Shown: positions 1-18,246 of the stretch, one piece after another
How the letters are laid out: the number at the start of each line of letters is the position of its first letter
Numbering within the stretch: the stretch's first letter is position 1
From: a virus
UHGV virus genome: UHGV-0188933
Length of the DNA stretch: 18,246 nucleotides
Reading direction: 5' to 3' (one strand)
The notes under the pieces: model-generated
Database searches by the model: none
What the model was told of the DNA's origin: nothing
The model's input: the letters and a program-made list of their open reading frames with translations, nothing else
Translations under genes and position numbers: made by a program

Positions 1-166
1 TGCATTTATCAAGTGTTTCCTTCATTGATATCCCGAGAGCATCAACATGCAATGTTGTAGGGATGGCAATTTTTACGCCCGTTTTGCTTTGCTCGACATA
101 AAGATATCCATCTACGATATCAGACCACTTCATTTCGCATAAATCACCGACTCGTTGCCCGGTACA
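1..166 (-). pseudogene. int: lambda-type tyrosine integrase, internal fragment (N-terminal part missing; C-terminal part continues left of the window)
   Basis: Complement translation of 2-166 reads TGQRVGDLCEMKWSDIVDGYLYVEQSKTGVKIAIPTTLHVDALGISMKETLDKC, which I recognise as the central region of lambda Int-family integrases. The frame runs off the left edge. Int-like sequence stops near 166, where the + strand O-like frame begins. Confidence 0.7.
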
Positions 167-847
167 GGGAGCTATCGGACAACTGGACGCCCGTCGCTGG
201 TCAGAGAAACATTCATCCCCGACAACAAAGTTCGGAGCTTATTACGGACTTTTGAGTCGAAAGGGATGCTTAATATTTGCGCGATGGGGAAGAAATTTAG
301 CCTGTTTACAATCGTTAAATATGACGATTTTCAGTCAAAAAATTGTCCAACGGTTGTCCAACGGTTGTCCAACGCAAACACCAGTAATGGTGCGGCTCTC
401 AGCGGAGATTGTCCAACGGTTGTCCAACAGTTGTCCATAAACAATAATATAAATAATATCTCTAATACTGACGTATTAGAGAGTGCCACAGCAGACAAAA
501 AGTCTGACAAGAAAAAACCTTCCGTCAGCTGTCAGGATGTTGTCGATGCTTACCACGAAATCCTTCCTGAAGCGCCAAGAATCCGCGCACTGAATGACAA
601 GCGTAAAAACCAGATCCGAACGTTCTGGCGCAAAGCCGGAGTAATAACACGCCAACTTGACGGGCATGGGTTCACGATGCAGGACTGGAGAAATTATTTG
701 AGCTACGTTGGCGAAAATTGCCGATGGATGTTCGAAGAGCGCCCAAACCATCAACGCGGAACCGTCTGGCACAAAAAGGGATTTGATTTCCTGCTTAACG
801 ATAATACCTACCTGAAAGTTCGTGAGGGTGAACACGATGACCGATAA
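155..847 (+). CDS. O-like replication initiation protein, probably 5'-truncated (start uncertain; candidate starts TTG 155, ATG 266)
   Basis: Open frame follows a TAA at 140-142. Six 11-bp iterons and an AT-rich tract lie inside the coding region, as in lambda O/ori. It sits immediately upstream of a DnaB-type helicase (P22 gene 18/gene 12 style arrangement). No room for an N-terminal iteron-binding domain upstream of the iterons. Confidence 0.55.
   Translation: MPGTGSYRTTGRPSLVRETFIPDNKVRSLLRTFESKGMLNICAMGKKFSLFTIVKYDDFQSKNCPTVVQRLSNANTSNGAALSGDCPTVVQQLSINNNINNISNTDVLESATADKKSDKKKPSVSCQDVVDAYHEILPEAPRIRALNDKRKNQIRTFWRKAGVITRQLDGHGFTMQDWRNYLSYVGENCRWMFEERPNHQRGTVWHKKGFDFLLNDNTYLKVREGEHDDR
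343..441. repeat. origin iterons: 6 copies of TTGTCCAACGG-like 11-mer in two triplets (343-375 and 409-441)
   Basis: Direct tandem repeats ttgtccaacgg, ttgtccaacgg, ttgtccaacgc, then after a 33-bp spacer ttgtccaacgg, ttgtccaacag, ttgtccataaa. Confidence 0.8.
442..481. promoter_or_regulatory. AT-rich tract plus 9-bp inverted repeat (ctctaatac/gtattagag, 460-481) next to the iterons; putative unwinding element of the origin
   Basis: Sequence acaataatataaataatatctctaatactgacgtattagag lies immediately 3' of the iterons, matching the iteron + AT-rich + palindrome layout of lambdoid origins. Confidence 0.55.
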
Positions 848-1856
848 TTTTTATGCGCCGCCCCATAGCATCGAGGCAGAGCAGGCGGTGATTGGTGGAT
901 TGCTTCTGGATGATGACAGCAGTGAGCGCGTCCAGAAAGTTCTGGCGATGCTGAAGCCTGATTCATTTTACAGCCGACCACACAAAATCCTTTTCGAAGA
1001 AATAACCAGAATGCACCGGGAGCAAAAGCCAGTAGATGGCCTGACGCTTTTCGATGAACTGGAGCGTAAATCGTTAACGGCGTCTGTTGGCGGTTTTGCT
1101 TATATCGCTGAGATCGCAAAGAACACGCCAAGCGCAGCAAACATCGTTGCCTATGCAATGCAGGTTCGTGAAACCGCAATGGAACGCTACGCCATCAACC
1201 GCATGACTGAAGCGACGGAATTGCTCTATTCCCGCAACGGAATGACTGCAACGCAGAAGTACGAAGCTATTCAGGCGATTTTCACGCAACTGACAGACCA
1301 TGCAAAAACCGGATCGCGTCGCGGCCTTCGCTCATTTGGTGAGGTCATGGAAGACTGGGTTAGCGACCTTGAGAAGCGATTTGACCCGTCAGGCGAACAA
1401 CGAGGAATGAGCACAGGGATCCCATCTCTGGACAGGATGCTGTCACCGAAAGGTCTGGTGAAAGGCTCTCTGTTCGTCATTGGCGCTCGCCCTAAGATGG
1501 GGAAAACGACGCTATACAGCCAGATGGCAATCAACTGCGCAGTGCATGAGAAAAAGCCCGCTCTGATGTTCAGTCTTGAAATGCCAGGCGACCAGATACT
1601 GGAAAAGCTGGTAGGACAGAAGTCAGGTGTTAACCCGAATATTTTTTACATTCCGGCGACAAATGACGCTGATGACGGCTATCAGGGTGATTACGATGGT
1701 GACTTCAACAGGGCGATCGAAACAGCCAATCGCTTGAGTGAAATCGACCTGCTTTACATCGACGACACGCCGGGATTATCTCTGGCTCAAATCGTCAGCG
1801 AAAGTCGTCGAATCAAGCGAGAAAAAGGATGTGTTGGCATGATTCTGGTCGATTAG
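837..1856 (+). pseudogene. DnaB-family replicative helicase, ended by in-frame TAG at 1854-1856; lacks the C-terminal part of the RecA-like domain
   Basis: N-terminal PPHSIEAEQAVIGGLLLD and SVGGFAYIAEIAKNTPSAANI are DnaB N-domain signatures; Walker A is GARPKMGKTT; the ORF stops at ...GMILVD*, right where DnaB has ...IDYLQLM. ATG at 837 is preceded by GAGGG. Same-frame codons continue 1857-2039 but do not look like DnaB. Confidence 0.75.
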
Positions 1857-2040
1857 AGAACGTGCGAGGAAAACAAGGTGATTGACCAAAATCGAAGTTA
1901 CGAACAAGGAAGTGTCGAGCGAGCTTTAACGTGCGCTAACTACGGTCAGAAGCTGCATGTGCTGGAAGTTCACGTGTGTGAGCACTGCTGCGCAGAACTG
2001 ATGAGCGATCCGAATAGCTCGATGCACGAGGAAGAAGACG

Positions 2041-2763
2041 ATGAATGAGTTAATAAATGGCAATGCCATCAAAATGACAAGCATTGAAATCGCTGAGTTG
2101 GTTGGTAAGCGTCATGACAATGTGAAACGTACCATCGAAACGCTGGCTAAAAATGGTGTTATCCGGCTTCCTCAAATTGAGGTTTCCGAAAGAATCAATA
2201 ACTTAGGGTTCAATGTTCAGTACGAGCATTACGTCTTCGAAGGCGAACAAGGTAAGCGAGACAGTATTGTCGTTGTTGCCCAGTTGTCGCCGGAATTCAC
2301 CGCTCGCCTTGTTGACCGCTGGCGAGAGCTTGAAGAAGCTGCGGTTAATATCCCCAAAACGCTACCAGAAGCGTTGCGCCTTGCTGCTGATCTTGCTGAG
2401 CAGAAAATGCAACTGGAAAACCAGCTCGCAATTGCCGCACCTAAAGTTGAGTTTGCCGATCGCGTTGGCGAGGCCAGCGGAATTTTGATTGGAAACTTTG
2501 CAAAGGTTGTCGGTATTGGTCCAAACAAACTGTTTGCGTGGATGCGCGATCACAAAATCCTTATTGCTTCAGGTTCCCGGCGCAATGTGCCAATGCAGGA
2601 ATATATGGATCGCGGCTATTTCACAGTGAAAGAAACAGCGGTCAATACAAATCACGGAATACAGATATCGTTCACCACAAAAATCACCGGGCGCGGTCAA
2701 CAGTGGCTGACCAGAAAGTTGCTCGATAACGGAATGCTGAAAGTAACAGGAGAGGCTGCTTAA
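2041..2763 (+). CDS. phage antirepressor (Rha-type N-terminal domain plus KilAC-type C-terminal domain)
   Basis: 240-aa ORF; N-terminus resembles Rha-family regulatory proteins and the C-terminal half resembles antirepressor KilAC domains. Start overlaps the upstream stop (ATGA). Confidence 0.6.
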   Translation: MNELINGNAIKMTSIEIAELVGKRHDNVKRTIETLAKNGVIRLPQIEVSERINNLGFNVQYEHYVFEGEQGKRDSIVVVAQLSPEFTARLVDRWRELEEAAVNIPKTLPEALRLAADLAEQKMQLENQLAIAAPKVEFADRVGEASGILIGNFAKVVGIGPNKLFAWMRDHKILIASGSRRNVPMQEYMDRGYFTVKETAVNTNHGIQISFTTKITGRGQQWLTRKLLDNGMLKVTGEAA

Positions 2764-3053
2764 TGGCTAACCTACGCAAAGAAGCGCGCGGCAGAGAATG
2801 CCAGGTACGTATTTACGGCGTATGCAATGGCAACCCTGAAACTACAGTTCTGGCACATTACCGGATGGCTGGAATTTGCGGAACGGGAATGAAGCCTGAC
2901 GACCTGATCGGCGCATGGGCTTGTAGCGCGTGTCACGATGAAATCGACCGACGCACCCATAATCTCGACAACAAAGACGCCAGGCTTTACCACCTCGAAG
3001 GCGTGATCAGGACGCAGGCGATACTGCTGAAGGAGGGGAAGATTAAGTCATGA
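2763..3053 (+). CDS. ybcO: DUF1364 nin-region protein, YbcO-like (putative nuclease)
   Basis: MANLRKEARGRECQVRIYGVCNGNPETTVLAHYR...CSACHDEIDRRTH matches my recollection of E. coli DLP12 YbcO nearly residue for residue, including the Cys/His pattern. Confidence 0.75.
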   Translation: MANLRKEARGRECQVRIYGVCNGNPETTVLAHYRMAGICGTGMKPDDLIGAWACSACHDEIDRRTHNLDNKDARLYHLEGVIRTQAILLKEGKIKS

Positions 3054-3412
3054 ACGAATATCAGTTTGTGCTTCCATACCCGCCGTCGGTGAATACCTAC
3101 TGGCGAAGACGGGGAAGCCAATACTACATCAGCGATAAAGGCCAGAAATACCGAAAAGACGTTCAGCAAATCATCCGCCAACTTAAGTTAGACATTTTCA
3201 CCAAATCACGACTCCGCATCAAAGTCATCGCAGACGTTCCAGACTCCCGCCGCCGCGACCTCGACAACATCCTGAAAGGTTTACTCGACTCCCTTATCCA
3301 CGCCGGATTTGCGGAAGACGACGAGCAATTCGATGACATTCGCGTAATTCGTGGCGTGAAAGTACCAGGCGGACGGCTTGGAATAAAAATCACCGAACTG
3401 GAGAACGTATGA
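3050..3412 (+). CDS. rusA: Holliday junction resolvase RusA
   Basis: 120 aa; LPYPPSVNTYW...DSRRRDLDNILKGLLDSL...GGRLGIKITELE follows the RusA pattern (PWPPSNN, RRRDLDN, GGRLELTITE). ATGA overlap with upstream gene. Confidence 0.85.
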   Translation: MNEYQFVLPYPPSVNTYWRRRGSQYYISDKGQKYRKDVQQIIRQLKLDIFTKSRLRIKVIADVPDSRRRDLDNILKGLLDSLIHAGFAEDDEQFDDIRVIRGVKVPGGRLGIKITELENV

Positions 3413-3603
3413 ACGCCACAATTCAAACGATACCAGAGCTTCTTATCCAGACACGAGGCAATCAGACCGAAGTGGCAAGGATGCTTTCCTGCGCAAGAGG
3501 AACAGTGCTTAAGTACAACCGAGACAGCAAAGGCGAGCGTCACGTAATAGTTAACGGCGTCCTGATGGTCAAACAGGGCAAGAGGGGAAGACGATGGGCA
3601 TAA
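3409..3603 (+). CDS. ninH: NinH-like protein
   Basis: 64 aa; TIPELLIQTRGNQTEVARMLSCARGTVLKYNRDSKGERHVIVNGVLMV resembles lambda NinH (TIPDMLVEAYGNQTEVARRLKCSRGTVRKY). Position between rusA and Q is as in lambdoid nin regions. Confidence 0.75.
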   Translation: MNATIQTIPELLIQTRGNQTEVARMLSCARGTVLKYNRDSKGERHVIVNGVLMVKQGKRGRRWA

Positions 3604-4082
3604 GAGAACTAAACCTCACCAAAGAGCAGCACGAGTGGCTGAATGGCTGGCTTGAACTGTGGGGGGCATGGGTTTATTCAGGTCGTCTTGAAAAGCGCAT
3701 GAGCAGCGTAATAGCGAAGTTCATGGAGAGCGTAGAGCCGGGAAGAGTTATGACAAGGCCAATGTGCAATGATGATGATGGAATGTTGATTTCTCAGGTC
3801 GTCGATTCCGTCATGTACATTGACAAGAAAGCCTTTGGCATCCTCCTCAGCTACTACGCCCATGGATCTTCCAAGCACGCCATTGCATCTTACTATCATC
3901 GCGTCGCAAGACCTCGCAAGATGTTATGCCGGGGCGGAGGGCGCATTCAAAAACCATCGCTCGCAACCTGTCGTCGGGAAGTTGACGAAATCCTCAATGC
4001 CTCGTTGTTTATGATTTACCCGGTTCTGGATAGTGCGTTTAAAAACCGGAAACGTGTAGAGAAAATTAAACATGTAGCATAG
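3594..4082 (+). CDS. late-gene antiterminator, Q-like
   Basis: 162-aa Cys-containing protein in the Q position (after ninH, before the lysis cassette). Call rests on synteny and size more than on recognised motifs. Confidence 0.55.
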   Translation: MGIRELNLTKEQHEWLNGWLELWGAWVYSGRLEKRMSSVIAKFMESVEPGRVMTRPMCNDDDGMLISQVVDSVMYIDKKAFGILLSYYAHGSSKHAIASYYHRVARPRKMLCRGGGRIQKPSLATCRREVDEILNASLFMIYPVLDSAFKNRKRVEKIKHVA

Positions 4083-4126
4083 AACGTGTTGACATCATTG
4101 AGCAAATGAGCAACACTATTCGCATA

Positions 4127-4168
4127 AGCTGCCGTTAGTGACTCTTAAGTTGCAACGGTGGCTTTTTT
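4127..4168 (+). terminator. hairpin plus T-run downstream of Q (possible short late-leader terminator)
   Basis: 10-bp stem (agctgccgtt / aacggtggct, two G-U pairs) with 17-nt loop, followed by TTTTTTATTT. A TTGACA hexamer lies at 4089-4094. Confidence 0.4.
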
Positions 4169-4172
4169 ATTT

Positions 4173-4247
4173 GGGTCAGTCGTATAAAGGTCATTACGGA
4201 AGGCTGTTAACCTTCTTATCGTGGTTCGAGTCCACGCTATCCCGCCA
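4173..4247 (+). tRNA. tRNA-Asn-like element (anticodon GUU), possibly degenerate
   Basis: Perfect T-arm cgtgg-TTCGAGT-ccacg, perfect anticodon arm gaagg-CTGTTAA-ccttc (U33, anticodon GTT, A37), U8, A14, GG in D-loop, 3' CCA at 4245-4247. Acceptor stem has two mismatches (gggtcag vs ctatccc) and D-stem one. Confidence 0.45.
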
Positions 4248-4283
4248 AACATGCTGGTTTAGCTCCAATGGTAGAGGTGGTAA

Positions 4284-4709
4284 ATGCCGAGCAAAGATTA
4301 CTATCTTAATCGAAGGGCTAGGCTTGCTAAGACCGTGGAAAAGTTGGGTGGTCGTTGCGCGAGTTGCGGATCCGAATATTCGCTTCAGTTTGACCACATA
4401 GACCCTTCCACCAAATCAGCAAATGTAAGCGAGATGCACTATCACTCAGATTAGGTGTTTTATGCTGAGGTTGAAAAGTGCCAACTACTATGTTCTGCAT
4501 GCCACATTCAGAAAACCAAATTTGACCTTAGCTACTTAGTAGCTGGTGAGCTGAATGGTATGAGCAAGCTAACAATGGACAGCGTCCAGTTCATCAGAGA
4601 AAACTACATTCCACGACATAAGGTTTATGGAGCCAGAGGGCTAGGGAGAATGTTTGGTGTAACACATCAAACAGTGCTTTCAGCCTTAAATGGCGAAAGC
4701 TGGAAATAA
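4284..4709 (+). pseudogene. HNH endonuclease interrupted by in-frame TAG at 4452-4454
   Basis: Frame from ATG 4284 reads ...CASCGSEYSLQFDHIDPSTKSANVSEMHYHSD*VFYAEVEKCQLLCSACHIQKT...; the C-x2-C, DH, N and C-x2-CH elements of one HNH motif are split by the stop. Good SD (gaggtgg) upstream. Confidence 0.7.
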
Positions 4710-5126
4710 GCTGCGCGTCAGAGGTTCGATTCCTTTGCCCGCTCCAGTAAAAGCTTTCCAGTCTGCGATGATGGGTTCCCCGGAGTGACTGGAAAGCGAC
4801 CTGGTTTTGAATGGGCGCTGCTTTTTGCAAAATTGCTGTGTGAAAATACTGACCTTTGGGTTCAGCGCTCATCCAAAAGCATCACGTGAATTCACCAACG
4901 CTCATGTACTCTCCAGGAAACAATAAGTGATTCTGAAAAGTTCCGGTTAGATATTGCCCCGGTCACCGGATGATTTTATCTTTTGGTTCGTGGTGAATCC
5001 CCCTATGCGGCGGGGCGTCCAGTCAAACTTTTTTGTCCAGGTTTGTTTGCGCGGAACTAGTCGGCTGGGGCTGTTCCACCGGGAGGCACCCGGCGCCACC
5101 TCCTTGACGGTATTGTTATTTTTCAT

Positions 5127-5153
5127 GCCTGTTCGTCCGAGCAGGCTTTTTTT
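5127..5153 (+). terminator. intrinsic terminator about 410 bp upstream of holin (tR'-like)
   Basis: 8-bp stem (gcctgttc / gagcaggc with one G-U), 4-nt loop, then TTTTTTT. Confidence 0.6.
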
Positions 5154-5563
5154 GCCCGCATTATCTTCATTGAAAACTGGCAACTCAGAGAATCATCCAA
5201 ATTAAAAAAGCAGCAACGAGAGCGATTACTAATACATTCTTCGCTTTTTCTCTTCTGCTGGCCTTCACAAAAGGATTCACTATCCGGCAGTGGCTACACA
5301 CAAGTGATTCTGGGTTAATTAACTTTCCGCAGTAGGGGCAGGGCTTGATAATCATTGGTACTAATTAAGTTGTGAGAACGTAGTCTCATTTAACCACATT
5401 TATCGAGTTGTTTTACTAATGGTCTAGTTATTTCAGACATATTCATCAATTTCAGGCTCACGGGAATCATCCGCTACGTGCTTTGTTGATAAATCCAGCC
5501 CGTGAAGCCTGACCCTTTTCAAACACACACACAGCACCATCCGGAAAATCGGAGGTGAGGCCT

Positions 5564-5887
5564 ATGAAAATGCCATACAAACAAGATTTCATCGCTGCGC
5601 TACTTGCCGCCAAGGAGCAGGGTATTGGTGCAATGCTGGCTTTTATCATGGCGTATCTGCGTGGTCGCTATAACGGCGGCGCGGTAACAAAAACGCTAAT
5701 TGATGCGCTGATGTGCGCGATGATTGCCTGGTTCGTTCGTGACCTTCTGGACTTTATCGGCCTGAGCAGCAACCTCGCCTACATAGCCAGCGTCTTTATT
5801 GGATACATCGGCACCGATTCGATCGGCAATCTTATTAAAAAACTTGCAGCAAAAAAGGCGGGAGTTGACGATGCAAACCAGTCCTGA
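5564..5887 (+). CDS. S: class I holin, lambda S family, with dual-start motif
   Basis: [64 protein letters not shown]... is close to lambda S ([39 protein letters not shown]...). ATG-AAA-ATG with SD ggagg upstream. An in-frame GTG at 5555 gives the longer ORF in the track. Confidence 0.9.
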
Positions 5888-6320
5888 CGGAATTGCTCTG
5901 ATAAAAAAATTTGAAGGTTGTCGGCTGACTGCTTACCCCGACCCCGGAACGGGAGATGCGCCGTGGACCATCGGCTATGGCTGGACCCATCCGGTTGACG
6001 GAAAGCCAGTAAAGCGCGGTATGACTATCGACCAGCAAACCGCTGACAGGCTTCTGAAAACAGGGCTTGTTGGTTATGAGAATGACGTGCTGAAAGTTGT
6101 CAGGGTGAAGCTGACACAAGGCCAGTTCGACGCACTGGTGTCGTTCGCTTACAACGTTGGGTCGCGTGCTCTTTCCACATCTACACTGCTGAAAAAGCTG
6201 AATGCTGGCGATATAAAAGGCGCGGCAGATGAATTTCTGCGCTGGAATAAATCAGGCGGAAAGGTGATGCCGGGGCTCACGAATCGCCGCAAGGCAGAGC
6301 GAGCTCTGTTCCTGTCATGA
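5871..6320 (+). CDS. endolysin, T4-lysozyme-like (GH24) muramidase
   Basis: Protein from ATG 5871: [40 protein letters not shown]... with E-x8-D-x5-T catalytic spacing; ends [11 protein letters not shown] like P22 gp19-type lysozymes. Start overlaps holin end. Confidence 0.85.
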
Positions 6321-6784
6321 TTAGCGCACTGGTTAAGCGTTACTGGCTGCAGTTGCTGGTGCTGGCGTTAATCGGCGCACTGGCTTTCTTCGTGAACCAC
6401 TACCGCGACAACGCCATCACTTACAGAGACCAGCGCGATAAGGCCACTGAGAAACTCCTCCTGGCGACCGCCACCATTAAAGACATGCAGACCCGCCAGC
6501 GTGATGTCGCTGCACTGGATGCCAAATACACCGGAGAACTGGCTGATGCGAAAGAAACCATTGAGCGTCTGCATAGCGATGTCATTGCTGGCCGTAAGCG
6601 CCTGCAAGTCGCCGCCACCTGTGCAAAGTCAACGACCGGAGCCAGCAGCATGGGCGATGGAGAAAGCCCAAGACTTACAGCAGATGCTGAACTCAATTAT
6701 TACCGTCTACGAAGTGGAATCGACAAGATAACCGCGCAGGTTAACTACCTGCAGGAATACATCAGGACGCAATGCCTGAAATAA
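6317..6784 (+). CDS. Rz: i-spanin Rz
   Basis: 155 aa with N-terminal TM segment ([16 protein letters not shown]) and coiled-coil-like remainder, immediately after the endolysin (ATGA overlap). Confidence 0.8.
6546..6731 (+). CDS. Rz1: o-spanin Rz1 (lipoprotein) embedded in the +1 frame of Rz
   Basis: [33 protein letters not shown]...: signal peptide with lipobox VSAC and proline-rich mature part, wholly inside Rz. Confidence 0.75.
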
Positions 6785-6816
6785 TTTTTTTGCAAATCAC
6801 AAAGTCCATTTAATGA

Positions 6817-6838
6817 GCCTCGCGATGCGGGGCTTTTT
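6817..6838 (+). terminator. intrinsic terminator after lysis cassette (first of two)
   Basis: gcctcgc-gat-gcggggc, 7-bp stem, followed by TTTTT. Confidence 0.65.
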
Positions 6839-6845
6839 GCAATAA

Positions 6846-6870
6846 ATGCGTACCGCAACGCATGTTTTTT
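6846..6870 (+). terminator. intrinsic terminator after lysis cassette (second of two)
   Basis: atgcgt-accgca-acgcat, perfect 6-bp stem, then g + TTTTTT. Confidence 0.65.
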
Positions 6871-6985
6871 ACACCGAACCTGCCCCTTTGGAATGGGCCT
6901 TTGAGGATACCAGTTAGTGCTGGCGAGCCTCGGTGGGCTGGTTTCCTGTGCGGCAAAGGTTCATTTCAAAGAGTAGGTACACGCT

Positions 6986-7483
6986 ATGAAATCATTAACC
7001 CTCTTCAATCAACCAATTCGTATCGGTGAAGATGGCATGATCTGCCTCACTGATATGTGGAAAGCTAGTGGTAAAAGTGAATCTGAATCGCCTTACCACT
7101 ACCTGCGAAACAAGCAGACCAAAGAGTTCTTAGCCGAGCTGGAGAAAAACCACGAATCTGTGGTTTTTACTGAGCGCGGTGTACACGGTGGAACATATGG
7201 CGGGAAGTTTGTTGCTTACGATTATGCGGCTTGGTTAAACCCCGGGTTCAAGTACGCGGCCTATAAAGTCCTCGATGACTACTTCACCGGAGAACTTCAG
7301 CATCGCAACAGCTTAAGTGCGCAGCTCAACATGAAATGTCATGAGTTTGACCAGAAGAAAGACATGGCGAGCTTCTGCGGACAAGGGCTGGCAGCATGGC
7401 GCTATACGAAGCCAGTGTTGGTCGCTGAGATTAACTCCCTGGCTAACCAGCTGCAGATTACGATCCCCGGGCTTCCGGGATGA
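6986..7483 (+). CDS. KilA-N domain protein
   Basis: MICLTDMWKASGKSE...KEFLAELEKN...GVHGGTYGGKFVAYDYAAWLNPGFKYAAY matches the KilA-N pattern (TDxWKA, GGT, YAxWLxPxF). Confidence 0.7.
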   Translation: MKSLTLFNQPIRIGEDGMICLTDMWKASGKSESESPYHYLRNKQTKEFLAELEKNHESVVFTERGVHGGTYGGKFVAYDYAAWLNPGFKYAAYKVLDDYFTGELQHRNSLSAQLNMKCHEFDQKKDMASFCGQGLAAWRYTKPVLVAEINSLANQLQITIPGLPG

Positions 7484-7737
7484 GTGATCGTGTCATTGAA
7501 TGCGCCTCCAGAGCGGGGCGCGACTTCTCAGAGTTCATGAAAGGCGAGAAGGGCATGAGGGAAGCATTGGCCTCGGTGGATGAGTTTGGCGAGCAGCTGC
7601 GCCTCAACGGCTGTGTCAATCATCACTTTGTTAGCTACATGATGCGGAACTCGATCATGCAGGCATTCATGGACATGGCAAAAGCCGAGAGGAAAGAAGA
7701 GCGCCGGCGTAAGCGAGCGGAAGCAAAAGCGAAGTAG
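7480..7737 (+). CDS. hypothetical protein with basic Lys/Arg/Glu-rich C-terminal tail
   Basis: 85-aa ORF, ATGA-coupled to the KilA-N gene; no recognised domain. Confidence 0.4.
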   Translation: MSDRVIECASRAGRDFSEFMKGEKGMREALASVDEFGEQLRLNGCVNHHFVSYMMRNSIMQAFMDMAKAERKEERRRKRAEAKAK

Positions 7738-8089
7738 CCATTACAAAGCCCATCTACGGGTGGGCTTGATAATGAAACCGTGATTTACATCCCCACAATC
7801 CGGGTATGTAAAAGATAGTTCAGGCGAGAACAGATTTAACTAAATCTGTGCACCACCAGTTACGGCAGTACCACGAAGCAACCCAAGCCAGTAAGTGGGG
7901 AAATAACACTGGCAGCCACTGAAAGATGAACCTCCAGCCTTATGGCAAAAAAGATTCTTTGTGGTGGCGGGCTGATGGAAAGACATCGGTTATTGCAGAG
8001 GCCATTCAATGAGTGGTCTCGACAATGGCTTATACCCTGCACGGGATAACTTAACTGATATCCCTTTTAACGGATAAACGGAGCCAACA

Positions 8090-8245
8090 ATGGCAAAGCT
8101 CACCGACAAACAAGAGCTGTTTGCCCGTGAGTACCTGAAAGATTTAAACGCCACACAGGCAGCTATCAGGGCGGGTTGGGCAAAAGCTCAACAACATGCC
8201 GTATTACCGCGCGAAACAATACGCGCAGATGCTTGGCATCGATGA
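8090..8245 (+). pseudogene. terminase small subunit, N-terminal stub (51 codons)
   Basis: MAKLTDKQELFAREYLKDLNATQAAIRAGW... is the conserved N-terminal helix-turn-helix of Terminase_2-type small subunits; frame ends at 8243-8245 after diverging. SD ggag 8 nt upstream. Confidence 0.7.
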
Positions 8246-9833
8246 AAACACGCTGATGGCGATGCGGCGCGGCATGAATGGCTTTACCGCCGATTACCAG
8301 TCGATGCTGCAAAAGACAGGGTTCAACGCTGATAAAGCGGCTGTTCAGTCCAACAAATTCATGACGTCCATGCGCGGGCTTACGTCGCTGTTCGGCATCA
8401 TGCGGGACAAGATCGGCTCAAACCTCGCTGGTGGCCTGGCTGGTTCGCTGGACAGCCTGCGGCGGCGCATCCTCGACAATTTCCCGAAGATTGAAGAGAC
8501 GCTGACCAGAGTTATTAAAGGCGTGATCTGGCTTGCGAACGCATTCACGAGAATGGCGTGGCGGCTGATACAGGGCGCTGGCTCTGTCATCGACTGGTGG
8601 AAGCGTCTTGACGATGGCAGTAAAAATCTGCTGAAAATATTCGGTGCTCTACTGGTCGCATGGCGTCTGCTTAATTCTGCGTTCCTGAAATCCCCGATTG
8701 GAATTATCACCACACTGATTCTGGCGATCGGATTGCTGTACGACGATTACCAGACGTGGAAAGAGGGCGGTAAAAGCCTGATTGACTGGTCCAAATGGCA
8801 GCCAGAAATTGAGCAGGCAAAGAAGGTGTTCAAGTGGCTGCGCGATAAGTTTCTGGAGCTCAAGGACAACCTCGGCGGCTGGAAAAATACGCTCACCATC
8901 CTGTTTGGCTTTCTGGCTGGTGCGAAGCTGGTCTCCATGCTCACTGGCATCGGGCGACTTGTCGCCGGATTTATGGGGCTTGGTAAGGCAATTGGCGGCT
9001 CTATTGGTGGGCTGGGTAAGCTGGCGCAGGGGATCGCACAGCTGGCAATCAAGAATCCATGGTTGCTTATGTTCATTCCTGCCAACAATACGCCGACCAC
9101 CAGTGAAGAAATGGCGTCGATTGGCGGTATAGGCAGCAATATCGTACCTGAAAGGCAGCAGGCATATGAGGCGCTGAGAAAGGAAAATCCCGGCAAAGAC
9201 TTTTTCACTGATGAGCAAATCCAGCGAAAAATTCAGGAGATGGGACTGGAGCCGGAGCAGCGAGCGCAGTCGGTTAAGCGACCTCAGGCGACGGCCCAGG
9301 GCAAGGTATTGCTCGACTGGATGGGGCCAATGTTCAATAAACTGGAGTCGCTTTATCAGCTGCCAGCTGGCCTGTTGAAAAGCGTGGCGATCACCGAGTC
9401 GGGTGGTAACCAGTTCGCCATATCCGGCGCAGGCGCGAAAGGACTGTTTCAGTTTATGGATGGCACGGCGCGCGACATGGGCCTGCGTGGGAATGATGTA
9501 TTCGACCCGGAAAAGTCAGCTCAGGCAGCCGCTAAGTACCTCAGCCAGCTGTTGCGGCAGAACGGCGGAGACCTTAGCAAAGCACTGGCATCATATAACT
9601 GGGGGATCGGGAATGTTAAGCGTTATGGAATGGGGCTAATGCCGCAGGAAACGCGCAACTACATTCCGAAAGTGATGAGCAATATGCCCACCAGCGCCCC
9701 GGTGATTCAGCAGGAAACGAACATTAACATCCACGGCGTTTCCGATCCGCGCGAGGCTGCCCGTTTGACTGTTGACCGTCAAAAGGGCGTGAATTCACAG
9801 TTAACCCAGCAACTCCCCGCAGGACCGAGATAA
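8196..9833 (+). CDS. tail tape measure protein, C-terminal portion, with lytic transglycosylase (SLT) domain; N-terminal part absent
   Basis: Typical TMP low-complexity Gly/Ala/Leu segments (LAGGLAGSLDSL, GKAIGGSIGGLGKLAQGIAQ). C-terminal ITESGGNQFAISGAGAKGLFQFMDGTARDMGL...ASYNWG is an SLT signature. Frame opens only at 8148, just inside the terS stub. Confidence 0.75.
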   Translation: MPYYRAKQYAQMLGIDENTLMAMRRGMNGFTADYQSMLQKTGFNADKAAVQSNKFMTSMRGLTSLFGIMRDKIGSNLAGGLAGSLDSLRRRILDNFPKIEETLTRVIKGVIWLANAFTRMAWRLIQGAGSVIDWWKRLDDGSKNLLKIFGALLVAWRLLNSAFLKSPIGIITTLILAIGLLYDDYQTWKEGGKSLIDWSKWQPEIEQAKKVFKWLRDKFLELKDNLGGWKNTLTILFGFLAGAKLVSMLTGIGRLVAGFMGLGKAIGGSIGGLGKLAQGIAQLAIKNPWLLMFIPANNTPTTSEEMASIGGIGSNIVPERQQAYEALRKENPGKDFFTDEQIQRKIQEMGLEPEQRAQSVKRPQATAQGKVLLDWMGPMFNKLESLYQLPAGLLKSVAITESGGNQFAISGAGAKGLFQFMDGTARDMGLRGNDVFDPEKSAQAAAKYLSQLLRQNGGDLSKALASYNWGIGNVKRYGMGLMPQETRNYIPKVMSNMPTSAPVIQQETNINIHGVSDPREAARLTVDRQKGVNSQLTQQLPAGPR

Positions 9834-10435
9834 TGGATATTTTATCAGCGATTTTTCGCCAGCAATCCCGGCGAATTGGCCTGCTGATCCCCAGCGTGGT
9901 CGTTTCCGAAAAGCATTCTGATGCGCTCGAAATTACTGAGCACCCGGTGGAGAAGCCAACAACGAATAGCGCGTCGGGTTTCATCGCCGATCATGCGTAT
10001 AAGCGCCCCAGCGAAGTCACGATGGAATGCGGCTTCGCAGGTGGCGGTTCGTTGCTGGACTTCATTGATACATCGTCAATCGGCCTCAGCGCCGGACTTA
10101 GCCCGAAAGAGACCTATCAGCAACTACTGGATCTCCAGTCCTCTCGGGTGCCGTTCGATGTAGTGACCGGAAAGCGGGTTTACAGCAATATGCTGGTGCG
10201 AGCCATCGAGGTGACAACGGATAAAACCAGCGAGAACGTGCTGAACTGCACGCTTACCCTGCGTGAAGTGATCATGTCGCAGACGCAGAGCGTTAGCGTT
10301 GCAGATAAATCAGATATGCAGGATGGCGTCAGCACATCGGCGGTGCAGAATTCCGGGATGAAATCCACTACACCGCCAAACGAATCCTTGCTGAGCCAGC
10401 TGGGCGGAAGCGTTACATCAGCATTCGGGGGATGA
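9833..10435 (+). CDS. tail/baseplate assembly protein (family uncertain)
   Basis: 200-aa ORF translationally coupled to the TMP stop; position between TMP and hub. Confidence 0.4.
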   Translation: MDILSAIFRQQSRRIGLLIPSVVVSEKHSDALEITEHPVEKPTTNSASGFIADHAYKRPSEVTMECGFAGGGSLLDFIDTSSIGLSAGLSPKETYQQLLDLQSSRVPFDVVTGKRVYSNMLVRAIEVTTDKTSENVLNCTLTLREVIMSQTQSVSVADKSDMQDGVSTSAVQNSGMKSTTPPNESLLSQLGGSVTSAFGG

Positions 10436-10436
10436 T

Positions 10437-10742
10437 ATGCAGTTTAACGAAATACCGCTTTCTCCTGACAATCAGCAGTTCCGCGTTTTGCTGGGCAATA
10501 CCACGTATACACTCAGGATCATCTGACGTGATGCGGCTGGCTGGATTATGGACGTGATGGATAGCGGCGGTGCCGCGCTTCTCTCTGGCGTACCTCTACT
10601 GACCGGCGTAAACCTTTTACGACAATATCCACAGCTTGGCATTGATGGCGCGCTGGTGGTGGCGACCGATAAGGGCGCACCAGACGAGCCCACCAAAACC
10701 AACCTCGGCACATACAGCCACCTCATTTTCGTACAGGAGTAG
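10437..10742 (+). pseudogene. small tail protein interrupted by in-frame TGA at 10524-10526
   Basis: Single frame reads MQFNEIPLSPDNQQFRVLLGNTTYTLRII*RDAAGWIMDVMDSGGAALLSGVPLLTGVNLL...VQE, verified codon by codon; the TGA would be Trp with one G-to-A change. Confidence 0.5.
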
Positions 10743-10744
10743 AA

Positions 10745-11812
10745 ATGTCTCTTAACTGGATGCGCCATTTTGAGCTGCAACTGTTGGACCAGAACGGGCA
10801 GGGCGTTTCCCTGTCTGACTTTAAGGTCACGTTCCAGATCGAGTGGGCAGACACACGCTGGCCACGCGTGGCGAACGTGAAAATTTACAACCTTTCGACC
10901 GATACCACGAACAAGATACTGGGGCAGGAGTTTGCAAAAATTCGCATCATTGCCGGGTATGACGGTATTGCGCCGGATGTTGATGCGAGCCAGGTTGGTG
11001 TCGCCCGGGAGATTTCACCAGACCAGGTAGGGCAGGTGAACGGTCAGAACTACGGCCTGATATTTGACGGTGATATTCGCTTCACCGTCACCGGGAAGGA
11101 CAACATCACCGATTCCTGGGTGCTGATTCAGGCCATCAGTAACCACGAAGCGTTCCTCTACGCGACTACCATCACCACGCTTGCCGCTGGTTATACCGTT
11201 GCGGACCTGCACCGGGCGACTATGCAGGATTTCAACGCGTTCGGCGTGACGCAGGGCATTACCGGTGACTTTCCTGATACCGTGTTTCCTCGTGGCCGTG
11301 CGATTTATTCATCCACCCGTAACGTGATGGATAATATTGCTGCGCAGTGCAAAGCGACATGGCAGCTGGTGGATGGTCAGGTCCAGATGGTGCCGGAGGA
11401 TAAATATATTCACGAAGCCATTGTGTTGAATGCCGATACTGGCCTGATCGGTATGCCGCAACAAACGATGGGCGGCGGAGTAAACGTGCGGTGCCTGATA
11501 AACCCAAACATCCGTATTAATGGTCTTATCCAGCTCGATCAGGCTTCGGTGTACCGCGCCGCGCTCGGTAATAGCGAAATAGCACAGTCGCCCGGTCGCA
11601 TCACCGAAACAGAAGAGAACGGCAACCGCGTACTGACCGGCACAACGTCACAGGCTGCCAGCATTGCGACAGATGGCGTTTATATCGTCAAAGCTATCGA
11701 TTATACTGGTGACACCAGAGGTCAGGCGTGGTACATGGATTTGATGTGTTTTGCGCGTGGGGCTCGTGACCTGATTAGCCAGTCGACTATAGCTCGCTCA
11801 GGAGGAAATTAA
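10745..11812 (+). CDS. baseplate hub-like tail protein (Mu gp44 / P2 gpD position)
   Basis: 355-aa ORF immediately upstream of the spike/gp46/gpJ/gp48 module; assignment by synteny and size. Confidence 0.4.
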   Translation: MSLNWMRHFELQLLDQNGQGVSLSDFKVTFQIEWADTRWPRVANVKIYNLSTDTTNKILGQEFAKIRIIAGYDGIAPDVDASQVGVAREISPDQVGQVNGQNYGLIFDGDIRFTVTGKDNITDSWVLIQAISNHEAFLYATTITTLAAGYTVADLHRATMQDFNAFGVTQGITGDFPDTVFPRGRAIYSSTRNVMDNIAAQCKATWQLVDGQVQMVPEDKYIHEAIVLNADTGLIGMPQQTMGGGVNVRCLINPNIRINGLIQLDQASVYRAALGNSEIAQSPGRITETEENGNRVLTGTTSQAASIATDGVYIVKAIDYTGDTRGQAWYMDLMCFARGARDLISQSTIARSGGN

Positions 11813-12703
11813 GTGGGTACAAATAAGAACGGAATTCGATATAGCGCACTTTTTCTTTCCGGGTTGCTCTTATCCGGGGGCGCGAGTGCAGGCTTTAATT
11901 CCGCGCAGAACGCTGAGTACAAAAGACGTCCAGGATGGCAGCCGATAGTAATTTTATCGACAGATGATTGTCAGACATGGAAATCTAAAGGGAAGTCACT
12001 AATTGACTGGAGTGGCGAGATCTGTGGTCCTGACGGGTTGATTAAGGCAATCAATAAAAAGCCGGAGAATATACCAGCTTTTTATGCTGCATATCATGAG
12101 TACGGCACAGGTGGAGTTAGGGCTATCGATGTAAGAGATAATTCTCAGCTAAATTATCTCAATTTTGTAAATGATTTAGCTAAGAAACTTTCTTCTTCGG
12201 CTGTTGTATTAAAGATTTATGATGATTATATCATTGATAGAAAACCCATGGGGCTTGCAGAGGTTTCACGAGAAAATTTTGTAAAACAGCTAAATGAGTT
12301 ATCGCTGAAGCAACCTGCCATCTATCAAAAAATGAACGACGTAGCCAAGGCTGATTACGAGAAAAGTAGTAATGTTCACAGTAACGAAAAGCTTGGCGTG
12401 AATTACAAAACAGTCTGTGGTCCTTATACGATTGATCTGTCTTCTGCTGATGGTTGGGCCAGAATTAATGGCGCAAAACCAGAGACGCAAAAAATTAGCC
12501 CAATCGGCTCTGGTGGTAGCACCAAAGGGGAACCGGATAACATCAAGATGGAGTGGATGGCTGCCACTAATCAACCCGGCCGCTGGGTTGGGCTTGAGTA
12601 CATCAAGCGCAACGGAAAAGCTATTCTCAACGCACAGTGGTTGCAGGCCAGCATAGACGCGCCGCGCCAGTATGCAACATACGACTGCCGAAAAGTAAAA
12701 TAG
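11813..12703 (+). CDS. cargo (moron) protein, 296 aa: signal-peptide-like N-terminus and a TMP-like motif; function unknown
   Basis: GTG start 7 nt after GGAGG. N-terminus MGTNKNGIRYSALFLSGLLLSGGASAG looks like a signal peptide. Residues DDCQTWKSKGKSLIDWS parallel DDYQTWKEGGKSLIDWS in the TMP. Remainder is visibly AT-rich relative to flanking tail genes. Confidence 0.55.
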   Translation: MGTNKNGIRYSALFLSGLLLSGGASAGFNSAQNAEYKRRPGWQPIVILSTDDCQTWKSKGKSLIDWSGEICGPDGLIKAINKKPENIPAFYAAYHEYGTGGVRAIDVRDNSQLNYLNFVNDLAKKLSSSAVVLKIYDDYIIDRKPMGLAEVSRENFVKQLNELSLKQPAIYQKMNDVAKADYEKSSNVHSNEKLGVNYKTVCGPYTIDLSSADGWARINGAKPETQKISPIGSGGSTKGEPDNIKMEWMAATNQPGRWVGLEYIKRNGKAILNAQWLQASIDAPRQYATYDCRKVK

Positions 12704-12721
12704 CCCGCCAGATAGGCGGGC
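12703..12721 (-). terminator. GC-rich hairpin between the convergent cargo genes (terminator for the minus-strand gene)
   Basis: gcccgcc-agata-ggcgggc, 7-bp stem; on the minus strand it is followed by a T-rich tract (ctattttacttttc). Confidence 0.55.
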
Positions 12722-12726
12722 ATGCG

Positions 12727-13017
12727 TCAAAAATATTGAGCTTTAATTATAATAAACACAATAATTACGAACAGGATGTTTCTAATTATTTTTTGCTTAT
12801 GAGTAAGTTGTTTTTTTTCTGTCGATTTCCCGGGAGAGTAAAGGTTAGTGGTATGCGACAGCCCCGTGCCGGGAAGGCCATTTGTCATCTTTACGCCTTT
12901 TTTCCCGATGTTAATGGTGGAACCTTTACCACCAATTGAAGTGCTTACTCCGCTTTTACTAATGTTGATCGCGAGTCCGGGCGCAATCCGGATTCTTTTA
13001 CGAAATCTAAATCCCAT
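12727..13017 (-). CDS. DUF4236-like small protein with C-terminal transmembrane helix
   Basis: MGFRFRKRIRIAPGLAINISKSGVSTSIGGKGSTINIGKKG...PGTGLS resembles what I recall of the DUF4236 N-terminal signature; C-terminus IIRNILFVIIVFIIIKAQYF is hydrophobic. AT-rich, convergent with the cargo gene. Confidence 0.55.
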   Translation of the reverse strand: MGFRFRKRIRIAPGLAINISKSGVSTSIGGKGSTINIGKKGVKMTNGLPGTGLSHTTNLYSPGKSTEKKQLTHKQKIIRNILFVIIVFIIIKAQYF

Positions 13018-13204
13018 TTGTTACTCCTGTAGTCAATAATGCGATGGTGCAGGTCCACTCTATGGCGGCTTCATGGCTGAAATTGATTTTCAATGCTTAC
13101 TTGTTGCAAACATATCCTAATACACATTGTGAATGTGTGCCATTGCAGCGGAAAAGCCTTACTTCACACTGATGTAGCTTAGTTACTAAGAGATAATTGA
13201 TACC

Positions 13205-13228
13205 AAACCAGCTTCGGCTGGTTTTTTT
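13205..13228 (+). terminator. strong intrinsic terminator 12 bp upstream of the spike gene start
   Basis: aaaccagc-ttcg-gctggttt, perfect 8-bp stem with tetraloop, then TTTT (7 T in a row counting the stem end). Confidence 0.7.
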
Positions 13229-13239
13229 ATGGGGGTTTT

Positions 13240-13980
13240 ATGCCAATTCCAACTCAATCACAGATCGGCGGTGAGCAGCAGACCGCGCAGGCCATTGCCG
13301 ATTCGGTGTCTACCCAGATGCGCGTAGCGATGCCCGGCATCATTCAGTCGTTCGATCCTGACACTGTTACCTGCACGGTAGAGGTAGCGCTTCGCGGTAT
13401 CGTTGGCGATGGCTCCACCGAATTAAAACCGCTGGTGGATGTGCCGGTTATCTTCCCGCGTGGCGGCGGTTGTACGCTGACTTTTCCGGTTAAAGAAGGC
13501 GACGAGTGCCTGCTGCTCTTTGCCGACCGTTGCATCGATTTCTGGTGGCAGAGCGGCGGCGTGCAGGAGACCGTCGACCCGCGCCAGCATGACTTATCTG
13601 ATGCGTTCGCCATCGTTGGCCCACAGTCGCAAGCACGGAAAATCAGCGGTATCAGTACCAGCGCCGCGCAGCTGCGAACCGATGATGGTGCGGCGTTTGT
13701 AGAAGTCGCCGCAGGACATAACATCACCATTAAAACACCGGGCCAGCTTACAGCTACGGCTGAAGGTGGAACGACAATCACATCCCCGACTATCACGCTG
13801 AACGGCAACGTAACGATTAATGGCAACTTGTCTCAGGGAATGGGCGAAAGCGGCGGTACTGCGACGATGCTTGGGCCGGTGACGGTAACGAATGACGTAA
13901 CAGCTTCTGGTATCAGTGTCGCCACGCATAAACATGGCGGAGTACAGACTGGCGGGGGAACTACCGGAGGGCCGCAATAA
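13240..13980 (+). CDS. baseplate spike / assembly protein V (Mu gp45, P2 gpV-like)
   Basis: N-terminal OB-fold-like region (GIIQSFDPDTVTCTVEV...PLVDVPVIFPRGGG...GDECLLLFADR) and Gly/Thr-rich beta-helical C-terminus (TITSPTITLNGNVTINGNL...). Confidence 0.8.
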   Translation: MPIPTQSQIGGEQQTAQAIADSVSTQMRVAMPGIIQSFDPDTVTCTVEVALRGIVGDGSTELKPLVDVPVIFPRGGGCTLTFPVKEGDECLLLFADRCIDFWWQSGGVQETVDPRQHDLSDAFAIVGPQSQARKISGISTSAAQLRTDDGAAFVEVAAGHNITIKTPGQLTATAEGGTTITSPTITLNGNVTINGNLSQGMGESGGTATMLGPVTVTNDVTASGISVATHKHGGVQTGGGTTGGPQ

Positions 13981-14333
13981 TGCGATACCGTCGCGAAGAT
14001 ACTGAAGGCGATTACACTTTCGGCCAGGGTGACGATACTTTCCTTATCGACAGTCCGGAATGTGTCGCCCAGGCCGTAAAAACCCGTTTCGAGCTGTGGC
14101 GCGGTCAGTGGTTTCTCGATCTGACGGAAGGCACGCCGTATGTTCAGTCAGTGCTTGGGAAGCAGCGATCAGATGTCTACATCCTGGCTATACGCGAACG
14201 CATACAGGATACACCGGGCGTTCTGTCGATTCTTTCCTTCGATACCAATTATGACGGCACCAGCCGTCGCGTCACCTTCACTTCCTCCATTGACACAATC
14301 TACGGCCAGACGACTGTAACAAGCGAGGCATAA
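13980..14333 (+). CDS. baseplate protein, Mu gp46 / gpW-like
   Basis: 117 aa, ATGA-coupled between spike and gpJ-like gene. Confidence 0.65.
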   Translation: MRYRREDTEGDYTFGQGDDTFLIDSPECVAQAVKTRFELWRGQWFLDLTEGTPYVQSVLGKQRSDVYILAIRERIQDTPGVLSILSFDTNYDGTSRRVTFTSSIDTIYGQTTVTSEA

Positions 14334-15533
14334 ATGGCTTTGAACCTCGACACGCTGGGGCTATCGGCAACGGTAACCGCCCAGGGGATTAGTGCGCCTG
14401 ATTACCAGACAATCCTAGATACACTGACCAGCTATTTCAGGCAGATTTACGGTAGTGATGCCTACCTCGAACCAGACAGCAAAGACGGGCAGATGGTCGC
14501 GCTGGTGGCTCTTGCCGTGCATGACGCTAACAACACCGCTATCGGGATCTACAACTCTTTTTCACCGACGACAGCGCAGGCCGCAGCGCTTAGCAGCAAT
14601 GTGAAAATTAACGGGATCACGCGAAAAGTAGCGACAAACTCTACTGCTGACCTTCTGTTAACCGGTACGGCAGGCACGACTATCACGAATGGCTCCGCAC
14701 GGGATAAAAACGGCATTATCTGGAATTTTCCCGCAAGTGTAGCGATCGGCGTTGATGGTACTGTGCTGGTGACGGCCACATGTGCGAATAGCGGTTCGGT
14801 TGCGGCGCTGGCCGGGACTATTACCACTATCAACACCCCGACCCGAGGTTGGGTGTCGGTAACCAATCCAGTTGCGGCTACTGTCGGTTCACCAGCCGAA
14901 ACCGACGCAGAGCTGCGCATTCGGCAGGGGCAAAGCGTCGCGCTACCATCGATCACACCGTTTGAAGGTGTCGACGGTGCTATCGCTAATGTTGCTGGCG
15001 TGACACGTCACAAACTATATAAGAACGATACTGGGGCAACCGACAGCAACGGGCTGCCGCCACACTCTATTTCCGCCATCGTCGATGGAGGGGATGTTAC
15101 CGAGATAGCCCAGACCATCAGGGGGAATAAAGGGCAGGGAACCGCAACTTACGGTAAAACTTCTGTCACAGTGCCGGATACTTATGGTAATCCTCACGTC
15201 ATCAGTTTTTCGCGCTCTACCGATGTGCCAATTTTCGTAGCCATTACCCTGAAAGTTTTTACCGGCTATACCTCTCAAATCGGCGAGCAGATTAAACAGG
15301 CTGTTGCCGATTATATAAATGGCCTAACAATTGGCGACGACGTTCTGCTGAGCCGTATTTATTCCCCGGCAAACCTCGGCGTTGTGAGCGGCGGGAATGC
15401 CCGCTATTACGATATTACCGACCTGCTGATCGGTAAGTCGTCTGGCAGCGTATCGGCATCAAACATTGATATTGCCTATGATGCTTCAGCGTCCTGTAGC
15501 ACCGCGAATATCAGTATCACGGTGACCTCATGA
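14334..15533 (+). CDS. baseplate J-like protein (Mu gp47 / P2 gpJ family)
   Basis: 399 aa; size and position between gp46-like and gp48-like genes. Confidence 0.7.
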   Translation: MALNLDTLGLSATVTAQGISAPDYQTILDTLTSYFRQIYGSDAYLEPDSKDGQMVALVALAVHDANNTAIGIYNSFSPTTAQAAALSSNVKINGITRKVATNSTADLLLTGTAGTTITNGSARDKNGIIWNFPASVAIGVDGTVLVTATCANSGSVAALAGTITTINTPTRGWVSVTNPVAATVGSPAETDAELRIRQGQSVALPSITPFEGVDGAIANVAGVTRHKLYKNDTGATDSNGLPPHSISAIVDGGDVTEIAQTIRGNKGQGTATYGKTSVTVPDTYGNPHVISFSRSTDVPIFVAITLKVFTGYTSQIGEQIKQAVADYINGLTIGDDVLLSRIYSPANLGVVSGGNARYYDITDLLIGKSSGSVSASNIDIAYDASASCSTANISITVTS

Positions 15534-16210
15534 GCAAATACACCGAACTGATCACTAACTACCACGCTACCAAGCCACTCTTTTTTGACCATATAGATCT
15601 GAGCACCTGCCCGCTGATTGATGTGTCCAGCACTATGTCAGGGCTTATAACAGCCTTCGATATCGATACTGCTGTCGGTGTACAGCTCGACATCCTCGGT
15701 CTGTGGATCGGACGCAGTCGCATAGTCAGCCAGCCAATTAGCGGAGTTTATTTCAGCTTGGACACTGACGGGCTTGGGTATGACCAGGGCATCTGGCAAG
15801 GGCCATATGATCCTGATTCTGGCTATACGACGCTAAGCGATGAGACGTACCGCATCATTCTGAAAGCGAAAATCGCTATCAACAACTGGGACGGTCGGAA
15901 CGACTCTCTGCCTCCCATCCTTGACGCTGCTACCGCAGGCTCAGGCCTGAGGATGCAGATCGTCGACAACCAGGACATGACGATTTCGGTCTGGGTTTTC
16001 CCTGAAACTGATATTTCTGATGTGTCTCTCGAACTGATCGCCGCTATCAAACAGGGCTATCTCACCGTTAAATCAGCTGGCGTATGGGCCGGTGATGTTG
16101 AAACGCCTTCGGTAGAAACACCGTCAGAAGGCTCTAAATTCTTTGGGTTTGATATGGATAACGAATACATCGGCGGGTTCGATGTTGGAGCATGGGGGAC
16201 AATACTCTAA
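15530..16210 (+). CDS. tail protein, Mu gp48 / YmfQ (DUF2313) family
   Basis: 226 aa, coupled upstream of the tail fibre gene, as in Mu-like and e14-like baseplate modules. Confidence 0.65.
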   Translation: MSKYTELITNYHATKPLFFDHIDLSTCPLIDVSSTMSGLITAFDIDTAVGVQLDILGLWIGRSRIVSQPISGVYFSLDTDGLGYDQGIWQGPYDPDSGYTTLSDETYRIILKAKIAINNWDGRNDSLPPILDAATAGSGLRMQIVDNQDMTISVWVFPETDISDVSLELIAAIKQGYLTVKSAGVWAGDVETPSVETPSEGSKFFGFDMDNEYIGGFDVGAWGTIL

Positions 16211-17076
16211 TGGCAATAAACAACTTTAAACCTTTCGCGCTTGATCCGAACGCTAACGTCACCTCACAAGCTGACTGGGAAGCACTTCCGGCTCTGCTTT
16301 CAGGGTTTACGGCAGGTAAAGCATCCAGCGCACAGGTCAACAAAGCTATTCGGCAAGCCAGCTTTATCGCGGCAGCGTTGGCGCAGTACACCGCCAACAA
16401 AAGCGGGCTGGATGTGCTTGATGATGGAGACCTGAACGGGTTTATATCCAAAATGGGGACCGCTTTCGGGAAAGATTTCCAGGCGCTTGATGCCACGCTG
16501 TCGGCATTAGCTGGGCTCGCAACAGGTGCAAATAAACTCCCATATTTCACTGGAAATGATACAGCAGCGCAGACTGATTTAACTTCTGTTGGCCGTGACA
16601 TTATTGGGAAAAATACTATTGCTGATATTCTCACATACCTTGGTTTGGGAGAAGGCTCAGCATTACCTGTTGGGGTGCCTGTTCCGTGGCCTTCAGCCAC
16701 TCCGCCAACAGGCTGGTTGAAATGCAATGGTGCGGCTTTTTCTGCTGAAGAATATCCGGAACTAGCAAAGGCTTATCCGACAAATAAATTGCCTGATTTA
16801 CGTGGTGAGTTTATTCGTGGCTGGGATGACGGGCGCGGTGTGGATAATGGCCGCGGTTTACTGTCTACTCAGAACGATGAGTTTAAATCCCACAGCCATA
16901 ACTTTGATCGCACATGGGGGTTAAGCGCCTTTGATCCTACTGGGGGCTATGACCTTGTTTCAGCAGATGCAAGCGGGAAAGTAGTAAATTTCGATACTCG
17001 ACCAACCGTCGAAGTGGGCGGCTCAGAAACCCGTCCGCGCAACATTGCATTCAACTACATTGTAAGGGCGGTATAA
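16210..17076 (+). CDS. short tail fibre protein with C-terminal phage tail collar domain
   Basis: C-terminal PVPWPSATPPTGWLKCNGAAFSAEEYPELAKAY...LPDLRGEFIRGWDDGRGVDNGRGLLSTQNDEFKSHSH is a tail-collar pattern. ATG 16210 overlaps the upstream TAA (track ORF begins at in-frame ATG 16192). Confidence 0.8.
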   Translation: MAINNFKPFALDPNANVTSQADWEALPALLSGFTAGKASSAQVNKAIRQASFIAAALAQYTANKSGLDVLDDGDLNGFISKMGTAFGKDFQALDATLSALAGLATGANKLPYFTGNDTAAQTDLTSVGRDIIGKNTIADILTYLGLGEGSALPVGVPVPWPSATPPTGWLKCNGAAFSAEEYPELAKAYPTNKLPDLRGEFIRGWDDGRGVDNGRGLLSTQNDEFKSHSHNFDRTWGLSAFDPTGGYDLVSADASGKVVNFDTRPTVEVGGSETRPRNIAFNYIVRAV

Positions 17077-17684
17077 TGACCACAAAAGAAATCAACCTGG
17101 ATGAAAACGGGTTCGCCACGGAATCTGGGGTTATCACTGTTTATAATTACGATGGCGTGACGCGTGAATATATCGGTTTATCTGTTGAATATCTTCCCGT
17201 TGGCGTTGGTGTTCCAGGCAATTCGTGCGTGGATGCGCCAATCAGCAAAAAGGACGGCTTTGCTGTTTGCCGGACGGCTGATTTGACCGGTTGGGAATAT
17301 GTTGCAGACCATCGCGGCGAAACCGTTTACAGCACGGAAACTGGAGAACCTGTGGCAGTTTCACAGTTGGGAGAATACCCGGAAGGAACCACCACCAAAG
17401 CACCTGATACGCCATACGACAAATGGGATGGCCAAAAATGGGTGACGGATGCCGATGCACAGCATAGTGCCGCACTAGACGCGGCAGAAGTAAAGCGCCA
17501 GTCACTGATTGATGCAGCAATGGCTTCCATTAGTCTGATTCAGCTGAAATTACGGGCCGGACGGAATCTGACGCAGGCAGAAACCGCCCGACTTAACGCT
17601 GCGCTGGATTACATTGACGCGGTGACGGCAACAGATACCAGCACCGCGCCGGATGTCATCTGGCCTGAACTGCCGGAGGCGTAG
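17076..17684 (+). CDS. tail fibre assembly chaperone (Tfa)
   Basis: 202 aa ending ...TATDTSTAPDVIWPELPEA, a typical Tfa C-terminus, directly downstream of the fibre gene. Confidence 0.8.
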   Translation: MTTKEINLDENGFATESGVITVYNYDGVTREYIGLSVEYLPVGVGVPGNSCVDAPISKKDGFAVCRTADLTGWEYVADHRGETVYSTETGEPVAVSQLGEYPEGTTTKAPDTPYDKWDGQKWVTDADAQHSAALDAAEVKRQSLIDAAMASISLIQLKLRAGRNLTQAETARLNAALDYIDAVTATDTSTAPDVIWPELPEA

Positions 17685-17739
17685 GCCATTCAATATCTGG
17701 CGCACCGGAAGTATCGACCAGCTCCAGTGCGTCCAGTTG
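17656..17739 (-). pseudogene. vestige of a second, oppositely oriented tail fibre assembly gene (C-terminal ~27 codons)
   Basis: Complement frame reads QLDALELVDTSGAPDIEWPTPPAVQAR*, parallel to the + strand Tfa end LDYIDAVTATDTSTAPDVIWPELPEA*. Frame has no Met and is closed at 17899-17901. Confidence 0.5.
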
Positions 17740-18112
17740 ACATCCTCCACGCCCTGAAGGACGGGGTTTTACGGCGCACCGGATAAATCCAAATGGAGTT
17801 TCGGGAGATAAATGAAACCGTAGCACGTCGTATGCAAGAACGTGCCACGGCTGGCTGGCGAACTTTCGATAGTGCGAGTATTGAATGATTTCCAGCCGTT
17901 ACCGATTTTACTATGTTTTCAGTAGAACGCTTAGACAAAACTTAGGCGCACAAAGCTTTGCACTGGATTGCAAGACTTTGTTCTATTCGATATGGGTTAA
18001 GGTGGATCACTCCACCTTTTCATCAAGCCAGTCCGCCCACCATTGCATCATTTCTCTGCGCTTATCGAGATACTGAGCATGGTTGTAAATTCAGCAAACG
18101 ACGTAATGTGTT

Positions 18113-18155
18113 TGACAAAAAATTAGCGCAAGAAGACAAAAAATCACCTTGCGCT
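18113..18155 (-). terminator. minus-strand terminator-like hairpin near the right edge
   Basis: agcgcaag / cttgcgct 8-bp stem (15-nt loop); on the minus strand it is followed by aattttttgtca. Confidence 0.4.
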
Positions 18156-18246
18156 AATGCTCTGTTACAGGTCACTAATACTATCTAAGTAGTTGATTCA
18201 TAGTGACTGGATATGTTGTGTTTTGTAGCATCATGTAGTCTATTTT

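What the first reader, a model, noticed from the sequence alone, without database searches (positions are those of the whole stretch)
1..270. Integrase fragment fused to a 5'-truncated O gene: immunity and recombination region missing
The minus strand at the left edge encodes a central segment of a lambda-type integrase. Its similarity ends near 166, exactly where the + strand O-like frame begins. Nothing between int and the origin encodes xis, recombination genes, N, repressor, cro or cII. The O-like frame has no room for an N-terminal iteron-binding domain upstream of its own iterons. The element therefore looks non-inducible and replication-initiation defective, yet keeps an antirepressor.
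Basis: partly seen in the sequence, partly recalled or inferred. Interest (0 to 1): 0.5.

Follow-up and report, generated by a model that had tools for sequence, protein, structure and literature searches.

The report
Deletion scar in dead lambdoid prophage
The left edge of the window is the scar of a roughly 10-kb loss that joined the tail end of a lambda-type integrase gene to a beheaded replication-initiator gene, inside an ordinary decayed prophage stuck at the E. coli lambda attachment site.

Summary
Window 1-164 (minus strand) is lambda/434/Huey-type int from codon T209 onward, at 96-99% nucleotide identity. The HK75/HK022/Sf6-type O gene (296 aa) resumes at window 181, which is O nt 225, so its first 74 codons are gone.

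The join is not direct. Window 164-181 is an exact 18-nt relic of a cro gene, with 1 nt of microhomology on each side. About 10.2 kb is therefore missing: int N-terminus, xis, the pL operon, N, cI, most of cro, cII and the O 5' end.

Extending leftward and rightward shows attL and attR intact between ybhC and ybhB of E. coli. The element is about 18.7 kb.

It carries two further deletions. The DnaB-like helicase is cut at aa 339 of 478. A small-terminase fragment abuts an N-terminally truncated tape-measure gene.

This is an ordinary, multiply deleted cryptic prophage, so interest is low.

One by-catch is not ordinary. The helicase breakpoint lies on a nucleotide-precise hotspot used by at least 11 independent deletions in other prophages. 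Its mechanism is unexplained.

The parts
1..164 (-). 5' end of a truncated lambda-type integrase gene. The window holds codons T209 to about C263. The fragment runs on to K356 and its stop, 284 nt left of the window.
   Evidence: Pfam Phage_integrase matches positions 34-168 of 172. The amino-acid sequence is identical to the Huey Int C-terminus.
164..181 (+). 18-nt relic of a cro-type HTH gene (ACAGGGAGCTATCGGACA). The A at 164 is shared with int and the A at 181 with O.
   Evidence: Exact 18-mer found in 7 related phage contigs, on the same strand, 1602-1668 nt upstream of the helicase start, inside an ORF reading ..LAKAVGCTQGAIGHWESG..
181..847 (+). 5'-truncated O-like replication initiator gene (O nt 225-891; codons 1-74 are missing). 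Gene callers pick ATG 266, giving 193 aa.
343..441 (.). Origin iterons: two clusters of three 11-nt repeats TTGTCCAACGG (343-375 and 409-441).
   Evidence: Sf6 annotates the same stretch as rep_origin.
442..482 (.). A+T-rich stretch with a 10-bp inverted repeat, following the iterons.
   Evidence: Sequence. The inverted repeat at 459-482 is listed.
837..1856 (+). 3'-truncated DnaB-like helicase gene: aa 1-339 of 478, ending in the Walker B motif ..ILVD, then a stop supplied by the junction.
   Evidence: Pfam DnaB_C matches only positions 1-136 of 255.
1856..2048 (+). Right partner of the second deletion: the last roughly 27 nt of ninE, then an intact ninF (1878-2048).
   Evidence: About 1.27 kb of the HK75 layout is missing (helicase 3' end, tR2, ninB, most of ninE).
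2041..2763 (+). Ant/Rha-type antirepressor gene of the nin region.
   Evidence: PHROG 63 at E = 1e-99; Pfam Phage_pRha and ANT.
8090..9833 (+). Third deletion: a small-terminase fragment joined (around 8175-8196) to a tape-measure/transglycosylase gene that lacks its N-terminal part. All head, portal, sheath and tube genes are absent.

Best explanation
The window is almost the whole of an 18.7-kb remnant of a lambdoid prophage. It sits at the lambda attachment site of E. coli, between ybhC and ybhB, with attL and attR intact.

At its left end, about 10.2 kb of the ancestral phage has been lost. The loss runs from int codon 208 leftward in transcription terms (int N-terminal half, xis, the whole pL operon, N, repressor, operators, most of cro, cII) to nt 224 of the O gene.

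The scar has three parts: int...GGTA | 17 nt of cro | ACTGG...O, with one base of microhomology at each joint.

I favour a single replication template-switch event: int to cro, copy about 17 nt, then cro to O. This origin is inferred, not shown. The alternative is two illegitimate deletions that happened to end 17 nt apart.

What is lost or kept (shown by sequence):
- No complete integrase and no excisionase.
- No repressor, cro, N, pL or pR.
- An initiator missing half of its N-terminal winged-helix domain.
- A helicase cut inside its ATPase core.
- No head or packaging genes.

Consequences (inferred):
- The element cannot excise, be induced, start replication at its own origin or make particles.
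- It keeps cis sites (att sites, iterons) and trans-activatable late genes (Q, lysis cassette, baseplate and fibre genes).
- A superinfecting relative could still act on those sites and genes.
For: Breakpoints and partners.

Cro relic. The chance of an exact 18-mer match in about 3 Mb is roughly 4e-5. It also lies on the right strand and in the right map order.

O family length and missing N-terminal part.

Domain layout: the AlphaFold model gives an N-domain at 27-125, a disordered linker at 130-188 and a C-domain at 189-293. Foldseek top hits are all winged-helix DNA binders, though weak. The N-domain and iterons swap as one unit at O nt 481 in other alleles.

Int remnant, attL, attR and host flanks.

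Helicase truncation.

Structural-gene deletion.

No repressor-type gene is called anywhere in the element.

No sigma-70-like promoter lies upstream of the O fragment.

Same sequence in at least four independent samples.
Against: Non-inducibility, lack of excision and lack of replication are inferred from gene content. None was measured.

Single event versus two successive deletions cannot be told apart from one sequence.

The retained int and O fragments carry no stop codons or frameshifts. That fits a recent deletion but also does not exclude residual use of the O C-terminal domain.

The O model has only moderate confidence (mean pLDDT 64). The fold matches are weak (E 0.05-0.2).

No complete E. 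coli genome among 5,426 carries this junction. Its host lineage is known only from metagenome and draft assemblies.
Confidence: 0.9

Rival explanations
1. Two independent, successive illegitimate deletions (cro-to-O, 929 nt; int-to-cro, about 9.2 kb) rather than one complex event. The structural outcome and functional consequences are the same.
For: Each joint on its own looks like an ordinary illegitimate deletion with 1-nt microhomology. The same element carries two more separate deletions, so repeated deletion clearly happens here.
Against: Two unrelated deletions ending 17 nt apart, without the second erasing the first joint, would be a coincidence of roughly 1% or less. Short copied inserts between breakpoints are the usual mark of template switching. 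This point rests on general knowledge, not on a test here.
Confidence: 0.3
2. The truncated replication module is kept because it is useful. The origin iterons and the O C-terminal and helicase N-terminal fragments could act as decoys that titrate or poison the initiator or helicase of superinfecting HK022/Sf6-type phages. Alternatively, the origin could be fired in trans.
For: Iterons and the A+T-rich region are intact. The O C-terminal domain and helicase N-terminal domain are open reading frames without damage. An unrelated cryptic prophage near sbcB keeps almost the same O'-helicase' segment.
Against: No promoter is detectable upstream and pR is deleted. The recurrence of the helicase endpoint comes with very different C-terminal fusions (0 to 480 foreign residues). 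That argues for a DNA-level cause rather than selection on the protein. The fragments are as diverged from each other as intact alleles are.
Confidence: 0.07
3. The apparent truncation is a mosaic boundary: a different, unrecognised N-terminal allele of O lies upstream of 178.
For: O alleles do swap N-terminal domains, at nt 481 and nt 62.
Against: The sequence upstream of 181 is cro (18 nt) followed by antisense int at 96-99% identity. The frame upstream of 181 has only 9 codons before a stop.
Confidence: 0.01
4. Chimeric assembly joining int and O reads.
For: None beyond the absence of the junction from complete E. coli genomes.
Against: An identical junction appears in contigs from independent ENA, Logan and NCBI-derived samples, 100% identical over up to 11.9 kb. 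Microhomology of 1 nt cannot mislead a k-mer assembler.
Confidence: 0.01

Closest known systems
Replication region of phages HK75, HK022-type and Sf6 (O-like gp41/gp43 plus DnaB-like helicase gp42/gp44)
   Same: Nucleotide identity of 98% over window 178-1855. Same iterons inside the initiator gene, same gene overlap, same downstream nin genes including Ant, YbcO, RusA, NinH and Q.
   Different: The window lacks O codons 1-74, helicase codons 340-478, tR2, ninB and most of ninE, and everything upstream of O (cII, cro, cI, N and so on).
Escherichia phage Huey (also 434, HK106, HK97, lambda) integrase
   Same: Identity of 98.8% over window 1-164. The retained 148 residues are identical to Huey Int 209-356. 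The att core GCTTTTTTATACTAA and the P' arm are the same.
   Different: Residues 1-208 are absent (arm-binding and core-binding domains and the start of the catalytic domain), as are the start codon and xis.
Cryptic lambdoid prophages of E. coli K-12 (DLP12, Rac, Qin). This comparison rests on my own knowledge and was not tested here.
   Same: Lambdoid remnants fixed in the chromosome by internal deletions. They retain nin, Q and lysis genes.
   Different: Different attachment site (att-lambda), different deletion set, and a contractile-tail baseplate module related to Citrobacter phage Omnitron. This junction is not present in any of 5,426 complete E. coli genomes.
Salmonella-type cryptic P22-like remnant at the same ybhC att site (L149/L150, protein P0276)
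   Same: Lambda-like int' truncated within 6 nt of the equivalent position. The immunity region and O are deleted. The same helicase family is joined to antisense int.
   Different: The host flank is only 80% identical to E. coli. The right partner is helicase nt 842-848, not O. There is no cro relic. Microhomology is GCT(G/A)TC. It is very common (405 index blocks).

Membership tests
Lambda-type tyrosine integrase (functional gene) | Full-length protein of about 356 aa with N-terminal arm-binding and core-binding domains and a start codon | tested here: not met
   Only codons 209-356 remain. Colinearity with Huey, 434 and lambda int stops at window 164.
Lambda-type tyrosine integrase (functional gene) | Catalytic domain (Pfam PF00589) with its conserved residues | tested here: inconclusive
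   PF00589 is matched at profile 34-168 of 172, E = 1e-32. The residues are identical to Huey Int 209-356. The first 33 profile positions are missing.
Lambda-type tyrosine integrase (functional gene) | Lies next to its attachment site | tested here: met
   The attL core GCTTTTTTATACTAA plus the P' arm lie 74 nt beyond the int stop, next to ybhC. attR lies next to ybhB.
O-like replication initiator (PHROG 345; HK022 gp54 / Sf6 gp43 type) | Complete N-terminal DNA-binding domain (profile positions 1 to about 128) | tested here: not met
   Profile match covers 74-292 of 297, against 1-292 for HK75 O. The conserved block at aa 24-76 is absent. Predicted helix 1 and strands 58-76 are lost.
O-like replication initiator (PHROG 345; HK022 gp54 / Sf6 gp43 type) | Iterons and an A+T-rich origin inside the gene | tested here: met
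   Six 11-nt repeats at 343-441, 98% identical to the Sf6 annotated rep_origin.
O-like replication initiator (PHROG 345; HK022 gp54 / Sf6 gp43 type) | C-terminal domain and an overlapping downstream helicase gene | tested here: met
   PHROG 24933 is matched 1-127 of 127. The helicase start at 837 overlaps the O stop at 847.
DnaB-like replicative helicase (functional gene) | Complete RecA-type ATPase domain | tested here: not met
   DnaB_C is matched at 1-136 of 255, against 1-244 for HK75. The gene ends after Walker B ..ILVD.
Cryptic (defective) lambdoid prophage | Phage DNA bounded by attL and attR at a known bacterial attachment site | tested here: met
   Order is ybhJ-ybhC-attL ... attR-ybhB-bioA. 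The host flank is 99.5% identical to E. coli.
Cryptic (defective) lambdoid prophage | Lambdoid gene order with essential modules missing | tested here: met
   Order is int'-cro relic-O'-helicase'-nin-Q-lysis-terS'-TMP'-baseplate-fibre.
Cryptic (defective) lambdoid prophage | Fails to excise, replicate or form plaques on induction | not testable with these tools
   Needs an induction experiment on a carrier strain.
Phage satellite / phage-inducible chromosomal island | Own complete integrase, own regulator and own replication initiator, plus genes that redirect helper packaging | tested here: not met
   The integrase and initiator are truncated. No repressor-type or capsid-size-redirection gene is called.

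The most novel reading that the evidence does not exclude
The scars of this remnant may not be random decay. Its helicase breakpoint (window 1855) is a nucleotide-precise site reused by at least 11 independent deletions with different partners in E. coli and Salmonella prophages, in both directions. A second such site lies at window 1679-1684. The int and O breakpoints of the finding also fall at a TAYC motif.

This would fit a sequence-specific DNA break, made by a nuclease, a nick or an arrested fork. Such a break would repeatedly disable the replication module of lambdoid and P22-like prophages and be healed by microhomology joining or template switching.
Probability: 0.3. Interest if true: 0.65.

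Novelty: new member of a known kind. Interest (0 to 1): 0.25.

Why it matters
The finding itself is a textbook case of prophage decay and matters little. It documents one more way a lambdoid prophage gets locked into att-lambda.

Two details have some value. First, the 18-nt cro relic shows that the loss of the immunity region was probably a template-switch event, and it identifies the lost immunity type. Second, the helicase breakpoint in the same element led to a reproducible deletion hotspot in a widespread phage helicase gene.

If a defined break mechanism lies behind that hotspot, it would help explain how bacteria, or competing mobile elements, so regularly inactivate prophage replication modules.

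Tried and rejected
- **Junction search in species-representative genomes.** An exact 52-mer across the junction gave no hit.
- **First filler search.** An 18-mer search in viral contigs gave one hit, L008. It lies in an unrelated tail-like gene and was judged chance. The first local search for the filler in Huey, HK75 and Sf6 also found nothing. The source (cro) appeared only after about 120 related loci had been fetched.
- **Domain libraries for the O N-domain.** Pfam and NCBIfam do not recognise it, and PDB sequence search found nothing. PHROGs and a predicted structure were needed.
- **Mobile element at the helicase breakpoint.** Rejected. The HNH gene in H9 sits in ninF. The split helicase in H7 is interrupted at nt 669, not at 1020.
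- **Intein at aa 340 in relatives.** None among the best 150 representatives. All two-piece hits are split at about aa 223.
- **Hairpin at the hotspot.** Folding energy is no better than shuffles, z = -0.1 to +0.8.
- **Chi site.** Only a 6/8 match (TCTGGTCG), read by eye and recalled knowledge; not pursued.
- **Lambda exonuclease pause motif GGCGA(TTCT)** (PMC7496540). It only loosely resembles GGTCGATTAC.
- **Right-kept helicase breakpoints in an unbiased IMG/VR sample.** None found.
- **Literature searches for a described hotspot.** Nothing relevant was found.

Full report
**1. What is at 1-270**

The minus strand of window 1-164 translates to ...TGQRVGDLCEMKWSDIVDGYLYVEQSKTGVKIAIPTTLHVDALGISMKETLDKC. 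At the DNA level it matches int of phages Huey (98.8%), 434 (98.2%) and HK106, HK97 and lambda (96-97.6%). Every one of 42 phage matches ends at window 164.

The plus strand from 178/181 to 847 is 98% identical to the O-type initiator gene of HK75, HK633, Sf6 and many prophages. It is followed by their DnaB-like helicase gene. In HK75 and Sf6 this O gene is 891 nt (296 aa). Window 178 corresponds to its nt 222.

**2. The join is a double junction**

The 13-17 nt between int and O matched nothing in the first relatives examined. After fetching about 120 related phage contigs, I found that the 18-mer ACAGGGAGCTATCGGACA (window 164-181) occurs exactly in seven of them. In each it is on the same strand as O, 1602-1668 nt upstream of the helicase start. 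It lies inside a cro-type HTH gene reading ..LAKAVGCTQGAIGHWESG...

The three-way alignment reads:

| Source | Sequence at the joint |
|---|---|
| int | ...CCCGGTA\|ACAACAG |
| window | ...CCCGGTA\|CAGGGAGCTATCGGACA\|ACTGGACG... |
| cro | ...TGCACA\|CAGGGAGCTATCGGACA\|TTGGG |
| O | ...GATGATA\|ACTGGACG |

Each joint has one shared A. Relative to intact relatives, 929 nt are missing between the cro relic and O nt 225. About 9.2 kb is missing between int codon 209 and cro. The total is 10,180 nt on the Huey map.

An island of 17 nt between two breakpoints is much more likely to come from one template-switch event than from two unrelated deletions. That is an inference.

**3. Extending the sequence**

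The truncated helicase protein is encoded on contigs from several public samples. L003 extends the window leftward. It shows ybhJ, then ybhC, then the lambda attL core GCTTTTTTATACTAA with the P' arm, then the int stop, then 148 int codons up to the breakpoint. These 148 residues are identical to Huey Int 209-356 and carry no stop codons.

L011 extends it rightward. A tail-fibre assembly gene is followed by a P-arm-like sequence, the attR core, ybhB and bioA-D. The host flank is 99.5% identical to E. coli.

The element is therefore about 18.7 kb, core to core, at att-lambda. The window holds all but its first roughly 370 nt and last roughly 70 nt.

None of 5,426 complete E. coli genomes has this junction. 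The window is nonetheless 100% identical to contigs from at least four independent samples.

**4. Is the O family naturally short?**

It is not.
- PHROG 345 ('replication initiation O-like', 297 positions) is matched at 1-292 by HK75 O and only at 74-292 by the window protein.
- Homologues in the 5.8-billion-protein collection are 274-318 aa long. The 193-aa form is this truncation.
- The alignment shows that the window protein lacks the conserved block GKGF..HRQFMDS.LYKDSQAVHLWLHLILKAN....V.TD.G...V.RGQ.
- An AlphaFold model of a full-length homologue (mean pLDDT 64) has three regions. The N-domain spans 27-125: H40-52, strands 58-76, H78-85, H89-101 and a hairpin at 105-119. A disordered linker at 130-188 is encoded by the iterons. 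The C-domain spans 189-293.
- The best Foldseek matches are winged-helix DNA binders (CodY C-domain, TubR, MarR, BlaI), but they are weak at E 0.05-0.2.
- Independent support for the domain logic comes from other alleles. There, the N-domain and the iterons are exchanged together, with the boundary at O nt 481 just after the iterons. The C-domain stays with the helicase.

The window keeps the putative helix-turn-helix and wing but loses helix 1 and the first strands. The fold is incomplete.

**5. The rest of the element**

Helicase colinearity with HK75 stops at window 1855, which is helicase nt 1019, codon 339 of 478, inside Walker B (ILVD|YL). It resumes in the last 27 nt of ninE. DnaB_C is matched at only 1-136 of 255.

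ninF, Ant/Rha, YbcO, RusA, NinH and Q follow. Of these, only Q was shown to match its family profile over its full length. After them come a tRNA-Asn and an STnc100-like RNA, then holin, endolysin, Rz and a KilA-N protein.

A 51-aa small-terminase fragment is then joined to a tape-measure/transglycosylase gene that lacks about 195 N-terminal profile positions. Baseplate, fibre and fibre-assembly genes follow. Part of this module is 91% identical to Citrobacter phage Omnitron.

No head, portal, large-terminase, sheath or tube gene and no repressor-type gene is present. No promoter-like site precedes the O fragment.

**6. Verdict on the finding**

The functional statements remain inferences from gene content. 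The kind of object, a multiply deleted cryptic lambdoid prophage, is well known.

**7. By-catch: a deletion hotspot in the helicase gene**

A different cryptic prophage near sbcB (L016, GCA_907172835.1) has its helicase broken at the very same nucleotide. There it is joined to an endolysin gene. Its O gene is broken 44 nt upstream of the window's O breakpoint.

Proteins at least 98% identical to helicase aa 1-339 that are not full length diverge as follows:

| Divergence point | Proteins |
|---|---|
| aa 339 | P0135, P0136 |
| aa 340 | P0138, P0151, P0152, P0155, P0157 |
| aa 341 | P0137/P0150, P0139 |
| aa 343 | P0154 |
| aa 377 | P0156 |

At the DNA level, eight different sequences follow ...CTGGTCGATTA(C/T)(C). 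The partners include ninE, endolysin, NinI, a gene-46-like gene, P22 gp10-, gp16- and portal-like genes, and the start of lambda-type Q. Where the parent sequence is known, microhomology is 3-8 nt.

One complete E. coli genome (K_EC180) has the reciprocal product: N gene | TTACCTGACAC..., keeping the helicase C-terminus.

In an unbiased sample of 119 IMG/VR contigs carrying the helicase start, 83 are intact and 2 break at nt 1020. One breaks at nt 336, one has a 70-nt internal deletion, and 5 carry an insertion at nt 669.

A second cluster lies at nt 843-848 (GGC|TAT|C|AGGG). L148 and P0140 keep the left side. The very common Salmonella-type remnant L149/P0276 keeps the right side, joined to antisense int only 6 nt from the window's own int breakpoint.

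Several of the fixed ends sit at TAYC:
- helicase site 1, GAT|TAC|C;
- helicase site 2, GGC|TAT|C;
- int, bottom strand, GT|TACC;
- O, bottom strand, GT|TATC.

This motif was defined after the fact and needs an independent test.

The causes I examined did not hold up:
- No strong hairpin.
- No mobile element at the site.
- No intein at aa 340 in relatives.
- Only loose similarity to Chi and to the lambda exonuclease pause motif.

The 1026-nt insertion at nt 669 is an in-frame intein with a LAGLIDADG domain inside Walker A, so homing endonucleases do target this gene. No deletion cluster was seen at nt 669, however. That weakens the homing-nuclease idea for nt 1020. The mechanism is unexplained.

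**8. Scores**

The finding as given is real, correctly read and ordinary. Interest is 0.25, and it is a new member of a known kind. The hotspot is the only part that might surprise a specialist. It is reported as the novel case and as items noticed in passing.

Noticed in passing
window 1853-1857 (helicase nt 1017-1021); also L016, L021, L023-L028, L036, L127: A nucleotide-precise deletion hotspot at the Walker B codons (..GTC GAT TA^C^ C^TG) of the HK022/Sf6-type DnaB-like helicase gene. At least 11 different partners are joined here in E. coli and Salmonella prophages, with 3-8 nt of microhomology. One product is reciprocal. No cause was found.
   Followed up: partly
window 1679-1684 (helicase nt 843-848); L148, L149, L150, P0140: A second recurrent breakpoint cluster (GGC|TAT|C|AGGG) in the same helicase gene, used in both directions by three independent junctions.
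   Followed up: partly
L149/L150 (about L149 4330-4960): A very common cryptic P22-like remnant (405 index blocks). It sits at the equivalent ybhC att site of a host whose flank is only 80% identical to E. coli, probably Salmonella. Its lambda-like int is cut within 6 nt of the window's int breakpoint and joined to helicase nt 842-848 through GCT(G/A)TC microhomology.
   Followed up: partly
equivalent of window 1505/1506 (helicase nt 669); L067, L073, L095, L114, L120, L164, L172, L173, L020: About 8% of related helicase alleles carry a 1026-nt in-frame intein (342 aa, LAGLIDADG_3 and Hint hits). It is inserted in Walker A (GARPKMGK|T). RefSeq annotates such genes as two pseudogene halves.
   Followed up: partly
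L016/L017 (GCA_907172835.1, near sbcB): A separate cryptic prophage at another chromosomal site keeps nearly the same O'-helicase' segment. O is cut at nt 181 against 225 in the window, and the helicase is cut at the same nucleotide. The segment is as diverged from the window (25 differences in 1678 nt) as intact phage alleles are.
   Followed up: partly
window 8090-8245 and 8196-9833: Third internal deletion. A 51-aa small-terminase fragment abuts a tape-measure/transglycosylase gene lacking its N-terminal third. All head, portal, sheath and tube genes are missing, while baseplate and fibre genes remain.
   Followed up: partly
window 8175-11760: The tail and baseplate module is of contractile-tail type (Sheath_initiator, Baseplate_J, E217 gp41-like) and 91% identical to Citrobacter phage Omnitron. 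That is an unusual partner for a lambda-int, HK022-type replication and nin/Q/lysis backbone.
   Followed up: no
window 4173-4247 and 4965-5157: A tRNA-Asn (GTT) and an STnc100-family small RNA lie between Q and the holin gene, in a 1.4-kb stretch without a recognised protein gene.
   Followed up: no
window 437 (O nt 481) and about 60 IMG/VR loci: In many relatives the O N-terminal domain and its iterons (for example ATTACCAGCA-type) are replaced as one block. The boundary falls exactly after the iterons, while the C-terminal domain and helicase stay 97% identical. Iteron copy number also varies (L055, L084, L127; 318-aa proteins).
   Followed up: partly
window 164, 181, 1855, 1680-1683: The fixed ends of the int, O and both helicase breakpoints fall at or next to TAYC (GT|TACC, GT|TATC, GAT|TAC|C, GGC|TAT|C). 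The cro relic is centred on GCTATCGG. The motif was defined post hoc from five sequences and not tested statistically on independent data.
   Followed up: no
L009, L010, L012, L014 (att-lambda region of other E. coli genomes): Other E. coli assemblies carry different prophage remnants at the same ybhC-ybhB site. They share the identical tail-fibre assembly protein but have Mu-like baseplate genes placed directly after portal or terminase genes. This suggests further internally deleted elements at att-lambda.
   Followed up: no

Follow-up and report, generated by a model that had tools for sequence, protein, structure and literature searches.

A putative Sf6/HK75/phage L-type lambdoid replication origin within a decayed prophage

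A stretch of 18,246 nt of viral DNA (UHGV virus genome UHGV-0188933; hereafter the window) carries, close to its left end, short direct repeats inside an open reading frame. An earlier note, made from the letters of the DNA alone, had read these repeats as an iteron origin laid out like ori-lambda, embedded in an O-like gene, lacking its cognate binding domain in cis and perhaps open to being driven in trans by a related phage. This locus raises the question of whether the repeats are a replication origin, to which phage family such an origin would belong and whether it could still work where it now lies.

Repeats, A+T tract and palindrome in a truncated initiator gene

Sequence reading and repeat finders place the starts of 11-bp units at 343, 354, 365, 409, 420 and 431, which confirms six 11-mers in two tandem triplets separated by 33 bp (Table 1). 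TTGTCCAACGG is found exactly in three units, and TTGTCCAACGC and TTGTCCAACAG each depart from it by one mismatch. The sixth unit, TTGTCCATAAA, is degenerate, with 8/11 positions matching, and extends into the A+T tract; the core TTGTCCA is nevertheless present in 6/6 units. Because the spacer is exactly 33 bp, all six units lie in one 11-bp register (offsets 0, 11, 22, 66, 77 and 88). Five matches with at most one mismatch were observed against 0.33 expected, a number that none of 200 shuffles reached, and Tandem Repeats Finder, applied to the whole 18-kb window, reported these two arrays of 11-bp period and no others. A 9-nt dyad, CAACGGTTG, at the unit junctions of the iteron class found here (class A, below) is absent from other iteron classes and was rejected as a real feature.

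The A+T-rich tract reported to follow the iterons is indeed there: it contains a single C in 22 nt (95% A+T), and GC content is 0.20–0.25 in 40-nt windows. An inverted repeat is also present, but its arms are 10 bp (459–468, TCTCTAATAC; 473–482, GTATTAGAGA) and not 9 bp as first described, so that it ends at 482, one base beyond the 481 given earlier. The arms flank a 4-nt loop, and the palindrome, folded as single-stranded DNA, has a free energy of -9 kcal/mol (z = -5.4). No DnaA boxes were found near the origin, the sole TTWTNCACA match in the window lying at 16839. Promoter-like matches inside the iterons are at chance level in a consensus scan (3 found vs 2.2 expected), and an Rfam scan of window positions 1–2100 gave nothing meaningful.

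Table 1. Features at the left end of the window
Feature	Position	Strand	Basis
Tyrosine integrase gene fragment, left prophage remnant adjoining ybhC	1..164	-	98–100% identity
Deletion junction, 13 nt matching neither integrase nor initiator gene	165..177		homology ends
Initiator gene 3' part, Sf6 gp43/HK75 O/phage L gp18-type, codons ~75–296 and stop	178..847	+	homology
Iteron triplet 1: TTGTCCAACGG, TTGTCCAACGG, TTGTCCAACGC	343..375	+	repeat finders, core conservation
Spacer, 33 bp, three iteron-unit lengths	376..408	+	sequence reading
Iteron triplet 2: TTGTCCAACGG, TTGTCCAACAG, TTGTCCATAAA	409..441	+	repeat finders
A+T-rich tract ATAAACAATAATATAAATAATA, presumed DNA-unwinding element	437..458	+	GC, conservation
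Perfect palindrome TCTCTAATAC-TGAC-GTATTAGAGA	459..482		repeat finder, covariation
Truncated DnaB-type replicative helicase gene, 339 codons from ATG vs 478 intact	837..1856	+	Pfam

The array lies within an open reading frame (155–847), and the initiator gene of which this frame retains the 3' part (178–847) is O-like/gp18-like, so that the placement of the array in an O-like gene holds. With E = 2e-85, the full-length protein falls into PHROG 345 ('replication initiation O-like'). Homology to the 891-nt full-length gene starts only 221 nt into it, and codons 1–74 are missing. The remnant has no natural start: an ATG at 266 has an SD-like AAGGG directly abutting it, and a TTG at 155 has none. 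The next gene, a matter on which the earlier note was silent, is truncated as well. It matches Pfam DnaB (1.9e-31) and DnaB_C (2.1e-25), the latter over profile positions 1–136 of 255 only; homology stops at 1855, and ninF follows directly.

Upstream, the integrase fragment matches annotated tyrosine recombinases at 98–100% identity in 1925 E. coli genomes; this match stops at 164, and initiator homology begins at 178–181. A 100% identical contig (L113) puts the fragment beside a pectinesterase (ybhC-like) gene, and in 100% identical metagenome and read-assembly contigs aconitase, symporter, PrpF-family and LysR-family genes precede the pectinesterase gene. We take this flank, from the E. coli map, to be the ybhC side of the lambda attachment site. 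From the integrase fragment and the flanking contigs it therefore follows that the window starts at the left end of a defective lambdoid prophage.

What has been lost can be read from an intact prophage in strain 1506, where a repressor, cro, cII and a small ORF are followed by an 891-nt gene for a 'DNA replication protein' and a 1437-nt gene for a DnaB-like helicase. One deletion, with its left end inside int, reaches about codon 75 of the initiator gene; lost with it are the early promoters, the early-left genes, the immunity region, cro, cII and the start of the initiator gene. A second, which ends at ninF, begins inside the helicase gene and cost that gene its 3' third. The rightward promoter region, too, is deleted in the window, where a promoter scan gave nothing above chance. 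The left junction is absent from complete E. coli genomes and from GTDB representative genomes, the latter searched for an exact 40-nt match. Phages or prophages of this iteron class occur in ~145 of 5426 complete E. coli genomes, with up to four copies per genome. In the complete genomes, the 5' part of the initiator gene is found at 152 places and the iteron part at 157, so almost all copies are full length and truncated ones are rare; even so, at least three independent 5' truncations of the initiator gene retain the origin.

Likeness to annotated phage origins and other systems

Window positions 178–1855 are 98–99% identical to the replication genes of many E. coli prophages, and matches to these genes are also found in phages Sf6, HK75, HK106, HK542, mEpX2, mEp234 and IME10. 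The initiator remnant is 98% identical to Sf6 gene 43 and to O of HK75, HK106 and mEpX2; for the Salmonella phages L, ST64T and SE1, identity to the window is 87.7%. The Sf6 record (AF547987) annotates a rep_origin at 28385–28480 that corresponds to window 342–437, precisely the six units, with three mismatches, all of them non-core. Its note reads 'repeat region reminiscent of the phage lambda origin; similar to phage HK620'. A rep_origin stands at the equivalent array in the HK620 record, and the phage L record has a 'putative origin of replication'. In a 2021 paper, six imprecise repeats of TGTCCAACGGA in phage L gene 18 are described as the likely origin, and earlier genetics are cited that place the origin within the replication region of this phage (PMC8022706). 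Our literature search turned up no experiment, in any phage, on whether iterons of this type bind the initiator or support replication, and no paper for the exact 11-mer. Judged by sequence, the window element is the already described putative origin of Sf6/HK75/L-type lambdoid phages, here in an ordinary decayed prophage.

The closest counterparts are gene 43 of Sf6, the O genes of HK75, HK106 and mEpX2 and gene 18 of L and ST64T. The six TGTCCAAC units, the spacer, the A+T tract and the palindrome are shared by all of them and sit where they do in the window gene, and a DnaB-type helicase gene comes next, as in the window. The window differs from them in lacking the first ~74 codons of the initiator and the promoter region, in lacking the 3' third of the helicase gene, and in a few point differences at non-core positions of the units. 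The earlier note had asked for the 11-mer to be traced in other prophages of the genome, with a check for full-length O proteins; full-length cognate initiators occur in Sf6, HK75, L, ENT47670 and others, and always with this 11-mer. In the O gene of HK022, HK620 and VT2-Sakai, the C-terminal half is 97–100% identical, the 3+3 arrangement in 66-bp register and the A+T tract are the same and the palindrome is identical, but the iteron is nnTTACCAGCA and is paired with another N-domain (46% identity), which implies a different specificity.

The resemblance to ori-lambda was checked on the lambda sequence and, together with the coincidence with the Sf6 rep_origin, bears out the layout proposed earlier, with shorter and different iterons. 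In lambda too, iterons, an A+T-rich tract and an inverted repeat all lie inside gene O: four annotated iterons span 39034–39118, and an inverted repeat with 12-nt arms (92% complementary) and a 4-nt loop follows the A+T stretch. In both systems the origin occupies a linker in the middle of the initiator gene, and N-domain and iterons are exchanged together between phages; the N-terminal 162 residues of lambda O bind the origin (PMC2629481). The differences are nonetheless substantial. Lambda has four 18-bp iterons with internal dyad symmetry, 20–24 bp apart, whereas the window has six asymmetric, abutting 11-bp direct repeats, and the lambda partner is the P helicase loader, whereas the partner gene in the window encodes a DnaB-type helicase itself. 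The initiator type found here has no Pfam or NCBIfam match to lambda O and is reported to be ~15% identical to it (PMC8022706). The window element thus resembles ori-lambda by analogy of layout and is not a sequence-level member of the lambda family; at 98% identity it belongs with the Sf6/HK75/L-type origins.

P22 has the same gene order, 18 then 12 (initiator, DnaB-type helicase), with origin repeats inside gene 18, but there the repeats are reported to be four of ~20 bp, and P22 gp18 to be only 25% identical to L gp18 (PMC8022706). Iteron origins of theta plasmids offer a looser parallel: they combine directly repeated initiator sites with an adjoining A+T-rich unwinding element, and their initiators have winged-helix-type DNA-binding domains, as weak structural matches suggest for the initiator type found here, but the window origin has no nearby DnaA box and sits inside the coding sequence of its own initiator. 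Plasmid iterons are typically 17–22 bp long.

Initiator domains and iteron classes among the relatives

With the full-length initiator, Pfam gave nothing significant (the sole match, DUF7376, scored 17 bits against a cut-off of 27), NCBIfam gave no match, and a profile search against PDB sequences gave only chance-level matches to ribosomal protein S19. An AlphaFold2 model of a full-length homologue was built from a 25-sequence alignment and has a mean pLDDT of 62. The model has an N-domain (residues 23–124, pLDDT 75–91) with helices at 24–32, 35–38 and 40–52, three strands, helices at 78–85 and 89–101 and a two-strand wing. Residues 125–188 are modeled as a disordered linker, encoded by the origin, and residues 189–283 as the C-domain; the origin (343–482) corresponds to residues ~128–176 of the 296-residue protein, between the two domains. 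Foldseek searches of the PDB with the N-domain returned weak winged-helix matches only (among them TubR, the MarR family, CodY and CRP; E 0.013–0.07), which is consistent with, but does not prove, a winged helix in the modeled domain. According to the model, the deletion in the window removes the first helices and strands (residues 1–74), while helices 78–85 and 89–101 and the wing are still encoded. The statement that the window has no cognate binding domain in cis is thus right in effect, since codons 1–74 are lost, although the domain is half deleted and not absent.

We compared 27 distinct relatives, drawn from phage records and bacterial genomes of Escherichia, Edwardsiella, Enterobacter, Klebsiella, Raoultella, Yersinia, Brenneria, Erwinia, Ewingella, Leminorella and others. 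The diverse relatives came from a scan of genome contigs; a scan of viral contigs yielded mostly copies 98–99% identical and added little diversity beyond variants with three and nine units. The layout of the window recurs in 25 of the 27: a triplet of abutting 11-mers, the 33-bp spacer and a second triplet in 66-bp register, then an A+T tract and a palindrome. It is irregular in the other two (L103 and L104). The iterons fall into at least five classes, all with the 3+3, 66-bp-register layout: TGTCCAAC (class A; the window, Sf6, L and ENT47670), TTACCAGC (HK022 and HK620), GTGCCAAC (Klebsiella, Raoultella, Yersinia, Brenneria and Erwinia), AATCCAA (Ewingella) and TGTCCAGC (an Enterobacter prophage).

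In these sequences, iteron class tracks the N-domain of the initiator and not its C-domain. Within class A, N-domains are at least 73% identical, against 42–59% outside it, while the C-domains of class A span 57–100% identity. The HK022 initiator makes the point most directly, with a C-domain 100% identical to that of the window type, an N-domain only 46% identical and different iterons. The mosaic boundary with HK022/HK620-type genes falls at window 437, where the A+T tract starts, and only 437–847 are held in common. The motif in the predicted recognition helix also varies by class: DNKV[RK]S occurs with TGTCCAAC, DRVQY with TTACCAGC, [DN]R[VI]KY with GTGCCAAC and DRVKS with TGTCCAGC.

The elements that follow the array are equally constant. 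Among class A relatives the A+T tract is 95–100% identical (20–21 of 21 positions), and nearly all relatives have an A+T tract of 15–21 nt at the equivalent position. All 27 carry a perfect palindrome with arms of 9–11 bp at a fixed position. When 13 distinct versions of the palindrome were aligned on the center of symmetry, 97.7% of cells were paired, a figure biased towards pairing since the center was the best inverted repeat searched for in each sequence, and both sides had changed at 9 of 10 pairs. None of 500 shuffles reached any of these covariation measures, and sliding the partner by 1–3 columns lowered pairing to 30–55% of cells. The palindrome stands at one fixed position in all 27 relatives and is no artefact of the search. 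Its pairs are almost purely Watson-Crick, with one G-U in 130 cells, a pattern more in keeping with symmetry of the duplex, or with a hairpin needed on both strands, than with a hairpin in RNA. There is a slim chance that the covarying palindrome is an essential, structure-dependent element of the origin, for example a helicase-loading hairpin or cruciform, common to lambda.

Proposed function and alternative readings

We consider it probable, from the analogy with lambda and from the comparisons above, that 343–482 is an intact copy, within a decayed prophage, of the cis-acting origin that serves the replication module of Sf6/HK75/phage L-type lambdoid phages. The winged-helix-like N-domain of the gp18/O-like initiator would, in a complete phage, bind the 11-bp iterons. 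With units one helical turn apart and triplets 66 bp apart, the bound proteins would lie on one face of the DNA and could assemble a complex like the lambda 'O-some'. This complex would destabilize or open the adjacent A+T tract, and the C-domain of the initiator would recruit the DnaB-type helicase of the phage itself, encoded by the next gene. The symmetric palindrome would act at the DNA level, through its structure or its symmetry.

Most of the alternatives concern what the repeats themselves are for. They could be a duplicated peptide-coding segment (CPTVVQRLSN, twice) in a flexible linker with no function as DNA: the 33-nt triplets keep the frame, each of them coding for the 11-residue motif, and natural variants with 3, 6 and 9 units, in 66-bp steps, likewise stay in frame and give proteins of 274, 296 and 318 residues. 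The unit, however, is 11 bp, a length not divisible by 3, so that each unit of a triplet falls in a different reading frame and the 11-bp period cannot be coding. The TGTCCA core is kept at 36 of 36 positions in every TGTCCAAC-class genome, including several synonymous sites that selection on the protein would not hold fixed, whereas the flanking coding DNA in this class is only 64–76% identical; the spacer, at 73–79%, is at background level (64–84% for spacer and flanks overall). Moreover, the peptides vary by class (CPTVVQRLS, VPADYQQIT, VPTECQQSA) while the period and phase of the DNA are fixed, and the segment is predicted to be disordered. The comparison of the 27 relatives thus supports an origin acting at the DNA level, and we regard a purely peptide-coding role as extremely improbable. 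It is also unlikely, though somewhat less so, that the 11-mers are protein-binding sites for control (autoregulation, handcuffing or incompatibility) with the true origin elsewhere. Such a role would agree with the outcome of our literature search, which found no origin mapping for the Sf6/L-type family, and with the finding that lambda iterons on a plasmid can inhibit replication of an incoming phage, possibly by titrating O (PMC3349717). Yet the full lambda-like set of iterons, nearly invariant A+T tract and palindrome is conserved, the genetics of phage L put the origin in the replication gene region (PMC8022706), and the surviving phage part of the window has no other tandem arrays.

The palindrome invites a reading of its own, as an intrinsic terminator of leftward (antisense) transcription formed with a T-rich run on the minus strand. 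A consensus scan does score the minus strand as terminator-like, with the 10-bp stem followed by TATTATTTAT, and the phage L record has a minus-strand terminator at the equivalent position. We judge this improbable: only 3 of the 10 stem pairs are G-C and the stem is A+T-rich in all variants, terminator-like matches in the region are at chance level (4 found vs 2.8 expected), the covariation is of the nearly exclusive Watson-Crick kind described above, and the lambda origin has an analogous inverted repeat at the same position. A further alternative accepts the origin and asks why it persists. An orphan origin might be kept because it benefits the host, soaking up initiator or firing in the chromosome so that 'replicative killing' amounts to abortive infection. 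In its favor, the cis elements show no decay and match those of intact phages exactly, at least three independent 5' truncations of the gene spare the origin, and lambda provides precedents for both effects, inhibition that depends on iterons and replicative killing by an origin trapped in the chromosome (PMC3349717). On the other side, the flanking pseudogene DNA is just as well preserved (98%), so that the deletion may be a recent one, one copy in the chromosome would soak up little initiator, and truncated copies are rare (152 vs 157 places), which leaves selection for host benefit very improbable. A related proposal, that the orphan origin is kept as a cis element triggered by, or titrating, a superinfecting TGTCCAAC-specific initiator, has in our estimate a slim chance of being right; if true, it would mean lineage-specific abortive infection or interference with replication.

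For the cis-acting origin that we favor, the state of the window has a direct consequence. Its cis elements are all intact and undecayed, but with both replication genes cut short and the control region lost it cannot fire alone. Firing would plausibly depend on a phage with a TGTCCAAC-specific initiator that supplied both this initiator and its helicase in trans. By the precedent of lambda (PMC3017604), transcription through or near the origin may also be needed in cis. The prophage in the window would thus be without replication of its own, and its origin would matter only if a related phage infects or co-resides. For the family as a whole, the iteron classes and their matched N-domains make up a compact natural data set on how the specificity of initiator for iteron changes, and the comparison gives experiment a clear target in an origin that has long been assumed.

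Iteron sequence and the predicted recognition helix

Among the 24 relatives compared, the predicted recognition helix of the initiator carries a motif that follows the class of the iteron. DNKV[RK]S accompanies iterons of class TGTCCAAC, DRVQY those of class TTACCAGC, [DN]R[VI]KY those of class GTGCCAAC and DRVKS those of class TGTCCAGC. This pairing suggests which residues are responsible for reading the three variable bases that precede the common CCA on its 5' side.

The spacer between the two iteron triplets contains CACCAGTAATGGTG (381-394), a 5-bp inverted repeat. Phage Sf6 and the intact prophage of E. coli 1506 carry GGCG at the spacer position where the window has GGTG; the repeat is thus probably a chance product of one substitution.

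Truncations of the initiator and helicase genes

The initiator gene has undergone at least three distinct 5' truncations, represented by the window (165-180), the related contigs L110 and L111 (~85-100), and L112 and L114 (~7870 in L112). Each has a separate junction, with 44-57 nt between junctions, and all three forms retain the C-domain as well as iterons, A+T tract and palindrome.

The helicase gene breaks directly 3' of GGTCGATTA (1850-1860 in the window, 9585-9595 in L112). In L112 and L114 the break falls at the identical base and is followed by unrelated DNA, in a chromosomal context that differs from that of the window and adjoins an exonuclease I gene; an immediate stop codon is produced in both contexts. 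The common break point could reflect either shared ancestry or a recombination hotspot.

Late region

In the gene calls for L113, a contig identical to the window, a terminase fragment of just 51 residues precedes the tail and baseplate module, and the head genes therefore seem to have been deleted from the prophage. The module, 94% identical to Citrobacter phage Omnitron, encodes a 545-aa SLT-domain protein, a Dit-like protein, a gpV-like spike, Baseplate_J and DUF2612 proteins, a tail-collar fibre and a fibre assembly protein. The tRNA-Asn gene lies within a ~1.4 kb stretch without long ORFs.

Coordinates of features in the window
Feature	Window	Remark
Predicted recognition helix	~212-260	full-length initiator residues ~86-101
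Q-like antiterminator gene	3594-4082	
tRNA-Asn (GTT) gene	4173-4247	shortly downstream of Q-like gene
Tail and baseplate module	8196-17684	

Natural variation in iteron number

Natural arrays contain 3, 6 or 9 iterons, each size differing from the next by 66 bp (22 codons), as judged from variants on viral contigs L071 and L073 and in initiator proteins P0001-P0022 (318 aa), P0042 and P0047 (274 aa). The 3-unit array is present on dozens of contigs, Shigella flexneri among them; three units may therefore suffice for function.

Follow-up and report, generated by a model that had tools for sequence, protein, structure and literature searches.

Introduction

In E. coli K-12, the cryptic lambdoid prophages DLP12, Rac and Qin no longer have their genes for replication, immunity and morphogenesis, which disappeared in several internal deletions, and have kept genes of the nin region (ninE, ybcO, rusA, Q) together with the lysis genes. 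In lambda, the nin5 deletion, by which tR2 and nin genes are lost, does not touch the replication genes, and the resulting phage is viable and independent of N. As for the endpoints of deletions, the Int-promoted 'b' deletions of lambda have one that is fixed, at att, and a second that is variable, while in ordinary end-joining both ends are resected and the endpoints are scattered.

We describe here a deletion in the helicase gene of UHGV virus genome UHGV-0188933 (18,246 nucleotides, referred to below as the window). Like DLP12, Rac and Qin, the window retains a ninF-roi-ybcO-rusA-ninH-Q-lysis block; unlike them, it holds a remnant that lies beside ybhC, is a hybrid that contains the baseplate module of a contractile tail, and has junctions that occur in none of the complete E. 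coli genomes searched. The deletion lies between P and Q and, like the lambda deletions of the nin5 type, has eliminated tR2 along with a number of nin genes. Contrary to nin5, it has its start within the helicase gene, which it destroys, and the element is already non-viable for other reasons.

The helicase reading frame and the tail that follows it

The features of the window that are discussed below are the following.

1 to 164, minus strand: tyrosine integrase gene, 3' part, at the attL-side end of the remnant; 96% identity to int of E. coli 2018-18.25PC, where that gene is also next to ybhC
178 to 847, plus strand: replication initiator gene O without its first approximately 221 nt; 98% identical to HK75 O from gene nucleotide 222 onward
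837 to 1856, plus strand: putative pseudogene of a truncated DnaB-like replicative helicase (HK620 P / P22 gp12 type), codons 1–339 plus the TAG made by the junction
1853 to 1855, no strand: deletion junction, TTA microhomology
1856 to 1881, plus strand: last 26 nt of ninE, including its stop codon TGA (1879–1881); identical to HK620 13156–13181
1878 to 2048, plus strand: ninF, complete, 56 codons, GTG start; Pfam NinF (PF05810)
2041 to 2763, plus strand: roi (antirepressor) gene, intact, Rha and KilAC domains (Pfam ANT and Phage_pRha; HK620 annotation), colinear with HK620
8095 to 8175, no strand: further rearrangement junction; BLAST finds lambdoid phages up to 8095 and Omnitron-like tail modules from 8175 on

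The helicase frame runs from the ATG at 837 to the TAG at 1854–1856 (339 codons, the last residues being ...KGCVGMILVD). The product is identical to HK620 P (478 residues) at 337 of its 339 positions, and the DNA is 98% identical. Its DnaB N-terminal domain is complete (PF00772, 108.6 bits, residues 8–112), and the RecA-like domain (Pfam DnaB_C) is matched over profile positions 1–136 of 255 only. The Walker A P-loop (GARPKMGKT) and the Walker B aspartate are both kept. When HK620 P is aligned to E. coli DnaB (PDB 6bbm), the final residue of the truncated protein, D339, corresponds to D343 of DnaB (Walker B segment IMIDY). HK620 P goes on for another 138 residues, the counterpart of DnaB 345–451 and beyond, which the truncated protein lacks. 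In DnaB, this part carries motifs H3 and H4 as well as the arginine finger. Homologues are overwhelmingly 476–478 residues long, and the product of the window has neither that length nor a complete RecA-like C-terminal domain. Judged from its sequence, this ORF is a gene fragment and not a functional member of the DnaB family.

Beyond the TAG, the same frame is open for 63 codons (1857–2045), up to a TGA at 2046–2048, and reads RTCEENKVIDQNRSYEQGSVERALTCANYGQKLHVLEVHVCEHCCAELMSDPNSSMHEEEDDE. Its first seven codons (RTCEENK) are the ninE remnant read out of frame, and the tail matches the Pfam NinF profile with 38.2 bits (cut-off 27.5). The ninF gene has its own start codon, a GTG at 1878 that overlaps the ninE stop (GTGA); it is also called as a gene in contigs that carry the junction, it lies between ninE and roi with an overlap of 8 nt with the latter, as in HK620, and its product is identical to HK620 NinF at 51 of 56 residues. 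One cysteine of the first pair of the NinF cysteine pattern (CxxC ... CxxCC) is replaced in the window (CANYG, against CANCG in HK620). That ninF shares the frame of the helicase gene is only a coincidence. Programmed read-through or recoding of the stop codon can be dismissed, since the downstream codons are out-of-frame ninE followed by NinF and have no similarity to DnaB.

The original prediction had the helicase frame ending at this TAG after ...GMILVD, with motifs close to Walker B missing, and continuing into codons that do not resemble DnaB; the ORF coordinates, the DnaB alignment, in which D339 is the last residue, and the assignment of the tail to NinF by Pfam bear out these three points. 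A tail that would align to the helicase C-terminal domain had been named as a possible refutation, and it is NinF that is matched instead. The number of open codons after the TAG (61) and the end coordinate (2042) have to be corrected, to 63 and 2048. The TGA had also been said to overlap the ATG of the antirepressor gene: the two genes do overlap, by 8 nt, but the TGA is found 3 nt past this ATG (2041–2043, within ATGAATGA) and not on it.

A single deletion joins the helicase gene to ninE

In a megablast search against phage records, HK620, HK633 and HK75, the closest complete phages, cover positions 700–2900 of the window at approximately 98% identity in two pieces, with 3472 bp of phage DNA against 2201 bp of the window. 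In local alignments, window 437–1855 corresponds to the O-P region of HK620 up to HK620 position 11884, and window 1853 onward corresponds to HK620 from position 13153, so that the two blocks overlap by TTA. An internal deletion, which had been suspected, is indeed involved: two blocks of HK620 abut and the interval between them is skipped. The missing interval is HK620 11885–13155 and contains, according to the HK620 annotation, helicase codons 341–478, ninA, tR2 (12330–12362), ninB and all of ninE except its last 26 nt. The deleted length is 1271 bp by comparison with HK620 and about 1.1 kb by comparison with HK542, size and gene content being inferred from relatives whose nin region is mosaic.

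The TTA at 1853–1855 is common to the helicase sequence, GTCGATTA/CC, and to that of ninE, GTGGCTTA/GAG (a slash marks the junction), and alignments are obtained in both registers. With longer flanks, the helicase gene reads GGTCGATTA/CCTGAC, the ninE region reads GGTGGCTTA/GAGAAC and the window reads GGTCGATTA/GAGAAC; the intact helicase sequence at this site is GATTACCTGACAC. Of the TAG, only the G has a single possible source, ninE; the TA may belong either to the Tyr340 codon TAC or to ninE (cTTAg). Past the end of the helicase homology, the 26-nt ninE remnant is identical to HK620 and the next 300 nt are 97% identical.

The deletion joined helicase codon 340 (GAT TA/C) to the 3' end of ninE (..CTTA/GAG..) via the 3-nt microhomology TTA. 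By comparison with HK620, it took out helicase residues 341–478, that is everything past the Walker B aspartate, along with ninA, the terminator tR2, ninB and most of ninE. The helicase frame now meets the TAG formed by the junction, seven out-of-frame ninE codons and then ninF, an independent gene. The TAG at 1854–1856 is thus very probably the scar of one illegitimate-recombination deletion in a dead lambdoid prophage remnant, and the helicase ORF a pseudogene. The TAG can be attributed to the junction itself because the identity to the helicase gene runs to position 1855 and the identity to ninE-ninF-roi starts at 1853.

The original prediction was different in that it called for a nonsense change in addition to the deletion. 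A TAG is only one base away from the Tyr codon TAC, and it may be imagined that a point mutation truncated the helicase and that a separate internal deletion removed the rest. However, the homology to the helicase gene stops at the A of TA, the next base, G, opens an uninterrupted match to HK620 ninE and ninF, and the ninE strand natively reads cTTAGag. One junction accounts for both the TAG and the switch in homology, so that two events are unnecessary, and we consider them highly improbable.

A sequencing or assembly artefact, either a chimeric join or an error in base calling (the original prediction advised checking the reads at the TAG), can practically be excluded. The junction is absent from the complete E. 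coli genomes and phage records that were searched, as an artefact would be, but the junction with its flanks is 100% identical to that of the window in three independent assemblies from different projects (ERZ28810828, ERZ773108 and SRR30861120), and further contigs carry it. In addition, a microhomology of 3 nt cannot give rise to a mis-join in a de Bruijn graph, and a junction of the same kind is present in a finished chromosome, that of ETEC4071 (see below).

The exact 339-residue protein is encoded on at least eight contigs and is present in nr as DAE77796.1. The junction of the window was found neither in 5,426 complete E. coli genomes nor in 50,697 phage records, nor was it found in GTDB representatives or IMG/VR contigs. 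It was located only by exact-protein look-up in metagenome and SRA assemblies, and the host lineage is known from those alone. Among the phage records, the helicase gene is intact in all 86 that span the region, an 87th being cut by the end of the record. The short form of the helicase is not a natural isoform of functional phages, because its homologues are overwhelmingly 476–478 residues long and the gene is intact in all 86 of these records; natural short homologues, which would have spoken against a truncation, are thus not what the comparison returns.

A defective prophage beside ybhC

The chromosomal neighbour just upstream of the window is ybhC: in two contigs (L002 and L003), ybhD-ybhH-ybhI-ybhJ-ybhC, 99% identical to E. 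coli, are followed directly by the int fragment. This fragment is joined to the truncated O gene at approximately 165–177 (int'::'O deletion junction), and the cI/cro/pR region is absent from the remnant. A second deletion must therefore have taken xis and the early-left operon, the immunity region together with pR, and cII along with the beginning of O.

Downstream of the helicase gene, the remnant retains ninF, roi, ybcO, rusA, ninH, Q, a tRNA-Asn gene, lysis genes and a KilA-N gene. The HK620-like DNA, of which the lysis and KilA-N genes are the last part, ends at the junction at 8095–8175, where a 51-residue fragment of the small terminase abuts a contractile-tail baseplate and tail-fibre module. 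The gene and Pfam list of contig L002 contains no head or capsid, portal or large-terminase gene in the remnant. Taken as it reads, the element is a multiply deleted, non-viable lambdoid prophage remnant in the E. coli chromosome, beside ybhC. The replication module appears dead and is probably barely transcribed, because the remnant has neither the pR promoter nor a complete O gene, and we infer that the truncated helicase ORF is a non-functional pseudogene.

A recurrent breakpoint in the helicase gene

The position at which the helicase gene is broken in the window is not particular to this element. In a homology search, aberrant relatives of the helicase end at exactly ...GMILVDY and then run into unrelated sequence, and at least 15 independent deletions in other prophages, extending in both directions, share an endpoint at the same TA dinucleotide of the helicase gene (at least 10 that retain the N-terminal half and 5 that retain the C-terminal half; NCBI, ENA, Logan and IMG). 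This recurrent breakpoint, two-sided and precise to the nucleotide, is well supported. The prophages concerned have different immunity regions.

The junctions that retain the N-terminal half begin with GGTCGATTA/... and each then leads to a different partner.

Rz: CGATTA common with the native partner
ninI phosphatase gene: GATTAC
gp10: TACC
gp26
int-like region
portal gene
three further sites, one of which is just upstream of Q (IMG/VR pattern scans)

The allele joined just upstream of Q (P0201) is present on 216 contigs and is absent from the RefSeq complete E. coli set. Conversely, when complete E. coli genomes were searched with an 800-bp query that spans the site, ETEC4071 was found to contain only the C-terminal half of the gene, which begins at the same TTA and is joined there to a shortened N gene. 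E. coli W and HS also carry this helicase. When proteins were searched with residues 341–478, four more fusions of this kind emerged, in which the C-terminal half is preceded by O, by a cro-like HTH gene or, in two cases, by another sequence; all of them read ...TA/CCTGAC.

Other lesions of the helicase gene, breaks or internal deletions, are scattered (residues ~115, 133, 270, 281, 311, 378, 411–427 and elsewhere), and the one dinucleotide accounts for over half of the structural disruptions seen in this widespread gene. In IMG/VR, at most one of the 120 loci with an intact site (0–1) is broken elsewhere in the gene, and four contigs are broken at the site.

Whichever half is retained, it includes the TA (HK620 11883–11884; window 1854–1855). 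The partner also has a TA in 7 of the 7 cases in which its native sequence is known or can be deduced. Matches beyond the TA are near chance level (C at +1 in 3 of 9, T at -3 in 3 of 5), and the microhomologies at the junctions are 2–6 nt long (TTA, CGATTA, GATTAC, TACC), with no longer homology. In this respect the junctions resemble the products of microhomology-mediated illegitimate recombination, or alternative end-joining, in E. coli; contrary to ordinary end-joining, one end is kept to the nucleotide every time. The resemblance to the Int-promoted 'b' deletions of lambda is in the single exact endpoint, from which deletions extend in either direction to variable partners that share a few bases with it. 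Unlike in that case, the hot spot is inside the helicase ORF and not at att, and its partners share TA with extensions at chance level.

These observations bear on whether the 339-residue protein may be a retained, functional short form, one that titrates the host primase or loader, for example, or excludes related phages. The ORF is intact from its ATG to the junction and its product is nearly identical (337/339) to the functional HK620 protein; truncations recur at this exact residue, and one allele is on 216 contigs. But the recurrence is a property of the DNA and goes in two directions: the C-terminal halves are retained as precisely as the N-terminal ones, which is in favour of a mutational hot spot and speaks against selection acting on a protein. 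Moreover, the window has lost the promoter/operator region upstream as well as the beginning of O, and the truncation cuts the RecA-like fold in half. We regard a functional short form as very unlikely.

Possible origin of the breakpoint

The recurrent breakpoint suggests a break or crossover that is site-specific and staggered. A single blunt break or a single nick would not suffice: the half that is retained may be either one, and in both cases the TA stays with it. The two retained ends overlap by at least 2 nt, since a blunt break between A and C would require partners ending in TA by chance in all five cases in which the C-terminal half is retained, and a blunt break before the TA would require that all the partners of the N-terminal half start with TA by chance. 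The data fit a 2-nt staggered cut or a crossover dinucleotide; a target-site duplication agrees with them less well and a 4-nt stagger poorly.

Our tentative proposal, which may well turn out to be wrong, is that the helicase target GGTCGAT-TA-CCTGAC, in the segment that encodes the Walker B 'VDYL', is cut or crossed over with a 2-nt stagger by a sequence-specific activity, and that the deletion in the window is one instance of this process. The left end of that deletion would then have been set by the recurrent break or crossover at the TA dinucleotide. The agent could be a nuclease of the homing-endonuclease type that competing phages bring in, a serine recombinase or topoisomerase caught in an abortive cleavage complex, or a defence nuclease of the host; a lost mobile element, discussed below, is a further candidate for the origin of the breakpoint. 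In an abortive recombinase or topoisomerase complex, the covalently bound protein would protect the retained end. Joining primed by microhomology would then give one-sided deletions of 0.1–15 kb that kill the prophage. A literature search gave no description of this hot spot, nor of a homing endonuclease that targets the helicase gene.

Several features that might attract breaks were considered and either discarded or judged less likely. A hairpin or palindrome is not supported: the DNA fold at the hot spot has a z-score of 0.0, and all the inverted repeats there are short and imperfect. The dyad symmetry around T/A is weak, with 8 of 15 pairs complementary, a value that is reached by 1.4% of the centres in the gene. 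A Chi-like site, TCTGGTCG, is located 4 nt upstream of the break, and the distance between Chi and the nick is 4–6 nt; but this site has two mismatches to GCTGGTGG, and Chi would leave the five deletions that retain the C-terminal half unexplained. A gyrase site is disfavoured: a 4-nt stagger predicts that GATTAC is always kept, yet the C is missing from 6 of 9 junctions that retain the N-terminal half, and the quinolone preference, cleavage before G, fits one strand only. Comparison by eye with consensus sequences gave nothing convincing for Hin/Gin/Pin, Tn3-resolvase, Ter, DnaA-box, LexA-box, att-core or cos sites. The partner sites have no common motif beyond TA, and there is no signal of a mosaic or gene-conversion boundary at the site among the 86 full-length alleles. 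A second near-copy of the 15-mer, with one mismatch, exists in the endolysin gene of HK620 (17186–17199); it is probably there by chance, since no junctions are seen at that position.

Another explanation is that the endpoint marks a transposable element that has since been lost, together with one flank, and that had duplicated a target of 2–4 bp (TA, TTA or TTAC), along the lines of deletions of the IEE/IS629 type or of excision of the IS630 type. The TA kept by both retained halves is what the flanks of a target-site duplication would look like, and deletions that extend from the site either way would also be expected. On the contrary, the end of an IS is seen at none of the 15 junctions, nor at the junction of the window, and no helicase::IS allele exists among approximately 200 related proteins, 120 IMG/VR loci and 87 phage records. 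As the prophages have different immunity regions, many independent insertions at one dinucleotide would also be required. We find a lost element unlikely.

Conclusions

The feature that is seen in the window is ordinary prophage decay, of a known kind. Its value for annotation is that the helicase ORF should be described as a pseudogene fragment and ninF as a gene of its own next to it, both in a defective prophage. The recurrent breakpoint implies that the decay of prophages is not purely random. Should the breaks be the work of a dedicated nuclease or recombinase, this enzyme would count as a new participant in the conflict between phages or between host and phage, and a site of approximately 30 bp with a mutable TA would make a simple, testable system for the study of large one-sided deletions. 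The deletion in the window would then be an example of a recurrent and mechanistically specific route of prophage inactivation, and not of random decay.

Recurrent breakpoint in the helicase gene

The TA dinucleotide of the DnaB-like helicase gene at window positions 1854–1855, which corresponds to positions 11883–11884 of the reference phage HK620 (NC_002730), is shared as one endpoint by at least 15 independent prophage deletions, as counted over loci L006–L010, L012, L019, L021–L023 and L144–L149. These deletions extend in both directions from the TA, and the dinucleotide is present in whichever half of the gene is retained. That it is kept in both halves implies that the endpoint is a staggered break or a crossover.

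The HK620 endolysin gene contains, at 17186–17199 on the minus strand, another copy of the hot-spot 15-mer that differs by a single mismatch (GGTCGATTGCCTGAC). The chance expectation for such a one-mismatch match is about 0.01 per genome, and no deletion junctions were seen at this site.

Separately, several relatives of the helicase (proteins P0184, P0196–P0198, P0145 and P0005), but not the window copy, carry in-frame internal deletions between short direct repeats, of which VRE...RE and RETE...GETE are examples. In P0005, 20 codons are deleted, starting four codons past the hot spot.

Other junctions and composition of the remnant

Two further boundaries are found in the prophage remnant:

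165–177, second deletion junction, integrase 3' part joined to O
8095–8245, boundary between HK620-like DNA, which stops at about 8095, and the tail module

At the former, the integrase gene, of which the 3' part is present (1–164, minus strand), is separated from O, which runs from 178 onward without its first ~221 nt, by about 13 nt without a match to either partner. The remnant has lost xis, the early-left genes, the immunity region, pR and cII at this junction. At the latter, a small-terminase fragment (Terminase_2, 51 amino acids) overlaps the start of an SLT-domain tail gene (8196–9833), which is part of an Omnitron-like contractile-tail module. The remnant is hybrid, made up of two phage types, and has no large-terminase, portal, capsid, sheath or tube genes.

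Individual genes of the remnant

At codon 22 of ninF (1878–2048), around 1941–1943, the window encodes Tyr, whereas HK620 NinF has Cys there as the second member of the first CxxC pair (CANYG in the window, CANCG in HK620). The difference may mark the beginning of decay in ninF, or it may be allelic variation.

Between Q and the lysis genes, and at the tail-fibre end, lie:

4173–4247, tRNA-Asn (GTT) gene, between Q and the lysis genes
4284–4709, two neighbouring ORFs (56 and 84 amino acids), after tRNA-Asn
within 16192–17938, plus strand, tail-fibre gene (Collar domain) and tail-fibre assembly gene
17690–17938, minus strand, 82-amino-acid ORF, after the tail-fibre assembly gene

The 56- and 84-amino-acid ORFs share one reading frame, interrupted by the stop TGA 4452–4454, and contain HNH-like CxxC/H motifs; neither half has a Pfam match. 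They look like a single endonuclease gene split by a stop. The layout of 16192–17938, compared within the window only, appears to resemble that of invertible tail-fibre segments with a flanking DNA invertase gene.

Host background

Contigs L002 and L003 carry an identical prophage remnant and differ in ybhJ of the adjoining chromosome, which encodes 352 amino acids in L002 (3966–5024) versus 753 in L003 (4968–7229). Unless one of the assemblies is faulty, the remnant therefore occurs in two or more host backgrounds that can be told apart.

Follow-up and report, generated by a model that had tools for sequence, protein, structure and literature searches.

In Stx phages such as 933W, the tRNA genes ileZ-argN-argO are located between Q and stx and are transcribed with the late operon. 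The occurrence of a tRNA-Asn-like element behind a Q gene in an 18,246-base stretch of viral DNA (UHGV virus genome UHGV-0188933, hereafter the window) raises the question of what such an element represents when several of its stem pairs are mismatched. An earlier note on this DNA had described a perfect anticodon arm and T-arm, a CUGUUAA loop and a 3' CCA, together with two mismatches in the acceptor stem and one in the D stem. Three explanations were considered: a functional divergent phage tRNA located between Q and the lysis genes, a decaying tRNA gene or a tRNA-derived fragment. The analysis reported here favors the first of them. With a probability of about 0.85, this element is a genuine Q-dependent late phage tRNA-Asn(GUU), orthologous to the one of coliphage 21 and placed as the opening gene of the late transcript. 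The coordinates of the features discussed below are collected in Table 1.

Table 1. Features identified from the Q gene to the remnants of the second tRNA gene (positions in the window).
Feature	Position	Strand	Evidence
Q antiterminator gene, phage 21 type	3594..4082	+	Pfam Phage_antitermQ, E = 8.8e-25; 98.9% identical in DNA to phage 21 over the Q region
Late promoter pR'	4089..4124	+	Sequence identical to annotated phage 21 features (OL657228)
Late terminator tR', hairpin then UUUUUUAUUU	4126..4172	+	Phage 21 terminator homologue; hairpin predicted at -20.2 kcal/mol
tRNA-Asn(GUU) gene, 75 nt, CCA encoded	4173..4247	+	ARAGORN; Rfam tRNA, 51 bits; 74/75 identical to phage 21
5' remnant (nt 1-24) of phage 21-type (type A) tRNA-Thr(UGU)	4253..4276	+	Exact 24-nt match
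HNH endonuclease gene in the tRNA-Thr gene	4284..4709	+	KL53 homologue annotated as HNH endonuclease; Pfam HNH match
3' remnant of type B tRNA-Thr(UGU)	4707..4746	+	35-nt exact match (4707-4741) to positions 35-69

A complete tRNA gene

The single tRNA that ARAGORN identifies in the 18,246 bases has the anticodon GTT, lies on the + strand and spans exactly the positions at which the element had been noticed (4173-4247). Covariance models had been proposed as a check, a score below pseudogene thresholds being expected to count against the gene. The Rfam tRNA model RF00005 matched positions 4173-4244 over its full length (model positions 1-71) with 51.0 bits (E = 1.5e-08), which exceeds the gathering score of 29 by 22 bits. 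In conventional numbering, the 5' half of the tRNA reads GGGUCAG UC GUAU AAAGGUCA UUAC G GAAGG CUGUUAA and the 3' half CCUUC UUAU CGUGG UUCGAGU CCACG CUAUCCC G CCA. Neither the anticodon stem (GAAGG/CCUUC) nor the T stem (CGUGG/CCACG) contains a mismatch, GUU occupies positions 34-36 of the CUGUUAA loop, and the discriminator G73 is followed by a CCA encoded at 4245-4247. This part of the earlier description can thus be read directly in the sequence. The conserved tRNA core, numbered against the Rfam alignment, is also complete (U8, A14, G18-G19, A21, U33, G53-U54-U55-C56, A58 and C61).

The mismatches that had been counted, two in the acceptor stem and one in the D stem, correspond to the non-canonical pairs of the Rfam alignment, which are found at 4-69, 5-68 and 13-22 and at no other pair. 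They consist of U4.U69 and C5.A68 in the acceptor stem and U13.U22 in the D stem. Five of the seven acceptor pairs are standard, with the two mismatches adjacent to each other, while the consensus allele has six of seven. In the predicted minimum-energy fold, the acceptor helix of the window allele is still closed via G1-G3/C70-C72 and A6-G7/C66-U67. Compared with shuffled sequences, the fold gives weak z-scores (-0.6 for the window allele and -1.7 for the consensus), as is usual for single tRNAs. Taken together, the tRNA-Asn features at 4173-4247 exceed chance expectation by far. The element does not qualify as a tRNA pseudogene and the tRNA-derived fragment is rejected, the gene being full length with intact 5' and 3' ends, four arms and a score 22 bits over the threshold.

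The identity elements recognized by the E. coli AsnRS are the anticodon G34-U35-U36 and the discriminator G73. Both are present in the window tRNA-Asn and likewise in the host gene, which occurs in four copies per E. coli genome (asnT/U/V/W). The phage and host tRNAs also have in common the CUGUUAA loop, the T-arm block GGUUCGAGUCC and the GGTTCGAGTCC block, and presumably use the same synthetase. In contrast, the host acceptor stem (UCCUCUG/CAGAGGA) is fully paired and unrelated to that of the phage, and the A31-U39 pair and U16 of the host tRNA, which are determinants for the nuclease AriB, are replaced by G31-C39 and A16 in the window. Since identity is limited to 47 of 78 aligned columns, the comparison with host genes, which had also been suggested beforehand, indicates that the phage tRNA-Asn is not a copy of a host gene.

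Position in the late leader

A comparison of 701 bases around the tRNA-Asn gene revealed 98.9% identity to coliphage 21 over 3900-4276. In the phage 21 record, Q is followed by the -35 box of pR', two Q-binding elements, the -10 box, the late start, a sigma-dependent pause element, tR', tRNA-Asn and tRNA-Thr, the latter starting 5 nt after tRNA-Asn. The phage 21 homologue of the Q gene carries the annotation 'antiterminator' and the terminator feature cites PMID 1704887 as its source. Apart from the length of a T-run, all the annotated phage 21 leader features have the same bases in the window. The promoter pR' is thus composed of a -35 box TTGACA (4089-4094), a -10 box (4112-4117) and a transcription start at the A in position 4124. 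The Q-binding element, ATTGAGCA/AATGAGCA, is located at 4097-4112, the QBE being read as ATTGAGCAAATGAGCA. As to the terminator, tR' has a loop beyond the limit of a simple scan and is missed by it; the assignment of tR' is based on the phage 21 homology and on the predicted fold. Its sequence is the same in phage 21, KL53, Sf6 and SPN9CC except for the length of the T-run, which is one T shorter in the window than in phage 21. The placement of the element in a late leader, as originally proposed, is thus borne out by the whole interval 4080-4172, which matches pR', QBE and tR' of phage 21 apart from this one T.

The last base of tR' directly precedes position 1 of the tRNA-Asn, with no spacer after the U-tract, and the tRNA starts at +50 of the late transcript. 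Between phage 21 and Sf6 or SPN9CC, the block formed by terminator and tRNA is near-invariant, compared with about 82% identity for the whole aligned stretch including the 3' part of the Q gene. Holin, lysozyme and Rz protein are encoded further downstream, at 5555-6784.

From these features, a scheme can be proposed for the expression, processing and charging of the tRNA and for its benefit to the phage. Transcription from pR' would begin at about 4124 and normally end at tR'. In lytic growth, the Q21-type antiterminator would modify RNA polymerase, leading to read-through of tR' into the tRNA, so that, by homology with phage 21, tRNA-Asn would be made in lytic growth only. RNase P would then cut at G1, directly after the terminator U-tract, and 3' trimming would expose the encoded CCA. 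The host AsnRS would likely charge the tRNA through GUU and G73, and the charged tRNA would read AAC and AAU while late proteins are made.

A known phage gene with two lineages

The window element is an ordinary, already known phage 21-type tRNA-Asn, annotated in GenBank and RefSeq. It is identical to the phage 21 gene (CPT_21_64 in OL657228) at 74 of 75 positions and its synteny, Q21 - pR'/QBE - tR' - tRNA-Asn, is the same. The gene is annotated in phage 21, SfI, JLK-2012, Sf6 and SPN9CC, and ARAGORN also found it in ST64T although it is absent from the annotation of that record. Among 5,426 complete E. coli genomes in RefSeq, in which PGAP annotates this tRNA-Asn, 836 have a sequence matching the region. 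Members of this phage 21 type, which include Sf6, SfI, ST64T/L, SPN9CC and many E. coli prophages, have U4.U69, U13.U22, G73 and the encoded CCA in common with the window.

The literature searches on this tRNA yielded genome descriptions only, as far as experimental work was concerned. In SfI, an Asn(GUU)/Thr(UGU) tandem has been located downstream of Q, and the authors found no codon bias that would account for the tRNA-Asn (PMC3636060). In phage L, the first tRNA has been placed 46 bp past the late start, and the decoding of AAC for the capsid gene has been suggested as the role of the tRNA, while the excision of these tRNAs from the late mRNA was left undecided (PMC8022706). The same tRNAs have also been reported in P22-like prophages in a study of epsilon34 (PMC2629481).

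A second, deeply diverged lineage of tRNA-Asn genes was found behind a different Q gene. This type B, as opposed to the phage 21-type or type A, occurs in E. coli L6-21 (L125, 2473-2547), in lambdoid phages of Klebsiella, Enterobacter and Citrobacter and in coliphage HK639. The gene of E. coli L6-21 scores 63.9 bits with the Rfam tRNA model. Like type A, type B is the first gene of a late-leader array after a terminator and has the same anticodon loop. It differs from type A in its D, anticodon and T stems, with a perfect D stem, a 7-nt D loop, a 5-nt variable loop and A8 in place of the near-universal U8 of type A. Both types share one and the same acceptor stem (GGGUCAG/CUGUCCC), together with G73 and CCA, in spite of different flanks.

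In order to compare the helices, stem pairs of 31 distinct alleles were counted by structural position, because the MAFFT alignment of types A and B puts gaps of the D and T stems in the wrong place. Double compensatory changes between the two types were found at seven pairs (11-24, 27-43, 28-42, 29-41, 49-65, 50-64 and 51-63), and at pair 13-22 type A has U.U where type B has C-G. Compensatory changes also occur within types, at 27-43 and 28-42. Because of these changes between and within types, the family is judged to be under selection as a tRNA, all four helices being maintained. Together with the known genes of phage 21, Sf6, SfI and ST64T, this pattern of substitutions argues for the functional divergent phage tRNA that had been considered at first.

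The same alleles shed light on one of the two acceptor mismatches. Pair 4-69 is U.U in 28 of the 31 alleles, U.C in two and U.G in one, and U4.U69 is thus a family-wide conserved mismatch, common to two deeply diverged lineages. The initial description had treated the two acceptor mismatches alike. This does not hold: U4.U69 is a family trait rather than damage, and C5.A68 is a private change discussed below. The conservation of U4.U69 across both lineages may mark a functional constraint. Acceptor mismatches were also tallied across 440 phage tRNAs, but this tally was set aside, since the 3' ends given by ARAGORN vary and make it unreliable.

In several Stx phages which share the Q21-type region (1717, 2851, Nil2 and others), the match to the window stops at about position 4196, and the full tRNA is not carried. 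This position is inside the D arm/anticodon stem of the tRNA-Asn, which places a mosaic boundary within the tRNA gene in those Stx2 phages.

A private substitution in the acceptor stem

The C5.A68 mismatch arises from G68A, at base 4239 of the window, and is the one base which sets the window tRNA apart from that of phage 21. In 119 tRNA-Asn copies with the same anticodon arm, taken from IMG/VR and reference records, position 68 is G without exception and pairs with C5, while nearly all of them have U4.U69. The A68 allele was thus found in none of these 119 copies. It had no exact match in one genome each of 185,579 species and no 100% match in the 5,426 complete E. coli genomes, in which the best match had one mismatch. 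E. coli KL53, the closest relative across the tRNA-HNH region (99.0%), has G68. As it is absent from every copy examined, KL53 included, G68A is private and recent, or may be an error of sequencing.

With this substitution, the Rfam score is 51.0 bits instead of 55.3, and the predicted stability drops from -21.6 to -17.8 kcal/mol, a cost of about 3.8 kcal/mol. The window copy may thus fall slightly short of the consensus in stability or activity, and the two adjacent acceptor mismatches could impair interactions with RNase P, the CCA end or EF-Tu.

A tentative alternative to a fully functional gene, which we regard as possible but rather doubtful, is that the window copy is starting to decay in a degenerating prophage, the 2x2 internal loop created by G68A compromising a function whose loss persists in the absence of lytic growth. 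The private nature of G68A and its cost (3.8 kcal/mol of predicted stability and 4.3 bits) are consistent with this scenario, as is the state of the neighborhood: the adjoining tRNA-Thr gene is destroyed and the HNH gene has a nonsense codon that KL53, although 99% identical, does not have. However, a single substitution of this kind looks the same as a neutral polymorphism or an error in sequencing, the score still exceeds the Rfam threshold by 22 bits and the acceptor helix is closed in the predicted fold. In addition, a C.A mismatch can pair in a wobble-like manner. All positions other than 68 agree with the consensus, and singleton acceptor variants are known elsewhere in the family (U69C, U69G, C70U and C72A). 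The suggestion of a decaying gene thus keeps some ground for this copy, through its private G68A and the decay nearby, but not for the family.

An interrupted tRNA-Thr gene in a possibly composite prophage

While the phage 21 tRNA-Thr is intact, that of the window is cut after nt 24 by the HNH gene. The 3' remnant which follows this gene runs from U36 to about nt 69, its final bases being diverged. Because it matches the type B tRNA-Thr(UGU) exactly at positions 35-69, another candidate identity for 4707-4746, a tRNA-Gly(UCC) remnant, was rejected. The possibility that the HNH reading frame is a clean intron of the tRNA-Thr gene was also rejected: about 12 nt (positions 24-35) are missing, the two halves belong to separate Thr lineages, with acceptor strands that fail to pair.

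The intact HNH homologue of KL53 is a protein of 141 residues (WP_001568783.1) with a Pfam HNH match. In the window, an in-frame TAG at 4452-4454, which results from C4453A (TCG in KL53), splits the reading frame into ORFs of 56 and 84 residues, and the gene is probably a pseudogene in this copy. The junction AGAGGTGGTAAATG, with the break after AGAG, was also found in type B loci. This sequence pattern makes it seem that the HNH gene first inserted into a Thr gene of type B and later reached the type A array, bringing some of its flank along, since the junction shared with type B arrays suggests a mobile (homing) HNH gene moving between array types. Free-standing homing endonucleases behave in this way. 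A similar situation is known in T5, in which HNH genes occur among the tRNA genes, one of them overlapping a pseudo-tRNA. An HNH endonuclease gene hence used the tRNA array as its landing site and destroyed the Thr gene. Since the tRNA-Thr gene was destroyed by the HNH gene and the latter itself carries a nonsense codon, the region around tRNA-Asn shows decay.

Beyond this region, lambdoid homology (HK620, HK75 and mEp506) ends at about 8095, and the tail module (transglycosylase/baseplate) that starts at 8175 belongs to another type of phage. No terminase/packaging or head genes were found between the lysis and tail modules of the window. Upstream, a DnaB-like helicase ORF (822-1856, 344 aa) covers positions 1-136 of the 255 positions of the DnaB_C model and appears truncated. 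The prophage may thus be composite or defective, and, if defective, its tRNA-Asn may be rarely or never expressed. The junction between the early/lysis module and the other module, with the packaging and head genes missing between them, and the truncated appearance of the DnaB-like ORF add to what can be said for a gene starting to decay. A defective prophage would make this reading of G68A plausible, although one substitution does not prove it.

tRNA arrays and codon supply

In 241 arrays, tRNA-Asn is promoter-proximal in every case, and the next genes follow at 80-nt spacing. As these arrays were sampled by Asn-specific patterns, tRNA-Asn is bound to be present in each of them, but nothing in the sampling dictates that it comes first. 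In 110 of the 123 type A arrays, the gene after Asn is Thr(UGU). The other partners are Gly(UCC), Arg(UCU), Phe(GAA) and Met/Ile(CAU), and the partners mostly read A-ending codons which are rare in E. coli. For comparison, the tRNAs of the 933W type occupy a similar interval, between Q and the lysis or toxin genes, and the ileZ-argN-argO set consists of other isoacceptors that read rare codons; they have no sequence relationship to the window tRNA-Asn.

In E. coli, ACA is used about 7 times and Asn codons about 39 times per 1000 codons. In the window ORFs, the corresponding values are 15.5-16.8 for ACA and 45-52 for Asn codons (45 in the late ORFs), with AAC making up 48-57% of the latter. Codon supply thus accounts well for Thr(UGU), since the window ORFs use ACA about twice as often as E. 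coli, and weakly for Asn, the value of the late ORFs being only mildly above that of E. coli, which has four asn genes of its own.

In ST64T, the gene after a consensus tRNA-Asn is a tRNA that resembles Thr but has a changed anticodon arm (L351, 7120-7192), for which ARAGORN makes no call. This tRNA has been read as Leu(UAA) in the phage L study (PMC8022706). It is a further sign of rapid change in the second slot of the array.

Possible roles beyond decoding

An alternative view of the cassette is that it serves mainly against host defence, the phage Asn(GUU) and Thr(UGU) replacing host tRNAs which are cut by nucleases such as AriB of the PARIS system and escaping cleavage themselves through changes at the recognition and cleavage site. 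We consider both parts of this proposal unlikely, albeit worth setting out. In E. coli, AriB has been shown to target the tRNAs for Lys(UUU), for Thr(UGU) and for Asn(GUU), with Thr(UGU) as a prime and Asn(GUU) as a secondary target (PMC12409363). Cleavage takes place between positions 40 and 41, adjoining U36-A-A-U39, and is abolished by U39A and impaired by U16C (PMC12409363). The Lys, Thr and Asn variants of T5 together neutralise PARIS and rescue infection, T5 tRNA-Lys being required for escape (PMC12409363).

The lambdoid cassette contains two of these three isoacceptors, and Thr(UGU) follows Asn in most type A arrays (110 of 123). At positions 36-41, the sequences are UAACCU and UAACCG in Asn of types A and B, and UAAGCG and UAAGCU in Thr of types A and B, compared with UAAUCC in the host. 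All four cassette tRNAs, like the three T5 tRNAs which rescue infection, are thus devoid of U39. The window tRNA-Asn has C39 and U41 where the host has U39 and C41, and position 16 is A in type A, C in type B and U in the host. The failure of codon usage to account for the Asn gene also fits a role in counter-defence. However, Lys(UUU), which is an AriB prime target, is present in none of the 241 arrays, and U39 is also missing in 75% of 375 unrelated phage tRNAs, which makes its loss weak evidence. For Arg(UCU), Gly(UCC) and Met/Ile(CAU) as partners, a supply of rare codons is a fitting role, and the ACA frequency in the window ORFs, about twice that of E. coli, explains Thr(UGU) without defence. 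The Asn(GUU) and Thr(UGU) tRNAs of T5 are the same isoacceptors as those of the cassette and likewise have U39 replaced (UAAGUU and UAAGCA in T5, compared with UAACCU and UAAGCG in the cassette), but they have no sequence relationship to it beyond general tRNA features, and T5 has a Lys(UUU) that the lambdoid arrays do not have.

A bolder version of this proposal can be formulated, to which we give even less credit: the late-leader Asn and Thr tRNAs would be nuclease-resistant replacements that temperate lambdoid phages switch on with Q against PARIS/AriB-type defence rather than a codon supply, and the acceptor stem with U4.U69 might have been selected for recognition or evasion. The correspondence between the Asn/Thr pair and the PARIS targets nevertheless provides a hypothesis that is cheap to test, for a gene whose purpose has been called unclear by the authors who described it.

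Finally, it is very improbable that tRNA-Asn acts mainly in cis, RNase P cleavage removing the terminator/Q-loading leader and setting the end of the late mRNA with decoding as an incidental property: its promoter-proximal position in 241 of 241 arrays, the type A gene abutting the terminator U-tract and the acceptor stem, an RNase P substrate, as the one part invariant between types A and B would fit such a role, but a cleavage signal needs neither the CUGUUAA loop, G73 and CCA kept in both types nor four helices maintained by compensatory change, and the constant presence of Asn follows from Asn-specific sampling. A late tRNA-Asn which would decode AAC and AAU remains the preferred reading of the element.

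Matches to sRNA families in late leaders

The leader of type B matches the Rfam model of isrJ, a Salmonella Hfq-binding sRNA. In E. coli L6-21, this match (L125, 2390-2463; 68.7 bits) spans the interval from the lambdoid Q gene to the type B tRNA-Asn, which corresponds to the late leader RNA from pR' to tR'. As the match coincides with this stretch, IsrJ looks like a prophage late-leader transcript. In the window itself, the Rfam model of STnc100, a gammaproteobacterial sRNA family, matches 4965-5157 with 71.7 bits (threshold 47), and the match ends in a terminator-like hairpin (5127-5146) followed by a T-run. The same element is found in E. coli L6-21 (L125, 3264-3456). Being flanked by the HNH/tRNA remnant and the holin gene, this 'sRNA' is located within the leader of a lambdoid late operon.

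Follow-up and report, generated by a model that had tools for sequence, protein, structure and literature searches.

The 18,246-nucleotide viral stretch analysed here (UHGV-0188933, hereafter the window) probably carries a nonsense-inactivated, free-standing homing-type HNH gene, inserted into the tRNA-Thr(UGU) of a lambdoid late-operon leader. In terms of annotation, positions 4284–4709 are to be read as one HNH pseudogene, with 4253–4276 and 4707–4747 as the remnants of the disrupted tRNA-Thr, and not as two small ORFs accompanied by stray tRNA-like DNA. The features of the region are the following:

3594–4082, + strand: Q antiterminator, phage-21 type (phrog_943, E 4.9e-90; phage 21 annotation)
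4089–4172, + strand: late promoter pR', Q-binding element and terminator tR' (transferred from the phage 21 record OL657228, 99.1% identical here)
4173–4247, + strand: tRNA-Asn(GUU) (ARAGORN; Rfam tRNA, 51 bits, non-standard acceptor pairs flagged; alignment with five relatives)
4253–4276, + strand: 5' remnant of tRNA-Thr(UGU), nt 1–24 (acceptor strand and D arm), phage-21 allele (identity to phage 21)
4273–4283, + strand: ribosome-binding site AGAGGTG (4273–4279) and 4-nt spacer (read from the sequence)
4284–4709, + strand: HNH-HTH endonuclease gene, 141 codons, a pseudogene in the window (Pfam/PHROG; orthologue WP_001568783.1; AlphaFold)
4452–4454, + strand: amber TAG at codon 57, Ser57 to stop, C>A at 4453 (TCG>TAG)
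4707–4747, + strand: 3' remnant of tRNA-Thr(UGU), U36 onward, ENT1 allele (identity to ENT1)
5555–6784: lysis genes (holin, endolysin, Rz), the HNH gene lying between Q and these genes

An amber codon interrupts a single HNH reading frame

Translation of 4284–4709 on the + strand gives a single 141-codon frame with one internal stop in addition to the terminal TAA. The original prediction had placed HNH elements in a continuous frame on either side of the TAG, and all of the residues it listed are found: C25-x2-C28, D37-H38 and N47 lie 5' of the stop, with C66 and L-L-C70-x2-C73-H74 lying 3' of it. With codon 57 restored to serine, the protein scores 23.4 bits against the Pfam HNH family PF01844 (curated cut-off 21.4 bits), matching in two stretches, one on each side of the stop. 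Scored singly, the halves reach 13.5 and 13.4 bits, both below the cut-off; by sequence, the repaired read-through protein belongs to the PF01844 superfamily and the halves as actually translated do not. The phage family phrog_4234 ('HNH endonuclease') aligns with residues 11–84 of the repaired protein in one stretch across the stop, with E 1.8e-21. Comparison of the read-through protein with HNH families had been suggested as a check, and this profile match, together with the intact orthologues described below, bears out the reading of the frame as a single HNH gene and not two unrelated ORFs. NCBIfam contained no family matching the HNH protein, and a PDB sequence-profile search returned the GVE2 HNH protein alone (E 0.43). 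The latter (PDB 5h0o) is a structural neighbour of the protein.

The intact protein was modelled with AlphaFold using an orthologue (P0001, 96% identical) and a 36-sequence alignment, giving a mean pLDDT of 90. The model contains a helix at residues 4–20, a strand at 34–38 bearing Asp37-His38, a helix at 56–63, and a strand (66–70) and helix (71–86) that bear C70, C73 and H74. A disordered linker (87–97) separates these elements from a C-terminal three-helix bundle at 98–135. The position of the catalytic His on strand 1, the metal-binding His on the helix and the CxxC...CxxC zinc site are those of the beta-beta-alpha-metal fold. The intact protein is predicted to comprise an N-terminal zinc-bound beta-beta-alpha-metal nuclease domain (1–86) joined by a flexible linker to a three-helix HTH domain for DNA binding at the C terminus (98–135). 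Site-specific homing endonucleases are built in this way, with a small nuclease linked to an HTH domain. In the model, the TAG falls between the strand with Asp-His and the strand and helix with Cys-x2-Cys-His, i.e. amid the catalytic motif as had been proposed. The predicted 56-aa product keeps one Cys pair and the Asp-His. As it is without the second Cys pair (C70, C73), His74 and the whole HTH domain, we consider the gene dead.

The stop codon is specific to one lineage

An intact 141-aa CDS annotated 'HNH endonuclease' (WP_001568783.1) is present in E. coli KL53, L6-21 and PEC422. We compared 21 close relatives with 91–99% protein identity, taken from E. coli genomes, one NCBI draft and 17 IMG/VR proviruses, with Enterobacter included. 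Codon 57 is TCG (Ser57) in every one of the 21. The full-length 141-aa gene is found in 20 of them, and the remaining one is interrupted by an IS element. Compared with the commonest allele, the window allele shows A17T (4332), S57* (4453) and T139S (4699), and has no synonymous changes of its own. Among intact alleles pN/pS ranges from 0.06 to 0.5, and the intact protein has been under purifying selection.

A second record, metagenome contig ERZ773108 NODE-2449, also carries the amber allele; at 15.9 kb the contig is shorter than the window, and its coverage is ~13x. This contig (L102 in our set) is 100% identical to window positions 1853–16640 (14.8 kb), TAG included, making a private sequencing error unlikely. 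The contig was recovered by a metagenome scan; the TAG allele was not found among GTDB representative genomes, and no record matched the 56-aa N-terminal fragment exactly. The presence of S57* against a TCG codon in all 21 relatives, with the removal of essential residues, marks the window copy as a pseudogene. The alignment supports a single, lineage-specific C>A change (TCG>TAG) as the event that inactivated the gene after its insertion, in keeping with the earlier suggestion of later inactivation.

The HNH gene sits inside a tRNA-Thr gene

Phage 21 and most relatives carry tRNA-Asn followed, after 5 nt, by tRNA-Thr(UGU). In the window, 4253–4276 is identical at 24/24 positions to nt 1–24 of the phage 21 tRNA-Thr, and phage 21 homology ends exactly at 4276. 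The AGAGGTG ribosome-binding site straddles the junction between tRNA and cassette, with the D arm supplying part of it, and is conserved in all occupied alleles. On the other side, 4707–4741 is identical at 35/35 positions to nt 35–69 of the Enterobacter phage ENT1 tRNA-Thr(UGU), starting from the last anticodon base, such that the HNH stop codon TAA corresponds to U36-A37-A38 of the tRNA. The flanks had been described as tRNA-like; they are true pieces of tRNA, and the description can be refined to a gene located inside tRNA-Thr(UGU) with 12 nt replaced.

A comparison of an empty allele with its occupied counterpart defines the insertion. ENT1 (empty) reads GCCGGTCTAGTTCAGTGGCAGA-ACGGCAGCCTTG-TAAGCTGCGCG..., and IMG/VR provirus L029 (occupied) reads ...GGCAGA-GGTGGAAAATG...(ORF)...GGAAA-TAAGCTGCGCG..., with identical left and right flanks. 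The cassette amounts to a bare ORF, with 7–8 nt before the ATG, a 426-nt ORF and zero nt after the stop, and it replaces 12 nt of the tRNA-Thr (positions 24–35). The replacement of these 12 nt means that the tRNA-Thr is destroyed and cannot be restored by splicing. In the E. coli alleles, including that of the window, the 3' remnant ends in a tRNA-Gly-type acceptor sequence, ...GCCCGCTCCA, as in HK639, followed by an HK639-type leader; HK639 homology begins at 4723 and continues onward. The full Thr acceptor end GCCCGGCACCA is retained in other alleles. The tRNA-Gly-type end in the E. coli alleles represents a second rearrangement.

ARAGORN and Rfam applied to the window called a sole tRNA, the tRNA-Asn at 4173–4247, and ARAGORN with introns allowed found zero tRNA across the insert. 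An intact tRNA hidden across the 3' end of the ORF, as occurs in distant relatives, was considered and rejected, as ARAGORN was negative with or without introns and manual pairing failed. In Rfam truncated-mode searches the 5' tRNA piece gave noise only, being too short for covariance models, and the 3' piece, also too short, gave a weak tRNA-clan match (E 1.5). Because of the short length of both remnants, they were identified by their exact match to intact tRNAs. A heptamer within the ORF (CAGCCTT, 4681–4687) matches part of the deleted tRNA segment, which raised the possibility of a leftover target duplication. It is treated as a chance match, since it lies in codons of a conserved HTH helix and is absent from 57%-identical homologues.

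The insertion is polymorphic at one precise site

An uninterrupted tRNA-Thr occupies the insertion place in phage 21, in ~840 E. coli prophages that share the Q/tRNA-Asn region, and in Enterobacter phage ENT1. These empty alleles establish the HNH cassette as an insertion when the Q-to-S region is compared with related prophages, a comparison that the original prediction had recommended, and uphold its proposal of an independent insertion. A search of 5,426 complete E. coli genomes found 845 with the Q/tRNA region. The full HNH gene is present in four of these 845 and a deletion derivative in two. None of 50,697 phage records contains the HNH gene. The occupied tRNA-Thr has varied upstream neighbours (Asn, Gly or Phe).

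Two versions of the upstream junction were found (a slash marks the boundary). The phage-21-type junction, GCTGGTTTAGCTCCAATGGTAGAG/GTGGTAA, is shared by the window, KL53, OZ510750 and L017, and all other occupied alleles have the ENT1-type junction, GCCGGTCTAGTTCAGTGGCAGAG/GTGGTAA. Between these upstream remnants, 5/23 positions differ, the last difference lying only 5 nt from the junction. Recipient-type sequence is retained up to 5 nt from the junction, with donor-type sequence to the right, an indirect hint of co-conversion of the flanks. A crossover inside the 4-nt identity cannot be achieved by ordinary homologous recombination. If the recipient tRNA gene were broken at this point and the break extended along an HNH-carrying template, the sharing of one junction by two alleles would be explained. 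The locus shows two properties of a homing gene: presence or absence is polymorphic at one precise site among otherwise homologous genomes, and the insertion disrupts a conserved putative target, which would confer self-immunity.

The gene lies in the late leader at a mosaic boundary

The region 3579–4276 is 97.9% identical to phage 21. Coordinates transferred from OL657228 place the predicted pR' -35 element (TTGACA) at 4089–4094 and the transcription start near 4124. A simple promoter and terminator scan of 4000–5600 returned no sigma-70 promoter, and so none internal for the HNH gene. It also missed the known pR', and regulatory coordinates were for this reason taken from the phage 21 annotation. 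The tRNA-Asn carries a window-specific G>A change at 4239 that creates C5.A68, a second acceptor-stem mismatch. An Rfam scan of 3900–5700 at E<=1 gave tRNA-Asn, STnc100 and a weak anti-hemB match, and nothing else.

The HNH gene is located on a mosaic boundary. To its left lies the phage-21-type Q module; 4277–5567 is a leader common to KL53 and L6-21, and from 5567 on the lysis cassette is of the ECONIH5 type. The pattern agrees with earlier reports of nuclease genes at the boundaries of exchange (PMC10448857).

Related HNH genes are found in phage tRNA arrays

Among 5.8 billion proteins searched, 343 relatives were identified, and IMG/VR contained roughly 450. Outside the clade, the closest are P0003 and P0004, which have 57% identity, are also 141 aa long and are encoded on phage-like contigs at the head of tRNA arrays with 15 and 6 tRNA genes, respectively. 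Both are preceded by a tRNA truncated at the D arm (...CTCAGTTGGTAGAGC/AAGGAGATTACATG for P0003 and ...TTAAGTGGTATAGC/AAGGAAGTATTATG for P0004), and in both an intact tRNA-Thr(UGU) starts at the very next base past the TAA. In a distant set of 63 IMG/VR relatives (36–57% identity), 27 are located in phage tRNA arrays, and in ~20 the ORF runs into, or stops directly at, the 5' end of the following tRNA gene. A D-arm-truncated tRNA is found right before the ribosome-binding site in L073 and L088, and a tRNA truncated after the anticodon in L062. Altogether, a D-arm-truncated tRNA directly precedes the ribosome-binding site in six lineages, and linkage to tRNA-Thr(UGU) is seen in three, namely the 141-aa clade and the two 57%-identical homologues.

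Homologues with 46–51% identity over the HNH core also occur in Escherichia phage JohannJBalmer (bas62_0256, 'putative homing endonuclease', overlapping tRNA-Lys) and Mycobacterium phage Crossroads (gp113, overlapping tRNA-Leu). These share the motifs LGGxCxxCGS...FDHID...KCQLLCxxCH. The location of the window gene had been contrasted with that of terminase-linked HNH genes. That contrast is valid but not relevant, since members of the family typically occur in the tRNA arrays of phages. Among the CDSs of mycobacterial and mycobacteriophage tRNA arrays, HNH genes are the most widespread, and a role in diversifying tRNA repertoires has been proposed for them (PMC5966550, PMC6409571); both papers discuss these genes citing Pope et al. 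2014.

The gene and its prophage are decaying

Three routes of inactivation are seen for this gene among close relatives: the amber codon in the window, an IS insertion and a ~1-kb deletion. An IS3-family element is inserted after residue 88 in GCA_019373185.1, and a deletion of window positions 4379–5413 is found in ECONIH5 and strain C 236-04A. Compared with the window, ECONIH5 is 97.1% identical in the Q/tRNA-Asn region and 99.65% identical in the lysis cassette.

Further downstream, after holin, endolysin, Rz and a Rha-like gene, terS is reduced to its first ~28 codons (8090–8175) and is fused at 8175 to the interior of an SLT/tape-measure gene. Compared with the intact E. coli S1 prophage, the window is without 11.8 kb comprising the rest of terS, TerL, portal, head and tail shaft. 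The gene content indicates that the window prophage is defective, and a dead HNH gene fits the loss of the head genes.

Proposed mechanism and alternative explanations

We propose that the intact gene would be transcribed only late, from pR' under Q antitermination, as it is located downstream of the phage-21-type pR'/tR' and a promoter of its own is absent. The HTH domain would direct the enzyme to DNA, where it may cut or nick uninterrupted tRNA genes near the boundary of D arm and anticodon stem in co-replicating relatives that lack the HNH gene. Repair using the HNH-carrying genome as template would copy the cassette along with downstream DNA, and the carrier would be immune because its own target is disrupted. 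Rather more tentatively, the 141-aa HNH-HTH clade, and perhaps the wider family, might be a tRNA-gene-specific homing family that recognises the D arm, cuts at the junction of D arm and anticodon stem and homes into the lambdoid late-leader tRNA-Thr, promoting exchange of the downstream leader and lysis genes at the Q/lysis mosaic boundary. We regard this extension as possible but somewhat doubtful.

Two alternatives concern the stop codon itself. The gene could still be functional if the TAG were an error of sequencing or assembly, or if full-length nuclease were still made through an amber suppressor or leaky termination. The ORF indeed contains one disabling change and zero frameshifts or deletions, its remainder is 99.3% identical to an intact allele, and TCG>TAG is of the class corrected by a serine-inserting suppressor. 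Function is nevertheless quite unlikely, given that the independent ERZ773108 contig (~13x) has the identical TAG and that the window encodes no suppressor tRNA, its sole tRNA being Asn. Furthermore, the two additional amino-acid changes, the damaged tRNA-Asn acceptor stem and the 11.8-kb head-gene deletion point to general decay. Conversely, the two halves could be separate, unrelated ORFs that resemble HNH proteins by chance, as might be read into the sub-threshold Pfam score of each. With the phrog_4234 match extending over the stop in a single stretch (E 1.8e-21) and a sense codon at that position in twenty intact 141-aa orthologues, this is vanishingly improbable.

The remaining alternatives concern the nature of the gene. 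The tRNA pieces on either side of the ORF, and a 3' junction in the anticodon loop, the location of group I introns in bacterial tRNAs, might suggest the ORF of a self-splicing group I intron, with the tRNA-Thr still being made. Neither an intron core nor a complete tRNA that could be rejoined is found, making this highly improbable: no Rfam intron family is detected in 3900–5700, even at E<=1; the 7 nt between tRNA remnant and ATG, with none past the stop, leave no space for an intron core; tRNA nt 24–35 (12 nt) are missing; ARAGORN with introns allowed gives no tRNA across the insert; and the window remnants derive from different tRNA-Thr alleles, with acceptor strands unpaired. It is also conceivable, although rather unlikely, that the intact protein was an accessory phage nuclease (a packaging helper of the sort associated with the terminase of HK97-type phages, a factor for recombination or tRNA-cluster shuffling, or an anti-competitor) travelling with the lysis-leader module. 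Purifying selection on intact alleles, the constant association of the cassette with the same downstream leader in E. coli and the proposal that array HNH genes act as diversifiers of the tRNA repertoire (PMC5966550) would agree with such a role. However, neither phage 21 nor ENT1 carries the gene, and it is missing from >99% of related E. coli prophages. No terminase adjoins it; in the intact KL53 prophage the terminase is ~4 kb downstream, past the lysis genes. The insertion moreover destroys a tRNA gene and adds no function there, and a nuclease plus HTH plan with presence or absence at one nucleotide position are traits of homing genes. A homing-type gene, later inactivated, is the explanation we favour.

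Comparison with known systems

The locus presents a compact natural case of the life cycle of a homing-type gene, with invasion of a conserved site followed by decay via several independent routes. The arrangement of a homing-type nuclease in a phage tRNA cluster is already known, and the window copy is a fresh pseudogene in a defective prophage. The recurrent D-arm junction predicts a tRNA-gene target for an uncharacterised, widespread HNH family of phage tRNA arrays. Should the enzyme indeed cut tRNA genes at this junction, this would help account for the shuffling of tRNA clusters and adjoining modules between phages.

The tRNA-array HNH genes of JohannJBalmer and Crossroads are sequence homologues of the window gene, and are on the same strand as, and tightly packed against, tRNA genes. 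They differ in being located between intact tRNAs of long arrays in large lytic or temperate phages, with 3' ends that overlap the next tRNA. The window copy is instead a pseudogene that belongs to a 2–3-tRNA cluster of a lambdoid late leader and replaces part of a tRNA. We found no biochemical characterisation of the array genes in the literature searched.

I-HmuI and I-TevI are modular homing endonucleases in which a nuclease domain is joined by a linker to a C-terminal HTH; they are larger and mostly intron-encoded. The protein described here is similarly predicted to combine a small catalytic domain, a flexible linker and an HTH domain, for which HTH neighbours were found. In contrast, there is no detectable sequence relationship to these enzymes outside the HNH core, and no intron is present at the locus. 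The terminase-associated HNH proteins of HK97-like phages (gp74 type) are encoded beside terS/terL and assist cos cleavage. Assignment to this type was considered and rejected, as the window gene lies between Q and holin and is not adjacent to terminase or cos. Unlike the gp74 type, it precedes the lysis genes and encodes an additional HTH domain, and it is both dispensable and polymorphic.

The closest working model is T4 SegB, likewise a free-standing nuclease gene in a phage tRNA cluster (PMC2330249). SegB is a GIY-YIG enzyme that recognises the conserved T-psi-C motif and cuts within tRNA genes, driving preferential inheritance of the tRNA region and homing within tRNA clusters (PMC2330249). 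Its site holds a universally conserved tRNA element, which makes many tRNA genes potential targets (PMC2330249). The two systems differ in nuclease family (GIY-YIG, not HNH) and in the tRNA element concerned, a T-psi-C motif for SegB as against D-arm/anticodon-stem junctions here. In addition, segB interrupts no tRNA gene, and the activity of SegB is demonstrated whereas that of the window family is inferred. If the proposed model is correct, the latter would constitute an HNH counterpart of the GIY-YIG SegB, with the D-arm region in place of the T-psi-C motif and a late-leader tRNA-Thr sacrificed.

Boundaries of the HNH gene in distant homologues

Several distant homologues carry, directly 5' of the RBS of the HNH gene, a tRNA cut short at the end of its D arm (...GGTAGAGC). 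The position of this left boundary is identical in six lineages, including the clade to which the window belongs.

Distant homologues with a D-arm-truncated tRNA preceding the HNH-gene RBS (locus, coordinates)
L011, 2965-3501
L103, 1465-2001
L073, ~1958-1997
L088, ~1905-1937

At the opposite end, both 57%-identical homologues contain an intact tRNA-Thr(UGU) that begins at the base immediately following the HNH stop codon. The HNH ORF extends into the downstream tRNA gene in ~20 of the 63 distant IMG/VR relatives (L034-L096), and likewise in phages JohannJBalmer and Crossroads (L098 and L099). The stop codons of the overlapping ORFs are made up of tRNA nucleotides, often U8-A9-R10 or U36-A37-A38, and the last codons of the protein are therefore tRNA sequence.

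The 3' end of the window HNH ORF itself contains CAGTG...CAGCCTT (4672-4687), corresponding to the D-loop pentamer and anticodon-stem heptamer of the intact tRNA-Thr of the Enterobacter phage ENT1, with their order maintained. The heptamer falls within the 12 nt of tRNA-Thr deleted by the cassette. This likeness is probably due to chance, as CAGCCTT is coding sequence for the conserved HTH helix (..TVLSAL..) and does not occur in either of the 57%-identical homologues.

A second HNH-labelled gene is located in the nin region (2763-3053). It encodes a 96-aa DUF1364 protein matching phrog_131 'HNH endonuclease' (E 1.2e-49), and is unrelated to the HNH gene at 4284-4709.

Decay of the HNH gene and possible impairment of the tRNA-Asn

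Close relatives reveal that the HNH gene has been destroyed by two further independent routes, deletion and IS insertion. In E. coli ECONIH5, a 1,035-bp deletion (L007 1829-1830, corresponding to window 4378/5414) removes all but the 5'-terminal 95 nt of the gene, and GCA_019373185.1 contains an IS3-family insertion following HNH codon 88 (L016 3285-4415).

The tRNA-Asn (4173-4247) contains a G>A substitution at 4239 that is specific to the window and converts the acceptor-stem C5-G68 pair to a C.A mismatch. This adjoins a U4.U69 mismatch common to all relatives. In addition to the tRNA-Thr, the tRNA-Asn of the phage may be impaired.

Mosaic structure of the prophage

At 4965-5157, downstream of the HNH gene and ahead of the holin, the late leader contains a full-length match to the gammaproteobacterial sRNA STnc100 (Rfam; 71.7 bits compared to a gathering score of 47). 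A strong hairpin resembling a terminator (5127-5146) closes the match. STnc100 is missing from ECONIH5 as a result of its 1-kb deletion.

The start of the holin gene is marked by a sharp mosaic boundary (5567). On the upstream side, window 3389-5567 displays 99.3% identity to E. coli KL53. On the downstream side, the lysis cassette (5414-6838) shares 99.65% identity with that of ECONIH5, and is unrelated to the KL53 lysis cassette.

The prophage is defective. Of its small terminase gene, terS, just ~28 codons (8090-8175) are left, and a junction at 8175 fuses them to an internal part of the SLT/tape-measure gene (8176-9833). Compared to the related E. coli S1 prophage, ~11.8 kb is missing, encompassing the remaining terS, TerL, portal, head and tail shaft genes. 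This junction was not found in any complete E. coli genome of the collection, but is present in the metagenome contig L102.

At its 3' end (4736-4747), the tRNA-Thr remnant is chimeric. A comparison to HK639 (L002 1515-1530) and to the Enterobacter-type alleles (L020-L032) shows this end is Thr-type as far as ...TTTGCCCG, beyond which it takes on a tRNA-Gly-type end (CTCCA), followed by the HK639-type downstream leader. The true Thr end, GCCCGGCACCA, is retained in the Enterobacter-type alleles. Short conserved stretches of tRNA seem to act as recombination joints between lambdoid modules.

Follow-up and report, generated by a model that had tools for sequence, protein, structure and literature searches.

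An HNH endonuclease gene between two pieces of a tRNA-Thr gene in the late leader of a lambdoid prophage

Layout of the late leader and its tRNA pieces

The window analysed here is an 18,246-nt stretch of the virus genome UHGV-0188933. It carries the late-operon leader of a lambdoid E. coli prophage, with a Q gene, a phage-21-type pR'/tR' region, a tRNA-Asn gene and the lysis genes (Table 1). The segment comprising pR', the Q-binding element and tR' is 98.9% identical to that of phage 21. Lambdoid phages keep a tRNA cluster between the late terminator tR' and the lysis genes, and in phage 21, Sf6, SfI and about 90 more phage records a tRNA-Thr(UGU) gene starts 5 nt past tRNA-Asn. The window matches phage 21, Sf6 and SfI over Q, the pR'/tR' region, tRNA-Asn and the first 24 nt of tRNA-Thr, and its megablast match to 93 phage records ends at 4276. 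E. coli KL53 has the same layout as the window, at 99.3% identity, and is annotated there as 'tRNA-Asn, HNH endonuclease'. Comparison of the left flanks revealed one extra mismatch in the acceptor of the tRNA-Asn of the window, an A at 4239 where relatives have G. Further downstream, the STnc100-family sRNA was called with 71.7 bits against a gathering score of 47.

Table 1. Features of the late leader, in positions of the window
Feature	Position	Strand	Basis or remark
Phage_antitermQ (Q antiterminator) ORF	3594-4082	+	upstream of pR'
Phage-21-type pR', Q-binding element, tR' leader terminator	4089-4172	+	annotation transferred from phage 21
tRNA-Asn(GUU), intact, phage	4173-4247	+	ARAGORN; Rfam tRNA, 51 bits
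5' stub of phage-21/Sf6-type tRNA-Thr(UGU)	4253-4276	+	5' strand of the acceptor, D arm, and the 3 nt that open the 3' strand of the D stem
Left end of the inserted cassette	4277-4283	+	completes the Shine-Dalgarno GAGGTGG with GAG of the stub
HNH endonuclease ORF, 141 codons, pseudogene in this copy	4284-4709	+	translation, Pfam, PHROG
3' part of tRNA-Thr(UGU)	4707-4741	+	35/35 match to intact genes
CTCCA = C72, U73 and CCA of glyT-type tRNA-Gly(UCC)	4742-4746	+	comparison with intact Thr and Gly genes
Hairpin 1 of the tRNA-Gly trailer RNA	4753-4797	+	alignment A1, helices 1-2
Hairpin 2 of the trailer RNA	4805-4878	+	alignment A1, helices 3-4; outer 4805-4820/4863-4878, inner 4822-4829/4839-4846
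STnc100-family sRNA with its own intrinsic terminator (5127-5146)	4965-5157	+	Rfam RF02076, terminator scan; between the trailer and the holin gene
Holin, lysozyme, Rz	5555-6784		lysis genes

An in-frame TAG (4452-4454) interrupts the HNH ORF of the window at the codon that encodes Ser57 in intact copies. The majority of copies are intact at 141 aa, and those of E. coli KL53 (WP_001568783.1) and L6-21 are annotated 'HNH endonuclease'. Decayed copies comprise the amber copy of the window, an H38R change in L035 and truncations after about 95 nt in L006 and L044. The protein matched Pfam HNH with 23.4 bits (cut-off 21.4) and PHROG HNH families down to 1.5e-21, and positions D37-H38, C25, C28, C70 and H74 were invariant across 14 relatives (alignment A2). 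The AlphaFold (AF2) model, with a pLDDT of 87.9, displays an N-terminal beta-beta-alpha unit and a C-terminal three-helix bundle. Foldseek against the PDB gave as best matches HNH nucleases (including T5 SciA, Cap5 and ZRANB3) and helix-turn-helix proteins, none of them significant (E >= 0.27), and a PDB sequence search with the HNH protein returned no match. The family belongs to a homing-endonuclease superfamily and its catalytic residues are intact, the window copy being broken by the TAG codon. The ORF is free-standing, outside any intron or intein. Such a mixture of intact and decaying copies on mosaic backgrounds is the pattern expected of a selfish nuclease gene, a pattern that does not by itself prove homing. 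We also considered a packaging HNH partnered with a terminase. This was rejected since in the window KilA-N and tail/baseplate genes, and no terminase, come after the lysis genes, since E. coli OW1E2 (99.8% identical over window positions 4707-5200) encodes the same holin and lysozyme proteins without HNH, and since the window copy is broken.

The ORF is flanked by two tRNA pieces. The upstream stub is identical to nt 1-24 of the annotated tRNA-Thr in phage 21 and Sf6. The downstream piece, TAAGCTGCGCGTCAGAGGTTCGATTCCTTTGCCCG, comprises the last 3 nt of the anticodon loop, the 3' strand of the anticodon stem, the variable loop, the T arm and the first part of the 3' acceptor strand. It is identical over all 35 positions to the intact tRNA-Thr(UGU) of E. 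coli prophages (e.g. MLI104K1) and of Enterobacter phages, and agrees at 33/34 positions (97.1%) with the tRNA-Thr of Hafnia phage Meifeng. These intact matching genes are called both by ARAGORN and by their depositors. The TAA at 4707 serves at once as the stop codon of the HNH ORF and as the TAA of the anticodon loop (..CTTGTAA..). An agreement of 35/35 is far beyond chance, and the 3' remnant is that of the phage's own tRNA-Thr gene, not of a host tRNA. Intact tRNA-Thr alleles do contain the whole of 4707-4741, and the loci that bear HNH do have the 5' stub.

The earlier note on this DNA, made from the letters alone, had read the remnant as agagg (4720-4724), TTCGATT (4725-4731), ccttt (4732-4736), gcccgct (4737-4743) and cca (4744-4746). 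All these strings are in place and the remnant is a genuine tRNA 3' end; its tract starts further left than the note had it, at 4707. The note had also seen no matching 5' half nearby. There is indeed no pairing one, the acceptor strand of the stub failing to pair with the 3' fragment, but a 24-nt stub lies directly upstream of the HNH ORF; the two acceptor strands do not pair because this stub comes from another tRNA-Thr allele. Neither ARAGORN nor cmscan called a complete tRNA (a full RF00005 cloverleaf) over the 3' fragment. Since ARAGORN and Rfam find a single complete tRNA nearby, the tRNA-Asn, 4707-4746 is not a gene by itself.

The last bases of the remnant are not those of tRNA-Thr. 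An intact tRNA-Thr ends in ..CCTTTGCCCG followed by GCACC, versus ..CGCTGCCCG followed by CTCCA for tRNA-Gly. Past GCCCG, the window continues with CTCCA-gtaaaag.. where intact tRNA-Thr has GCACC, and in other prophages the tRNA-Gly(UCC) end continues as CTCCA-gtttaag... The proper division of the terminus is therefore TGCCCGC-T-CCA, that is the acceptor strand, U73 and CCA of tRNA-Gly(UCC), and not gcccgct-cca as it had been parsed. The crossover between Thr and Gly lies inside their common hexamer TGCCCG (4736-4741), and everything downstream of the junction derives from the glyT-type tRNA-Gly region. In MS115-1, phi467 and vB_EcoS-689R5, tRNA-Gly(UCC) comes after tRNA-Thr. The tRNA-Gly is 100% identical to the core E. 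coli tRNA-Gly, which is present in 5421/5426 genomes. A comparison with host tRNAs, as the earlier note had advised, thus accounts for the last 11 nt of the remnant alone, which equal the glyT-type 3' end of the host; the remainder is from the phage tRNA-Thr. E. coli OW1E2 carries the same Thr/Gly fusion with no HNH gene, and PGAP calls it tRNA-Thr there. Other nuclease-free tRNA chimeras of the region are the half-replaced tRNA-Gly of HK639 and a remnant in Fels-1.

Filled and empty insertion sites

Both halves of one same tRNA-Thr allele flank the HNH ORF in twelve IMG/VR contigs and in several Logan, NCBI and E. coli loci. A filled site (locus L046 and eleven others) reads GCCGGTCTAGTTCAGTGGCAGA, then 431 nt, then TAAGCTGCGCG.. 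(the right side also written TAAGCTGCGCGTCAGAGGTTCGATTCCTTTGCCCGGCACC). The empty site, found in E. coli MLI104K1 (L008), reads GCCGGTCTAGTTCAGTGGCAGA, then CCGGCAGCCTTG, then TAAGCTGCGCG.. (right side also written TAAGCTGCG). The flanks of filled sites (L046, L021 and others) agree with those of MLI104K1 at 118/122 positions on the left and 40/40 on the right. Related genomes are thus polymorphic for presence or absence at one site, with 12 nt of tRNA-Thr when empty and a 431-nt cassette in their place when filled. The 12 missing nucleotides run from the last part of the D stem, through the anticodon stem's 5' strand, into the first bases of the anticodon. The tRNA fragment does mark where the HNH block inserted, as the earlier note had suggested, and forms its right-hand boundary.

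The cassette consists of a 7-nt leader and 424 nt of the 426-nt ORF, the last 2 nt of which lie inside the shared TAA. Its left junction, ..AGAG/GTGGTAAATG, is common to all HNH-bearing loci, and the Shine-Dalgarno sequence of the ORF is partly built from the GAG of the D arm. A 19-mer junction pattern retrieved twelve true loci among viral contigs, and nine chance matches in unrelated bacteria among genome contigs. Cassette junctions were identical in all copies found, and the fragment does recur at HNH boundaries elsewhere, where the earlier note had proposed to look for it. Around these constant junctions the surroundings vary. Two alleles of the 5' stub were observed (the MLI104K1 type and the phage-21 type, as in the window), together with at least three 3' contexts: the gene's own acceptor end with a terminator, its own end with tRNA-Arg(UCU), and the Gly tail with the trailer hairpins. 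The unit formed by the cassette and 23-32 nt of common flank therefore occurs in two upstream and at least three downstream backgrounds, an arrangement that fits co-conversion and ordinary recombination equally.

We then looked at the surroundings of more distant HNH relatives. All 8 relatives sampled (37-58% identity) adjoin or sit within tRNA genes or clusters, several of them with tRNA stubs on their flanks. P0003 and P0004, both at 58% identity, lie in large phage tRNA clusters. In each, a 25-nt tRNA stub (acceptor strand and D arm) precedes the HNH gene, and an intact tRNA-Thr(UGU) comes immediately past its stop codon. This is followed by tRNA-Tyr and then tRNA-Gly(UCC) in P0003, and directly by tRNA-Gly(UCC) in P0004. 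P0047, P0014, P0005 and P0016 (39-45% identity) are found beside tRNA-Ser, tRNA-Lys (twice) and tRNA-Gln, some of them with tRNA-like remnants. In Streptomyces phage Mildred21 the HNH gene lies 17 nt past tRNA-Ser, and in coliphage JohannJBalmer it overlaps tRNA-Lys. Unless the gene has some functional link to tRNA DNA, it is difficult to account for such a recurrent association in unrelated phages (Streptomyces phages, large coliphages and metagenomic ones).

A conserved RNA structure past tRNA-Gly

Past the CCA end, the earlier note had pointed out a perfect 10-bp inverted repeat, ctttccagtc (4754-4763) and gactggaaag (4787-4796), and a TTTTT run at 4822-4826. Both are placed correctly and the repeat is real, its full length being 11 bp (4753-4763/4787-4797). 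By our estimate, about 0.3 such 11-bp repeats are expected by chance in 18 kb; we therefore judge this one real by its conservation and covariation. In hairpin 1 the repeat gains 2 further pairs, and an inner GGG/CCC stem forms its cap. The T-run belongs to hairpin 2, where it is contained in the inner helix. The two hairpins form a trailer of about 130 nt (4753-4878), which starts 6-7 nt past the tRNA CCA, with an AU-rich linker between, and is transcribed within the late leader.

Folding of an alignment of 30 distinct variants by RNAalifold returned the two hairpins, with 42 pairs and 98.7% of cells paired. Helices 1-2 comprise 17 pairs, 3 of which show compensatory changes (99-100% of cells paired), and helices 3-4 comprise 23 pairs, 5 of them with compensatory changes. 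In the inverted repeat, these changes include C-G to U-A and U-A to C-G. The eight compensatory pairs compare with 0-3 in slid controls, which were 36-50% paired, and the covariation score was 0.215 versus 0.04-0.085. Most of the compensatory changes separate two clades, so that few independent events lie behind them. The frequent G.U pairs, which would be mismatches on the other strand, indicate an RNA of the + strand. As judged by a pattern anchored solely in the hairpin loop, the trailer is present in more than 119 viral contigs, as 41 distinct variants. It follows tRNA-Gly in more than 100 phage contigs without HNH (e.g. HK639, phi467 and the MS115-1 prophage) and is retained even at loci whose tRNA-Gly is destroyed. 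The trailer is not part of the HNH block, and it is not an att site or a terminator either.

Rfam matched no family over the trailer, either in the window variant or in that of phi467. STnc100, PasA/PasC/PasD, AgvB, AsxR and Esr41 were considered as candidates for 4747-4881 and rejected, no Rfam match being obtained and STnc100 lying further downstream. Of the Pas RNAs, PasA and PasD2 of E2348/69 were compared by BLAST and gave no match either. The trailer is thus a conserved RNA structure, absent from Rfam and apparently undescribed. As a separate observation, a local alignment of hairpin 1 with tRNA-Gly was suggestive of a decayed tandem tRNA-Gly copy in the window variant (3/2000 shuffles), and the same alignment was weak in HK639 (194/2000) and phi467 (113/2000).

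Some tRNA 3' external transcribed spacers have a function of their own, such as 3'ETS-leuZ of E. coli. Entries of an EPEC data set list 3'ETS-leuZ as an sRNA (PMC8550237). The likeness of our trailer to it is positional, in that it begins a few nucleotides past a tRNA CCA end and is co-transcribed; the two differ in sequence, which shows no relation. As to its role, our guess is that the trailer would most likely work in cis, as an element for processing or stability where the tRNAs adjoin the downstream late RNA.

How the tRNA-Thr gene may have been split

We consider it quite probable that these observations have a common explanation, in which a prophage tRNA-Thr(UGU) was split by an HNH homing-endonuclease gene and then fused to a tRNA-Gly end, with a separate trailer RNA downstream. 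A free-standing HNH gene would have inserted into the prophage-borne tRNA-Thr(UGU). Its cassette would have replaced the 12 nt that begin in the last part of the D stem and stop midway through the anticodon, leaving the 24-nt 5' stub on one side and the piece from anticodon loop to acceptor on the other. In co-resident phages or prophages, the nuclease might then cut intact tRNA-Thr alleles at the insertion site or close to it, and repair copied from the HNH-bearing allele would transfer the HNH gene with short flanks. A cassette carrier would itself be immune to cutting, since the insertion destroys the target. The tRNA-Thr lost in this way would be dispensable. Later recombination at short tRNA homologies could have exchanged the upstream side for a phage-21-type tRNA-Asn/tRNA-Thr stub, with its junction in AGAG, and then fused the 3' acceptor end at TGCCCG to the end of the neighbouring glyT-type tRNA-Gly(UCC). 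The HNH gene of the window would have decayed afterwards through the amber codon at Ser57.

The active part of this scheme, cutting of intact tRNA-Thr alleles by the HNH protein and its spread by repair-mediated copying, is a candidate activity to which we give somewhat better than even chances. The insertion is not clean, 12 nt being missing, which is unusual for classic homing. Moreover, since all copies have the same junctions, the gene may have inserted just once and then been passed on by recombination, instead of homing repeatedly. This leads to a rival explanation, in which the HNH gene is a passive moron, acquired once by illegitimate, microhomology-mediated recombination and spread by ordinary homologous recombination between similar lambdoid tRNA segments. 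The shared junctions, the loss of target nucleotides and the richness of the region in nuclease-free tRNA chimeras are all compatible with it. It does not readily account for the position of all eight relatives at tRNA genes, often with stubs, in unrelated phages, nor for the intact ORF and catalytic residues kept by the majority of copies. We regard it as rather unlikely.

The other explanations have much lower probabilities. tRNA 3' ends are common att sites, and the earlier note had suggested that the remnant is an att core left by integrase-mediated insertion of an HNH element, a suggestion with which the host-like last 11 nt would agree. However, no integrase was found in or beside the HNH block, in which the 141-codon ORF plus 7 nt stands alone between the boundaries. 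No direct repeat of the tRNA 3' end was found at the left boundary, where the 5' part that complements it in the same gene is located instead. This gene belongs to the phage, and its breakpoint lies in the D/anticodon region, not in the T arm or acceptor end. Flanks that are complementary halves of one gene with 12 nt missing indicate the anatomy of a nuclease-gene insertion and not that of att recombination, and we consider an att relic extremely unlikely. The alternative offered in that note, that the inverted repeat and T-run form the HNH terminator, is highly unlikely. A stable hairpin is indeed present 44 nt past the stop codon (fold z-score -2.5), with the T5 run 25 nt past the hairpin. 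Nevertheless, a terminator scan made no call there, its one plausible + strand call in the leader region being that at 5127-5146. The loop is 23 nt long and no U-tract abuts the stem. The T-run is no terminator tail but the 5' strand of the conserved inner helix, base-paired there, the repeat belongs to the two-hairpin trailer found after tRNA-Gly in HNH-less phages, and HNH copies occur in other 3' contexts without the hairpin element.

A self-splicing intron that houses the HNH ORF, so that a functional tRNA-Thr would still be made, was also considered. There is precedent for it, as tRNA genes of bacteria and phages can contain group I introns that carry homing endonucleases (PMC3984707). 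As with such bacterial introns, the nuclease ORF of the window interrupts a tRNA gene in the anticodon region. Against it, no intron family of Rfam matched the insert at E <= 10, and the 431 nt are nearly all ORF, with no room for a ribozyme. Neither a ribozyme core nor exons that rejoin to a complete tRNA were found. The absent 12 nt include the first bases of the anticodon and the whole 5' strand of its stem, and the two halves in the window come from different alleles with non-pairing acceptor strands. The chance that such an intron is present is close to nil. Unlike a group I intron, the present insertion is therefore not phenotypically neutral, since it has no ribozyme, has lost 12 nt of exon and does not restore the tRNA.

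Insertion of a free-standing nuclease gene has closer counterparts in virulent phages. In T4, as described in PMC2330249, SegB is a GIY-YIG free-standing homing endonuclease encoded in the tRNA gene cluster that drives its own inheritance, and its 27-bp site includes the conserved T-psi-C motif of tRNAs. For SegB, this account implies that tRNA gene sequence is itself the target. Our gene resembles SegB as a free-standing nuclease gene among phage tRNA genes, patchily present among related phages. It differs in being an HNH gene placed inside a tRNA gene, which it destroys, whereas SegB lies between tRNA genes; its host is a temperate lambdoid prophage, and the nuclease activity of its product is predicted. 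T5 F-TflI and F-TflII, together with F-TflIV, are site-specific endonucleases whose genes lie in the tRNA region of T5 (Akulenko et al. 2004, as cited in PMC2330249). Here too nuclease ORFs lie within a phage tRNA cluster, as for the relatives P0003 and P0004. The likeness considered here is one of gene location, and T5 is a virulent phage. To our knowledge, no F-Tfl ORF has been reported to split a tRNA gene. Given the occurrence of the cassette in several contexts and the position of all eight sampled relatives beside tRNAs, the best reading of it is as a free-standing homing endonuclease like SegB and the F-Tfl nucleases. Our literature search for an HNH gene inserted in a lambdoid tRNA-Thr found nothing.

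Overall, the case is one of fairly ordinary mobile-nuclease traffic in phage tRNA clusters. What is unusual, in a kind of system otherwise known, is the position of the nuclease gene within a tRNA gene, which it destroys. A bolder reading would combine two propositions: that the trailer is a functional RNA family not described before (either a 3' external transcribed spacer of phages that signals processing or stability of the late transcript, or an sRNA or sponge in its own right), and that the HNH lineage consists of tRNA-gene-specific homing endonucleases which insert without an intron and sacrifice the gene. That both hold is a tentative possibility, which we would not yet favour.

An apparently orphan tRNA fragment would now be explained as a scar, being half of a phage tRNA-Thr gene that a selfish nuclease gene has divided. 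For annotation, this carries a warning that some prophage 'tRNA-Thr' calls are Thr/Gly chimeras. As a by-product, a covariation-supported RNA structure has been found upstream of the lysis genes in many Stx and lambdoid late leaders, where it may affect late expression. The HNH protein provides a candidate nuclease, expected to target some conserved motif of tRNA genes, and a direct experimental test can draw on both filled and empty sites. The link between homing endonucleases and tRNA clusters, so far one of virulent phages such as T4 and T5, would be extended to temperate prophages of the lambdoid type in E. coli and Enterobacter.

Decay of the nuclease and tRNA-Asn genes

The HNH ORF that splits the phage tRNA-Thr(UGU) gene carries an in-frame TAG in the window where intact copies have TCG (Ser57), together with two further changes, A17T and T139S. 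No suppressor tRNA was found within the window. The nuclease gene of the window prophage is therefore a pseudogene. In the phage tRNA-Asn gene, position 4239 is A instead of the G found in phage 21, Sf6 and other copies, introducing an extra C5.A68 mismatch in the acceptor stem. This mismatch is another sign of decay.

HNH relatives and tRNA chimeras

In the two large-phage loci with 58%-identical HNH relatives (L012 and L018), a tRNA stub composed of an acceptor strand and D arm lies 5′ of the HNH gene and tRNA-Thr(UGU) directly 3′ of it. In L012, tRNA-Tyr and tRNA-Gly(UCC) then follow, so that the genes are ordered as in the thrU-tyrU-glyT operon of E. coli; in L018 tRNA-Gly(UCC) comes next with no intervening tRNA. 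In coliphage JohannJBalmer, a CDS annotated as a homing endonuclease and related to the N-terminal HNH portion extends 21 nt into the tRNA-Lys gene that follows it.

Chimeras of tRNA genes are common in the leader region. E. coli OW1E2 has a Thr/Gly 3′-end chimera with mismatched acceptor strands, labelled 'tRNA-Thr' by PGAP, and phage HK639 has a tRNA-Gly with its 5′ half replaced, for which ARAGORN gave no call.

Trailer hairpin 1 and the late region

Hairpin 1 of the trailer, the two-hairpin RNA normally found 3′ of tRNA-Gly(UCC), is similar to this tRNA from anticodon arm to T arm (AGCTTTCCAGTCTGCGATGATGGGTTCCCCG versus AGCCTTCCAAGCTGATGATGCGGGTTCGATTCCCG). For the window variant, just 3 out of 2000 shuffles gave a score at least as high; other trailer variants show a weaker resemblance. 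On this sequence comparison, hairpin 1 may have arisen from a tandem copy of the tRNA that decayed and became a hairpin. The trailer element of Salmonella phage Fels-1 is interrupted by a moron: a ~570-nt insertion carrying ORF STM0906.1n separates a decayed tRNA remnant with hairpin 1 from the hairpin-2 region downstream.

Downstream of the tRNA trailer and upstream of the holin gene lies an STnc100-family sRNA; a 2026 preprint connects STnc100 with PasD. Directly 3′ of the lysis genes come the gene of a KilA-N protein and those of the tail and baseplate, with neither terminase nor head genes among the ORFs scanned; such an arrangement is unusual in the late region of a lambdoid phage.

Coordinates of the features
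Feature	Location	Detail
tRNA-Asn	window 4173-4247	
In-frame TAG	window 4452-4454	
Hairpin 1	window 4753-4797	
STnc100-family sRNA	window 4965-5157	RF02076, 71.7 bits
Its intrinsic terminator	window 5127-5146	
KilA-N and tail/baseplate genes	window 6986-15533	tail/baseplate: SLT-domain protein, Dit-like, baseplate J
OW1E2 chimera	L004 1467-1540	
HK639 tRNA-Gly	L003 2450-2524	
Fels-1 trailer region	L011 1180-1940	
Stub and HNH relative	L012 2965-3600	
Stub and HNH relative	L018 2965-3590	
JohannJBalmer CDS	L175 1201-1635

Follow-up and report, generated by a model that had tools for sequence, protein, structure and literature searches.

A probable STnc100/PasD-family small-RNA gene in the lysis-operon leader of a phage-21-like prophage

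RNAs of lambdoid late regions and the layout of the locus

Lambdoid phages carry late-transcription modules composed of the promoter pR', a Q-binding element and the terminator tR'; examples are the lambda 6S RNA, the late promoters of phages 21 and 82, and StxS. For the Q protein of phage 21 (21Q), the TGAGCA direct repeats are experimentally defined sites that are bound by two 21Q protomers (PMC6606751). Small RNAs of the STnc100 and PasD types share structure, probably ancestry, and a prophage context near the Q and holin genes (Zhu, Shabalina and Storz, bioRxiv 10.64898/2026.05.13.724894). PasD1 and PasD2 of enteropathogenic E. coli were confirmed by Northern blotting and RIL-seq as Hfq-dependent small RNAs (PMC8550237). 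In Stx2 phages, a copy of STnc100 is located 75 nt downstream of stx2 (PMC12370729), and binding of RpoD was reported at the STnc100 copies of Salmonella LT2 (PMC10794520).

The DNA analyzed here (the window) is a stretch of 18,246 nucleotides from the virus genome UHGV-0188933. Positions 4954-5153, referred to below as the flagged unit, had been likened in an initial annotation to the PR'-tR' layout of lambda, in which the lysis genes are reached by Q antitermination. In our reading they probably constitute an independent gene for a small RNA of the STnc100/PasD family, situated inside the untranslated lysis-operon leader of a phage-21-like prophage, and the layout of the unit would be a candidate promoter followed by a structured RNA of ~165 nt and a terminator (Table 1). 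Because both the STnc100/PasD family and the Q/pR'/tR' switch of phage 21 are already known, this is an ordinary finding; the window copy is a divergent, unannotated member of STnc100. For annotation it means that, besides the Q/pR'/tR' switch of phage 21, the late region of the prophage contains an unannotated small-RNA gene of the STnc100 type, located downstream of this switch.

Table 1. Coordinates of the late-region features of the window, from the Q gene to the holin gene
Feature	Position	Strand	Basis or remarks
Q antiterminator gene, phage 21 type	3594..4082	+	162/162 aa identity with phage 21 Q; Pfam Phage_antitermQ 8.8e-25; PHROG 943 4.9e-90
pR'21 late promoter	4089..4124	+	Identity to annotated features of phage 21 OL657228
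tR' of pR'21, ends the short constitutive late-promoter transcript	4126..4173	+	Annotated terminator in phage 21
tRNA-Asn (GTT)	4173..4247	+	ARAGORN; Rfam tRNA 51 bits; same position in phage 21
tRNA-Thr 5' fragment (acceptor and D arm), truncated by HNH insertion	4253..4276	+	Phage 21 identity stops at 4276, then divergence
HNH endonuclease gene, broken by TAG at 4452-4454	4284..4712	+	Both halves match PHROG HNH families
Candidate sigma-70 promoter	4954..4982	+	-35 TTGCCC, 17-bp spacer, -10 TATCTT; predicted start ~4989-4991
STnc100-family small RNA (extent of Rfam match)	4965..5157	+	RF02076, 71.7 bits versus gathering score 47, E = 7e-14, model 1-206 of 206
Structured core	4990..5099	+	Minimum-energy fold, RNAalifold, pairing in relatives
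Intrinsic terminator, small-RNA 3' end	5127..5153	+	Hairpin and T7; within Rfam model match; recurs in relatives
Candidate 56-aa zinc-ribbon and transmembrane ORF (ATG)	5185..5355	-	Four homologous protein clusters
Conserved non-coding block directly 5' of holin	5449..5563	+	74-98% identity in HK225, mEp237, Gifsy-2, phage Louie and many Klebsiella phages
Lambda-S-type holin/antiholin, MKM dual start	5564..5887	+	Pfam Phage_holin_3_1 8.5e-30; PHROG 126 2.1e-39

The spacing proposed earlier for the end of the leader is accurate: the holin start at 5564 lies 411 nt past the U-tract of the terminator, against ~410 bp claimed. The same interval was said to be free of ORFs, which holds for the plus strand, where no ORF of at least 40 aa is present in 5206-5554, but not for the minus strand, where a 56-aa ATG ORF occupies 5185-5355. 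Two of the four protein clusters homologous to this ORF are named DUF2116 family Zn-ribbon protein by NCBI, and its PHROG matches are weak; in the near-identical locus of E. coli KL53 it is without RefSeq annotation. The HNH gene is intact in KL53, with TCG at the codon that is TAG in the window. ARAGORN found no tRNA at 4253-4276, the span of the tRNA-Thr fragment. The conserved block at 5449-5563 is also found upstream of STnc100 copies in other contigs.

Family match, terminator and folded core

A scan of the window against all of Rfam returned two matches only, the tRNA-Asn and STnc100 (RF02076). The first ~25 nt of the latter match (4965-4990) are poorly aligned, and thus the window copy appears to be without the Salmonella-type 5' extension. 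The small-RNA transcript likely spans ~4989-5153 and is ~165 nt long, with a 5' end that we infer. The earlier suggestion of a short leader RNA encoded in this region was therefore correct in substance, as 4965-5157 matches the STnc100 model and would yield a non-coding transcript of ~165 nt. The strong terminator that had been placed at 5127-5153 was confirmed as an 8-pair hairpin with T7: GCCTGTTCG-TCC-GAGCAGGC at 5127-5146 forms the pairs, of which five are G-C, around a loop of 4 nt, and T7 occupies 5147-5153. Folding of the whole RNA gives the same hairpin.

The flagged unit lies between Q21 and an S-type holin in a lambdoid late region. In phage HK639 a match to RF02076 is found in the equivalent spot, between Q and the lysis genes, and many IMG/VR contigs are alike. 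The exact variant seen in the window is seldom met: of 5426 complete E. coli genomes, 10 carry it, and the annotation of these ten genomes has no feature at the small-RNA locus. At the gathering threshold, no STnc100 match was found in DLP12 of E. coli K-12 and in phage 434.

The minimum-energy fold of the window RNA contains the helices P1, P2, P4 and P5. In P1, 4990-4995 pairs with 5094-5099; P2 is formed by ~4998-5016, and a variable hairpin P3 is located between 5019-5024 and P4. P4 extends over 5053-5077 with the loop GGCTGG at 5063-5068, and P5 is CCGGG-AGGCA-CCCGG at 5079-5093. As a whole, the RNA has a folding energy that is ordinary for its composition and does not set it apart from shuffled sequence (z = -1.13), so the structural claim rests on covariation, among sequences that are related to each other.

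Relatives were collected from viral contigs that contain an exact copy of the invariant hairpin CCACCGGGAGGCACCCGG; this gave at least 119 DNA stretches with 64-67 unique cores. P5 was the search key for the relatives, and hence no judgement is made on covariation in P5; scans with 12-mer motifs at 3 mismatches gave mostly noise, and only the P5 result is used. All cores follow a common plan, namely the closing helix P1, P2 after the motif GGUGAAUCC, a short segment, a variable hairpin, GCGG, P4, the invariant P5, and the 3' strand of P1. Among the matches listed, P1 is paired at 6/6 positions in 61 of 64 unique cores with 21 different combinations of strand sequences, such as GUGGUG/CACCAC, GCGGUG/CACCGC, CAGAUG/CAUCUG, ACGGUG/CGCCGU and GUGAUG/CAUCAC. 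For 27 diverse cores among these matches, RNAalifold yielded 21 pairs, nine of which have changed on both sides; these nine belong to P1, P2 and the basal part of P4.

In addition, the segment CCAGUC that follows P2 in the window (5019-5024) is complementary to the P4 loop GGCUGG (5063-5068), which would produce a pseudoknot. In the relatives the same partners are CUGGUG/CACCAG, AAGCCA/UGGCUU, AGUUAA/UUAACU, UGCGGC/GCCGCA, AAUGGCG/CGCCAUU or CAGCA/UGCUG, and more than ten duplex types occur. Among the matches listed, the mean longest run of pairs was 4.98 for own partners versus 4.02 for swapped ones (Mann-Whitney p = 5.6e-8) under a constrained definition of P4; with free choice of P4 the test was noisy, giving 4.94 versus 4.64 and then 4.64 versus 4.35 (p = 0.03). 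As the sequences are related, such pairing statistics overstate their independence, and the variety of duplexes is the real argument. The relatives support a conserved pseudoknotted fold of the predicted core, with compensatory changes in P1, P2 and P4.

These comparisons also bear on the possibility that the region codes for a protein, the candidate being an 83-aa ORF that starts with TTG and occupies 4954-5205 of the plus strand. Several phage records annotate a 'hypothetical protein' over homologous sequence. However, apart from its TTG start, this ORF crosses the terminator hairpin, the core lengths of the relatives (96-140 nt) differ by non-multiples of three, the substitutions are paired across helices and not concentrated at third codon positions, and the region passes a curated RNA model. 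We therefore regard a coding function as barely credible.

The phage 21 late switch and the small-RNA promoter

The Q-dependent switch of phage 21 is preserved in the window. Positions 4080-4276 are 99% identical to the phage 21 genome, and the alignment from TTGACA at 4089 through the tR' hairpin is the same as in phage 21 save for one T fewer in the U-tract. Over this span the phage 21 record labels the -35 of pR', the Q-binding element, the -10, the start, a sigma-dependent pause element, the terminator, tRNA-Asn and tRNA-Thr. In the window, TTGACA at 4089-4094 corresponds to the -35 of pR'21 and 4112-4117 to its annotated -10; the Q-binding element ATTGAGCAAATGAGCA occupies 4097-4112, and the start falls near 4124. 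The element ATTGAGCAAATGAGCA holds two TGAGCA repeats, as in PMC6606751, and a search for it across the window with up to 3 mismatches gave the single occurrence at 4097-4112. The tR' hairpin (4126-4164) has a folding energy of -20.2 kcal/mol (z = -4.5) and is followed by T6. Since the Q protein is identical to 21Q, and phage 21 has the same pR', Q-binding element and tR', the genuine Q-dependent module of the window is, by this identity, the well-studied 4089-4173, ~870 bases upstream of the flagged unit. The initial annotation had listed TTGACA at 4089 with a hairpin behind it as a second candidate; both are present, and together they make up the pR' of phage 21, Q-binding element included, and its tR'. 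With the cognate module at 4089-4173, the flagged unit is not expected to be the site of Q action.

The promoter elements proposed for the flagged unit were located by direct reading of the sequence: TTGCCC at 4954-4959, a 17-bp spacer at 4960-4976, and TATCTT at 4977-4982. Their match to consensus, given before as 3/6 and 4/6, was counted here as 4/6 and 4/6, which makes 8/12 and is slightly better. The call nevertheless deserves the description as weak that it had received, as a pair of 8/12 is by itself at chance level; by the same criteria, four sites are found on the plus strand and eight on the minus strand of 3500-6000, and a stricter promoter scan (at least 9/12) does not list the site at 4954-4982. 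Within 4080-5560, the interval for which promoter prediction and folding had been recommended as a check, the 8/12 site is the sole one of its kind on the plus strand. The significance of TTGCCC/TATCTT comes from the comparison with relatives and not from the hexamers themselves.

For this comparison, the 80 nt upstream of P1 in the matches listed were grouped into 30 sequence families, and the best sigma-70 site in each was considered if its score was at least 7. Among these matches, the -10 ends 6-13 nt before GGUG in nine of the 30 upstream families; shuffled sequences gave 2.1 families on average and never more than 7 (0/500 reach nine). The promoters in this register include TTGAAA-17-TAAATT, TTGACT-18-TAGATT, TTGACC-18-TAATCT and TTGAAT-18-TAATAT, and TATCTT of the window, which ends 9 nt before GGUG, is in the register of the strong promoters of its relatives. 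Moreover, the transcribed sequence of the window is joined to three types of promoters (that shared by the window and contig L071, that of L056, and that of L040), with the breakpoint at 4990/4991, and in three complete E. coli genomes the homology to the window begins at 4990/4991, which is the predicted start. Such swapping of promoters exactly at the predicted transcription start is a detail perhaps worth following up. Taken as a prediction from sequence comparison, 4954-4982 is very probably the small-RNA promoter, weak in the window copy.

The genomic contexts of the relatives indicate how such promoters are related to Q. Among the matches listed, the nearest upstream ORF of at least 100 aa is a Q gene in roughly 23-26 of 61 ORFs scanned, and the upstream Q genes belong to PF03589 (13), PF06530 (6), PF06323 (4) and DUF1133 (3), families that partly overlap; the nearest downstream ORFs of at least 100 aa are mainly lysozymes (Phage_lysozyme 11) and holins (Phage_holin_8 7, Phage_holin_3_1 6). 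With Q genes of varied types upstream and lysis genes downstream, the STnc100 family lives in late leaders generally and not beside one type of Q. In contig L022, four copies of the core are present within 1.9 kb, with spacers that are mutually unrelated. Every copy has a strong promoter of its own (TTGACG or TTGAAA with TATATT, TAAATT or TTACAT), the -10 of which ends 8-9 nt before GGUG, and copies 1, 2 and 4 have their own terminators directly after the core. Among the matches listed, a terminator is located at most 130 nt from the core in 51 of 84 unique contexts.

Some copies of the core are without a terminator, or are located directly before tRNA genes or ORFs. Copies of this kind suggest that the core may have a role beyond base-pairing by a seed region.

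The reading of 4954-5153 as a Q-dependent late promoter with a short terminated leader, equivalent to pR', 6S RNA and tR' of lambda, so that Q would open the lysis genes at this point, draws on a layout that is indeed lambda-like: a promoter-like site, an RNA of ~165 nt, a strong terminator, ~410 nt, and an S-type holin. Some promoters of the relatives (TTGAAA-17-TAAATT) also resemble the hexamers of lambda pR'. However, the cognate pR'21 with the exact Q-binding element is at 4089-4124, and this element occurs nowhere else in the window; the spacer 4960-4976 has no TGAGCA. Between Q and the unit, which are 870 nt apart, there are tR', a tRNA gene and an HNH gene. Contig L071, the closest relative with the promoter type of the window among the matches listed, has an upstream Q that is 67% identical to Q of phage 82; a short terminator of its own separates this Q from the small-RNA promoter, and in L022 and L056 a tR'-like terminator likewise parts the two. 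One and the same promoter stands behind Q genes of different Pfam families in L035 and L056 (DUF1133/PF06530 versus PF06323), and relatives have the same promoter behind Q genes of PF06323 and PF06576/PF06530. Finally, L022 has four promoter-RNA units in a row. The equivalents of the proposed Q-specific promoter in the relatives thus follow a tR'-like terminator and are unchanged behind different Q families, so the small-RNA promoters appear to be independent of Q rather than Q-specific late promoters. The Q-dependent reading of the flagged unit is, on these comparisons, already contradicted by the sequence, and we consider it very improbable. As to a -10-like pause element, no hexamer of the initial transcript GUUCGUGGUGAAUCC combines A in its second with T in its sixth position, but sequence alone is no basis for a judgement on pausing. 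The Q of L071 had also suggested an orphan pR'82 module; this candidate was rejected in view of the separate terminator after Q and of a promoter that does not track the Q family.

Proposed mechanism and comparison with known systems

Overall, a small-RNA gene is the explanation that we consider likely for the flagged unit, and it would operate as follows. In the lysogen, pR'21 would fire and its transcripts would stop at tR', and the weak sigma-70 promoter TTGCCC/TATCTT would start the small RNA near 4990. This RNA would fold so that P1 closes a core with P2, the variable P3, P4 and the invariant P5, and the segment after P2 would form the pseudoknot with the P4 loop. The core would be followed by an A/U-rich single-stranded linker and by the terminator hairpin with U7 at 5127-5153, the product being a discrete RNA of ~165 nt. 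Its 3' end, consisting of linker, hairpin and U-tail, would have the form expected for binding of Hfq, and members of STnc100/PasD are known as Hfq-bound trans-acting RNAs. Hfq binding and such a function of the window RNA are an extrapolation from these other members.

For lytic growth we rely on the established knowledge of 21Q, the parts being identical. Q21 would load at 4097-4112 on the polymerase paused at pR'21 (4089-4124), and the modified polymerase would pass tR', the tRNA/HNH segment and the small-RNA terminator, leading to the expression of S, R and Rz. The earlier proposal that Q modification is required for an upstream polymerase to pass 5127-5153 and to reach the holin should thus hold by analogy, with a site of Q action different from that claimed. 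The small-RNA terminator would have two roles, as it would set the 3' end of the RNA and shield the holin from the small-RNA promoter and from unmodified read-through. On the way from pR'21 to the lysis genes, 5127-5153 is the second barrier. More generally, a strong terminator in a late leader can mark where a small-RNA gene ends and need not be a tR' site, and each such terminator is an extra barrier that is passed only by Q-modified polymerase.

Another possibility is that the core acts in cis within the leader, either as a put-like antitermination RNA or as a switch that senses a ligand or a protein and controls read-through of its own terminator. The elaborate pseudoknotted multi-helix fold with invariant junction nucleotides and its location directly after the promoter are consistent with this, as are the copies without a terminator that run into tRNA genes or ORFs, and a class-2 variant with a different P2, which precedes early genes of the RecE type, the position of putL in HK022 and HK639. 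Nevertheless, the STnc100 model, searched with E up to 10, has no match at the put sites of HK022 and HK639, and HK022 contains neither the P5 nor the P2 motif within 2 mismatches. Most copies have a strong terminator close after the core (51 of 84 among the matches listed), and family members accumulate as discrete small RNAs (PMC8550237); both are the opposite of antitermination. In addition, no alternative pairing of core with terminator was seen when the sequences of the window and L007 were inspected, and constitutive read-through into the holin would kill the lysogen. A cis-acting role is, in our estimation, improbable.

Two specific candidates of this kind were considered and rejected. 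A put-like antiterminator was suggested by a loose likeness of class 2 to putL of HK639 and HK022 (GCGCGAC..AGUAAA, GCGGG...CGGCA), but the all-Rfam scan of the put regions, with E up to 10, was without STnc100. A riboswitch-like expression platform was sought by eye as alternative pairing of core and terminator in the window and in L007-type copies, which gave only 4 base pairs.

With the small-RNA gene as the preferred reading, the question of what its functional part is may have an answer that we put forward as a doubtful but conceivable one: what functions in the STnc100/PasD family may be the pseudoknotted core of ~110 nt, and not the variable linker and the terminator, with Hfq-dependent base-pairing being secondary in the copies that bear terminators. 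If so, the core would be a modular promoter-proximal RNA that binds a host or phage protein or a ligand, for instance to act as a decoy, as a sensor or as an element that binds polymerase. It would be deployed singly, in tandem up to four, fused to tRNA genes (with release by RNase P), or, as class 2, at the head of early operons of the RecE type. What may be new for a known family is the covariation-supported pseudoknot, the conserved promoter register with the -10 just before P1, and the arrays of cores with tRNA genes.

Among the described systems, STnc100 (RF02076) is the closest. The window RNA shares with it the core of P1, P2, P4 and P5, the same type of terminator, and the location between Q and the lysis genes of lambdoid prophages; unlike the Salmonella and Stx-phage type, it is without the 5' extension of ~30 nt, its promoter abuts P1, and P3 and the linker differ. 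PasD1 and PasD2 are likewise encoded by prophages near the Q and holin genes, and a structure and ancestry shared with STnc100 were reported (PMC8550237; bioRxiv 10.64898/2026.05.13.724894). The region of phage 434 located 5' of the esterase gene, which is the position described for PasD, has a P1/P2-like 5' motif but no P5, and it scores below the Rfam threshold. Thus the window RNA is of the STnc100 type and not of the PasD type, PasD being taken here by its described position.

The pR'/tR' modules resemble the flagged unit in that a short RNA is made constitutively and stops, ahead of the lysis genes, at a terminator that Q-modified polymerase passes. Unlike these modules, the flagged unit has no Q-binding element and does not lie next to Q, and among the relatives its promoters show no correspondence to the Q family. 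The put RNAs of HK022 and HK639 (PMC9378689) are also structured RNAs located directly downstream of a lambdoid promoter, and the class-2 relatives occupy a putL-like position. However, put is a two-stem RNA of ~70 nt (PMC9378689), whereas the core of the window is a pseudoknotted multi-helix structure of ~110 nt that is followed by a predicted terminator, and the two are without similarity at the level of the family model.

Tandem cores and tRNA genes

Among the matches listed, single viral contigs can carry three or four cores of the STnc100 type in tandem (see the table), and cores are interspersed with tRNA genes in L082, L058, L037 and L021 (L-numbers denote DNA stretches of relatives). 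In L037 and L082 the tRNA starts just 9-10 nt past P1, the closing helix of the core, and from this spacing it is to be expected that RNase P processing of the adjoining tRNA would free the core.

In the window, the tRNA-Thr gene of phage 21 stops at 4276, just past its D arm, where an HNH endonuclease gene (4284-4712) truncates it, and the apparent 3' end of another tRNA lies on the far side of the insertion. A split or intron-containing tRNA around the HNH gene was rejected, since the two flanking fragments form no common acceptor stem. The HNH gene itself is, judging from an in-frame TAG at 4452-4454 where the near-identical locus of E. coli KL53 has TCG, a pseudogene in the window.

Coordinates of the features described in the window and in related contigs
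Feature	Location	Strand	Remark
STnc100-type core array	L022 1140-2977
STnc100-type core array	L045 3093-3739
STnc100-type core array	L058 3380-5175
STnc100-type core array	L082 340-2066
STnc100-type core array	L013 491-3499
5' fragment of phage 21 tRNA-Thr gene	window 4253-4276		ends after D arm
Apparent 3' end of another tRNA	window 4714-4747		T arm and GCCCGCTCCA; 3' of HNH gene
56-aa ORF	window 5185-5355	-	MIIKPCPYCGKLINPESLVCSHCRIV..., then hydrophobic tail
Non-coding block, ~115 nt	window 5449-5563		immediately 5' of holin
Class 2 core	L004 3972-4110	-
Class 2 core	L043 6932-7064	-
Class 2 core	L072 1801-1931	-
Class 2 core	L110 1786-1925	+

Sequences flanking the small RNA

Positions 4723-4887 of the window are 92.8% identical to HK639 44493-44658, which has the tRNA region of that phage on one side and its STnc100 region on the other. 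This segment contains an 11-bp inverted repeat, GCTTTCCAGTC...GACTGGAAAGC, at about 4752-4797, and has no match to any Rfam family. The 56-aa ORF is convergent with the STnc100 small RNA and falls within a stretch that the initial annotation had called ORF-free. Its homologues form four protein clusters, two of which bear the NCBI name DUF2116 Zn-ribbon protein; in the KL53 locus it is not called by RefSeq.

The block preceding the holin shows 74-98% conservation in HK225, mEp237, Gifsy-2, phage Louie, and many Klebsiella phages; in L008, L011, L061, L064, L111, and L119, the same block is located instead 5' of an STnc100 copy. One of its reading frames terminates with ...GIIRYVLC followed by two stop codons, so the block may in part be what is left of the 3' end of a gene.

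The 3' strand of P1 together with the start of the linker (5094-5110) reads CGCCACCUCCUUGA. The sequence CACCUCCUU, the anti-Shine-Dalgarno sequence of 16S rRNA, is complementary to GGAGGUG in the holin ribosome-binding site (5551-5557). Among the matches listed, CACCUCCUU is found only in the window, L040 and L056 variants, and the complementarity may be a coincidence.

Further segments in phages 434 and HK639

Phage 434 (L125, OL657226) carries a P1/P2-like motif, CATGGTGAATCCTCCTTGGAGGGGC, and after it an annotated terminator, at about 3395-3580. The motif lies directly 5' of the SASA esterase gene, the location described for PasD, a prophage small RNA related to STnc100; a 'putative membrane protein' CDS is annotated across it. 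The region contains no P5 motif and has no Rfam match at the gathering score.

Immediately 3' of Q in HK639 (L002), positions 2789-2861 match Rfam isrJ at 34.6 bits, below the threshold of 37, and overlap an annotated terminator (2839-2863). This arrangement suggests that the 'small RNAs' of the isrJ type may be leader transcripts that start at late promoters of another Q type and end at a terminator.

A second class of cores

In the class 2 variant, P1, the pseudoknot, P4 and P5 are unchanged, and P2 reads GCGGCUAAGCGCGCGC. Besides the tabulated cores, further ones occur in L033, L047, L066, L101, and L102 among the matches listed. No terminator was detected 3' of class 2 cores, and an Rfam scan at the gathering score reported STnc100 in none of the four class 2 contigs covered (L004, L033, L043, and L072). 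In seven contigs (L004, L043, L047, L066, L101, L102, and L110), the core is located 5' of small ORFs and then a large ORF, whose size agrees with the seven Exonuc_VIII (RecE-type) matches. This position is the one occupied in HK022 and HK639 by the antiterminator RNA site putL.

Follow-up and report, generated by a model that had tools for sequence, protein, structure and literature searches.

The window, which is the whole stretch of 18,246 nt of viral DNA that was analysed (UHGV-0188933), carries at 8090-8245 a short open reading frame (ORF) that overlaps the beginning of a much longer one. Both ORFs, 8090..8245 (51 aa) and 8196..9833 (545 aa), are present as an earlier note on this DNA had described them. 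The following features are found at the locus:

8090-8245, + strand: junction-spanning ORF of 51 codons, composed of 29 terS codons and 22 codons of tape measure protein (TMP) DNA out of frame, with the stop codon TGA at 8243-8245
8090-8177, + strand: true remnant of the small terminase gene terS (Terminase_2 family), start codon and first 29 codons, 96.7% nucleotide identity to the KilA-N to terS region of E. coli ET650, the match ending at 8177
8175-8177, no strand: deletion breakpoint with a 3-bp microhomology, GTT, common to the terS and TMP parents, placed by base-level alignment
8175-9833, + strand: TMP remnant, residues 142-693 of 693, with the C-terminal SLT lytic transglycosylase domain, recognised by tblastn, PHROG 2276 and Pfam SLT

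The 51-aa product matches the Pfam family Terminase_2 (PF03592) at profile positions 1-31 of 141 only (E 3.8e-11) and also matches PHROG 51 'terminase small subunit'. The terS proteins of intact relatives cover profile positions 1-139. Judged by this incomplete domain, the short ORF is a fragment of a terS gene and not a short member of the Terminase_2 family. It had been described as a conserved terS N-terminus of 51 codons, and the terS start is indeed genuine according to PF03592, but this applies only to the first 29 codons, since codons 30-51 are TMP DNA read in the wrong frame.

The TMP frame is open from 8148, with preceding stops at 8136-8138 and 8145-8147, and the matches to PHROG 2276 and the SLT domain agree with the earlier proposal that a different frame, encoding the C-terminal part of a TMP, opens at about this position. 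Residues 142-693 of the TMP of prophage S1 correspond to window 8175-9830 without gaps (99.1% aa identity in tblastn). The first in-frame ATG of the remnant, at 8196, is a native internal Met codon of the TMP and gives rise to the 545-aa ORF. The match of its product to PHROG 2276 'tail length tape measure protein' covers profile positions 195-658 of 673, and because it starts only at position 195 the product is N-terminally truncated. The 693-aa TMP of S1 matches profile positions 19-658 and its gene follows the chaperone/DUF6889 genes. A full-length PHROG 2276 protein directly after a chaperone pair is thus not what the window contains, although the SLT domain is intact. Among the listed members of the TMP 90% cluster the full-length proteins have 693 aa and every shorter entry is incomplete, and no relative was found there in which a short terS is followed by a protein of this kind.

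When window 7000-10000 was compared by megablast with 5,426 complete E. coli genomes, there were many matches to each half and none that spanned the break at about 8175-8177. In blastn the window follows terS of ET650 up to 8177 (96.7%) and the TMP of S1 from 8175 onwards (97.2%, gap-free for 3.6 kb). The breakpoint was resolved against two terS-intact relatives on the left and five TMP-intact relatives on the right. The terS parents (ET650, Z1323CEC0001) have CAGGGCGGGTT before the break and ACAGCG after it, the TMP parents (S1, PEC422, CUPF09, I3, FJ_Ec_21) have CTGGCGTT before it and GGGCAAAAG after it, and the window and all deleted copies have CAGGGCGGGTT joined to GGGCAAAAG. The sequence ATCAGGGCGGGTTGGGCAAAAGCTC can be used as a screen for carriers of the junction. 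PEC422 can be used for the TMP side only; it was dropped as a single comparator for both sides because it carries a different small terminase (DUF2280). The earlier note had placed the junction within 8150-8200 and suggested alignment to intact prophages in order to find endpoints and microhomology. That alignment places it at 8175-8177 and gives a single clean internal deletion with the 3-bp GTT at the join, where terS codon 29 is joined to TMP codon 142.

The S1 prophage (L001) shows what lies between these two codons in an intact relative. Its gene order is terS (183 aa), TerL, DUF1073 portal, head morphogenesis, DUF2213, Gp24 cement, DUF2184 capsid, STY1053, DUF4054, two hypotheticals, neck terminator, DUF3383 sheath, DUF3277 tube, chaperone and DUF6889, after which come the 693-aa SLT tape measure gene and the baseplate, and the gene order in E. 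coli ET650 (L002) is identical. The distance between the breakpoints is 11,804 bp in S1 and 11,645 bp in ET650, that is, about 11.7 kb. The missing block amounts to 15 genes, TerL to tail chaperone/DUF6889, and the N-terminus of the TMP; it includes TerL, portal, head morphogenesis, DUF2213, Gp24 cement, DUF2184 capsid, connectors, neck terminator, DUF3383 sheath, DUF3277 tube and chaperones. None of the 15 S1 proteins from TerL to DUF6889 has a tblastn match in the window or in the contig outside it (L003 1-1911 and L007 beyond 20051), which bears out the earlier statement that large terminase, portal, capsid, connectors, sheath/tube and the TMP N-terminus are lost.

The deleted segment is intact in Citrobacter phage Omnitron (97.5% identity) and is also found in Escherichia phages vB_EcoM-689R2/611R5, Salmonella phage SEN34 and Hafnia phage yong1, and intact in E. 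coli prophages. Its presence in Omnitron and the other phages indicates that the ancestor was a normal temperate myophage of about 41-43 kb with lambdoid early genes. A literature search on the vB_EcoM-689R2 phage group returned no paper.

The two sides of the breakpoint have different closest relatives. ET650 is 96.7% identical to the window on the terS side, yet its TMP is only 64.6% identical, and S1 is 97.2% identical on the TMP side, yet its terS start is only 78% identical. No single sequenced relative combines an ET650-type terS and an S1-type TMP at high identity, and the exact ancestor is therefore inferred from two mosaic relatives. The same figures could be expected if an ET650-type and an S1-type prophage had been resident in the same cell and had been joined by illegitimate recombination, so that the scar would not come from a deletion within one prophage. 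Lambdoid phages are mosaic, however, and differing best relatives for each module are to be expected in any case. Both comparators also have the same gene order and a nearly equal distance between the breakpoints, and the host genes on either side, ybhC and ybhB-bioA, natively flank a single att site, with no chromosomal rearrangement of the sort expected from a join between two prophages. With both native flanks in place, an intramolecular deletion is favoured over recombination between two distant prophages, and a join of the latter kind is most unlikely.

The position of the element in the host chromosome is seen in a 50-kb contig (ERZ28810828), where the gene order is the pectinesterase-family gene ybhC, a 67-aa integrase fragment, the prophage, ybhB and bioA. 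The chromosomal flanks are 99.4% (ybhC) and 99.9% (ybhB-bioA) identical to E. coli and are neighbours in the same way as in a chromosome without an insertion. The chromosomal match of ybhC and integrase stops at L003 2075, which is window 164. TOK-001 has the same ybhC-side junction, there with full integrase and excisionase. At the other end, window 18113-18246 matches the region just upstream of the HK629 attP core (94%), from which it follows that the window ends just short of attR, with ybhB next in the longer contig. Host genes are thus found on both sides of an element integrated at an attachment site, virion-essential genes are missing (the packaging/head/tail block, int, the repressor region and the O N-terminus), and collinear homology of high identity continues on both sides of a breakpoint where the middle segment is gone. 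These features of the sequence identify the window as a cryptic prophage of lambdoid, myovirus type, located at the lambda attachment site of E. coli (ybhC / ybhB-bioA). GenBank/NCBI nr lists the element as a third-party-annotated viral MAG, 'Caudoviricetes sp.' (DAE77790.1, DAE77787.1; 'MAG TPA'), in which both ORFs are entered and the 51-aa scar ORF, DAE77790.1, bears the name 'Terminase small subunit'.

The left half of the element has several further lesions:

1-164, - strand: 3' remnant of a lambda-type tyrosine integrase gene at the prophage left end beside ybhC, 96.3% identical to HK629 int (L009 2563-2726, CDS 2279-3349)
165-177, no strand: second, separate deletion junction, int' joined to 'O, with 13 bp matching neither side
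178-847, + strand: remnant of replication protein O without about the first 74 codons, 98.1% identical to the HK629 O/P region
822-1856, + strand: DnaB-like replicative helicase, C-terminally truncated (Pfam DnaB in full and DnaB_C profile positions 1-136 of 255)
4284-4709, + strand: HNH endonuclease pseudogene, S57 to stop (TCG to TAG at 4452-4454) in comparison with the 141-aa HNH of E. coli KL53

In blastn against HK629, window 1-164 corresponds to int and 178-1855 to O from nt 222 on. About 8.9 kb of HK629 is absent at the int'-'O join, including the int N-terminus, xis, recombination genes, kil, N, repressor, cro, cII and the O 5' end. A third discontinuity is seen where HK629 homology leaves P at window 1855 and resumes in ninF at 1906. 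The O remnant contains origin iterons at 342-437, six copies of the 11-bp TTGTCCAAC[G/A]G in two clusters; these are presumably the phage replication origin, kept though O and the helicase are truncated. Downstream of Q there is a single tRNA-Asn (GTT) at 4173-4247. In the S1 and ET650 prophages a tRNA-Thr comes next, which the window lacks, and its homology to S1 stops at 4276.

A chimeric join of short reads, absent from any real genome, could in principle produce the same junction, and the sequence does derive from metagenome assemblies. The junction was found in 0 of the 5,426 complete E. coli genomes, and an exact 25-mer junction scan gave no match in species-representative genomes or IMG/VR contigs. 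Because the 51-aa ORF spans the junction, an exact-sequence look-up of this ORF is a test of the junction itself. Such a look-up found the exact 51-aa sequence on at least 10 public contigs as well as in nr (DAE77790.1). A metagenome scan together with the look-up recovered the same junction in five independent samples, four of which are 100% identical to the window over the compared lengths (2-18.2 kb):

ERZ28810828 (L003/L007): 50-kb contig, 44x, 100% identical over 18.2 kb of the window
SRR30861120 (L004): 9.9-kb contig, 100% identical to the window
SRR31716339 (L005): 2.0-kb contig, 100% identical to the window
ERZ773108 (L016): 15.9-kb contig, 13x, 100% identical over 14.8 kb of the window
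ERZ773116 (L006): 886-bp contig, 1.8x, the same junction with 3 SNPs and a different sequence left of 8015

The exact junction was thus assembled independently in five samples and by at least two pipelines (ENA NODE contigs, Logan contigs), the two long contigs have 44x and 13x coverage, and the 3 bp in common at the breakpoint are far too short for a repeat-collapse join. The earlier note had asked for read coverage to be checked against misassembly; the coverage and the independent assemblies speak for a real junction, an artefact is effectively refuted and its probability is negligible. The element is nevertheless rare, with about 6-10 contigs carrying the junction. In the short contig from ERZ773116, L006 1-415 holds a different gene upstream of window 8015, and the SNPs are at 8017/8020/8023. 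Either the deletion is carried here by a recombinant, or the contig, with its low coverage, is chimeric.

To the right of the scar the window retains a tail-tip module that can be compared with S1 gene by gene:

9833-10435, + strand: Dit-like baseplate protein, intact, 99.5% aa identity to S1 over 200/200 residues (PF21821)
10437-10742, + strand: baseplate plug pseudogene (Pam3_gp18-like), W30 to stop (TGG to TGA at 10524-10526), the sole aa difference from the S1 orthologue
10745-11812, + strand: hub, gp41-like (Pfam), collinear with S1
11813-12703, + strand: 296-aa ORF without a Pfam match
12727-13017, - strand: DUF4236 (Pfam)
13240-13980, + strand: spike gpV (Pfam), collinear with S1
13980-14333, + strand: sheath initiator (Pfam), collinear with S1
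14334-15533, + strand: baseplate J (Pfam), collinear with S1
15530-16210, + strand: wedge (Pfam), collinear with S1
16192-17076, + strand: tail fibre with Collar domain (Pfam), collinear with S1
17076-17684, + strand: fibre assembly protein (Pfam), collinear with S1

The genes that the module, up to 17684, has in common with S1 are collinear and gap-free with 96-99% aa identity, and about 9 kb of tail-tip genes is without frameshift or stop, the plug gene excepted. The claim that the TMP remainder and the whole baseplate/fibre module stay open therefore holds for most of the module but not for the plug gene, where codon 30 is TGA. This codon can be read by tRNA-Trp at a low level (cf. PMC7918605), and the plug lesion may be leaky through such read-through of UGA as Trp. 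The 296-aa ORF lies in a stretch of low GC content (0.39), and its resemblance to the 114-aa protein that S1 has at this place is confined to the C-terminal ~95 aa. An 86%-identical version is found in 4 complete E. coli genomes, and the ORF may have entered the baseplate module by mosaic exchange.

Signals for expression of the TMP remnant are few. The 25 nt ahead of the ATG at 8196 contain no Shine-Dalgarno-like motif, and no sigma-70-like promoter is found on the + strand in 3900-8400. Translational coupling from the stub to the remnant was considered and rejected, as the stop of the stub (8243-8245) falls 50 nt downstream of the ATG and a Shine-Dalgarno motif is lacking. A programmed frameshift that would fuse the stub to the TMP was likewise rejected: the sole X XXY YYZ heptamer, TTTAAAC at 8143, belongs to the native terS sequence that precedes the junction, and slipping by -1 at this site would not lead into the TMP frame. 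The late operon of lambdoid phages depends on Q, which is expressed from the early rightward promoter. With that promoter region deleted, the tail-tip genes would be expected to be expressed only through read-through or when a superinfecting phage trans-activates them.

The open reading frames downstream of the scar might also be explained by domestication, in which selection on the host would maintain the truncated SLT protein together with the baseplate/fibre genes in a new role, for example as a cell-wall-active or adhesion complex or as a defence decoy. Most tail-tip ORFs are open, the substitutions in the window lineage are largely synonymous and the element is unchanged across several samples; incomplete prophages moreover show a statistical excess of tail-fibre genes, which have been suggested to be domesticated (PMC7744054). 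Against this, the plug gene, which belongs to the core of the baseplate, is interrupted by a premature stop, and with sheath and tube absent no contractile device can form. Furthermore, the TMP remnant has neither a ribosome-binding site nor a promoter of its own, the early promoter region driving Q is deleted, and the element is rare, being found on about 6-10 contigs and in none of the complete E. coli genomes. The substitutions specific to the window in the TMP remnant number 26 synonymous and 4 conservative non-synonymous, compared with 35:6 in an intact relative, and this resemblance suggests that most of the divergence predates the deletion. The carriers are 100% identical and there is hence no post-deletion divergence in which selection could be seen. 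On the sequence, a ratio of 26:4 would be predicted by a recent deletion and equally by continued selection. Domestication is very unlikely. A special form of it, in which selection would keep a sheath-less receptor-binding or cell-wall-active module that is expressed with Q from a superinfecting lambdoid phage and serves for decoy or interference, with the plug TGA read as Trp, is extremely improbable.

Between retained function and a recent deletion, the two possibilities that the earlier note had named for the open module, the recent deletion is favoured by the plug stop, the loss of the immunity/early-promoter region and the missing Shine-Dalgarno motif at the TMP ATG. The segment 8090-8245 is very probably the scar of one recent intramolecular microhomology deletion of about 11.6-11.8 kb in a multiply damaged, decaying E. 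coli prophage. The deletion would have joined small-terminase codon 29 to tape-measure codon 142 at the GTT of 8175-8177, most likely by RecA-independent illegitimate recombination such as replication slippage or microhomology-mediated end joining. The loss of all packaging, head, connector, sheath, tube and chaperone genes would leave the element unable to make particles. The 51-codon ORF would be a by-product and the 545-aa ORF the part of the TMP left 3' of the break. That the tail-tip genes are mostly open is probably explained by a deletion that is young relative to the mutation rate rather than by use of these genes. Decay has begun: the plug and HNH genes each contain a premature stop, and the immunity/early-promoter region that would drive Q is gone. 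Loss of terminase, portal and capsid with a tail fibre kept is a typical signature of incomplete prophages (PMC7744054), and recombination with superinfecting phages is known to rescue grounded prophages or to exchange DNA with them (PMC6379469). A passive residual role is plausible: the element could be a store of lysis, baseplate and fibre alleles on which incoming lambdoid phages draw by homologous recombination, and Q from a superinfecting phage might trans-activate its late operon.

Deletional decay is the textbook course for prophages. The feature is another instance of this very well known object and matters little for biology. Its value lies in a base-resolved deletion of about 11.7 kb at a 3-bp microhomology, caught early, when most downstream genes are still open. 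A non-viable remnant that is listed as a viral MAG also calls for caution with virome catalogues and completeness estimates, and lambdoid phages that enter the cell could obtain baseplate, fibre and lysis alleles from the remnant.

Two other kinds of element were considered. A PICI-like phage satellite, a compact island with a working integrase, a replication module and packaging-redirection genes of its own, was rejected because the integrase is a 3' fragment, O and helicase are truncated, terS is a 29-codon stub and the gene content is a subset of a full lambdoid phage. R-type tailocins resemble the window in having phage tail genes in the chromosome without head genes, beside a lysis cassette. 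They depend on sheath and tube, on a tape measure of full length and on a complete baseplate, whereas the window lacks sheath, tube, chaperones and the TMP N-terminus and has a stop in the plug gene; the tailocin reading was rejected because neither the DUF3383 sheath nor the DUF3277 tube has a tblastn match.

Omnitron (CP115737.1), vB_EcoM-689R2/611R5 and the S1 and ET650 prophages are 93.8-97% identical to the window at nucleotide level over the TMP-baseplate module, with the same order and the same terS/TMP families. These are elements of about 41-43 kb with the ~11.7-kb TerL-to-chaperone block, a terS of 183-184 aa and a TMP of 693 aa; unlike the Omnitron-type phages, the window is without this block and without the immunity/integration region.

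The cryptic lambdoid prophages DLP12, Rac, Qin and e14 of E. coli K-12 are also among the closest known systems, and like the window they are att-integrated with large internal deletions and point lesions. Cryptic lambdoid prophages have likewise lost packaging/head genes and kept lysis and some tail-fibre genes, make no particles and could recombine with superinfecting phages (review PMC6379469). The window differs from DLP12, Rac, Qin and e14 in its site, which is attλ (ybhC/ybhB), in its tail module, which is of myovirus type (DUF3383 sheath family) and not of siphovirus type, and in being rare.

Follow-up and report, generated by a model that had tools for sequence, protein, structure and literature searches.

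A variable gene slot between baseplate hub and spike genes in a family of temperate Enterobacterales phages

The window analysed here is a stretch of 18,246 nucleotides from UHGV virus genome UHGV-0188933, whose host element carries a Q antiterminator, holin, lysozyme and Rz, as well as a tail fibre with a collar domain and a Caudo_TAP chaperone; its plug gene and tape measure are broken, and it is a defective prophage. Between its baseplate hub gene and its spike gene lie two convergent open reading frames with a hairpin between them and a terminator before the spike, all located as the first-pass annotation had described them (Table 1). The hub assignment rests on PHROG; its match to PF22759 (E217_GP41) reaches 26 bits, below the cut-off of 27. 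The final ~10 codons of the hub gene vary among relatives, with tblastn matches stopping at residue 345-355, and we delimit the slot by hub codon ~345 on the left and by the pre-spike terminator on the right. The start codon of gene 1 abuts the hub stop codon with zero gap, and this junction is equally tight in relatives.

Table 1. Features of the hub-spike slot and its borders, in window coordinates.
Feature	Position	Strand	Details
Baseplate hub gene, left slot border	10745-11812	+	phrog_196 baseplate hub, E 8.8e-85
Hub-gene 3' junction	11800-11815	+	AGGAGG 11800-11805, hub stop TAA 11810-11812, GTG 11813
Gene 1 (ORF A)	11813-12703	+	296 aa, GTG start
Predicted signal peptide of gene 1	11813-11890	+	residues 1-26, cleavage ASA-G
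Gene 1 N-terminal domain	11915-12373	+	residues ~35-187, all-helical (AF2), conserved C53 and C71
Gene 1 C-terminal domain	12407-12703	+	small 8-strand beta-barrel, closed by conserved C202 and C292 (CGPY...YDC)
DUF4236-gene intrinsic terminator	12703-12721	-	GCCCGCC-TATCT-GGCGGGC then TATTTT
DUF4236 gene (ORF B)	12727-13017	-	96 aa, convergent with gene 1
AT-rich spacer	13018-13204	.	palindromes ACACATT-GTG-AATGTGT (13122-13138) and CTTAGT-T-ACTAAG (13178-13190)
Slot-closing intrinsic terminator	13205-13231	+	AAACCAGC-TTCG-GCTGGTTT then T7; directly before spike RBS and ATG
Spike gene (gpV-like), right slot border	13240-13980	+	PF18352 E 1.7e-41, Apex motif, TIGR01644 phage_P2_V

The GC content of 11813-13230 is 0.429, the lowest in the window and ~3.3 sd under the mean (0.509, sd 0.024, in the remainder), and all 280 windows of the same length elsewhere have a GC of at least 0.451. 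The AT-rich island proposed previously stands as an average, but its AT-richness is patchy. Hub and spike have a GC of 0.54-0.57, against 0.39-0.41 in the AT-rich parts of the slot, namely the signal peptide plus N-terminal domain of gene 1 (0.407), ORF B (0.392) and the spacer (0.405). These parts form two blocks, split by the conserved barrel segment in the last third of gene 1 (12410-12703), which is phage-backbone-like (GC 0.51, GC3 0.52).

The hairpin between the two genes has a predicted folding energy between -21 and -19 kcal/mol, with a plus-strand z of -4.0 and a minus-strand z of -6.1; since a T-run lies downstream on the minus strand only, it is the terminator of ORF B, and it is common to every aligned relative that bears DUF4236. 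The hairpin that closes the slot has an equivalent before the spike ATG in all 80 related hub-spike loci that formed our comparison set, built from at least 8 different stem sequences. A promoter scan upstream of gene 1 found nothing suitable. The DUF4236 promoter must lie in the spacer, where the scan gave no match to a sigma-70 consensus on the minus strand and the sole promoter-like element is a weak -10-like CATTAT, beside a leader (TTGACTACAGGAG) common to the window and the Klebsiella DUF4236 homologue. An Rfam search of the spacer returned no known RNA.

By inspection, the N-terminus of gene 1 has the n-region, h-region and AxA site expected of a Sec substrate of signal peptidase I (K5/R9, ALFLSGLLLSG, ASA-G), which bears out the signal-peptide-like N-terminus noted in the first-pass annotation, and the signal peptides of short gene 1 forms end AFA-D, AMA-D or ALA-D. 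Every gene 1 variant has either an AxA-site signal peptide or a lipobox, together with a conserved cysteine pair. Aligning 17 long forms shows that the allele in the window departs from the lipobox pattern L-[AS]-[GA]-C, with LLLSGG where close alleles have LLLSGC or LLVSGC: the lipobox position is Cys in L012 and L014 and Gly in the window, L009-L011 and P0001 (a cluster, n=81 sequences), and a cysteine occurs at or beside this position in 14 of the 16 aligned homologues, the exceptions being P0007 and the N-terminally truncated P0010. Without the lipobox cysteine, the window gene 1 product is probably a soluble periplasmic protein.

The gene 1 protein has two domains with different distributions. 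The helical N-terminal domain (GC3 0.38) occurs in 12 of the 80 loci and is rare in general, with only 15 representatives among 1.84 billion proteins, those inspected being lipoproteins with other C-terminal domains; it is an AT-rich addition, and nothing else in gene 1 is acquired. The barrel is found directly behind the hub in 75 of the 80 loci, in at least 410 clusters across Enterobacterales, and in phages that infect Klebsiella, Salmonella, Yersinia, Serratia and Pectobacterium (34-57% identity in other genera). It is placed likewise in prophages of Pectobacterium, Yersinia and Serratia, as well as in Mulock, SEN34 and ST340-VIM1phi10.1. The HMM and structure searches proposed in the first-pass annotation were productive for gene 1 in one respect, a match of residues 198-296 only to PHROG 3443, a small phage protein of unknown function (E 3.4e-34, profile 21-114 of 115); by structure they yielded generic 8-strand barrels only. 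The nearest known counterparts of the gene 1 barrel are avidin/streptavidin and other small 8-strand barrels of the periplasm, such as PliC/MliC and the T6SS immunity protein BtaiB. Neither a family HMM nor a strong structural match assigns it to the MliC/PliC lysozyme inhibitors.

ORF B scores 73.6 bits (E 1.8e-20) with Pfam DUF4236 (PF14020), whose cut-off is 27; the match spans residues 3-55 and profile positions 1-54 of 55. In its AF2 model (pLDDT 80.5), residues 6-60 form a six-strand beta meander and residues 73-95 a helix, in agreement with the Pfam match and with the earlier description of a 96-aa DUF4236-like protein with a C-terminal helix. The beta meander is joined by a Lys-rich linker to a hydrophobic membrane-anchor helix, a tail-anchored layout in which the N-terminus probably faces the cytoplasm. 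The ~100-aa arrangement of domain, linker and C-terminal helix is common to ORF B and to PF14020 members across Proteobacteria, whereas other members, unlike ORF B, add SH3 domains after the helix or long C-terminal regions.

Hub and spike are never adjacent in any of the 80 related loci, a comparison that the first-pass annotation had called for in the expectation of a tightly coupled tail operon; the slot measures 427-2474 bp, is never empty and takes about 35 configurations. In distant relatives the hub and spike genes overlap with no gene between them, which indicates that the slot is derived. Alternative cargo includes Phd/Doc, Arc/Bro/ANT antirepressors and many unknown genes; other variants gave weak EACC1 and Mu-F-like matches below cut-off and none in PADLOC. 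DUF4236 was detected in 24 of the 80 loci by tblastn, and the 19 copies recovered as open reading frames encode identical proteins. The slot is a long-lived accessory-gene swap site in one temperate-phage family, a clade of temperate Enterobacterales myoviruses that includes SEN34 (Brunovirus), Mulock, Omnitron and yong1, and our literature search found no paper describing it.

The label of acquired moron attached to the whole region in the first-pass annotation holds for part of it. The DUF4236 gene behaves as a moron because it is AT-rich, antisense, equipped with its own terminator and absent from most relatives, being missing or replaced in collinear genomes. Replacement and deviant GC also mark the gene 1 N-terminal domain, but not the barrel, which is nearly always present, has backbone GC and extends to other genera. 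Conservation of both genes at this position, named beforehand as evidence against acquisition, was accordingly found for the C-terminal half of gene 1 and not for DUF4236.

The further proposal that the region is one recently acquired two-gene island, its secreted and membrane proteins forming a joint undescribed system, is in our judgement highly improbable. The genes are adjacent, convergent and directed to the envelope, the region is AT-rich overall, and the exact window pair occurs in 9 of the 80 loci; yet DUF4236 is paired with a short (114-136 aa) gene 1 in at least 9 loci as well as with the long (296 aa) form, the long form also accompanies two other cargo types, and the clade-conserved barrel half separates the AT-rich blocks. 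DUF4236 and long gene 1 assort independently, and the claim of a single two-gene system falls with that observation.

A different question is whether gene 1 might be a conserved tail assembly or structural protein, its hydrophobic N-terminus serving some purpose other than export. Its constant place after the hub, the tight junction, near-universal presence in the clade and purifying selection would suit such a role: gene 1 alleles show dN/dS of 0.04-0.15 at dS near 1, values from which we consider the barrel to be under purifying selection. The canonical AxA site or lipobox with a cysteine pair in every variant suits the periplasm instead, and export of the conserved half makes a tail component unlikely. 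In the 5 loci that lack the barrel, moreover, an unrelated exported protein or lipoprotein gene takes its place, the baseplates of distant relatives have no gene at the hub-spike position, and the positional counterpart in E217, the ORF that separates hub gp41 from tip gp43, does not figure in the described set of virion proteins (PMC10329688). We regard a structural role as very unlikely.

The variable half of the barrel gave no sign of positive selection (dN/dS 0.15, with many pairs saturated). Variation in gene 1 across 29 loci did not follow that of the tape-measure C-terminus, spike or other neighbours (Spearman -0.16 to 0.20), in a test covering Dit, hub, spike, gpW, gpJ and the tape-measure C-terminus/SLT; the flanks used did not extend to the portion of the tail fibre that binds receptors. 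A specific tail target for gene 1 therefore gains no support from co-variation.

Outside the window, DUF4236 genes recur near tail-tip or tape-measure genes. Homologues with 50-61% identity lie antisense in the same slot of Klebsiella and Hafnia, others adjoin tape-measure or tail-tip genes in lambda-like and other siphovirus tails, Pasteurella Pmp3 has one after its hub gene, and three temperate phages of Firmicutes have theirs between repressor/regulator and integrase genes. This positional argument draws on a sample of ~15 contexts rather than on a statistical survey, and one Microcystis context and one chromosomal context do not fit the pattern. In the literature searched, DUF4236 is mentioned in passing only, by a single paper.

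Annotation resources were uninformative as to function. Pfam, NCBIfam, PADLOC and PHROG gave none for gene 1 or DUF4236, returning only DUF4236 itself and the PHROG noted above; as for defence or toxin-antitoxin matches, gene 1 had one at chance level in PADLOC (E 0.024), DUF4236 had none, and NCBIfam contained none for either.

Our preferred explanation, to which we give an even chance overall, has three layers and two independent exclusion proteins. In the first layer, a clade-wide exported protein is translated directly behind the hub, its barrel preceded here by the rare helical domain; relatives lipidate long gene 1, and the window allele has lost the lipobox cysteine. The second is an exchangeable cassette, represented in the window by an antisense, self-terminated gene for a tail-anchored DUF4236 inner-membrane protein. 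In the third, the pre-spike terminator closes the slot and a Q-type antiterminator would presumably override it during lytic growth. The gene 1 protein would meet incoming phages in the periplasm and act there on their tail tip, and the DUF4236 protein would act on DNA entry at the inner membrane, each independently providing superinfection exclusion at the envelope.

Confidence differs among the parts of this explanation. We are highly confident of the anatomy of the slot, its conservation, its pattern of exchange and the export signals. Override of the terminator by Q, expression in the prophage state and the exclusion function are more tentative, and we would put them somewhat below an even chance. 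The same reserve applies to our best guess at function, in which each of the two proteins is a superinfection-exclusion factor in its own right, located at the envelope. The location of gene 1 in the late operon, with no promoter of its own, was counted against the exclusion reading.

That location raises the alternative that gene 1 serves the lytic cycle, either by late receptor masking or envelope inactivation that spares progeny from debris or as a lysis aid. Preventing progeny loss on debris is the second role proposed for T5 Llp, and an exported protein encoded directly behind the hub in the late operon, without its own promoter, would fit a lytic role. A holin, lysozyme and Rz are already encoded by the phage, however; the fibre collar and Caudo_TAP chaperone may point to an LPS-type receptor, which could not be masked from the periplasm; and gene 1 is still an intact open reading frame in a defective prophage with broken plug gene and tape measure. 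A lytic-cycle role thus seems to us improbable.

It is less probable still that either gene, or both, serves lysogenic conversion or host fitness in a way unconnected with exclusion. In the specific form that we considered, and hold equally doubtful, an avidin-like barrel would bind a small ligand in the periplasm and DUF4236 would be a membrane toxin, abortive-infection effector or holin-like protein. The contact residues for biotin in avidin are Asn12/Ser16/Tyr33, Trp70, Trp97 and Asn118. The barrel shares a short motif with avidin, but we rejected membership of that family: the Trp97 equivalent is not conserved (W/L/M/Q), the residues that contact biotin near the N-terminus are missing, Pfam Avidin gave no match, and hhalign aligned 28 columns at 53% probability. 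For DUF4236 as a toxin, no antitoxin-like partner goes with it in the loci compared, and PADLOC returned nothing.

Exclusion at the envelope, the reading that we prefer, has precedents in both compartments. HK97 gp15 is an inner-membrane exclusion protein whose gene lies beside the tape-measure gene. The lambda and HK97 morons, HK97 gp15 among them, and P2 Z/fun resemble the slot in placing an accessory gene in the late operon, at a fixed site with changing cargo; with known morons the slot also shares deviant base composition, an own terminator and absence or replacement in relatives (for the moron and hotspot concept and the P2 Z/fun example, see bioRxiv 10.1101/2024.10.15.618418). It departs from the classical autonomous moron in that almost the whole clade keeps the barrel, which is coupled to the hub, with no promoter found, and from known hotspots in that the hub-spike site and both cargo families are uncharacterised. 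Among small exported lipoproteins or periplasmic proteins of phages, some encoded beside tail or receptor-binding genes, are Ltp, T5 Llp, Cor, T4 Spackle and Glo; Ltp of TP-J34 prevents the injection of DNA, with the tape measure as its proposed binding partner, and Glo of K139 is the soluble periplasmic exception among exclusion proteins (PMC3952083). Gene 1, like the Ltp/Glo group, occurs in soluble and lipoprotein forms. It has no sequence relationship and no convincing fold relationship to any of these five proteins, the comparison being one of location, export signals and gene position alone.

A broader reading, which we advance as a rather unlikely one, would extend exclusion to both families. 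DUF4236 would be a large family of tail-anchored inner-membrane exclusion proteins that block DNA entry, and may occupy both of the sites classical for exclusion genes: tape-measure, tail-tip or hub sites in phages of Proteobacteria and Clostridioides, and repressor-integrase sites in Firmicute phages. Gene 1 would be a modular periplasmic exclusion factor in which one head can be swapped for another (barrel, type B or type C) and a lipoprotein stalk domain may or may not be present; its target may be the tail tip of incoming kin phages.

These results are useful but leave the understanding of phage genomes unchanged. They add a new hotspot site, the hub-spike junction of the E217/Mu-type baseplate, found in Enterobacterales prophages of a common family. 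Many genes for exclusion or defence have come from tail-operon hotspots, P2 Z/fun and the HK97 gp15 moron among them, and the slot offers ~35 cargo sets and two abundant families without assigned function, the barrel and DUF4236. The recurrence of DUF4236 beside tail-tip and tape-measure genes and in lysogeny modules makes exclusion a cheap hypothesis that can be tested by plating.

The window carries the distal half of a contractile-tail gene cluster, whose members beyond those listed in the table are baseplate J, DUF2612, and a collar-domain fibre with its chaperone. The slot between the hub and spike genes is, as the first-pass annotation had described it, AT-rich and occupied by two convergent ORFs, with a hairpin between them and a terminator just ahead of the spike: its GC content (0.429) lies below that of all 280 same-length windows elsewhere in the stretch (mean 0.509, sd 0.024, minimum 0.451), and the inter-ORF hairpin is the minus-strand terminator for ORF B. 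ORF A (gene 1) begins at a GTG immediately 3' of the hub stop, with AGGAGG eight bases upstream. The AT-richness forms two blocks rather than one, the first comprising the signal peptide and N-terminal domain of ORF A (GC 0.407, GC3 0.38) and the second ORF B (0.392) and the spacer upstream of it (0.405); the last third of ORF A is backbone-like (GC 0.51, GC3 0.52). This backbone-like segment is the same one that matches phrog_3443 (115-position profile, confined to residues 198-296, E 3.4e-34), and no other part of ORF A matches a phage family. Neither an Rfam family nor a tRNA was found in the hub-spike interval.

Features of the window bearing on the hub-spike slot (window coordinates)
Feature	Position	Strand	Remark
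Q antiterminator gene	3594-4082
tRNA-Asn	4173-4247		after Q antiterminator gene
sRNA family STnc100 match	4965-5157		71.7 bits; upstream of holin, lysozyme, Rz
Terminase small-subunit fragment fused into tape measure	8090-8245		junction near 8175
Tape-measure C-terminus	8196-9833		SLT domain
Dit-like protein	9833-10435
Plug	10437-10742		Pam3_gp18-type
In-frame TGA in plug	10524-10526
Hub	10745-11812
ORF A (gene 1)	11813-12703	+	296 aa
ORF A codon 23	11879-11881	+	Gly
ORF A last third	12410-12703	+
ORF B (DUF4236)	12727-13017	-	96 aa
Spacer palindrome	13122-13138		ACACATT-GTG-AATGTGT
Spacer palindrome	13178-13190		CTTAGT-T-ACTAAG
Pre-spike terminator	13205-13231		hairpin + T7; ends seven bases ahead of spike start codon
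Spike	13240-13980		gpV-type
Small ORF	13980-14333		at position of sheath initiator gene in relatives

Comparison of 80 loci in which hub and spike are both present (the window, eight annotated phage or E. coli loci and 71 IMG/VR loci) reveals about 35 configurations of slot DNA, with a hub-to-spike distance of 427-2474 bp that is never zero. The C-terminal beta-barrel domain of ORF A occurs in 75 of these loci, its N-terminal domain in 12 and DUF4236 in 24. The commonest first gene encodes 114-141 aa, in which the barrel (CGP[YF]...YDC) comes after a signal peptide with an AxA|D end; the second position is held by antisense DUF4236, Phd/Doc, a 128-aa secreted protein, a 116-aa antisense protein, a TM plus zinc-ribbon protein, two-gene sets (function unassigned) or Bro/ANT-like genes, or is empty. 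DUF4236 co-occurs with both the short form of gene 1 and the long form (with helical N-terminal domain), and the long form is partnered by DUF4236, the 116-aa antisense gene or a two-gene set. The two genes are thus not the linked unit that had been proposed from the window alone, and that they make up a cooperative two-gene system is extremely improbable.

A GC hairpin with T6-8, ending directly before the conserved spike ribosome-binding site, is present in 80/80 loci, and the variable DNA ends on its right side at the T-run. These terminators use at least eight stem sequences unrelated to one another, indicating that the structure is retained while its sequence changes along with the cargo. 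Upstream of its lysis genes the element has a gene for a Q-type antiterminator, in a lambdoid late-control layout (3594-5157) joined to a Mu/E217-type tail. On the simplest reading, cargo transcripts would stop at the pre-spike terminator in a lysogen, and Q-modified polymerase would read through it during lytic growth. The spacer upstream of the DUF4236 gene contains two perfect palindromes, which could be operator sites.

A profile search with the short form of gene 1 returned at least 410 clusters, all 'hypothetical' and without a Pfam domain, with matches from E. coli, Citrobacter, Salmonella, Enterobacter, Serratia, Yersinia, Pectobacterium and Kosakonia. In Pectobacterium, Yersinia and Serratia, homologues with 53-57% identity still occupy the interval from an E217_GP41-type hub to the spike, followed by cargo that differs among these loci, and the position is identical in phages Mulock, SEN34 (Brunovirus), ST340-VIM1phi10.1 and Omnitron. 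Across the 52 distinct alleles compared, dS is approximately 1 in both halves of the gene and dN/dS is 0.15 in the N-terminal and 0.04 in the C-terminal half, which indicates an ancient gene under purifying selection, with no recent sweep. The first-pass annotation had envisaged an acquired island and had proposed checking whether hub and spike adjoin in relatives; they are adjacent in none of the 80 loci. In remoter phages that share this hub family (Providencia PSTCR3, Salmonella SE13, Ralstonia PY059YO380) they overlap or abut. The slot thus arose a single time in this clade and has been maintained ever since.

All short forms carry a typical signal peptide, long forms are lipoproteins (...SGC or a similar lipobox in 14/16 aligned homologues), and both barrel cysteines are invariant. 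The five loci without the barrel encode other exported proteins at the same position, namely lipoproteins with a 'type B' C-terminal domain and, in yong1, a signal-peptide protein. The helical N-terminal domain is seldom met, a search of 1.84 billion proteins yielding 15 representatives; the full-length carriers inspected are lipoproteins bearing a third kind of C-terminal domain ('type C'), which is similar at its end to the yong1 protein, and the fusion to type B is found in the E. coli AR_0118 protein (L008). The first slot gene thus always encodes a protein directed to the envelope, in which the head is exchangeable and a stalk domain optional. Eight stretches of a 3135-aa database protein (P0268) match part of the helical domain (query residues 37-103), so that the domain occurs in repeated form within a giant protein as well.

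In the window allele, codon 23 of ORF A encodes glycine in place of the lipobox cysteine, as in comparison loci L009-L011 and a database cluster of 81 sequences; L012 and L014 keep the cysteine. Because the cysteine is gone but the ASA|G site remains, the change probably turns a lipoprotein into a soluble periplasmic protein. In E. coli SY3626 (L001, 3217-3504) RefSeq annotates the barrel part only of the 296-aa gene, as a pseudogene 'missing N-terminus', yet the long-form ORF is open over its whole length there; reference genomes thus under-annotate this form. When PDB sequences were searched with a profile, avidins matched the barrel weakly through the motif I-x-RNGK-x-x-L-x-x-x-WL (hhalign probability 53% over 28 columns), and the residue equivalent to avidin Trp97 is variable within the family. 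We read the barrel as an avidin-like fold without sign of avidin function. Host-fitness, ligand-binding or toxin roles for one or both slot genes are distinctly unlikely.

The window, whose sequence is identical to that of IMG/VR contig 3300030379_000026, is a defective prophage that arose by deletion: the tape-measure gene has an N-terminal fragment of the terminase small subunit (Terminase_2 positions 1-31 of 141) fused in at its middle, its homology to an intact relative starts at codon ~141, and the terminase, head, sheath and tube genes are missing. The plug gene shows further decay, with an in-frame TGA at the codon that is TGG (Trp) in relative L011. Both slot genes, hub and spike retain open reading frames. 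A same-family Yersinia enterocolitica prophage (L091; GCA_054455655.1, 409-3619) has a Dit-like gene within 2 kb after the Q antiterminator, without head, sheath or tube genes between them, which suggests that deletions of this kind are recurrent.

In ORF B, a DUF4236 domain present over its full length (E 1.8e-20) is joined by a linker rich in lysine to a hydrophobic helix at the C-terminus; in the AF2 prediction (pLDDT 80.5), residues 6-60 form a beta meander of six strands and residues 73-95 a helix. All copies of the 96-aa protein recovered as ORFs from related loci (19/19) are identical, which argues for recent spread. The association with the slot is older than that spread: homologues at 50-61% identity lie antisense in the same slot in Klebsiella and Hafnia prophages and Klebsiella phages RCIP0034 and GZ7. 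Elsewhere, DUF4236-plus-helix genes occur between gpK and gpJ of a lambda-like tail (Pseudomonas syringae), between tape measure and gpM (Leclercia), between chaperone and tape measure (a metagenomic siphovirus and C. difficile phiCD38-2), upstream of a long unannotated ORF, possibly a tape measure (an Acinetobacter phage), and after the baseplate hub (Pasteurella Pmp3). Two DUF4236 contexts are off-pattern, one beside terminase in a Microcystis phage and one chromosomal, adjoining IS21. The exclusion moron HK97 gp15 also adjoins the tape-measure gene, a location matched by several DUF4236 genes. In three temperate phages of Firmicutes (Roseburia Shimadzu, Faecalibacterium FP_Epona, Ruminococcus RG-TP1; L115-L117) DUF4236 lies between repressor/regulator and integrase genes in the same orientation, matching the lysogeny-module location of the TP-J34 exclusion gene ltp. 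The product of ltp is expressed from the prophage, prevents DNA injection and has been proposed to bind the tape measure (PMC3952083). These parallels are guilt by position in a small sample, and not proof that DUF4236 is an exclusion protein.

Tail-operon hotspots and morons are already known as a kind of feature (bioRxiv 10.1101/2024.10.15.618418); the hub-spike site and both cargo families are uncharacterised, and literature searches returned no description of the slot and only a single passing mention of DUF4236. The cryo-EM account of Pseudomonas phage E217 attributes the baseplate to the products of ORFs 36-46, gp41 being the hub and gp43 the tail tip, and leaves gp42 unmentioned (PMC10329688), so a putative non-virion ORF may separate hub and tip there too. 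A structural role for the gene 1 product is highly unlikely.

We are confident in the slot's anatomy, conservation, exchange pattern and export signals. Our functional proposal is tentative: both proteins may be independent exclusion factors, in which case the exported gene 1 protein would target the tail tip of an incoming phage within the periplasm, and DUF4236 would affect DNA entry at the inner membrane. Counting against exclusion are the coupling of gene 1 to the late operon, the failure to find a DUF4236 promoter in the spacer, and the lack of co-variation of the barrel with the tape-measure C-terminus, spike or other neighbours (Spearman -0.16 to 0.20; 29 loci). A lytic-cycle role for gene 1, the late-operon gene, is unlikely. 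Extended beyond this element, the exclusion proposal would make DUF4236 a widespread exclusion family and the hub-adjacent exported proteins modular periplasmic exclusion factors, which is possible though doubtful.

What the first reader, a model, noticed from the sequence alone, without database searches (positions are those of the whole stretch)
11963..12013. Cargo protein shares a 17-residue motif with the tape measure protein
The cargo ORF has ...IVILSTDDCQTWKSKGKSLIDWSGE..., and the TMP (8742-8792) has ...ILAIGLLYDDYQTWKEGGKSLIDWSKW.... In both, the motif follows a hydrophobic stretch. The nucleotides differ at many synonymous positions, so this is not a recent in-window duplication. The cargo gene may have captured a TMP-derived N-terminal segment, in which case its N-terminus is a TMP-like membrane segment rather than a cleavable signal peptide.
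Basis: seen in the sequence. Interest (0 to 1): 0.5.

Follow-up and report, generated by a model that had tools for sequence, protein, structure and literature searches.

The report
Exported phage protein copies tape-measure motif
A secreted accessory protein in a prophage tail operon carries a close copy of the one stretch that never varies in this phage lineage's tape measure protein, which suggests, without proving, that it works in the periplasm as a decoy blocking DNA entry by related phages.

Summary
Window 11963-12013 (DDCQTWKSKGKSLIDWS) and 8742-8792 (DDYQTWKEGGKSLIDWS) share 14 of 17 residues (BLASTP E=2e-6; 1 of 5000 shuffles reaches the score). The match also holds between the two families: hhalign gives E=3e-8 over 43 columns.

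[quoted passage not shown] It was found only in TMP ORFs in 119 viral contigs.

The 296-aa "cargo" is not a membrane-anchored TMP fragment. It is an exported two-domain protein. Most homologues have a lipoprotein signal with a lipobox; the window copy has Cys->Gly and an ASA|G signal-peptidase I site. Next comes a low-GC helical N-domain that opens with the TMP-like segment, bracketed by two invariant cysteines. The C-terminus is a beta-barrel that 43 of 50 related phages encode alone as a small Sec-exported protein.

The same N-domain occurs in 350-374-aa lipoproteins on satellite-like integrase-primase elements.

Best reading (inferred, about 0.35): a periplasmic mimic or competitor of the TMP core that excludes superinfecting relatives. 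The rivals are an exapted relic with an unrelated job, and convergence.

The window's own TMP is a 5'-truncated remnant of a defective prophage.

The parts
11813..12703 (+). The 'cargo' gene. It encodes a 296-aa exported two-domain protein. The GTG start directly follows the hub gene's stop codon.
   Evidence: ORF list and translation. 18 homologues of 265-299 aa with no Pfam, NCBIfam or PADLOC family. The exact protein is found in intact prophages elsewhere.
11800..11805 (+). Shine-Dalgarno sequence AGGAGG, 7 nt upstream of the GTG start.
   Evidence: Read from the sequence.
11813..11893 (+). Signal peptide (aa 1-27). It is lipoprotein-type in the family; the window copy has the lipobox Cys replaced by Gly and an ASA|G signal-peptidase I site.
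   Evidence: Alignment A2. Lipobox scan: 15 of 18 homologues have one. AlphaFold2 pLDDT is below 50 for aa 1-32.
11909..12367 (+). N-domain (aa 33-185). It is all-helical and low in GC (0.36-0.41). It is shared with 350-374-aa lipoproteins on satellite-like elements.
   Evidence: AlphaFold2, composition profile, exhaustive profile search, genomic contexts.
11927..12025 (+). TMP-core-like segment (aa 39-71), RPGWQPIVILSTDDCQTWKSKGKSLIDWSGEIC. It is bracketed by the invariant cysteines C53 and C71, a putative disulfide.
   Evidence: hhalign E=3e-8. Invariant columns D51 D52 C53 G60 W66 C71.
11963..12013 (+).
12404..12700 (+). C-domain (aa 198-296), an 8-stranded beta-barrel with the invariant cysteines C202 and C292. 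It corresponds to phrog_3443. Most related phages encode it alone as a small Sec-exported protein.
8196..9833 (+). 5'-truncated remnant of the tape measure protein gene. It corresponds to aa 149-693 of the intact relatives.
   Evidence: The phrog_2276 match starts at profile position 195. The intact gene is 693 aa in L001. Junction alignment.
8691..8798 (+). Invariant core of the TMP family (aa 166-201): SP, a transmembrane-like helix, then DDYQTWKEGGKSLIDWSKW.
   Evidence: All invariant columns of TMP alignments A3 and A6 fall in this stretch. In 119 viral contigs it was always at about residue 335 of 600-760-aa ORFs, where the ORF is complete.
8742..8792 (+). The TMP copy of the 17-residue motif.
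9330..9632 (+). Lytic transglycosylase (SLT) domain of the TMP.
   Evidence: Pfam PF01464, E=2e-25.
8090..8245 (+). N-terminal fragment of a small-terminase-like ORF that runs into the deletion junction at about 8175. Head, sheath and tube genes are missing, so the prophage is defective.
   Evidence: Alignment to L001. The upstream DNA matches HK97/HK022-type phages. Upstream genes are lambdoid replication, Q and lysis genes.
10745..11812 (+). Baseplate hub gene immediately upstream of the cargo gene.
   Evidence: phrog_196 E=9e-85; PF22759.
12727..13017 (-). Neighbouring accessory gene (DUF4236) on the opposite strand. Its terminator hairpin lies at 12703-12721.
   Evidence: RefSeq annotation of the relative. 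Pfam listing in contigs. Terminator scan.
13240..13980 (+). Baseplate spike (gpV-like). It marks the downstream edge of the hub-spike insertion hot spot.
   Evidence: Pfam PF18352 and the Apex motif.

Best explanation
The 296-aa gene is an accessory ('moron') gene inserted at the hub-spike junction of the baseplate operon of a Pam3/E217-type temperate myovirus.

Shown:
- Its product is exported. The family has a lipoprotein signal, predicted to target the outer membrane because no member has Asp at +2. The window variant has lost the lipid-attachment Cys and has a signal-peptidase I site, so it is probably soluble in the periplasm.
- The mature protein has a helical N-domain and a beta-barrel C-domain.
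- The N-domain opens with a roughly 33-residue segment that resembles the invariant core of this lineage's tape measure protein. That core is the end of a membrane helix plus the aromatic/lysine-rich loop DDYxTWKEGGKSLIDWxxW.
- In the cargo the segment is shortened, made soluble, and bracketed by two invariant cysteines, which probably form a disulfide in the periplasm.

Inferred mechanism: the TMP is ejected into the periplasm of an infected cell, where it digests peptidoglycan and inserts into the membrane to form the DNA conduit. A resident periplasmic protein that displays the TMP's one unchangeable element would do one of two things. It could compete for whatever that element binds (a host envelope factor, the membrane interface, or another TMP protomer). 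Or it could co-assemble with the incoming TMP and poison channel formation. Either way the result is superinfection exclusion against phages of the same lineage. Export keeps the protein away from the phage's own tail assembly in the cytoplasm.

The most likely origin is an ancient capture of a TMP fragment into a lipoprotein module, which then spread between prophages and satellite-like elements.
For: - The similarity is significant and holds at family level.
- The TMP stretch is the only invariant block of the TMP family. The pattern found only TMP ORFs in 119 viral contigs, and it spans phages of several bacterial genera. It is therefore an escape-proof target.
- Export signals are present: lipobox in 15 of 18 homologues, none with Asp at +2, and ASA|G in the window copy.
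- C53 and C71 are invariant and flank the motif.
- AlphaFold2 places the motif as helix end plus loop in a confident helical domain (pLDDT 80-97). The low-confidence TMP model shows the same helix-loop-helix pattern.
- GC falls to 0.36-0.41 against about 0.54 in the flanking tail genes, so the N-domain is foreign DNA.
- The gene is optional. Most lineage members have only the small barrel protein, and only 4 of 5426 complete E. coli genomes match the N-domain-coding DNA.
- The same N-domain sits in lipoproteins at the accessory-gene position of integrase-AlpA-primase elements. That position is known from the literature as a hot spot for anti-phage genes (my own knowledge, not tested here).
- Precedents. 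The TP-J34 Ltp lipoprotein excludes phages by targeting the TMP (Bebeacua et al. 2013, reference seen in PMC3952083). Lipoproteins encoded inside structural gene clusters exclude phages (PMC11893012). HK97 TMP needs the host factors PtsG and FkpA (cited in PMC11456595).
Against: - There is no functional data.
- There is no covariation. In L002 the TMP motif is identical to the window's, yet its cargo homologue has DDCETAKAGGKTLLKWS (10 of 17). Satellite-borne versions keep only 7-10 of 17 residues.
- Within the N-domain the motif is no more conserved than other blocks such as FYAAYHEYG.
- No convincing independent promoter for expression in the lysogen was found. The gene looks translationally coupled to the late hub gene.
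- The window copy lacks the lipidation Cys.
- The role of the TMP motif itself is unknown, and related virion structures do not resolve this region.
- No PADLOC, Pfam or NCBIfam match supports a defence role.
Confidence: 0.35

Rival explanations
1. Exapted relic. The N-domain descends from a captured TMP fragment, but the motif now serves only as a structural element (a helix cap plus a disulfide-stapled loop) of a periplasmic protein. That protein's job has nothing to do with TMPs; it could be envelope modification, receptor masking, or something the barrel domain does.
For: - The motif drifts in family members whose cognate TMP motif is unchanged.
- It is no better conserved than the rest of the N-domain.
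- Its codons have diverged, including switches between serine codon families.
- The barrel C-domain is the widespread part and exists without the motif in 43 of 50 related phages.
Against: - Ten positions (D, D, T, W/Y, K, G, G, S, L, W) persist from the phage-borne forms to many of the satellite-borne forms, which indicates selection on the TMP-like pattern.
- The carriers are elements that meet phages of this lineage.
Confidence: 0.3
2. Convergence or chance. Both segments are aromatic/lysine-rich membrane-interface sequences that follow a helix. The resemblance reflects similar physical requirements, not common origin or mimicry.
For: - The shared region is short.
- Nothing collinear was found outside about 43 columns.
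- The half-motif GKxLLDW also recurs at the start of the SLT module in 26 of 90 TMPs, so short variants do arise.
- The N-domain profile does not reach TMPs at whole-database significance.
Against: - 14 of 17 residues are identical; pairwise E=2e-6; hhalign E=3e-8; 1 of 5000 shuffles reaches the score.
- Among 11,984 ORFs the N-domain profile hits nothing except TMPs, always at the motif.
- The motif pattern found only TMP ORFs in 119 viral contigs.
Confidence: 0.15
3. The cargo N-terminus is a TMP-derived membrane segment that anchors the protein, not a cleavable signal.
For: The N-terminus is hydrophobic, and the window copy lacks the lipobox Cys.
Against: - There is a canonical lipobox in 15 of 18 homologues and an ASA|G site in the window copy.
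- The signal region has no similarity to the TMP helices. The TMP-like piece begins at aa 39, after a polar linker.
- The stand-alone barrel proteins at the same locus all have ordinary Sec signals.
Confidence: 0.05
4. A virion or tail-assembly component. On this reading the protein is loaded into the tail or baseplate through the same contacts as the TMP.
For: It lies inside the baseplate operon with a translationally coupled start.
Against: - The export signal and conserved cysteine pairs point to the periplasm.
- The N-domain is absent from most phages of the lineage.
- The N-domain also occurs on elements that have no tail genes.
Confidence: 0.05

Closest known systems
Ltp of Streptococcus thermophilus phage TP-J34, a superinfection-exclusion lipoprotein that targets the tape measure protein
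   Same: It is a prophage-encoded lipoprotein exposed outside the cytoplasmic membrane. Its reported target is the TMP of incoming phages, and it blocks DNA injection (Bebeacua et al. 2013, reference seen in PMC3952083).
   Different: Ltp comes from a Gram-positive host. No sequence relationship was detected, as the cargo has no Pfam family. Ltp is not described as carrying a TMP-like sequence. The cargo sits in the baseplate operon. No exclusion phenotype has been tested for it.
HK97 gp15 (a moron in the tail region) and the HK97 TMP-PtsG-FkpA entry pathway
   Same: It is an accessory gene embedded in tail genes that blocks genome entry at the TMP step. It establishes that TMPs depend on host envelope factors (cited in PMC11456595; the gp15 details are from my own knowledge).
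   Different: gp15 is a small inner-membrane protein, not an exported lipoprotein. No homology to the cargo was found, and no TMP-like motif is reported for it.
Cor (phi80/N15/T1) and Llp (T5) exclusion lipoproteins; Lpp exclusion lipoproteins of mEpimmI phages
   Same: They are lipoproteins encoded within or next to tail genes that exclude related phages (PMC11893012; PMC9586334, listed).
   Different: They are much smaller (roughly 60-80 aa). They act by blocking the outer-membrane receptor, not the TMP. They are unrelated in sequence to the cargo.
T4 Spackle (Sp), a periplasmic inhibitor of the tail lysozyme gp5
   Same: It is a small Sec-exported phage protein that acts in the periplasm on a tail-borne ejection or lysis component of superinfecting phages (my own knowledge).
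   Different: Similarity of sequence or fold was not tested. Spackle inhibits an enzyme domain rather than copying a segment of its target.
phrog_3443, the small exported proteins at the hub-spike junction of Brunovirus SEN34, Klebsiella prophages and related phages
   Same: The cargo C-domain (aa 198-296) belongs to this family (E=3.4e-34). Same genomic position and same Cys pair.
   Different: Those proteins are about 95 aa when mature, have an ordinary Sec signal, and lack the N-domain and therefore the TMP-like motif.

Membership tests
Tape measure protein family of this lineage (phrog_2276 / SLT-type TMP) | A 600-760-aa protein encoded between the tail assembly chaperone and the Dit-like baseplate gene. 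| tested here: not met
   The cargo is 296 aa and lies between the hub and spike genes.
Tape measure protein family of this lineage (phrog_2276 / SLT-type TMP) | Profile similarity along the length of the protein. | tested here: not met
   Only 43 columns align by hhalign. The cargo has no PHROG TMP hit.
Tape measure protein family of this lineage (phrog_2276 / SLT-type TMP) | The invariant core SP-helix-DDYxTWKEGGKSLIDWxxW. | tested here: inconclusive
   The cargo has a related but altered version: RPGW, a shortened helix, then DDCQTWKSKGKSLIDWS, with 14 of 17 identical in the motif.
Bacterial lipoproteins (Lgt/LspA pathway) | A signal peptide ending in a lipobox [LVI][ASTVI][GAS]C. | tested here: not met
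   The window copy has LLLSGGASAG, with Gly in place of Cys. The family does meet the feature: 15 of 18 homologues and nearly all the 350-aa relatives have it.
Bacterial lipoproteins (Lgt/LspA pathway) | Lipid modification and signal-peptidase II cleavage. | not testable with these tools
   This needs palmitate labelling and globomycin sensitivity.
Sec-exported periplasmic protein | A basic n-region, a hydrophobic h-region and an AXA cleavage site. | tested here: met
   K5 and R9; h-region aa 11-22; ASA|G at aa 25-27. No dedicated predictor was available. AlphaFold2 leaves aa 1-32 disordered.
phrog_3443 small exported barrel proteins | A profile match, the Cys pair, and a position after the hub gene. 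| tested here: met
   E=3.4e-34 for aa 198-296. C202 and C292 are invariant. Same position in 43 of 50 loci.
Moron (independent accessory unit in a phage late operon) | Composition that differs from the flanking genes, and presence only in some phages. | tested here: met
   GC 0.36-0.41 against about 0.54. The N-domain is present in 2 of 50 lineage loci.
Moron (independent accessory unit in a phage late operon) | Its own promoter and terminator. | tested here: inconclusive
   Only one weak promoter-like match, no more than the chance expectation. There is no plus-strand terminator directly after the gene. The start is coupled to the hub stop codon.
Superinfection-exclusion proteins that act on the TMP (Ltp-like in function) | Blocks DNA entry by phages, with specificity set by the TMP. 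| not testable with these tools
   This requires plating, adsorption and DNA-entry assays, plus mapping of escape mutants.
Known anti-phage defence families (PADLOC) | A profile match. | tested here: not met
   No hit better than E=0.02.

The most novel reading that the evidence does not exclude
A previously undescribed family of phage- and satellite-borne periplasmic lipoproteins excludes a whole lineage of myoviruses by molecular mimicry. They display a disulfide-stapled copy of the invariant membrane-interface element of the tape measure protein. In that way they compete with, or poison, the incoming ejection protein at a site the phage cannot mutate.
Probability: 0.25. Interest if true: 0.75.

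Novelty: new variant of a known kind. Interest (0 to 1): 0.5.

Why it matters
If the mimicry reading holds, two things follow.

First, it would be a new logic for superinfection exclusion: a decoy copy of the invader's own ejection protein rather than a receptor blocker.

Second, it would single out the TMP core DDYxTWKEGGKSLIDW as the functionally critical, non-mutable step of genome delivery in a widespread group of temperate and lytic myoviruses. That group includes the Acinetobacter AP22-like phages used in therapy work. The motif region is not resolved in virion structures of related myoviruses (Pa193), so the decoy would give a direct handle for studying it.

Even if the segment is only a relic, it documents a structural-gene fragment being recruited into an exported accessory module that moves between prophages and satellite-like elements.

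Tried and rejected
- Covariation. I asked whether each cargo's motif tracks its own phage's TMP motif. It does not: the L002 TMP motif is identical to the window's while its cargo motif matches only 10 of 17. This rules out recent gene conversion and tight co-evolution.
- Sequence families. The cargo has no match in Pfam, NCBIfam, PADLOC or PDB sequences. The satellite-type relatives have no Pfam or PADLOC match either.
- AlphaFold2 of the TMP central region gave pLDDT 44. Only the helix-loop-helix pattern around the motif is usable, and weakly.
- A second weak match (N-domain profile positions 105-139 against TMP residues about 185-222) is not collinear with the first and appears in only some TMPs. 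I treated it as spurious.
- P0070, an 836-aa repeat protein, matched the motif region weakly. It has no real motif and I dismissed it.
- The search for homologous proteins with the TMP centre returned only fragments of 427 aa or less. TMP breadth was therefore taken from tblastn and a DNA pattern scan.
- Megablast of the N-domain DNA against complete E. coli genomes found nothing. Distant-mode blastn found 4 genomes.
- Literature searches for the motif string and for TMP decoys found nothing relevant.

Full report
**1. The observation**

Window 11963-12013 translates to DDCQTWKSKGKSLIDWS and 8742-8792 to DDYQTWKEGGKSLIDWS. These are aa 51-67 of the 296-aa ORF 11813-12703 and aa 183-199 of the ORF 8196-9833. 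Fourteen of 17 residues are identical.

- BLASTP on the pair gives 35 bits, E=2e-6.
- The Smith-Waterman score of 79 was reached by 1 of 5000 shuffles (Gumbel p about 3e-5).
- At the DNA level 32 of 51 bases match. Seven of the 14 conserved residues use different codons, and both serines have switched codon family.

**2. What the two genes are**

The surrounding genes form the tail and baseplate module of a Pam3/E217/XM1-type 'simple' myovirus. In order they are:

| Gene | Evidence |
|---|---|
| TMP with an SLT domain | |
| Dit-like protein | |
| Plug | |
| Hub | |
| Cargo gene, with a DUF4236 gene on the minus strand | |
| gpV-like spike | |
| Sheath initiator, baseplate J, wedge, fibre genes | |

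The window's prophage is defective. A small-terminase-like ORF (8090-8245) runs into a junction at about 8175. Beyond that point the DNA continues in the middle of the TMP gene, and the ORF begins at the Met that is residue 149 of the 693-aa protein in relatives. Upstream lie lambdoid replication, Q and lysis genes. The 'TMP' in this window is therefore a 5'-truncated remnant. Intact relatives carry the identical motif.

**3. The motif in tape measure proteins**

In two alignments of diverged TMPs (down to 28% identity), every invariant column falls within aa 166-201: SP, a transmembrane-like helix, then DDYxTWKEGGKSLIDWxxW.

- tblastn finds this stretch in 112 phage records from Escherichia, Klebsiella, Salmonella (SEN34), Hafnia, Citrobacter, Acinetobacter (AP22-like) and Elizabethkingia.
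Every hit was in a TMP-type ORF, at about residue 335 of 600-760-aa ORFs wherever the ORF was complete.
- The motif is therefore a lineage hallmark, not a common or low-complexity element.
- Its function is unknown. In the related Pa193 virion only the TMP C-terminus is resolved. That paper hypothesises that the TMP is ejected, digests peptidoglycan in the periplasm and forms the DNA conduit (PMC11456595).

**4. The cargo protein**

It has only 18 homologous clusters among 5.8 billion proteins, all 248-299 aa.

- *Signal.* Fifteen of 18 have a lipoprotein signal with a lipobox, and none has Asp at +2. The window copy has Gly in place of the lipobox Cys and an ASA|G site. This exact protein is nevertheless frequent, in at least 68 index blocks, and occurs in intact prophages at several chromosomal sites.
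- *C-domain.* The barrel matches phrog_3443. In 43 of 50 lineage loci with enough downstream sequence, it is encoded alone, about 3 kb downstream of the TMP motif, as a small protein with an ordinary Sec signal. Only 2 of 50 have the N-domain.
- *N-domain.* Its coding DNA is foreign: GC 0.36-0.41 against about 0.54. Only 4 of 5426 complete E. coli genomes carry it.

**5. Extent and depth of the similarity**

hhalign of the cargo family against the TMP family gives 95% probability, E=3e-8, over 43 columns: cargo 39-81 against TMP 167-213 (window-ORF numbering). It pairs RPGW..IL..DDC with SPIG..LLYDDY, with a 4-residue gap inside the TMP's transmembrane helix. The motif sits at the end of helix 42-57 and in loop 58-72, bracketed by the invariant C53 and C71. 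The low-confidence TMP model shows the same helix-loop-helix pattern.

An exhaustive profile search with the N-domain against 1.84 billion representatives found only 20 proteins.

- Besides the cargo family, these are 350-374-aa lipoproteins with the same N-domain and a different C-terminal domain.
- They lie on integrase-AlpA-primase, satellite-like elements, and are also found in Kosakonia and Phytobacter.
- One such element sits between head genes of a prophage of the same lineage.

Identity of the motif to the TMP consensus varies across these groups:

| Group | Identity to TMP consensus |
|---|---|
| Window-type (Enterobacteriaceae) subfamily | 13-14 of 17 |
| Other phage-borne members | 9-12 of 17 |
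| Satellite-borne members | 7-10 of 17 |
| Most distant relatives | 5-9 of 17 (only DD...GGKSL retained) |

A core of D-D-x-x-T-[WY]-K-x-G-G-x-S-L-x-x-W is retained in the phage-borne forms and in many of the satellite-borne forms. The resemblance is therefore ancestral to the N-domain family, not a quirk of one sequence.

Searched against 11,984 ORFs from 140 loci, the N-domain profile hit nothing but family members and TMPs, always at the motif.

**6. Interpretation**

The idea that the N-terminus is a membrane segment rather than a signal peptide is not supported (section 4).

The facts to explain:
- an exported, optional, horizontally mobile module;
- carried by prophages and satellite-like elements;
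- displaying a probably disulfide-stapled version of the one element of the lineage's ejection protein that never changes.

The reading I favour is a periplasmic mimic or competitor that interferes with the incoming TMP, giving superinfection exclusion. Precedents for the logic:
- the TP-J34 lipoprotein Ltp, whose target is the TMP (reference seen);
- exclusion lipoproteins encoded within structural clusters;
- the dependence of HK97 TMP on host envelope factors.

This mechanism is inference, not demonstration. Against it:
- the cargo motif does not co-vary with the cognate TMP and drifts in some subfamilies;
- no independent promoter was found;
- no defence-family match exists.

The main rival is that the segment is an exapted relic with a purely structural role. 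Convergence of two membrane-interface sequences is less likely given the statistics, but it is not excluded. A half-motif, GKxLLDW, recurs at the start of the SLT module in 26 of 90 TMPs.

**7. Novelty and score**

The family has no Pfam, NCBIfam or PADLOC model. I found no paper mentioning the motif or a TMP decoy. I file it as a new variant of a known kind: an exported accessory or exclusion-type protein in a phage tail operon. Its distinguishing feature is a family-level, statistically solid similarity to the invariant TMP core.

Noticed in passing
window 8090-8260: The prophage is defective. A small-terminase-like N-terminal ORF runs into a junction at about 8175, beyond which the DNA continues mid-way through the tape measure gene (the ORF starts at the Met that is residue 149 of 693). 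All head, sheath and tube genes are missing.
   Followed up: yes
window 11813-11893: The lipobox Cys of the cargo family is replaced by Gly in the window copy (LLLSGGASA|G). This exact variant is common (at least 68 index blocks) and occurs in intact prophages at different chromosomal sites, so it is probably a functional soluble periplasmic form rather than a decayed gene.
   Followed up: partly
window 12404-12700; L018-L136 (e.g. L034 6032-6382): A small Sec-exported beta-barrel protein (phrog_3443) with a conserved Cys pair is encoded right after the hub gene in 43 of 50 phages of this lineage. This is a near-core exported protein inside a baseplate operon, and its function is unknown.
   Followed up: partly
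L013 7124-19500; L014-L016 1600-11125; L143 and L144 9860-10939: Lipoproteins of 350-374 aa with the same N-domain but a different C-terminal domain (ending ...SHWAGMARVYSSRGY) lie on integrase-AlpA-primase (DUF927) satellite-like elements. In L013 the element is inserted between the scaffold and cement/capsid genes of a prophage of the same lineage.
   Followed up: partly
L002 6035-8041: A TMP with the identical core motif lacks the SLT domain and has a different C-terminal module (contains RGIRNNNPGNIEF). The enzymatic end of the TMP is swapped while the core stays invariant.
   Followed up: no
window 9294-9329 (TMP aa 367-378): The half-motif QGKVLLDWMGP, similar to the cargo's KGKSLIDWSGE, lies at the start of the SLT module. 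It is present in 26 of 90 full-length TMPs of the lineage.
   Followed up: partly
window 12703-13239: A second accessory unit lies at the hub-spike hot spot. It comprises a DUF4236 gene on the minus strand (12727-13017), its GC-rich terminator hairpin (12703-12721) abutting the cargo stop codon, and a plus-strand terminator-like hairpin (13205-13224) just before the spike gene.
   Followed up: no
window 11900-12500: GC content falls to 0.36-0.41 in the N-domain coding part, against about 0.54 in the flanking tail genes and about 0.48 in the C-domain part. This indicates that the N-domain was acquired from a lower-GC source.
   Followed up: yes
L005 2225-3380; L006 2513-3284; L141 10893-12021: The hub-spike junction carries different extra ORFs in different relatives (257 and 131 aa; 144, 35 and 82 aa; 258 and 123 aa). 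It is a general insertion hot spot for accessory genes.
   Followed up: no
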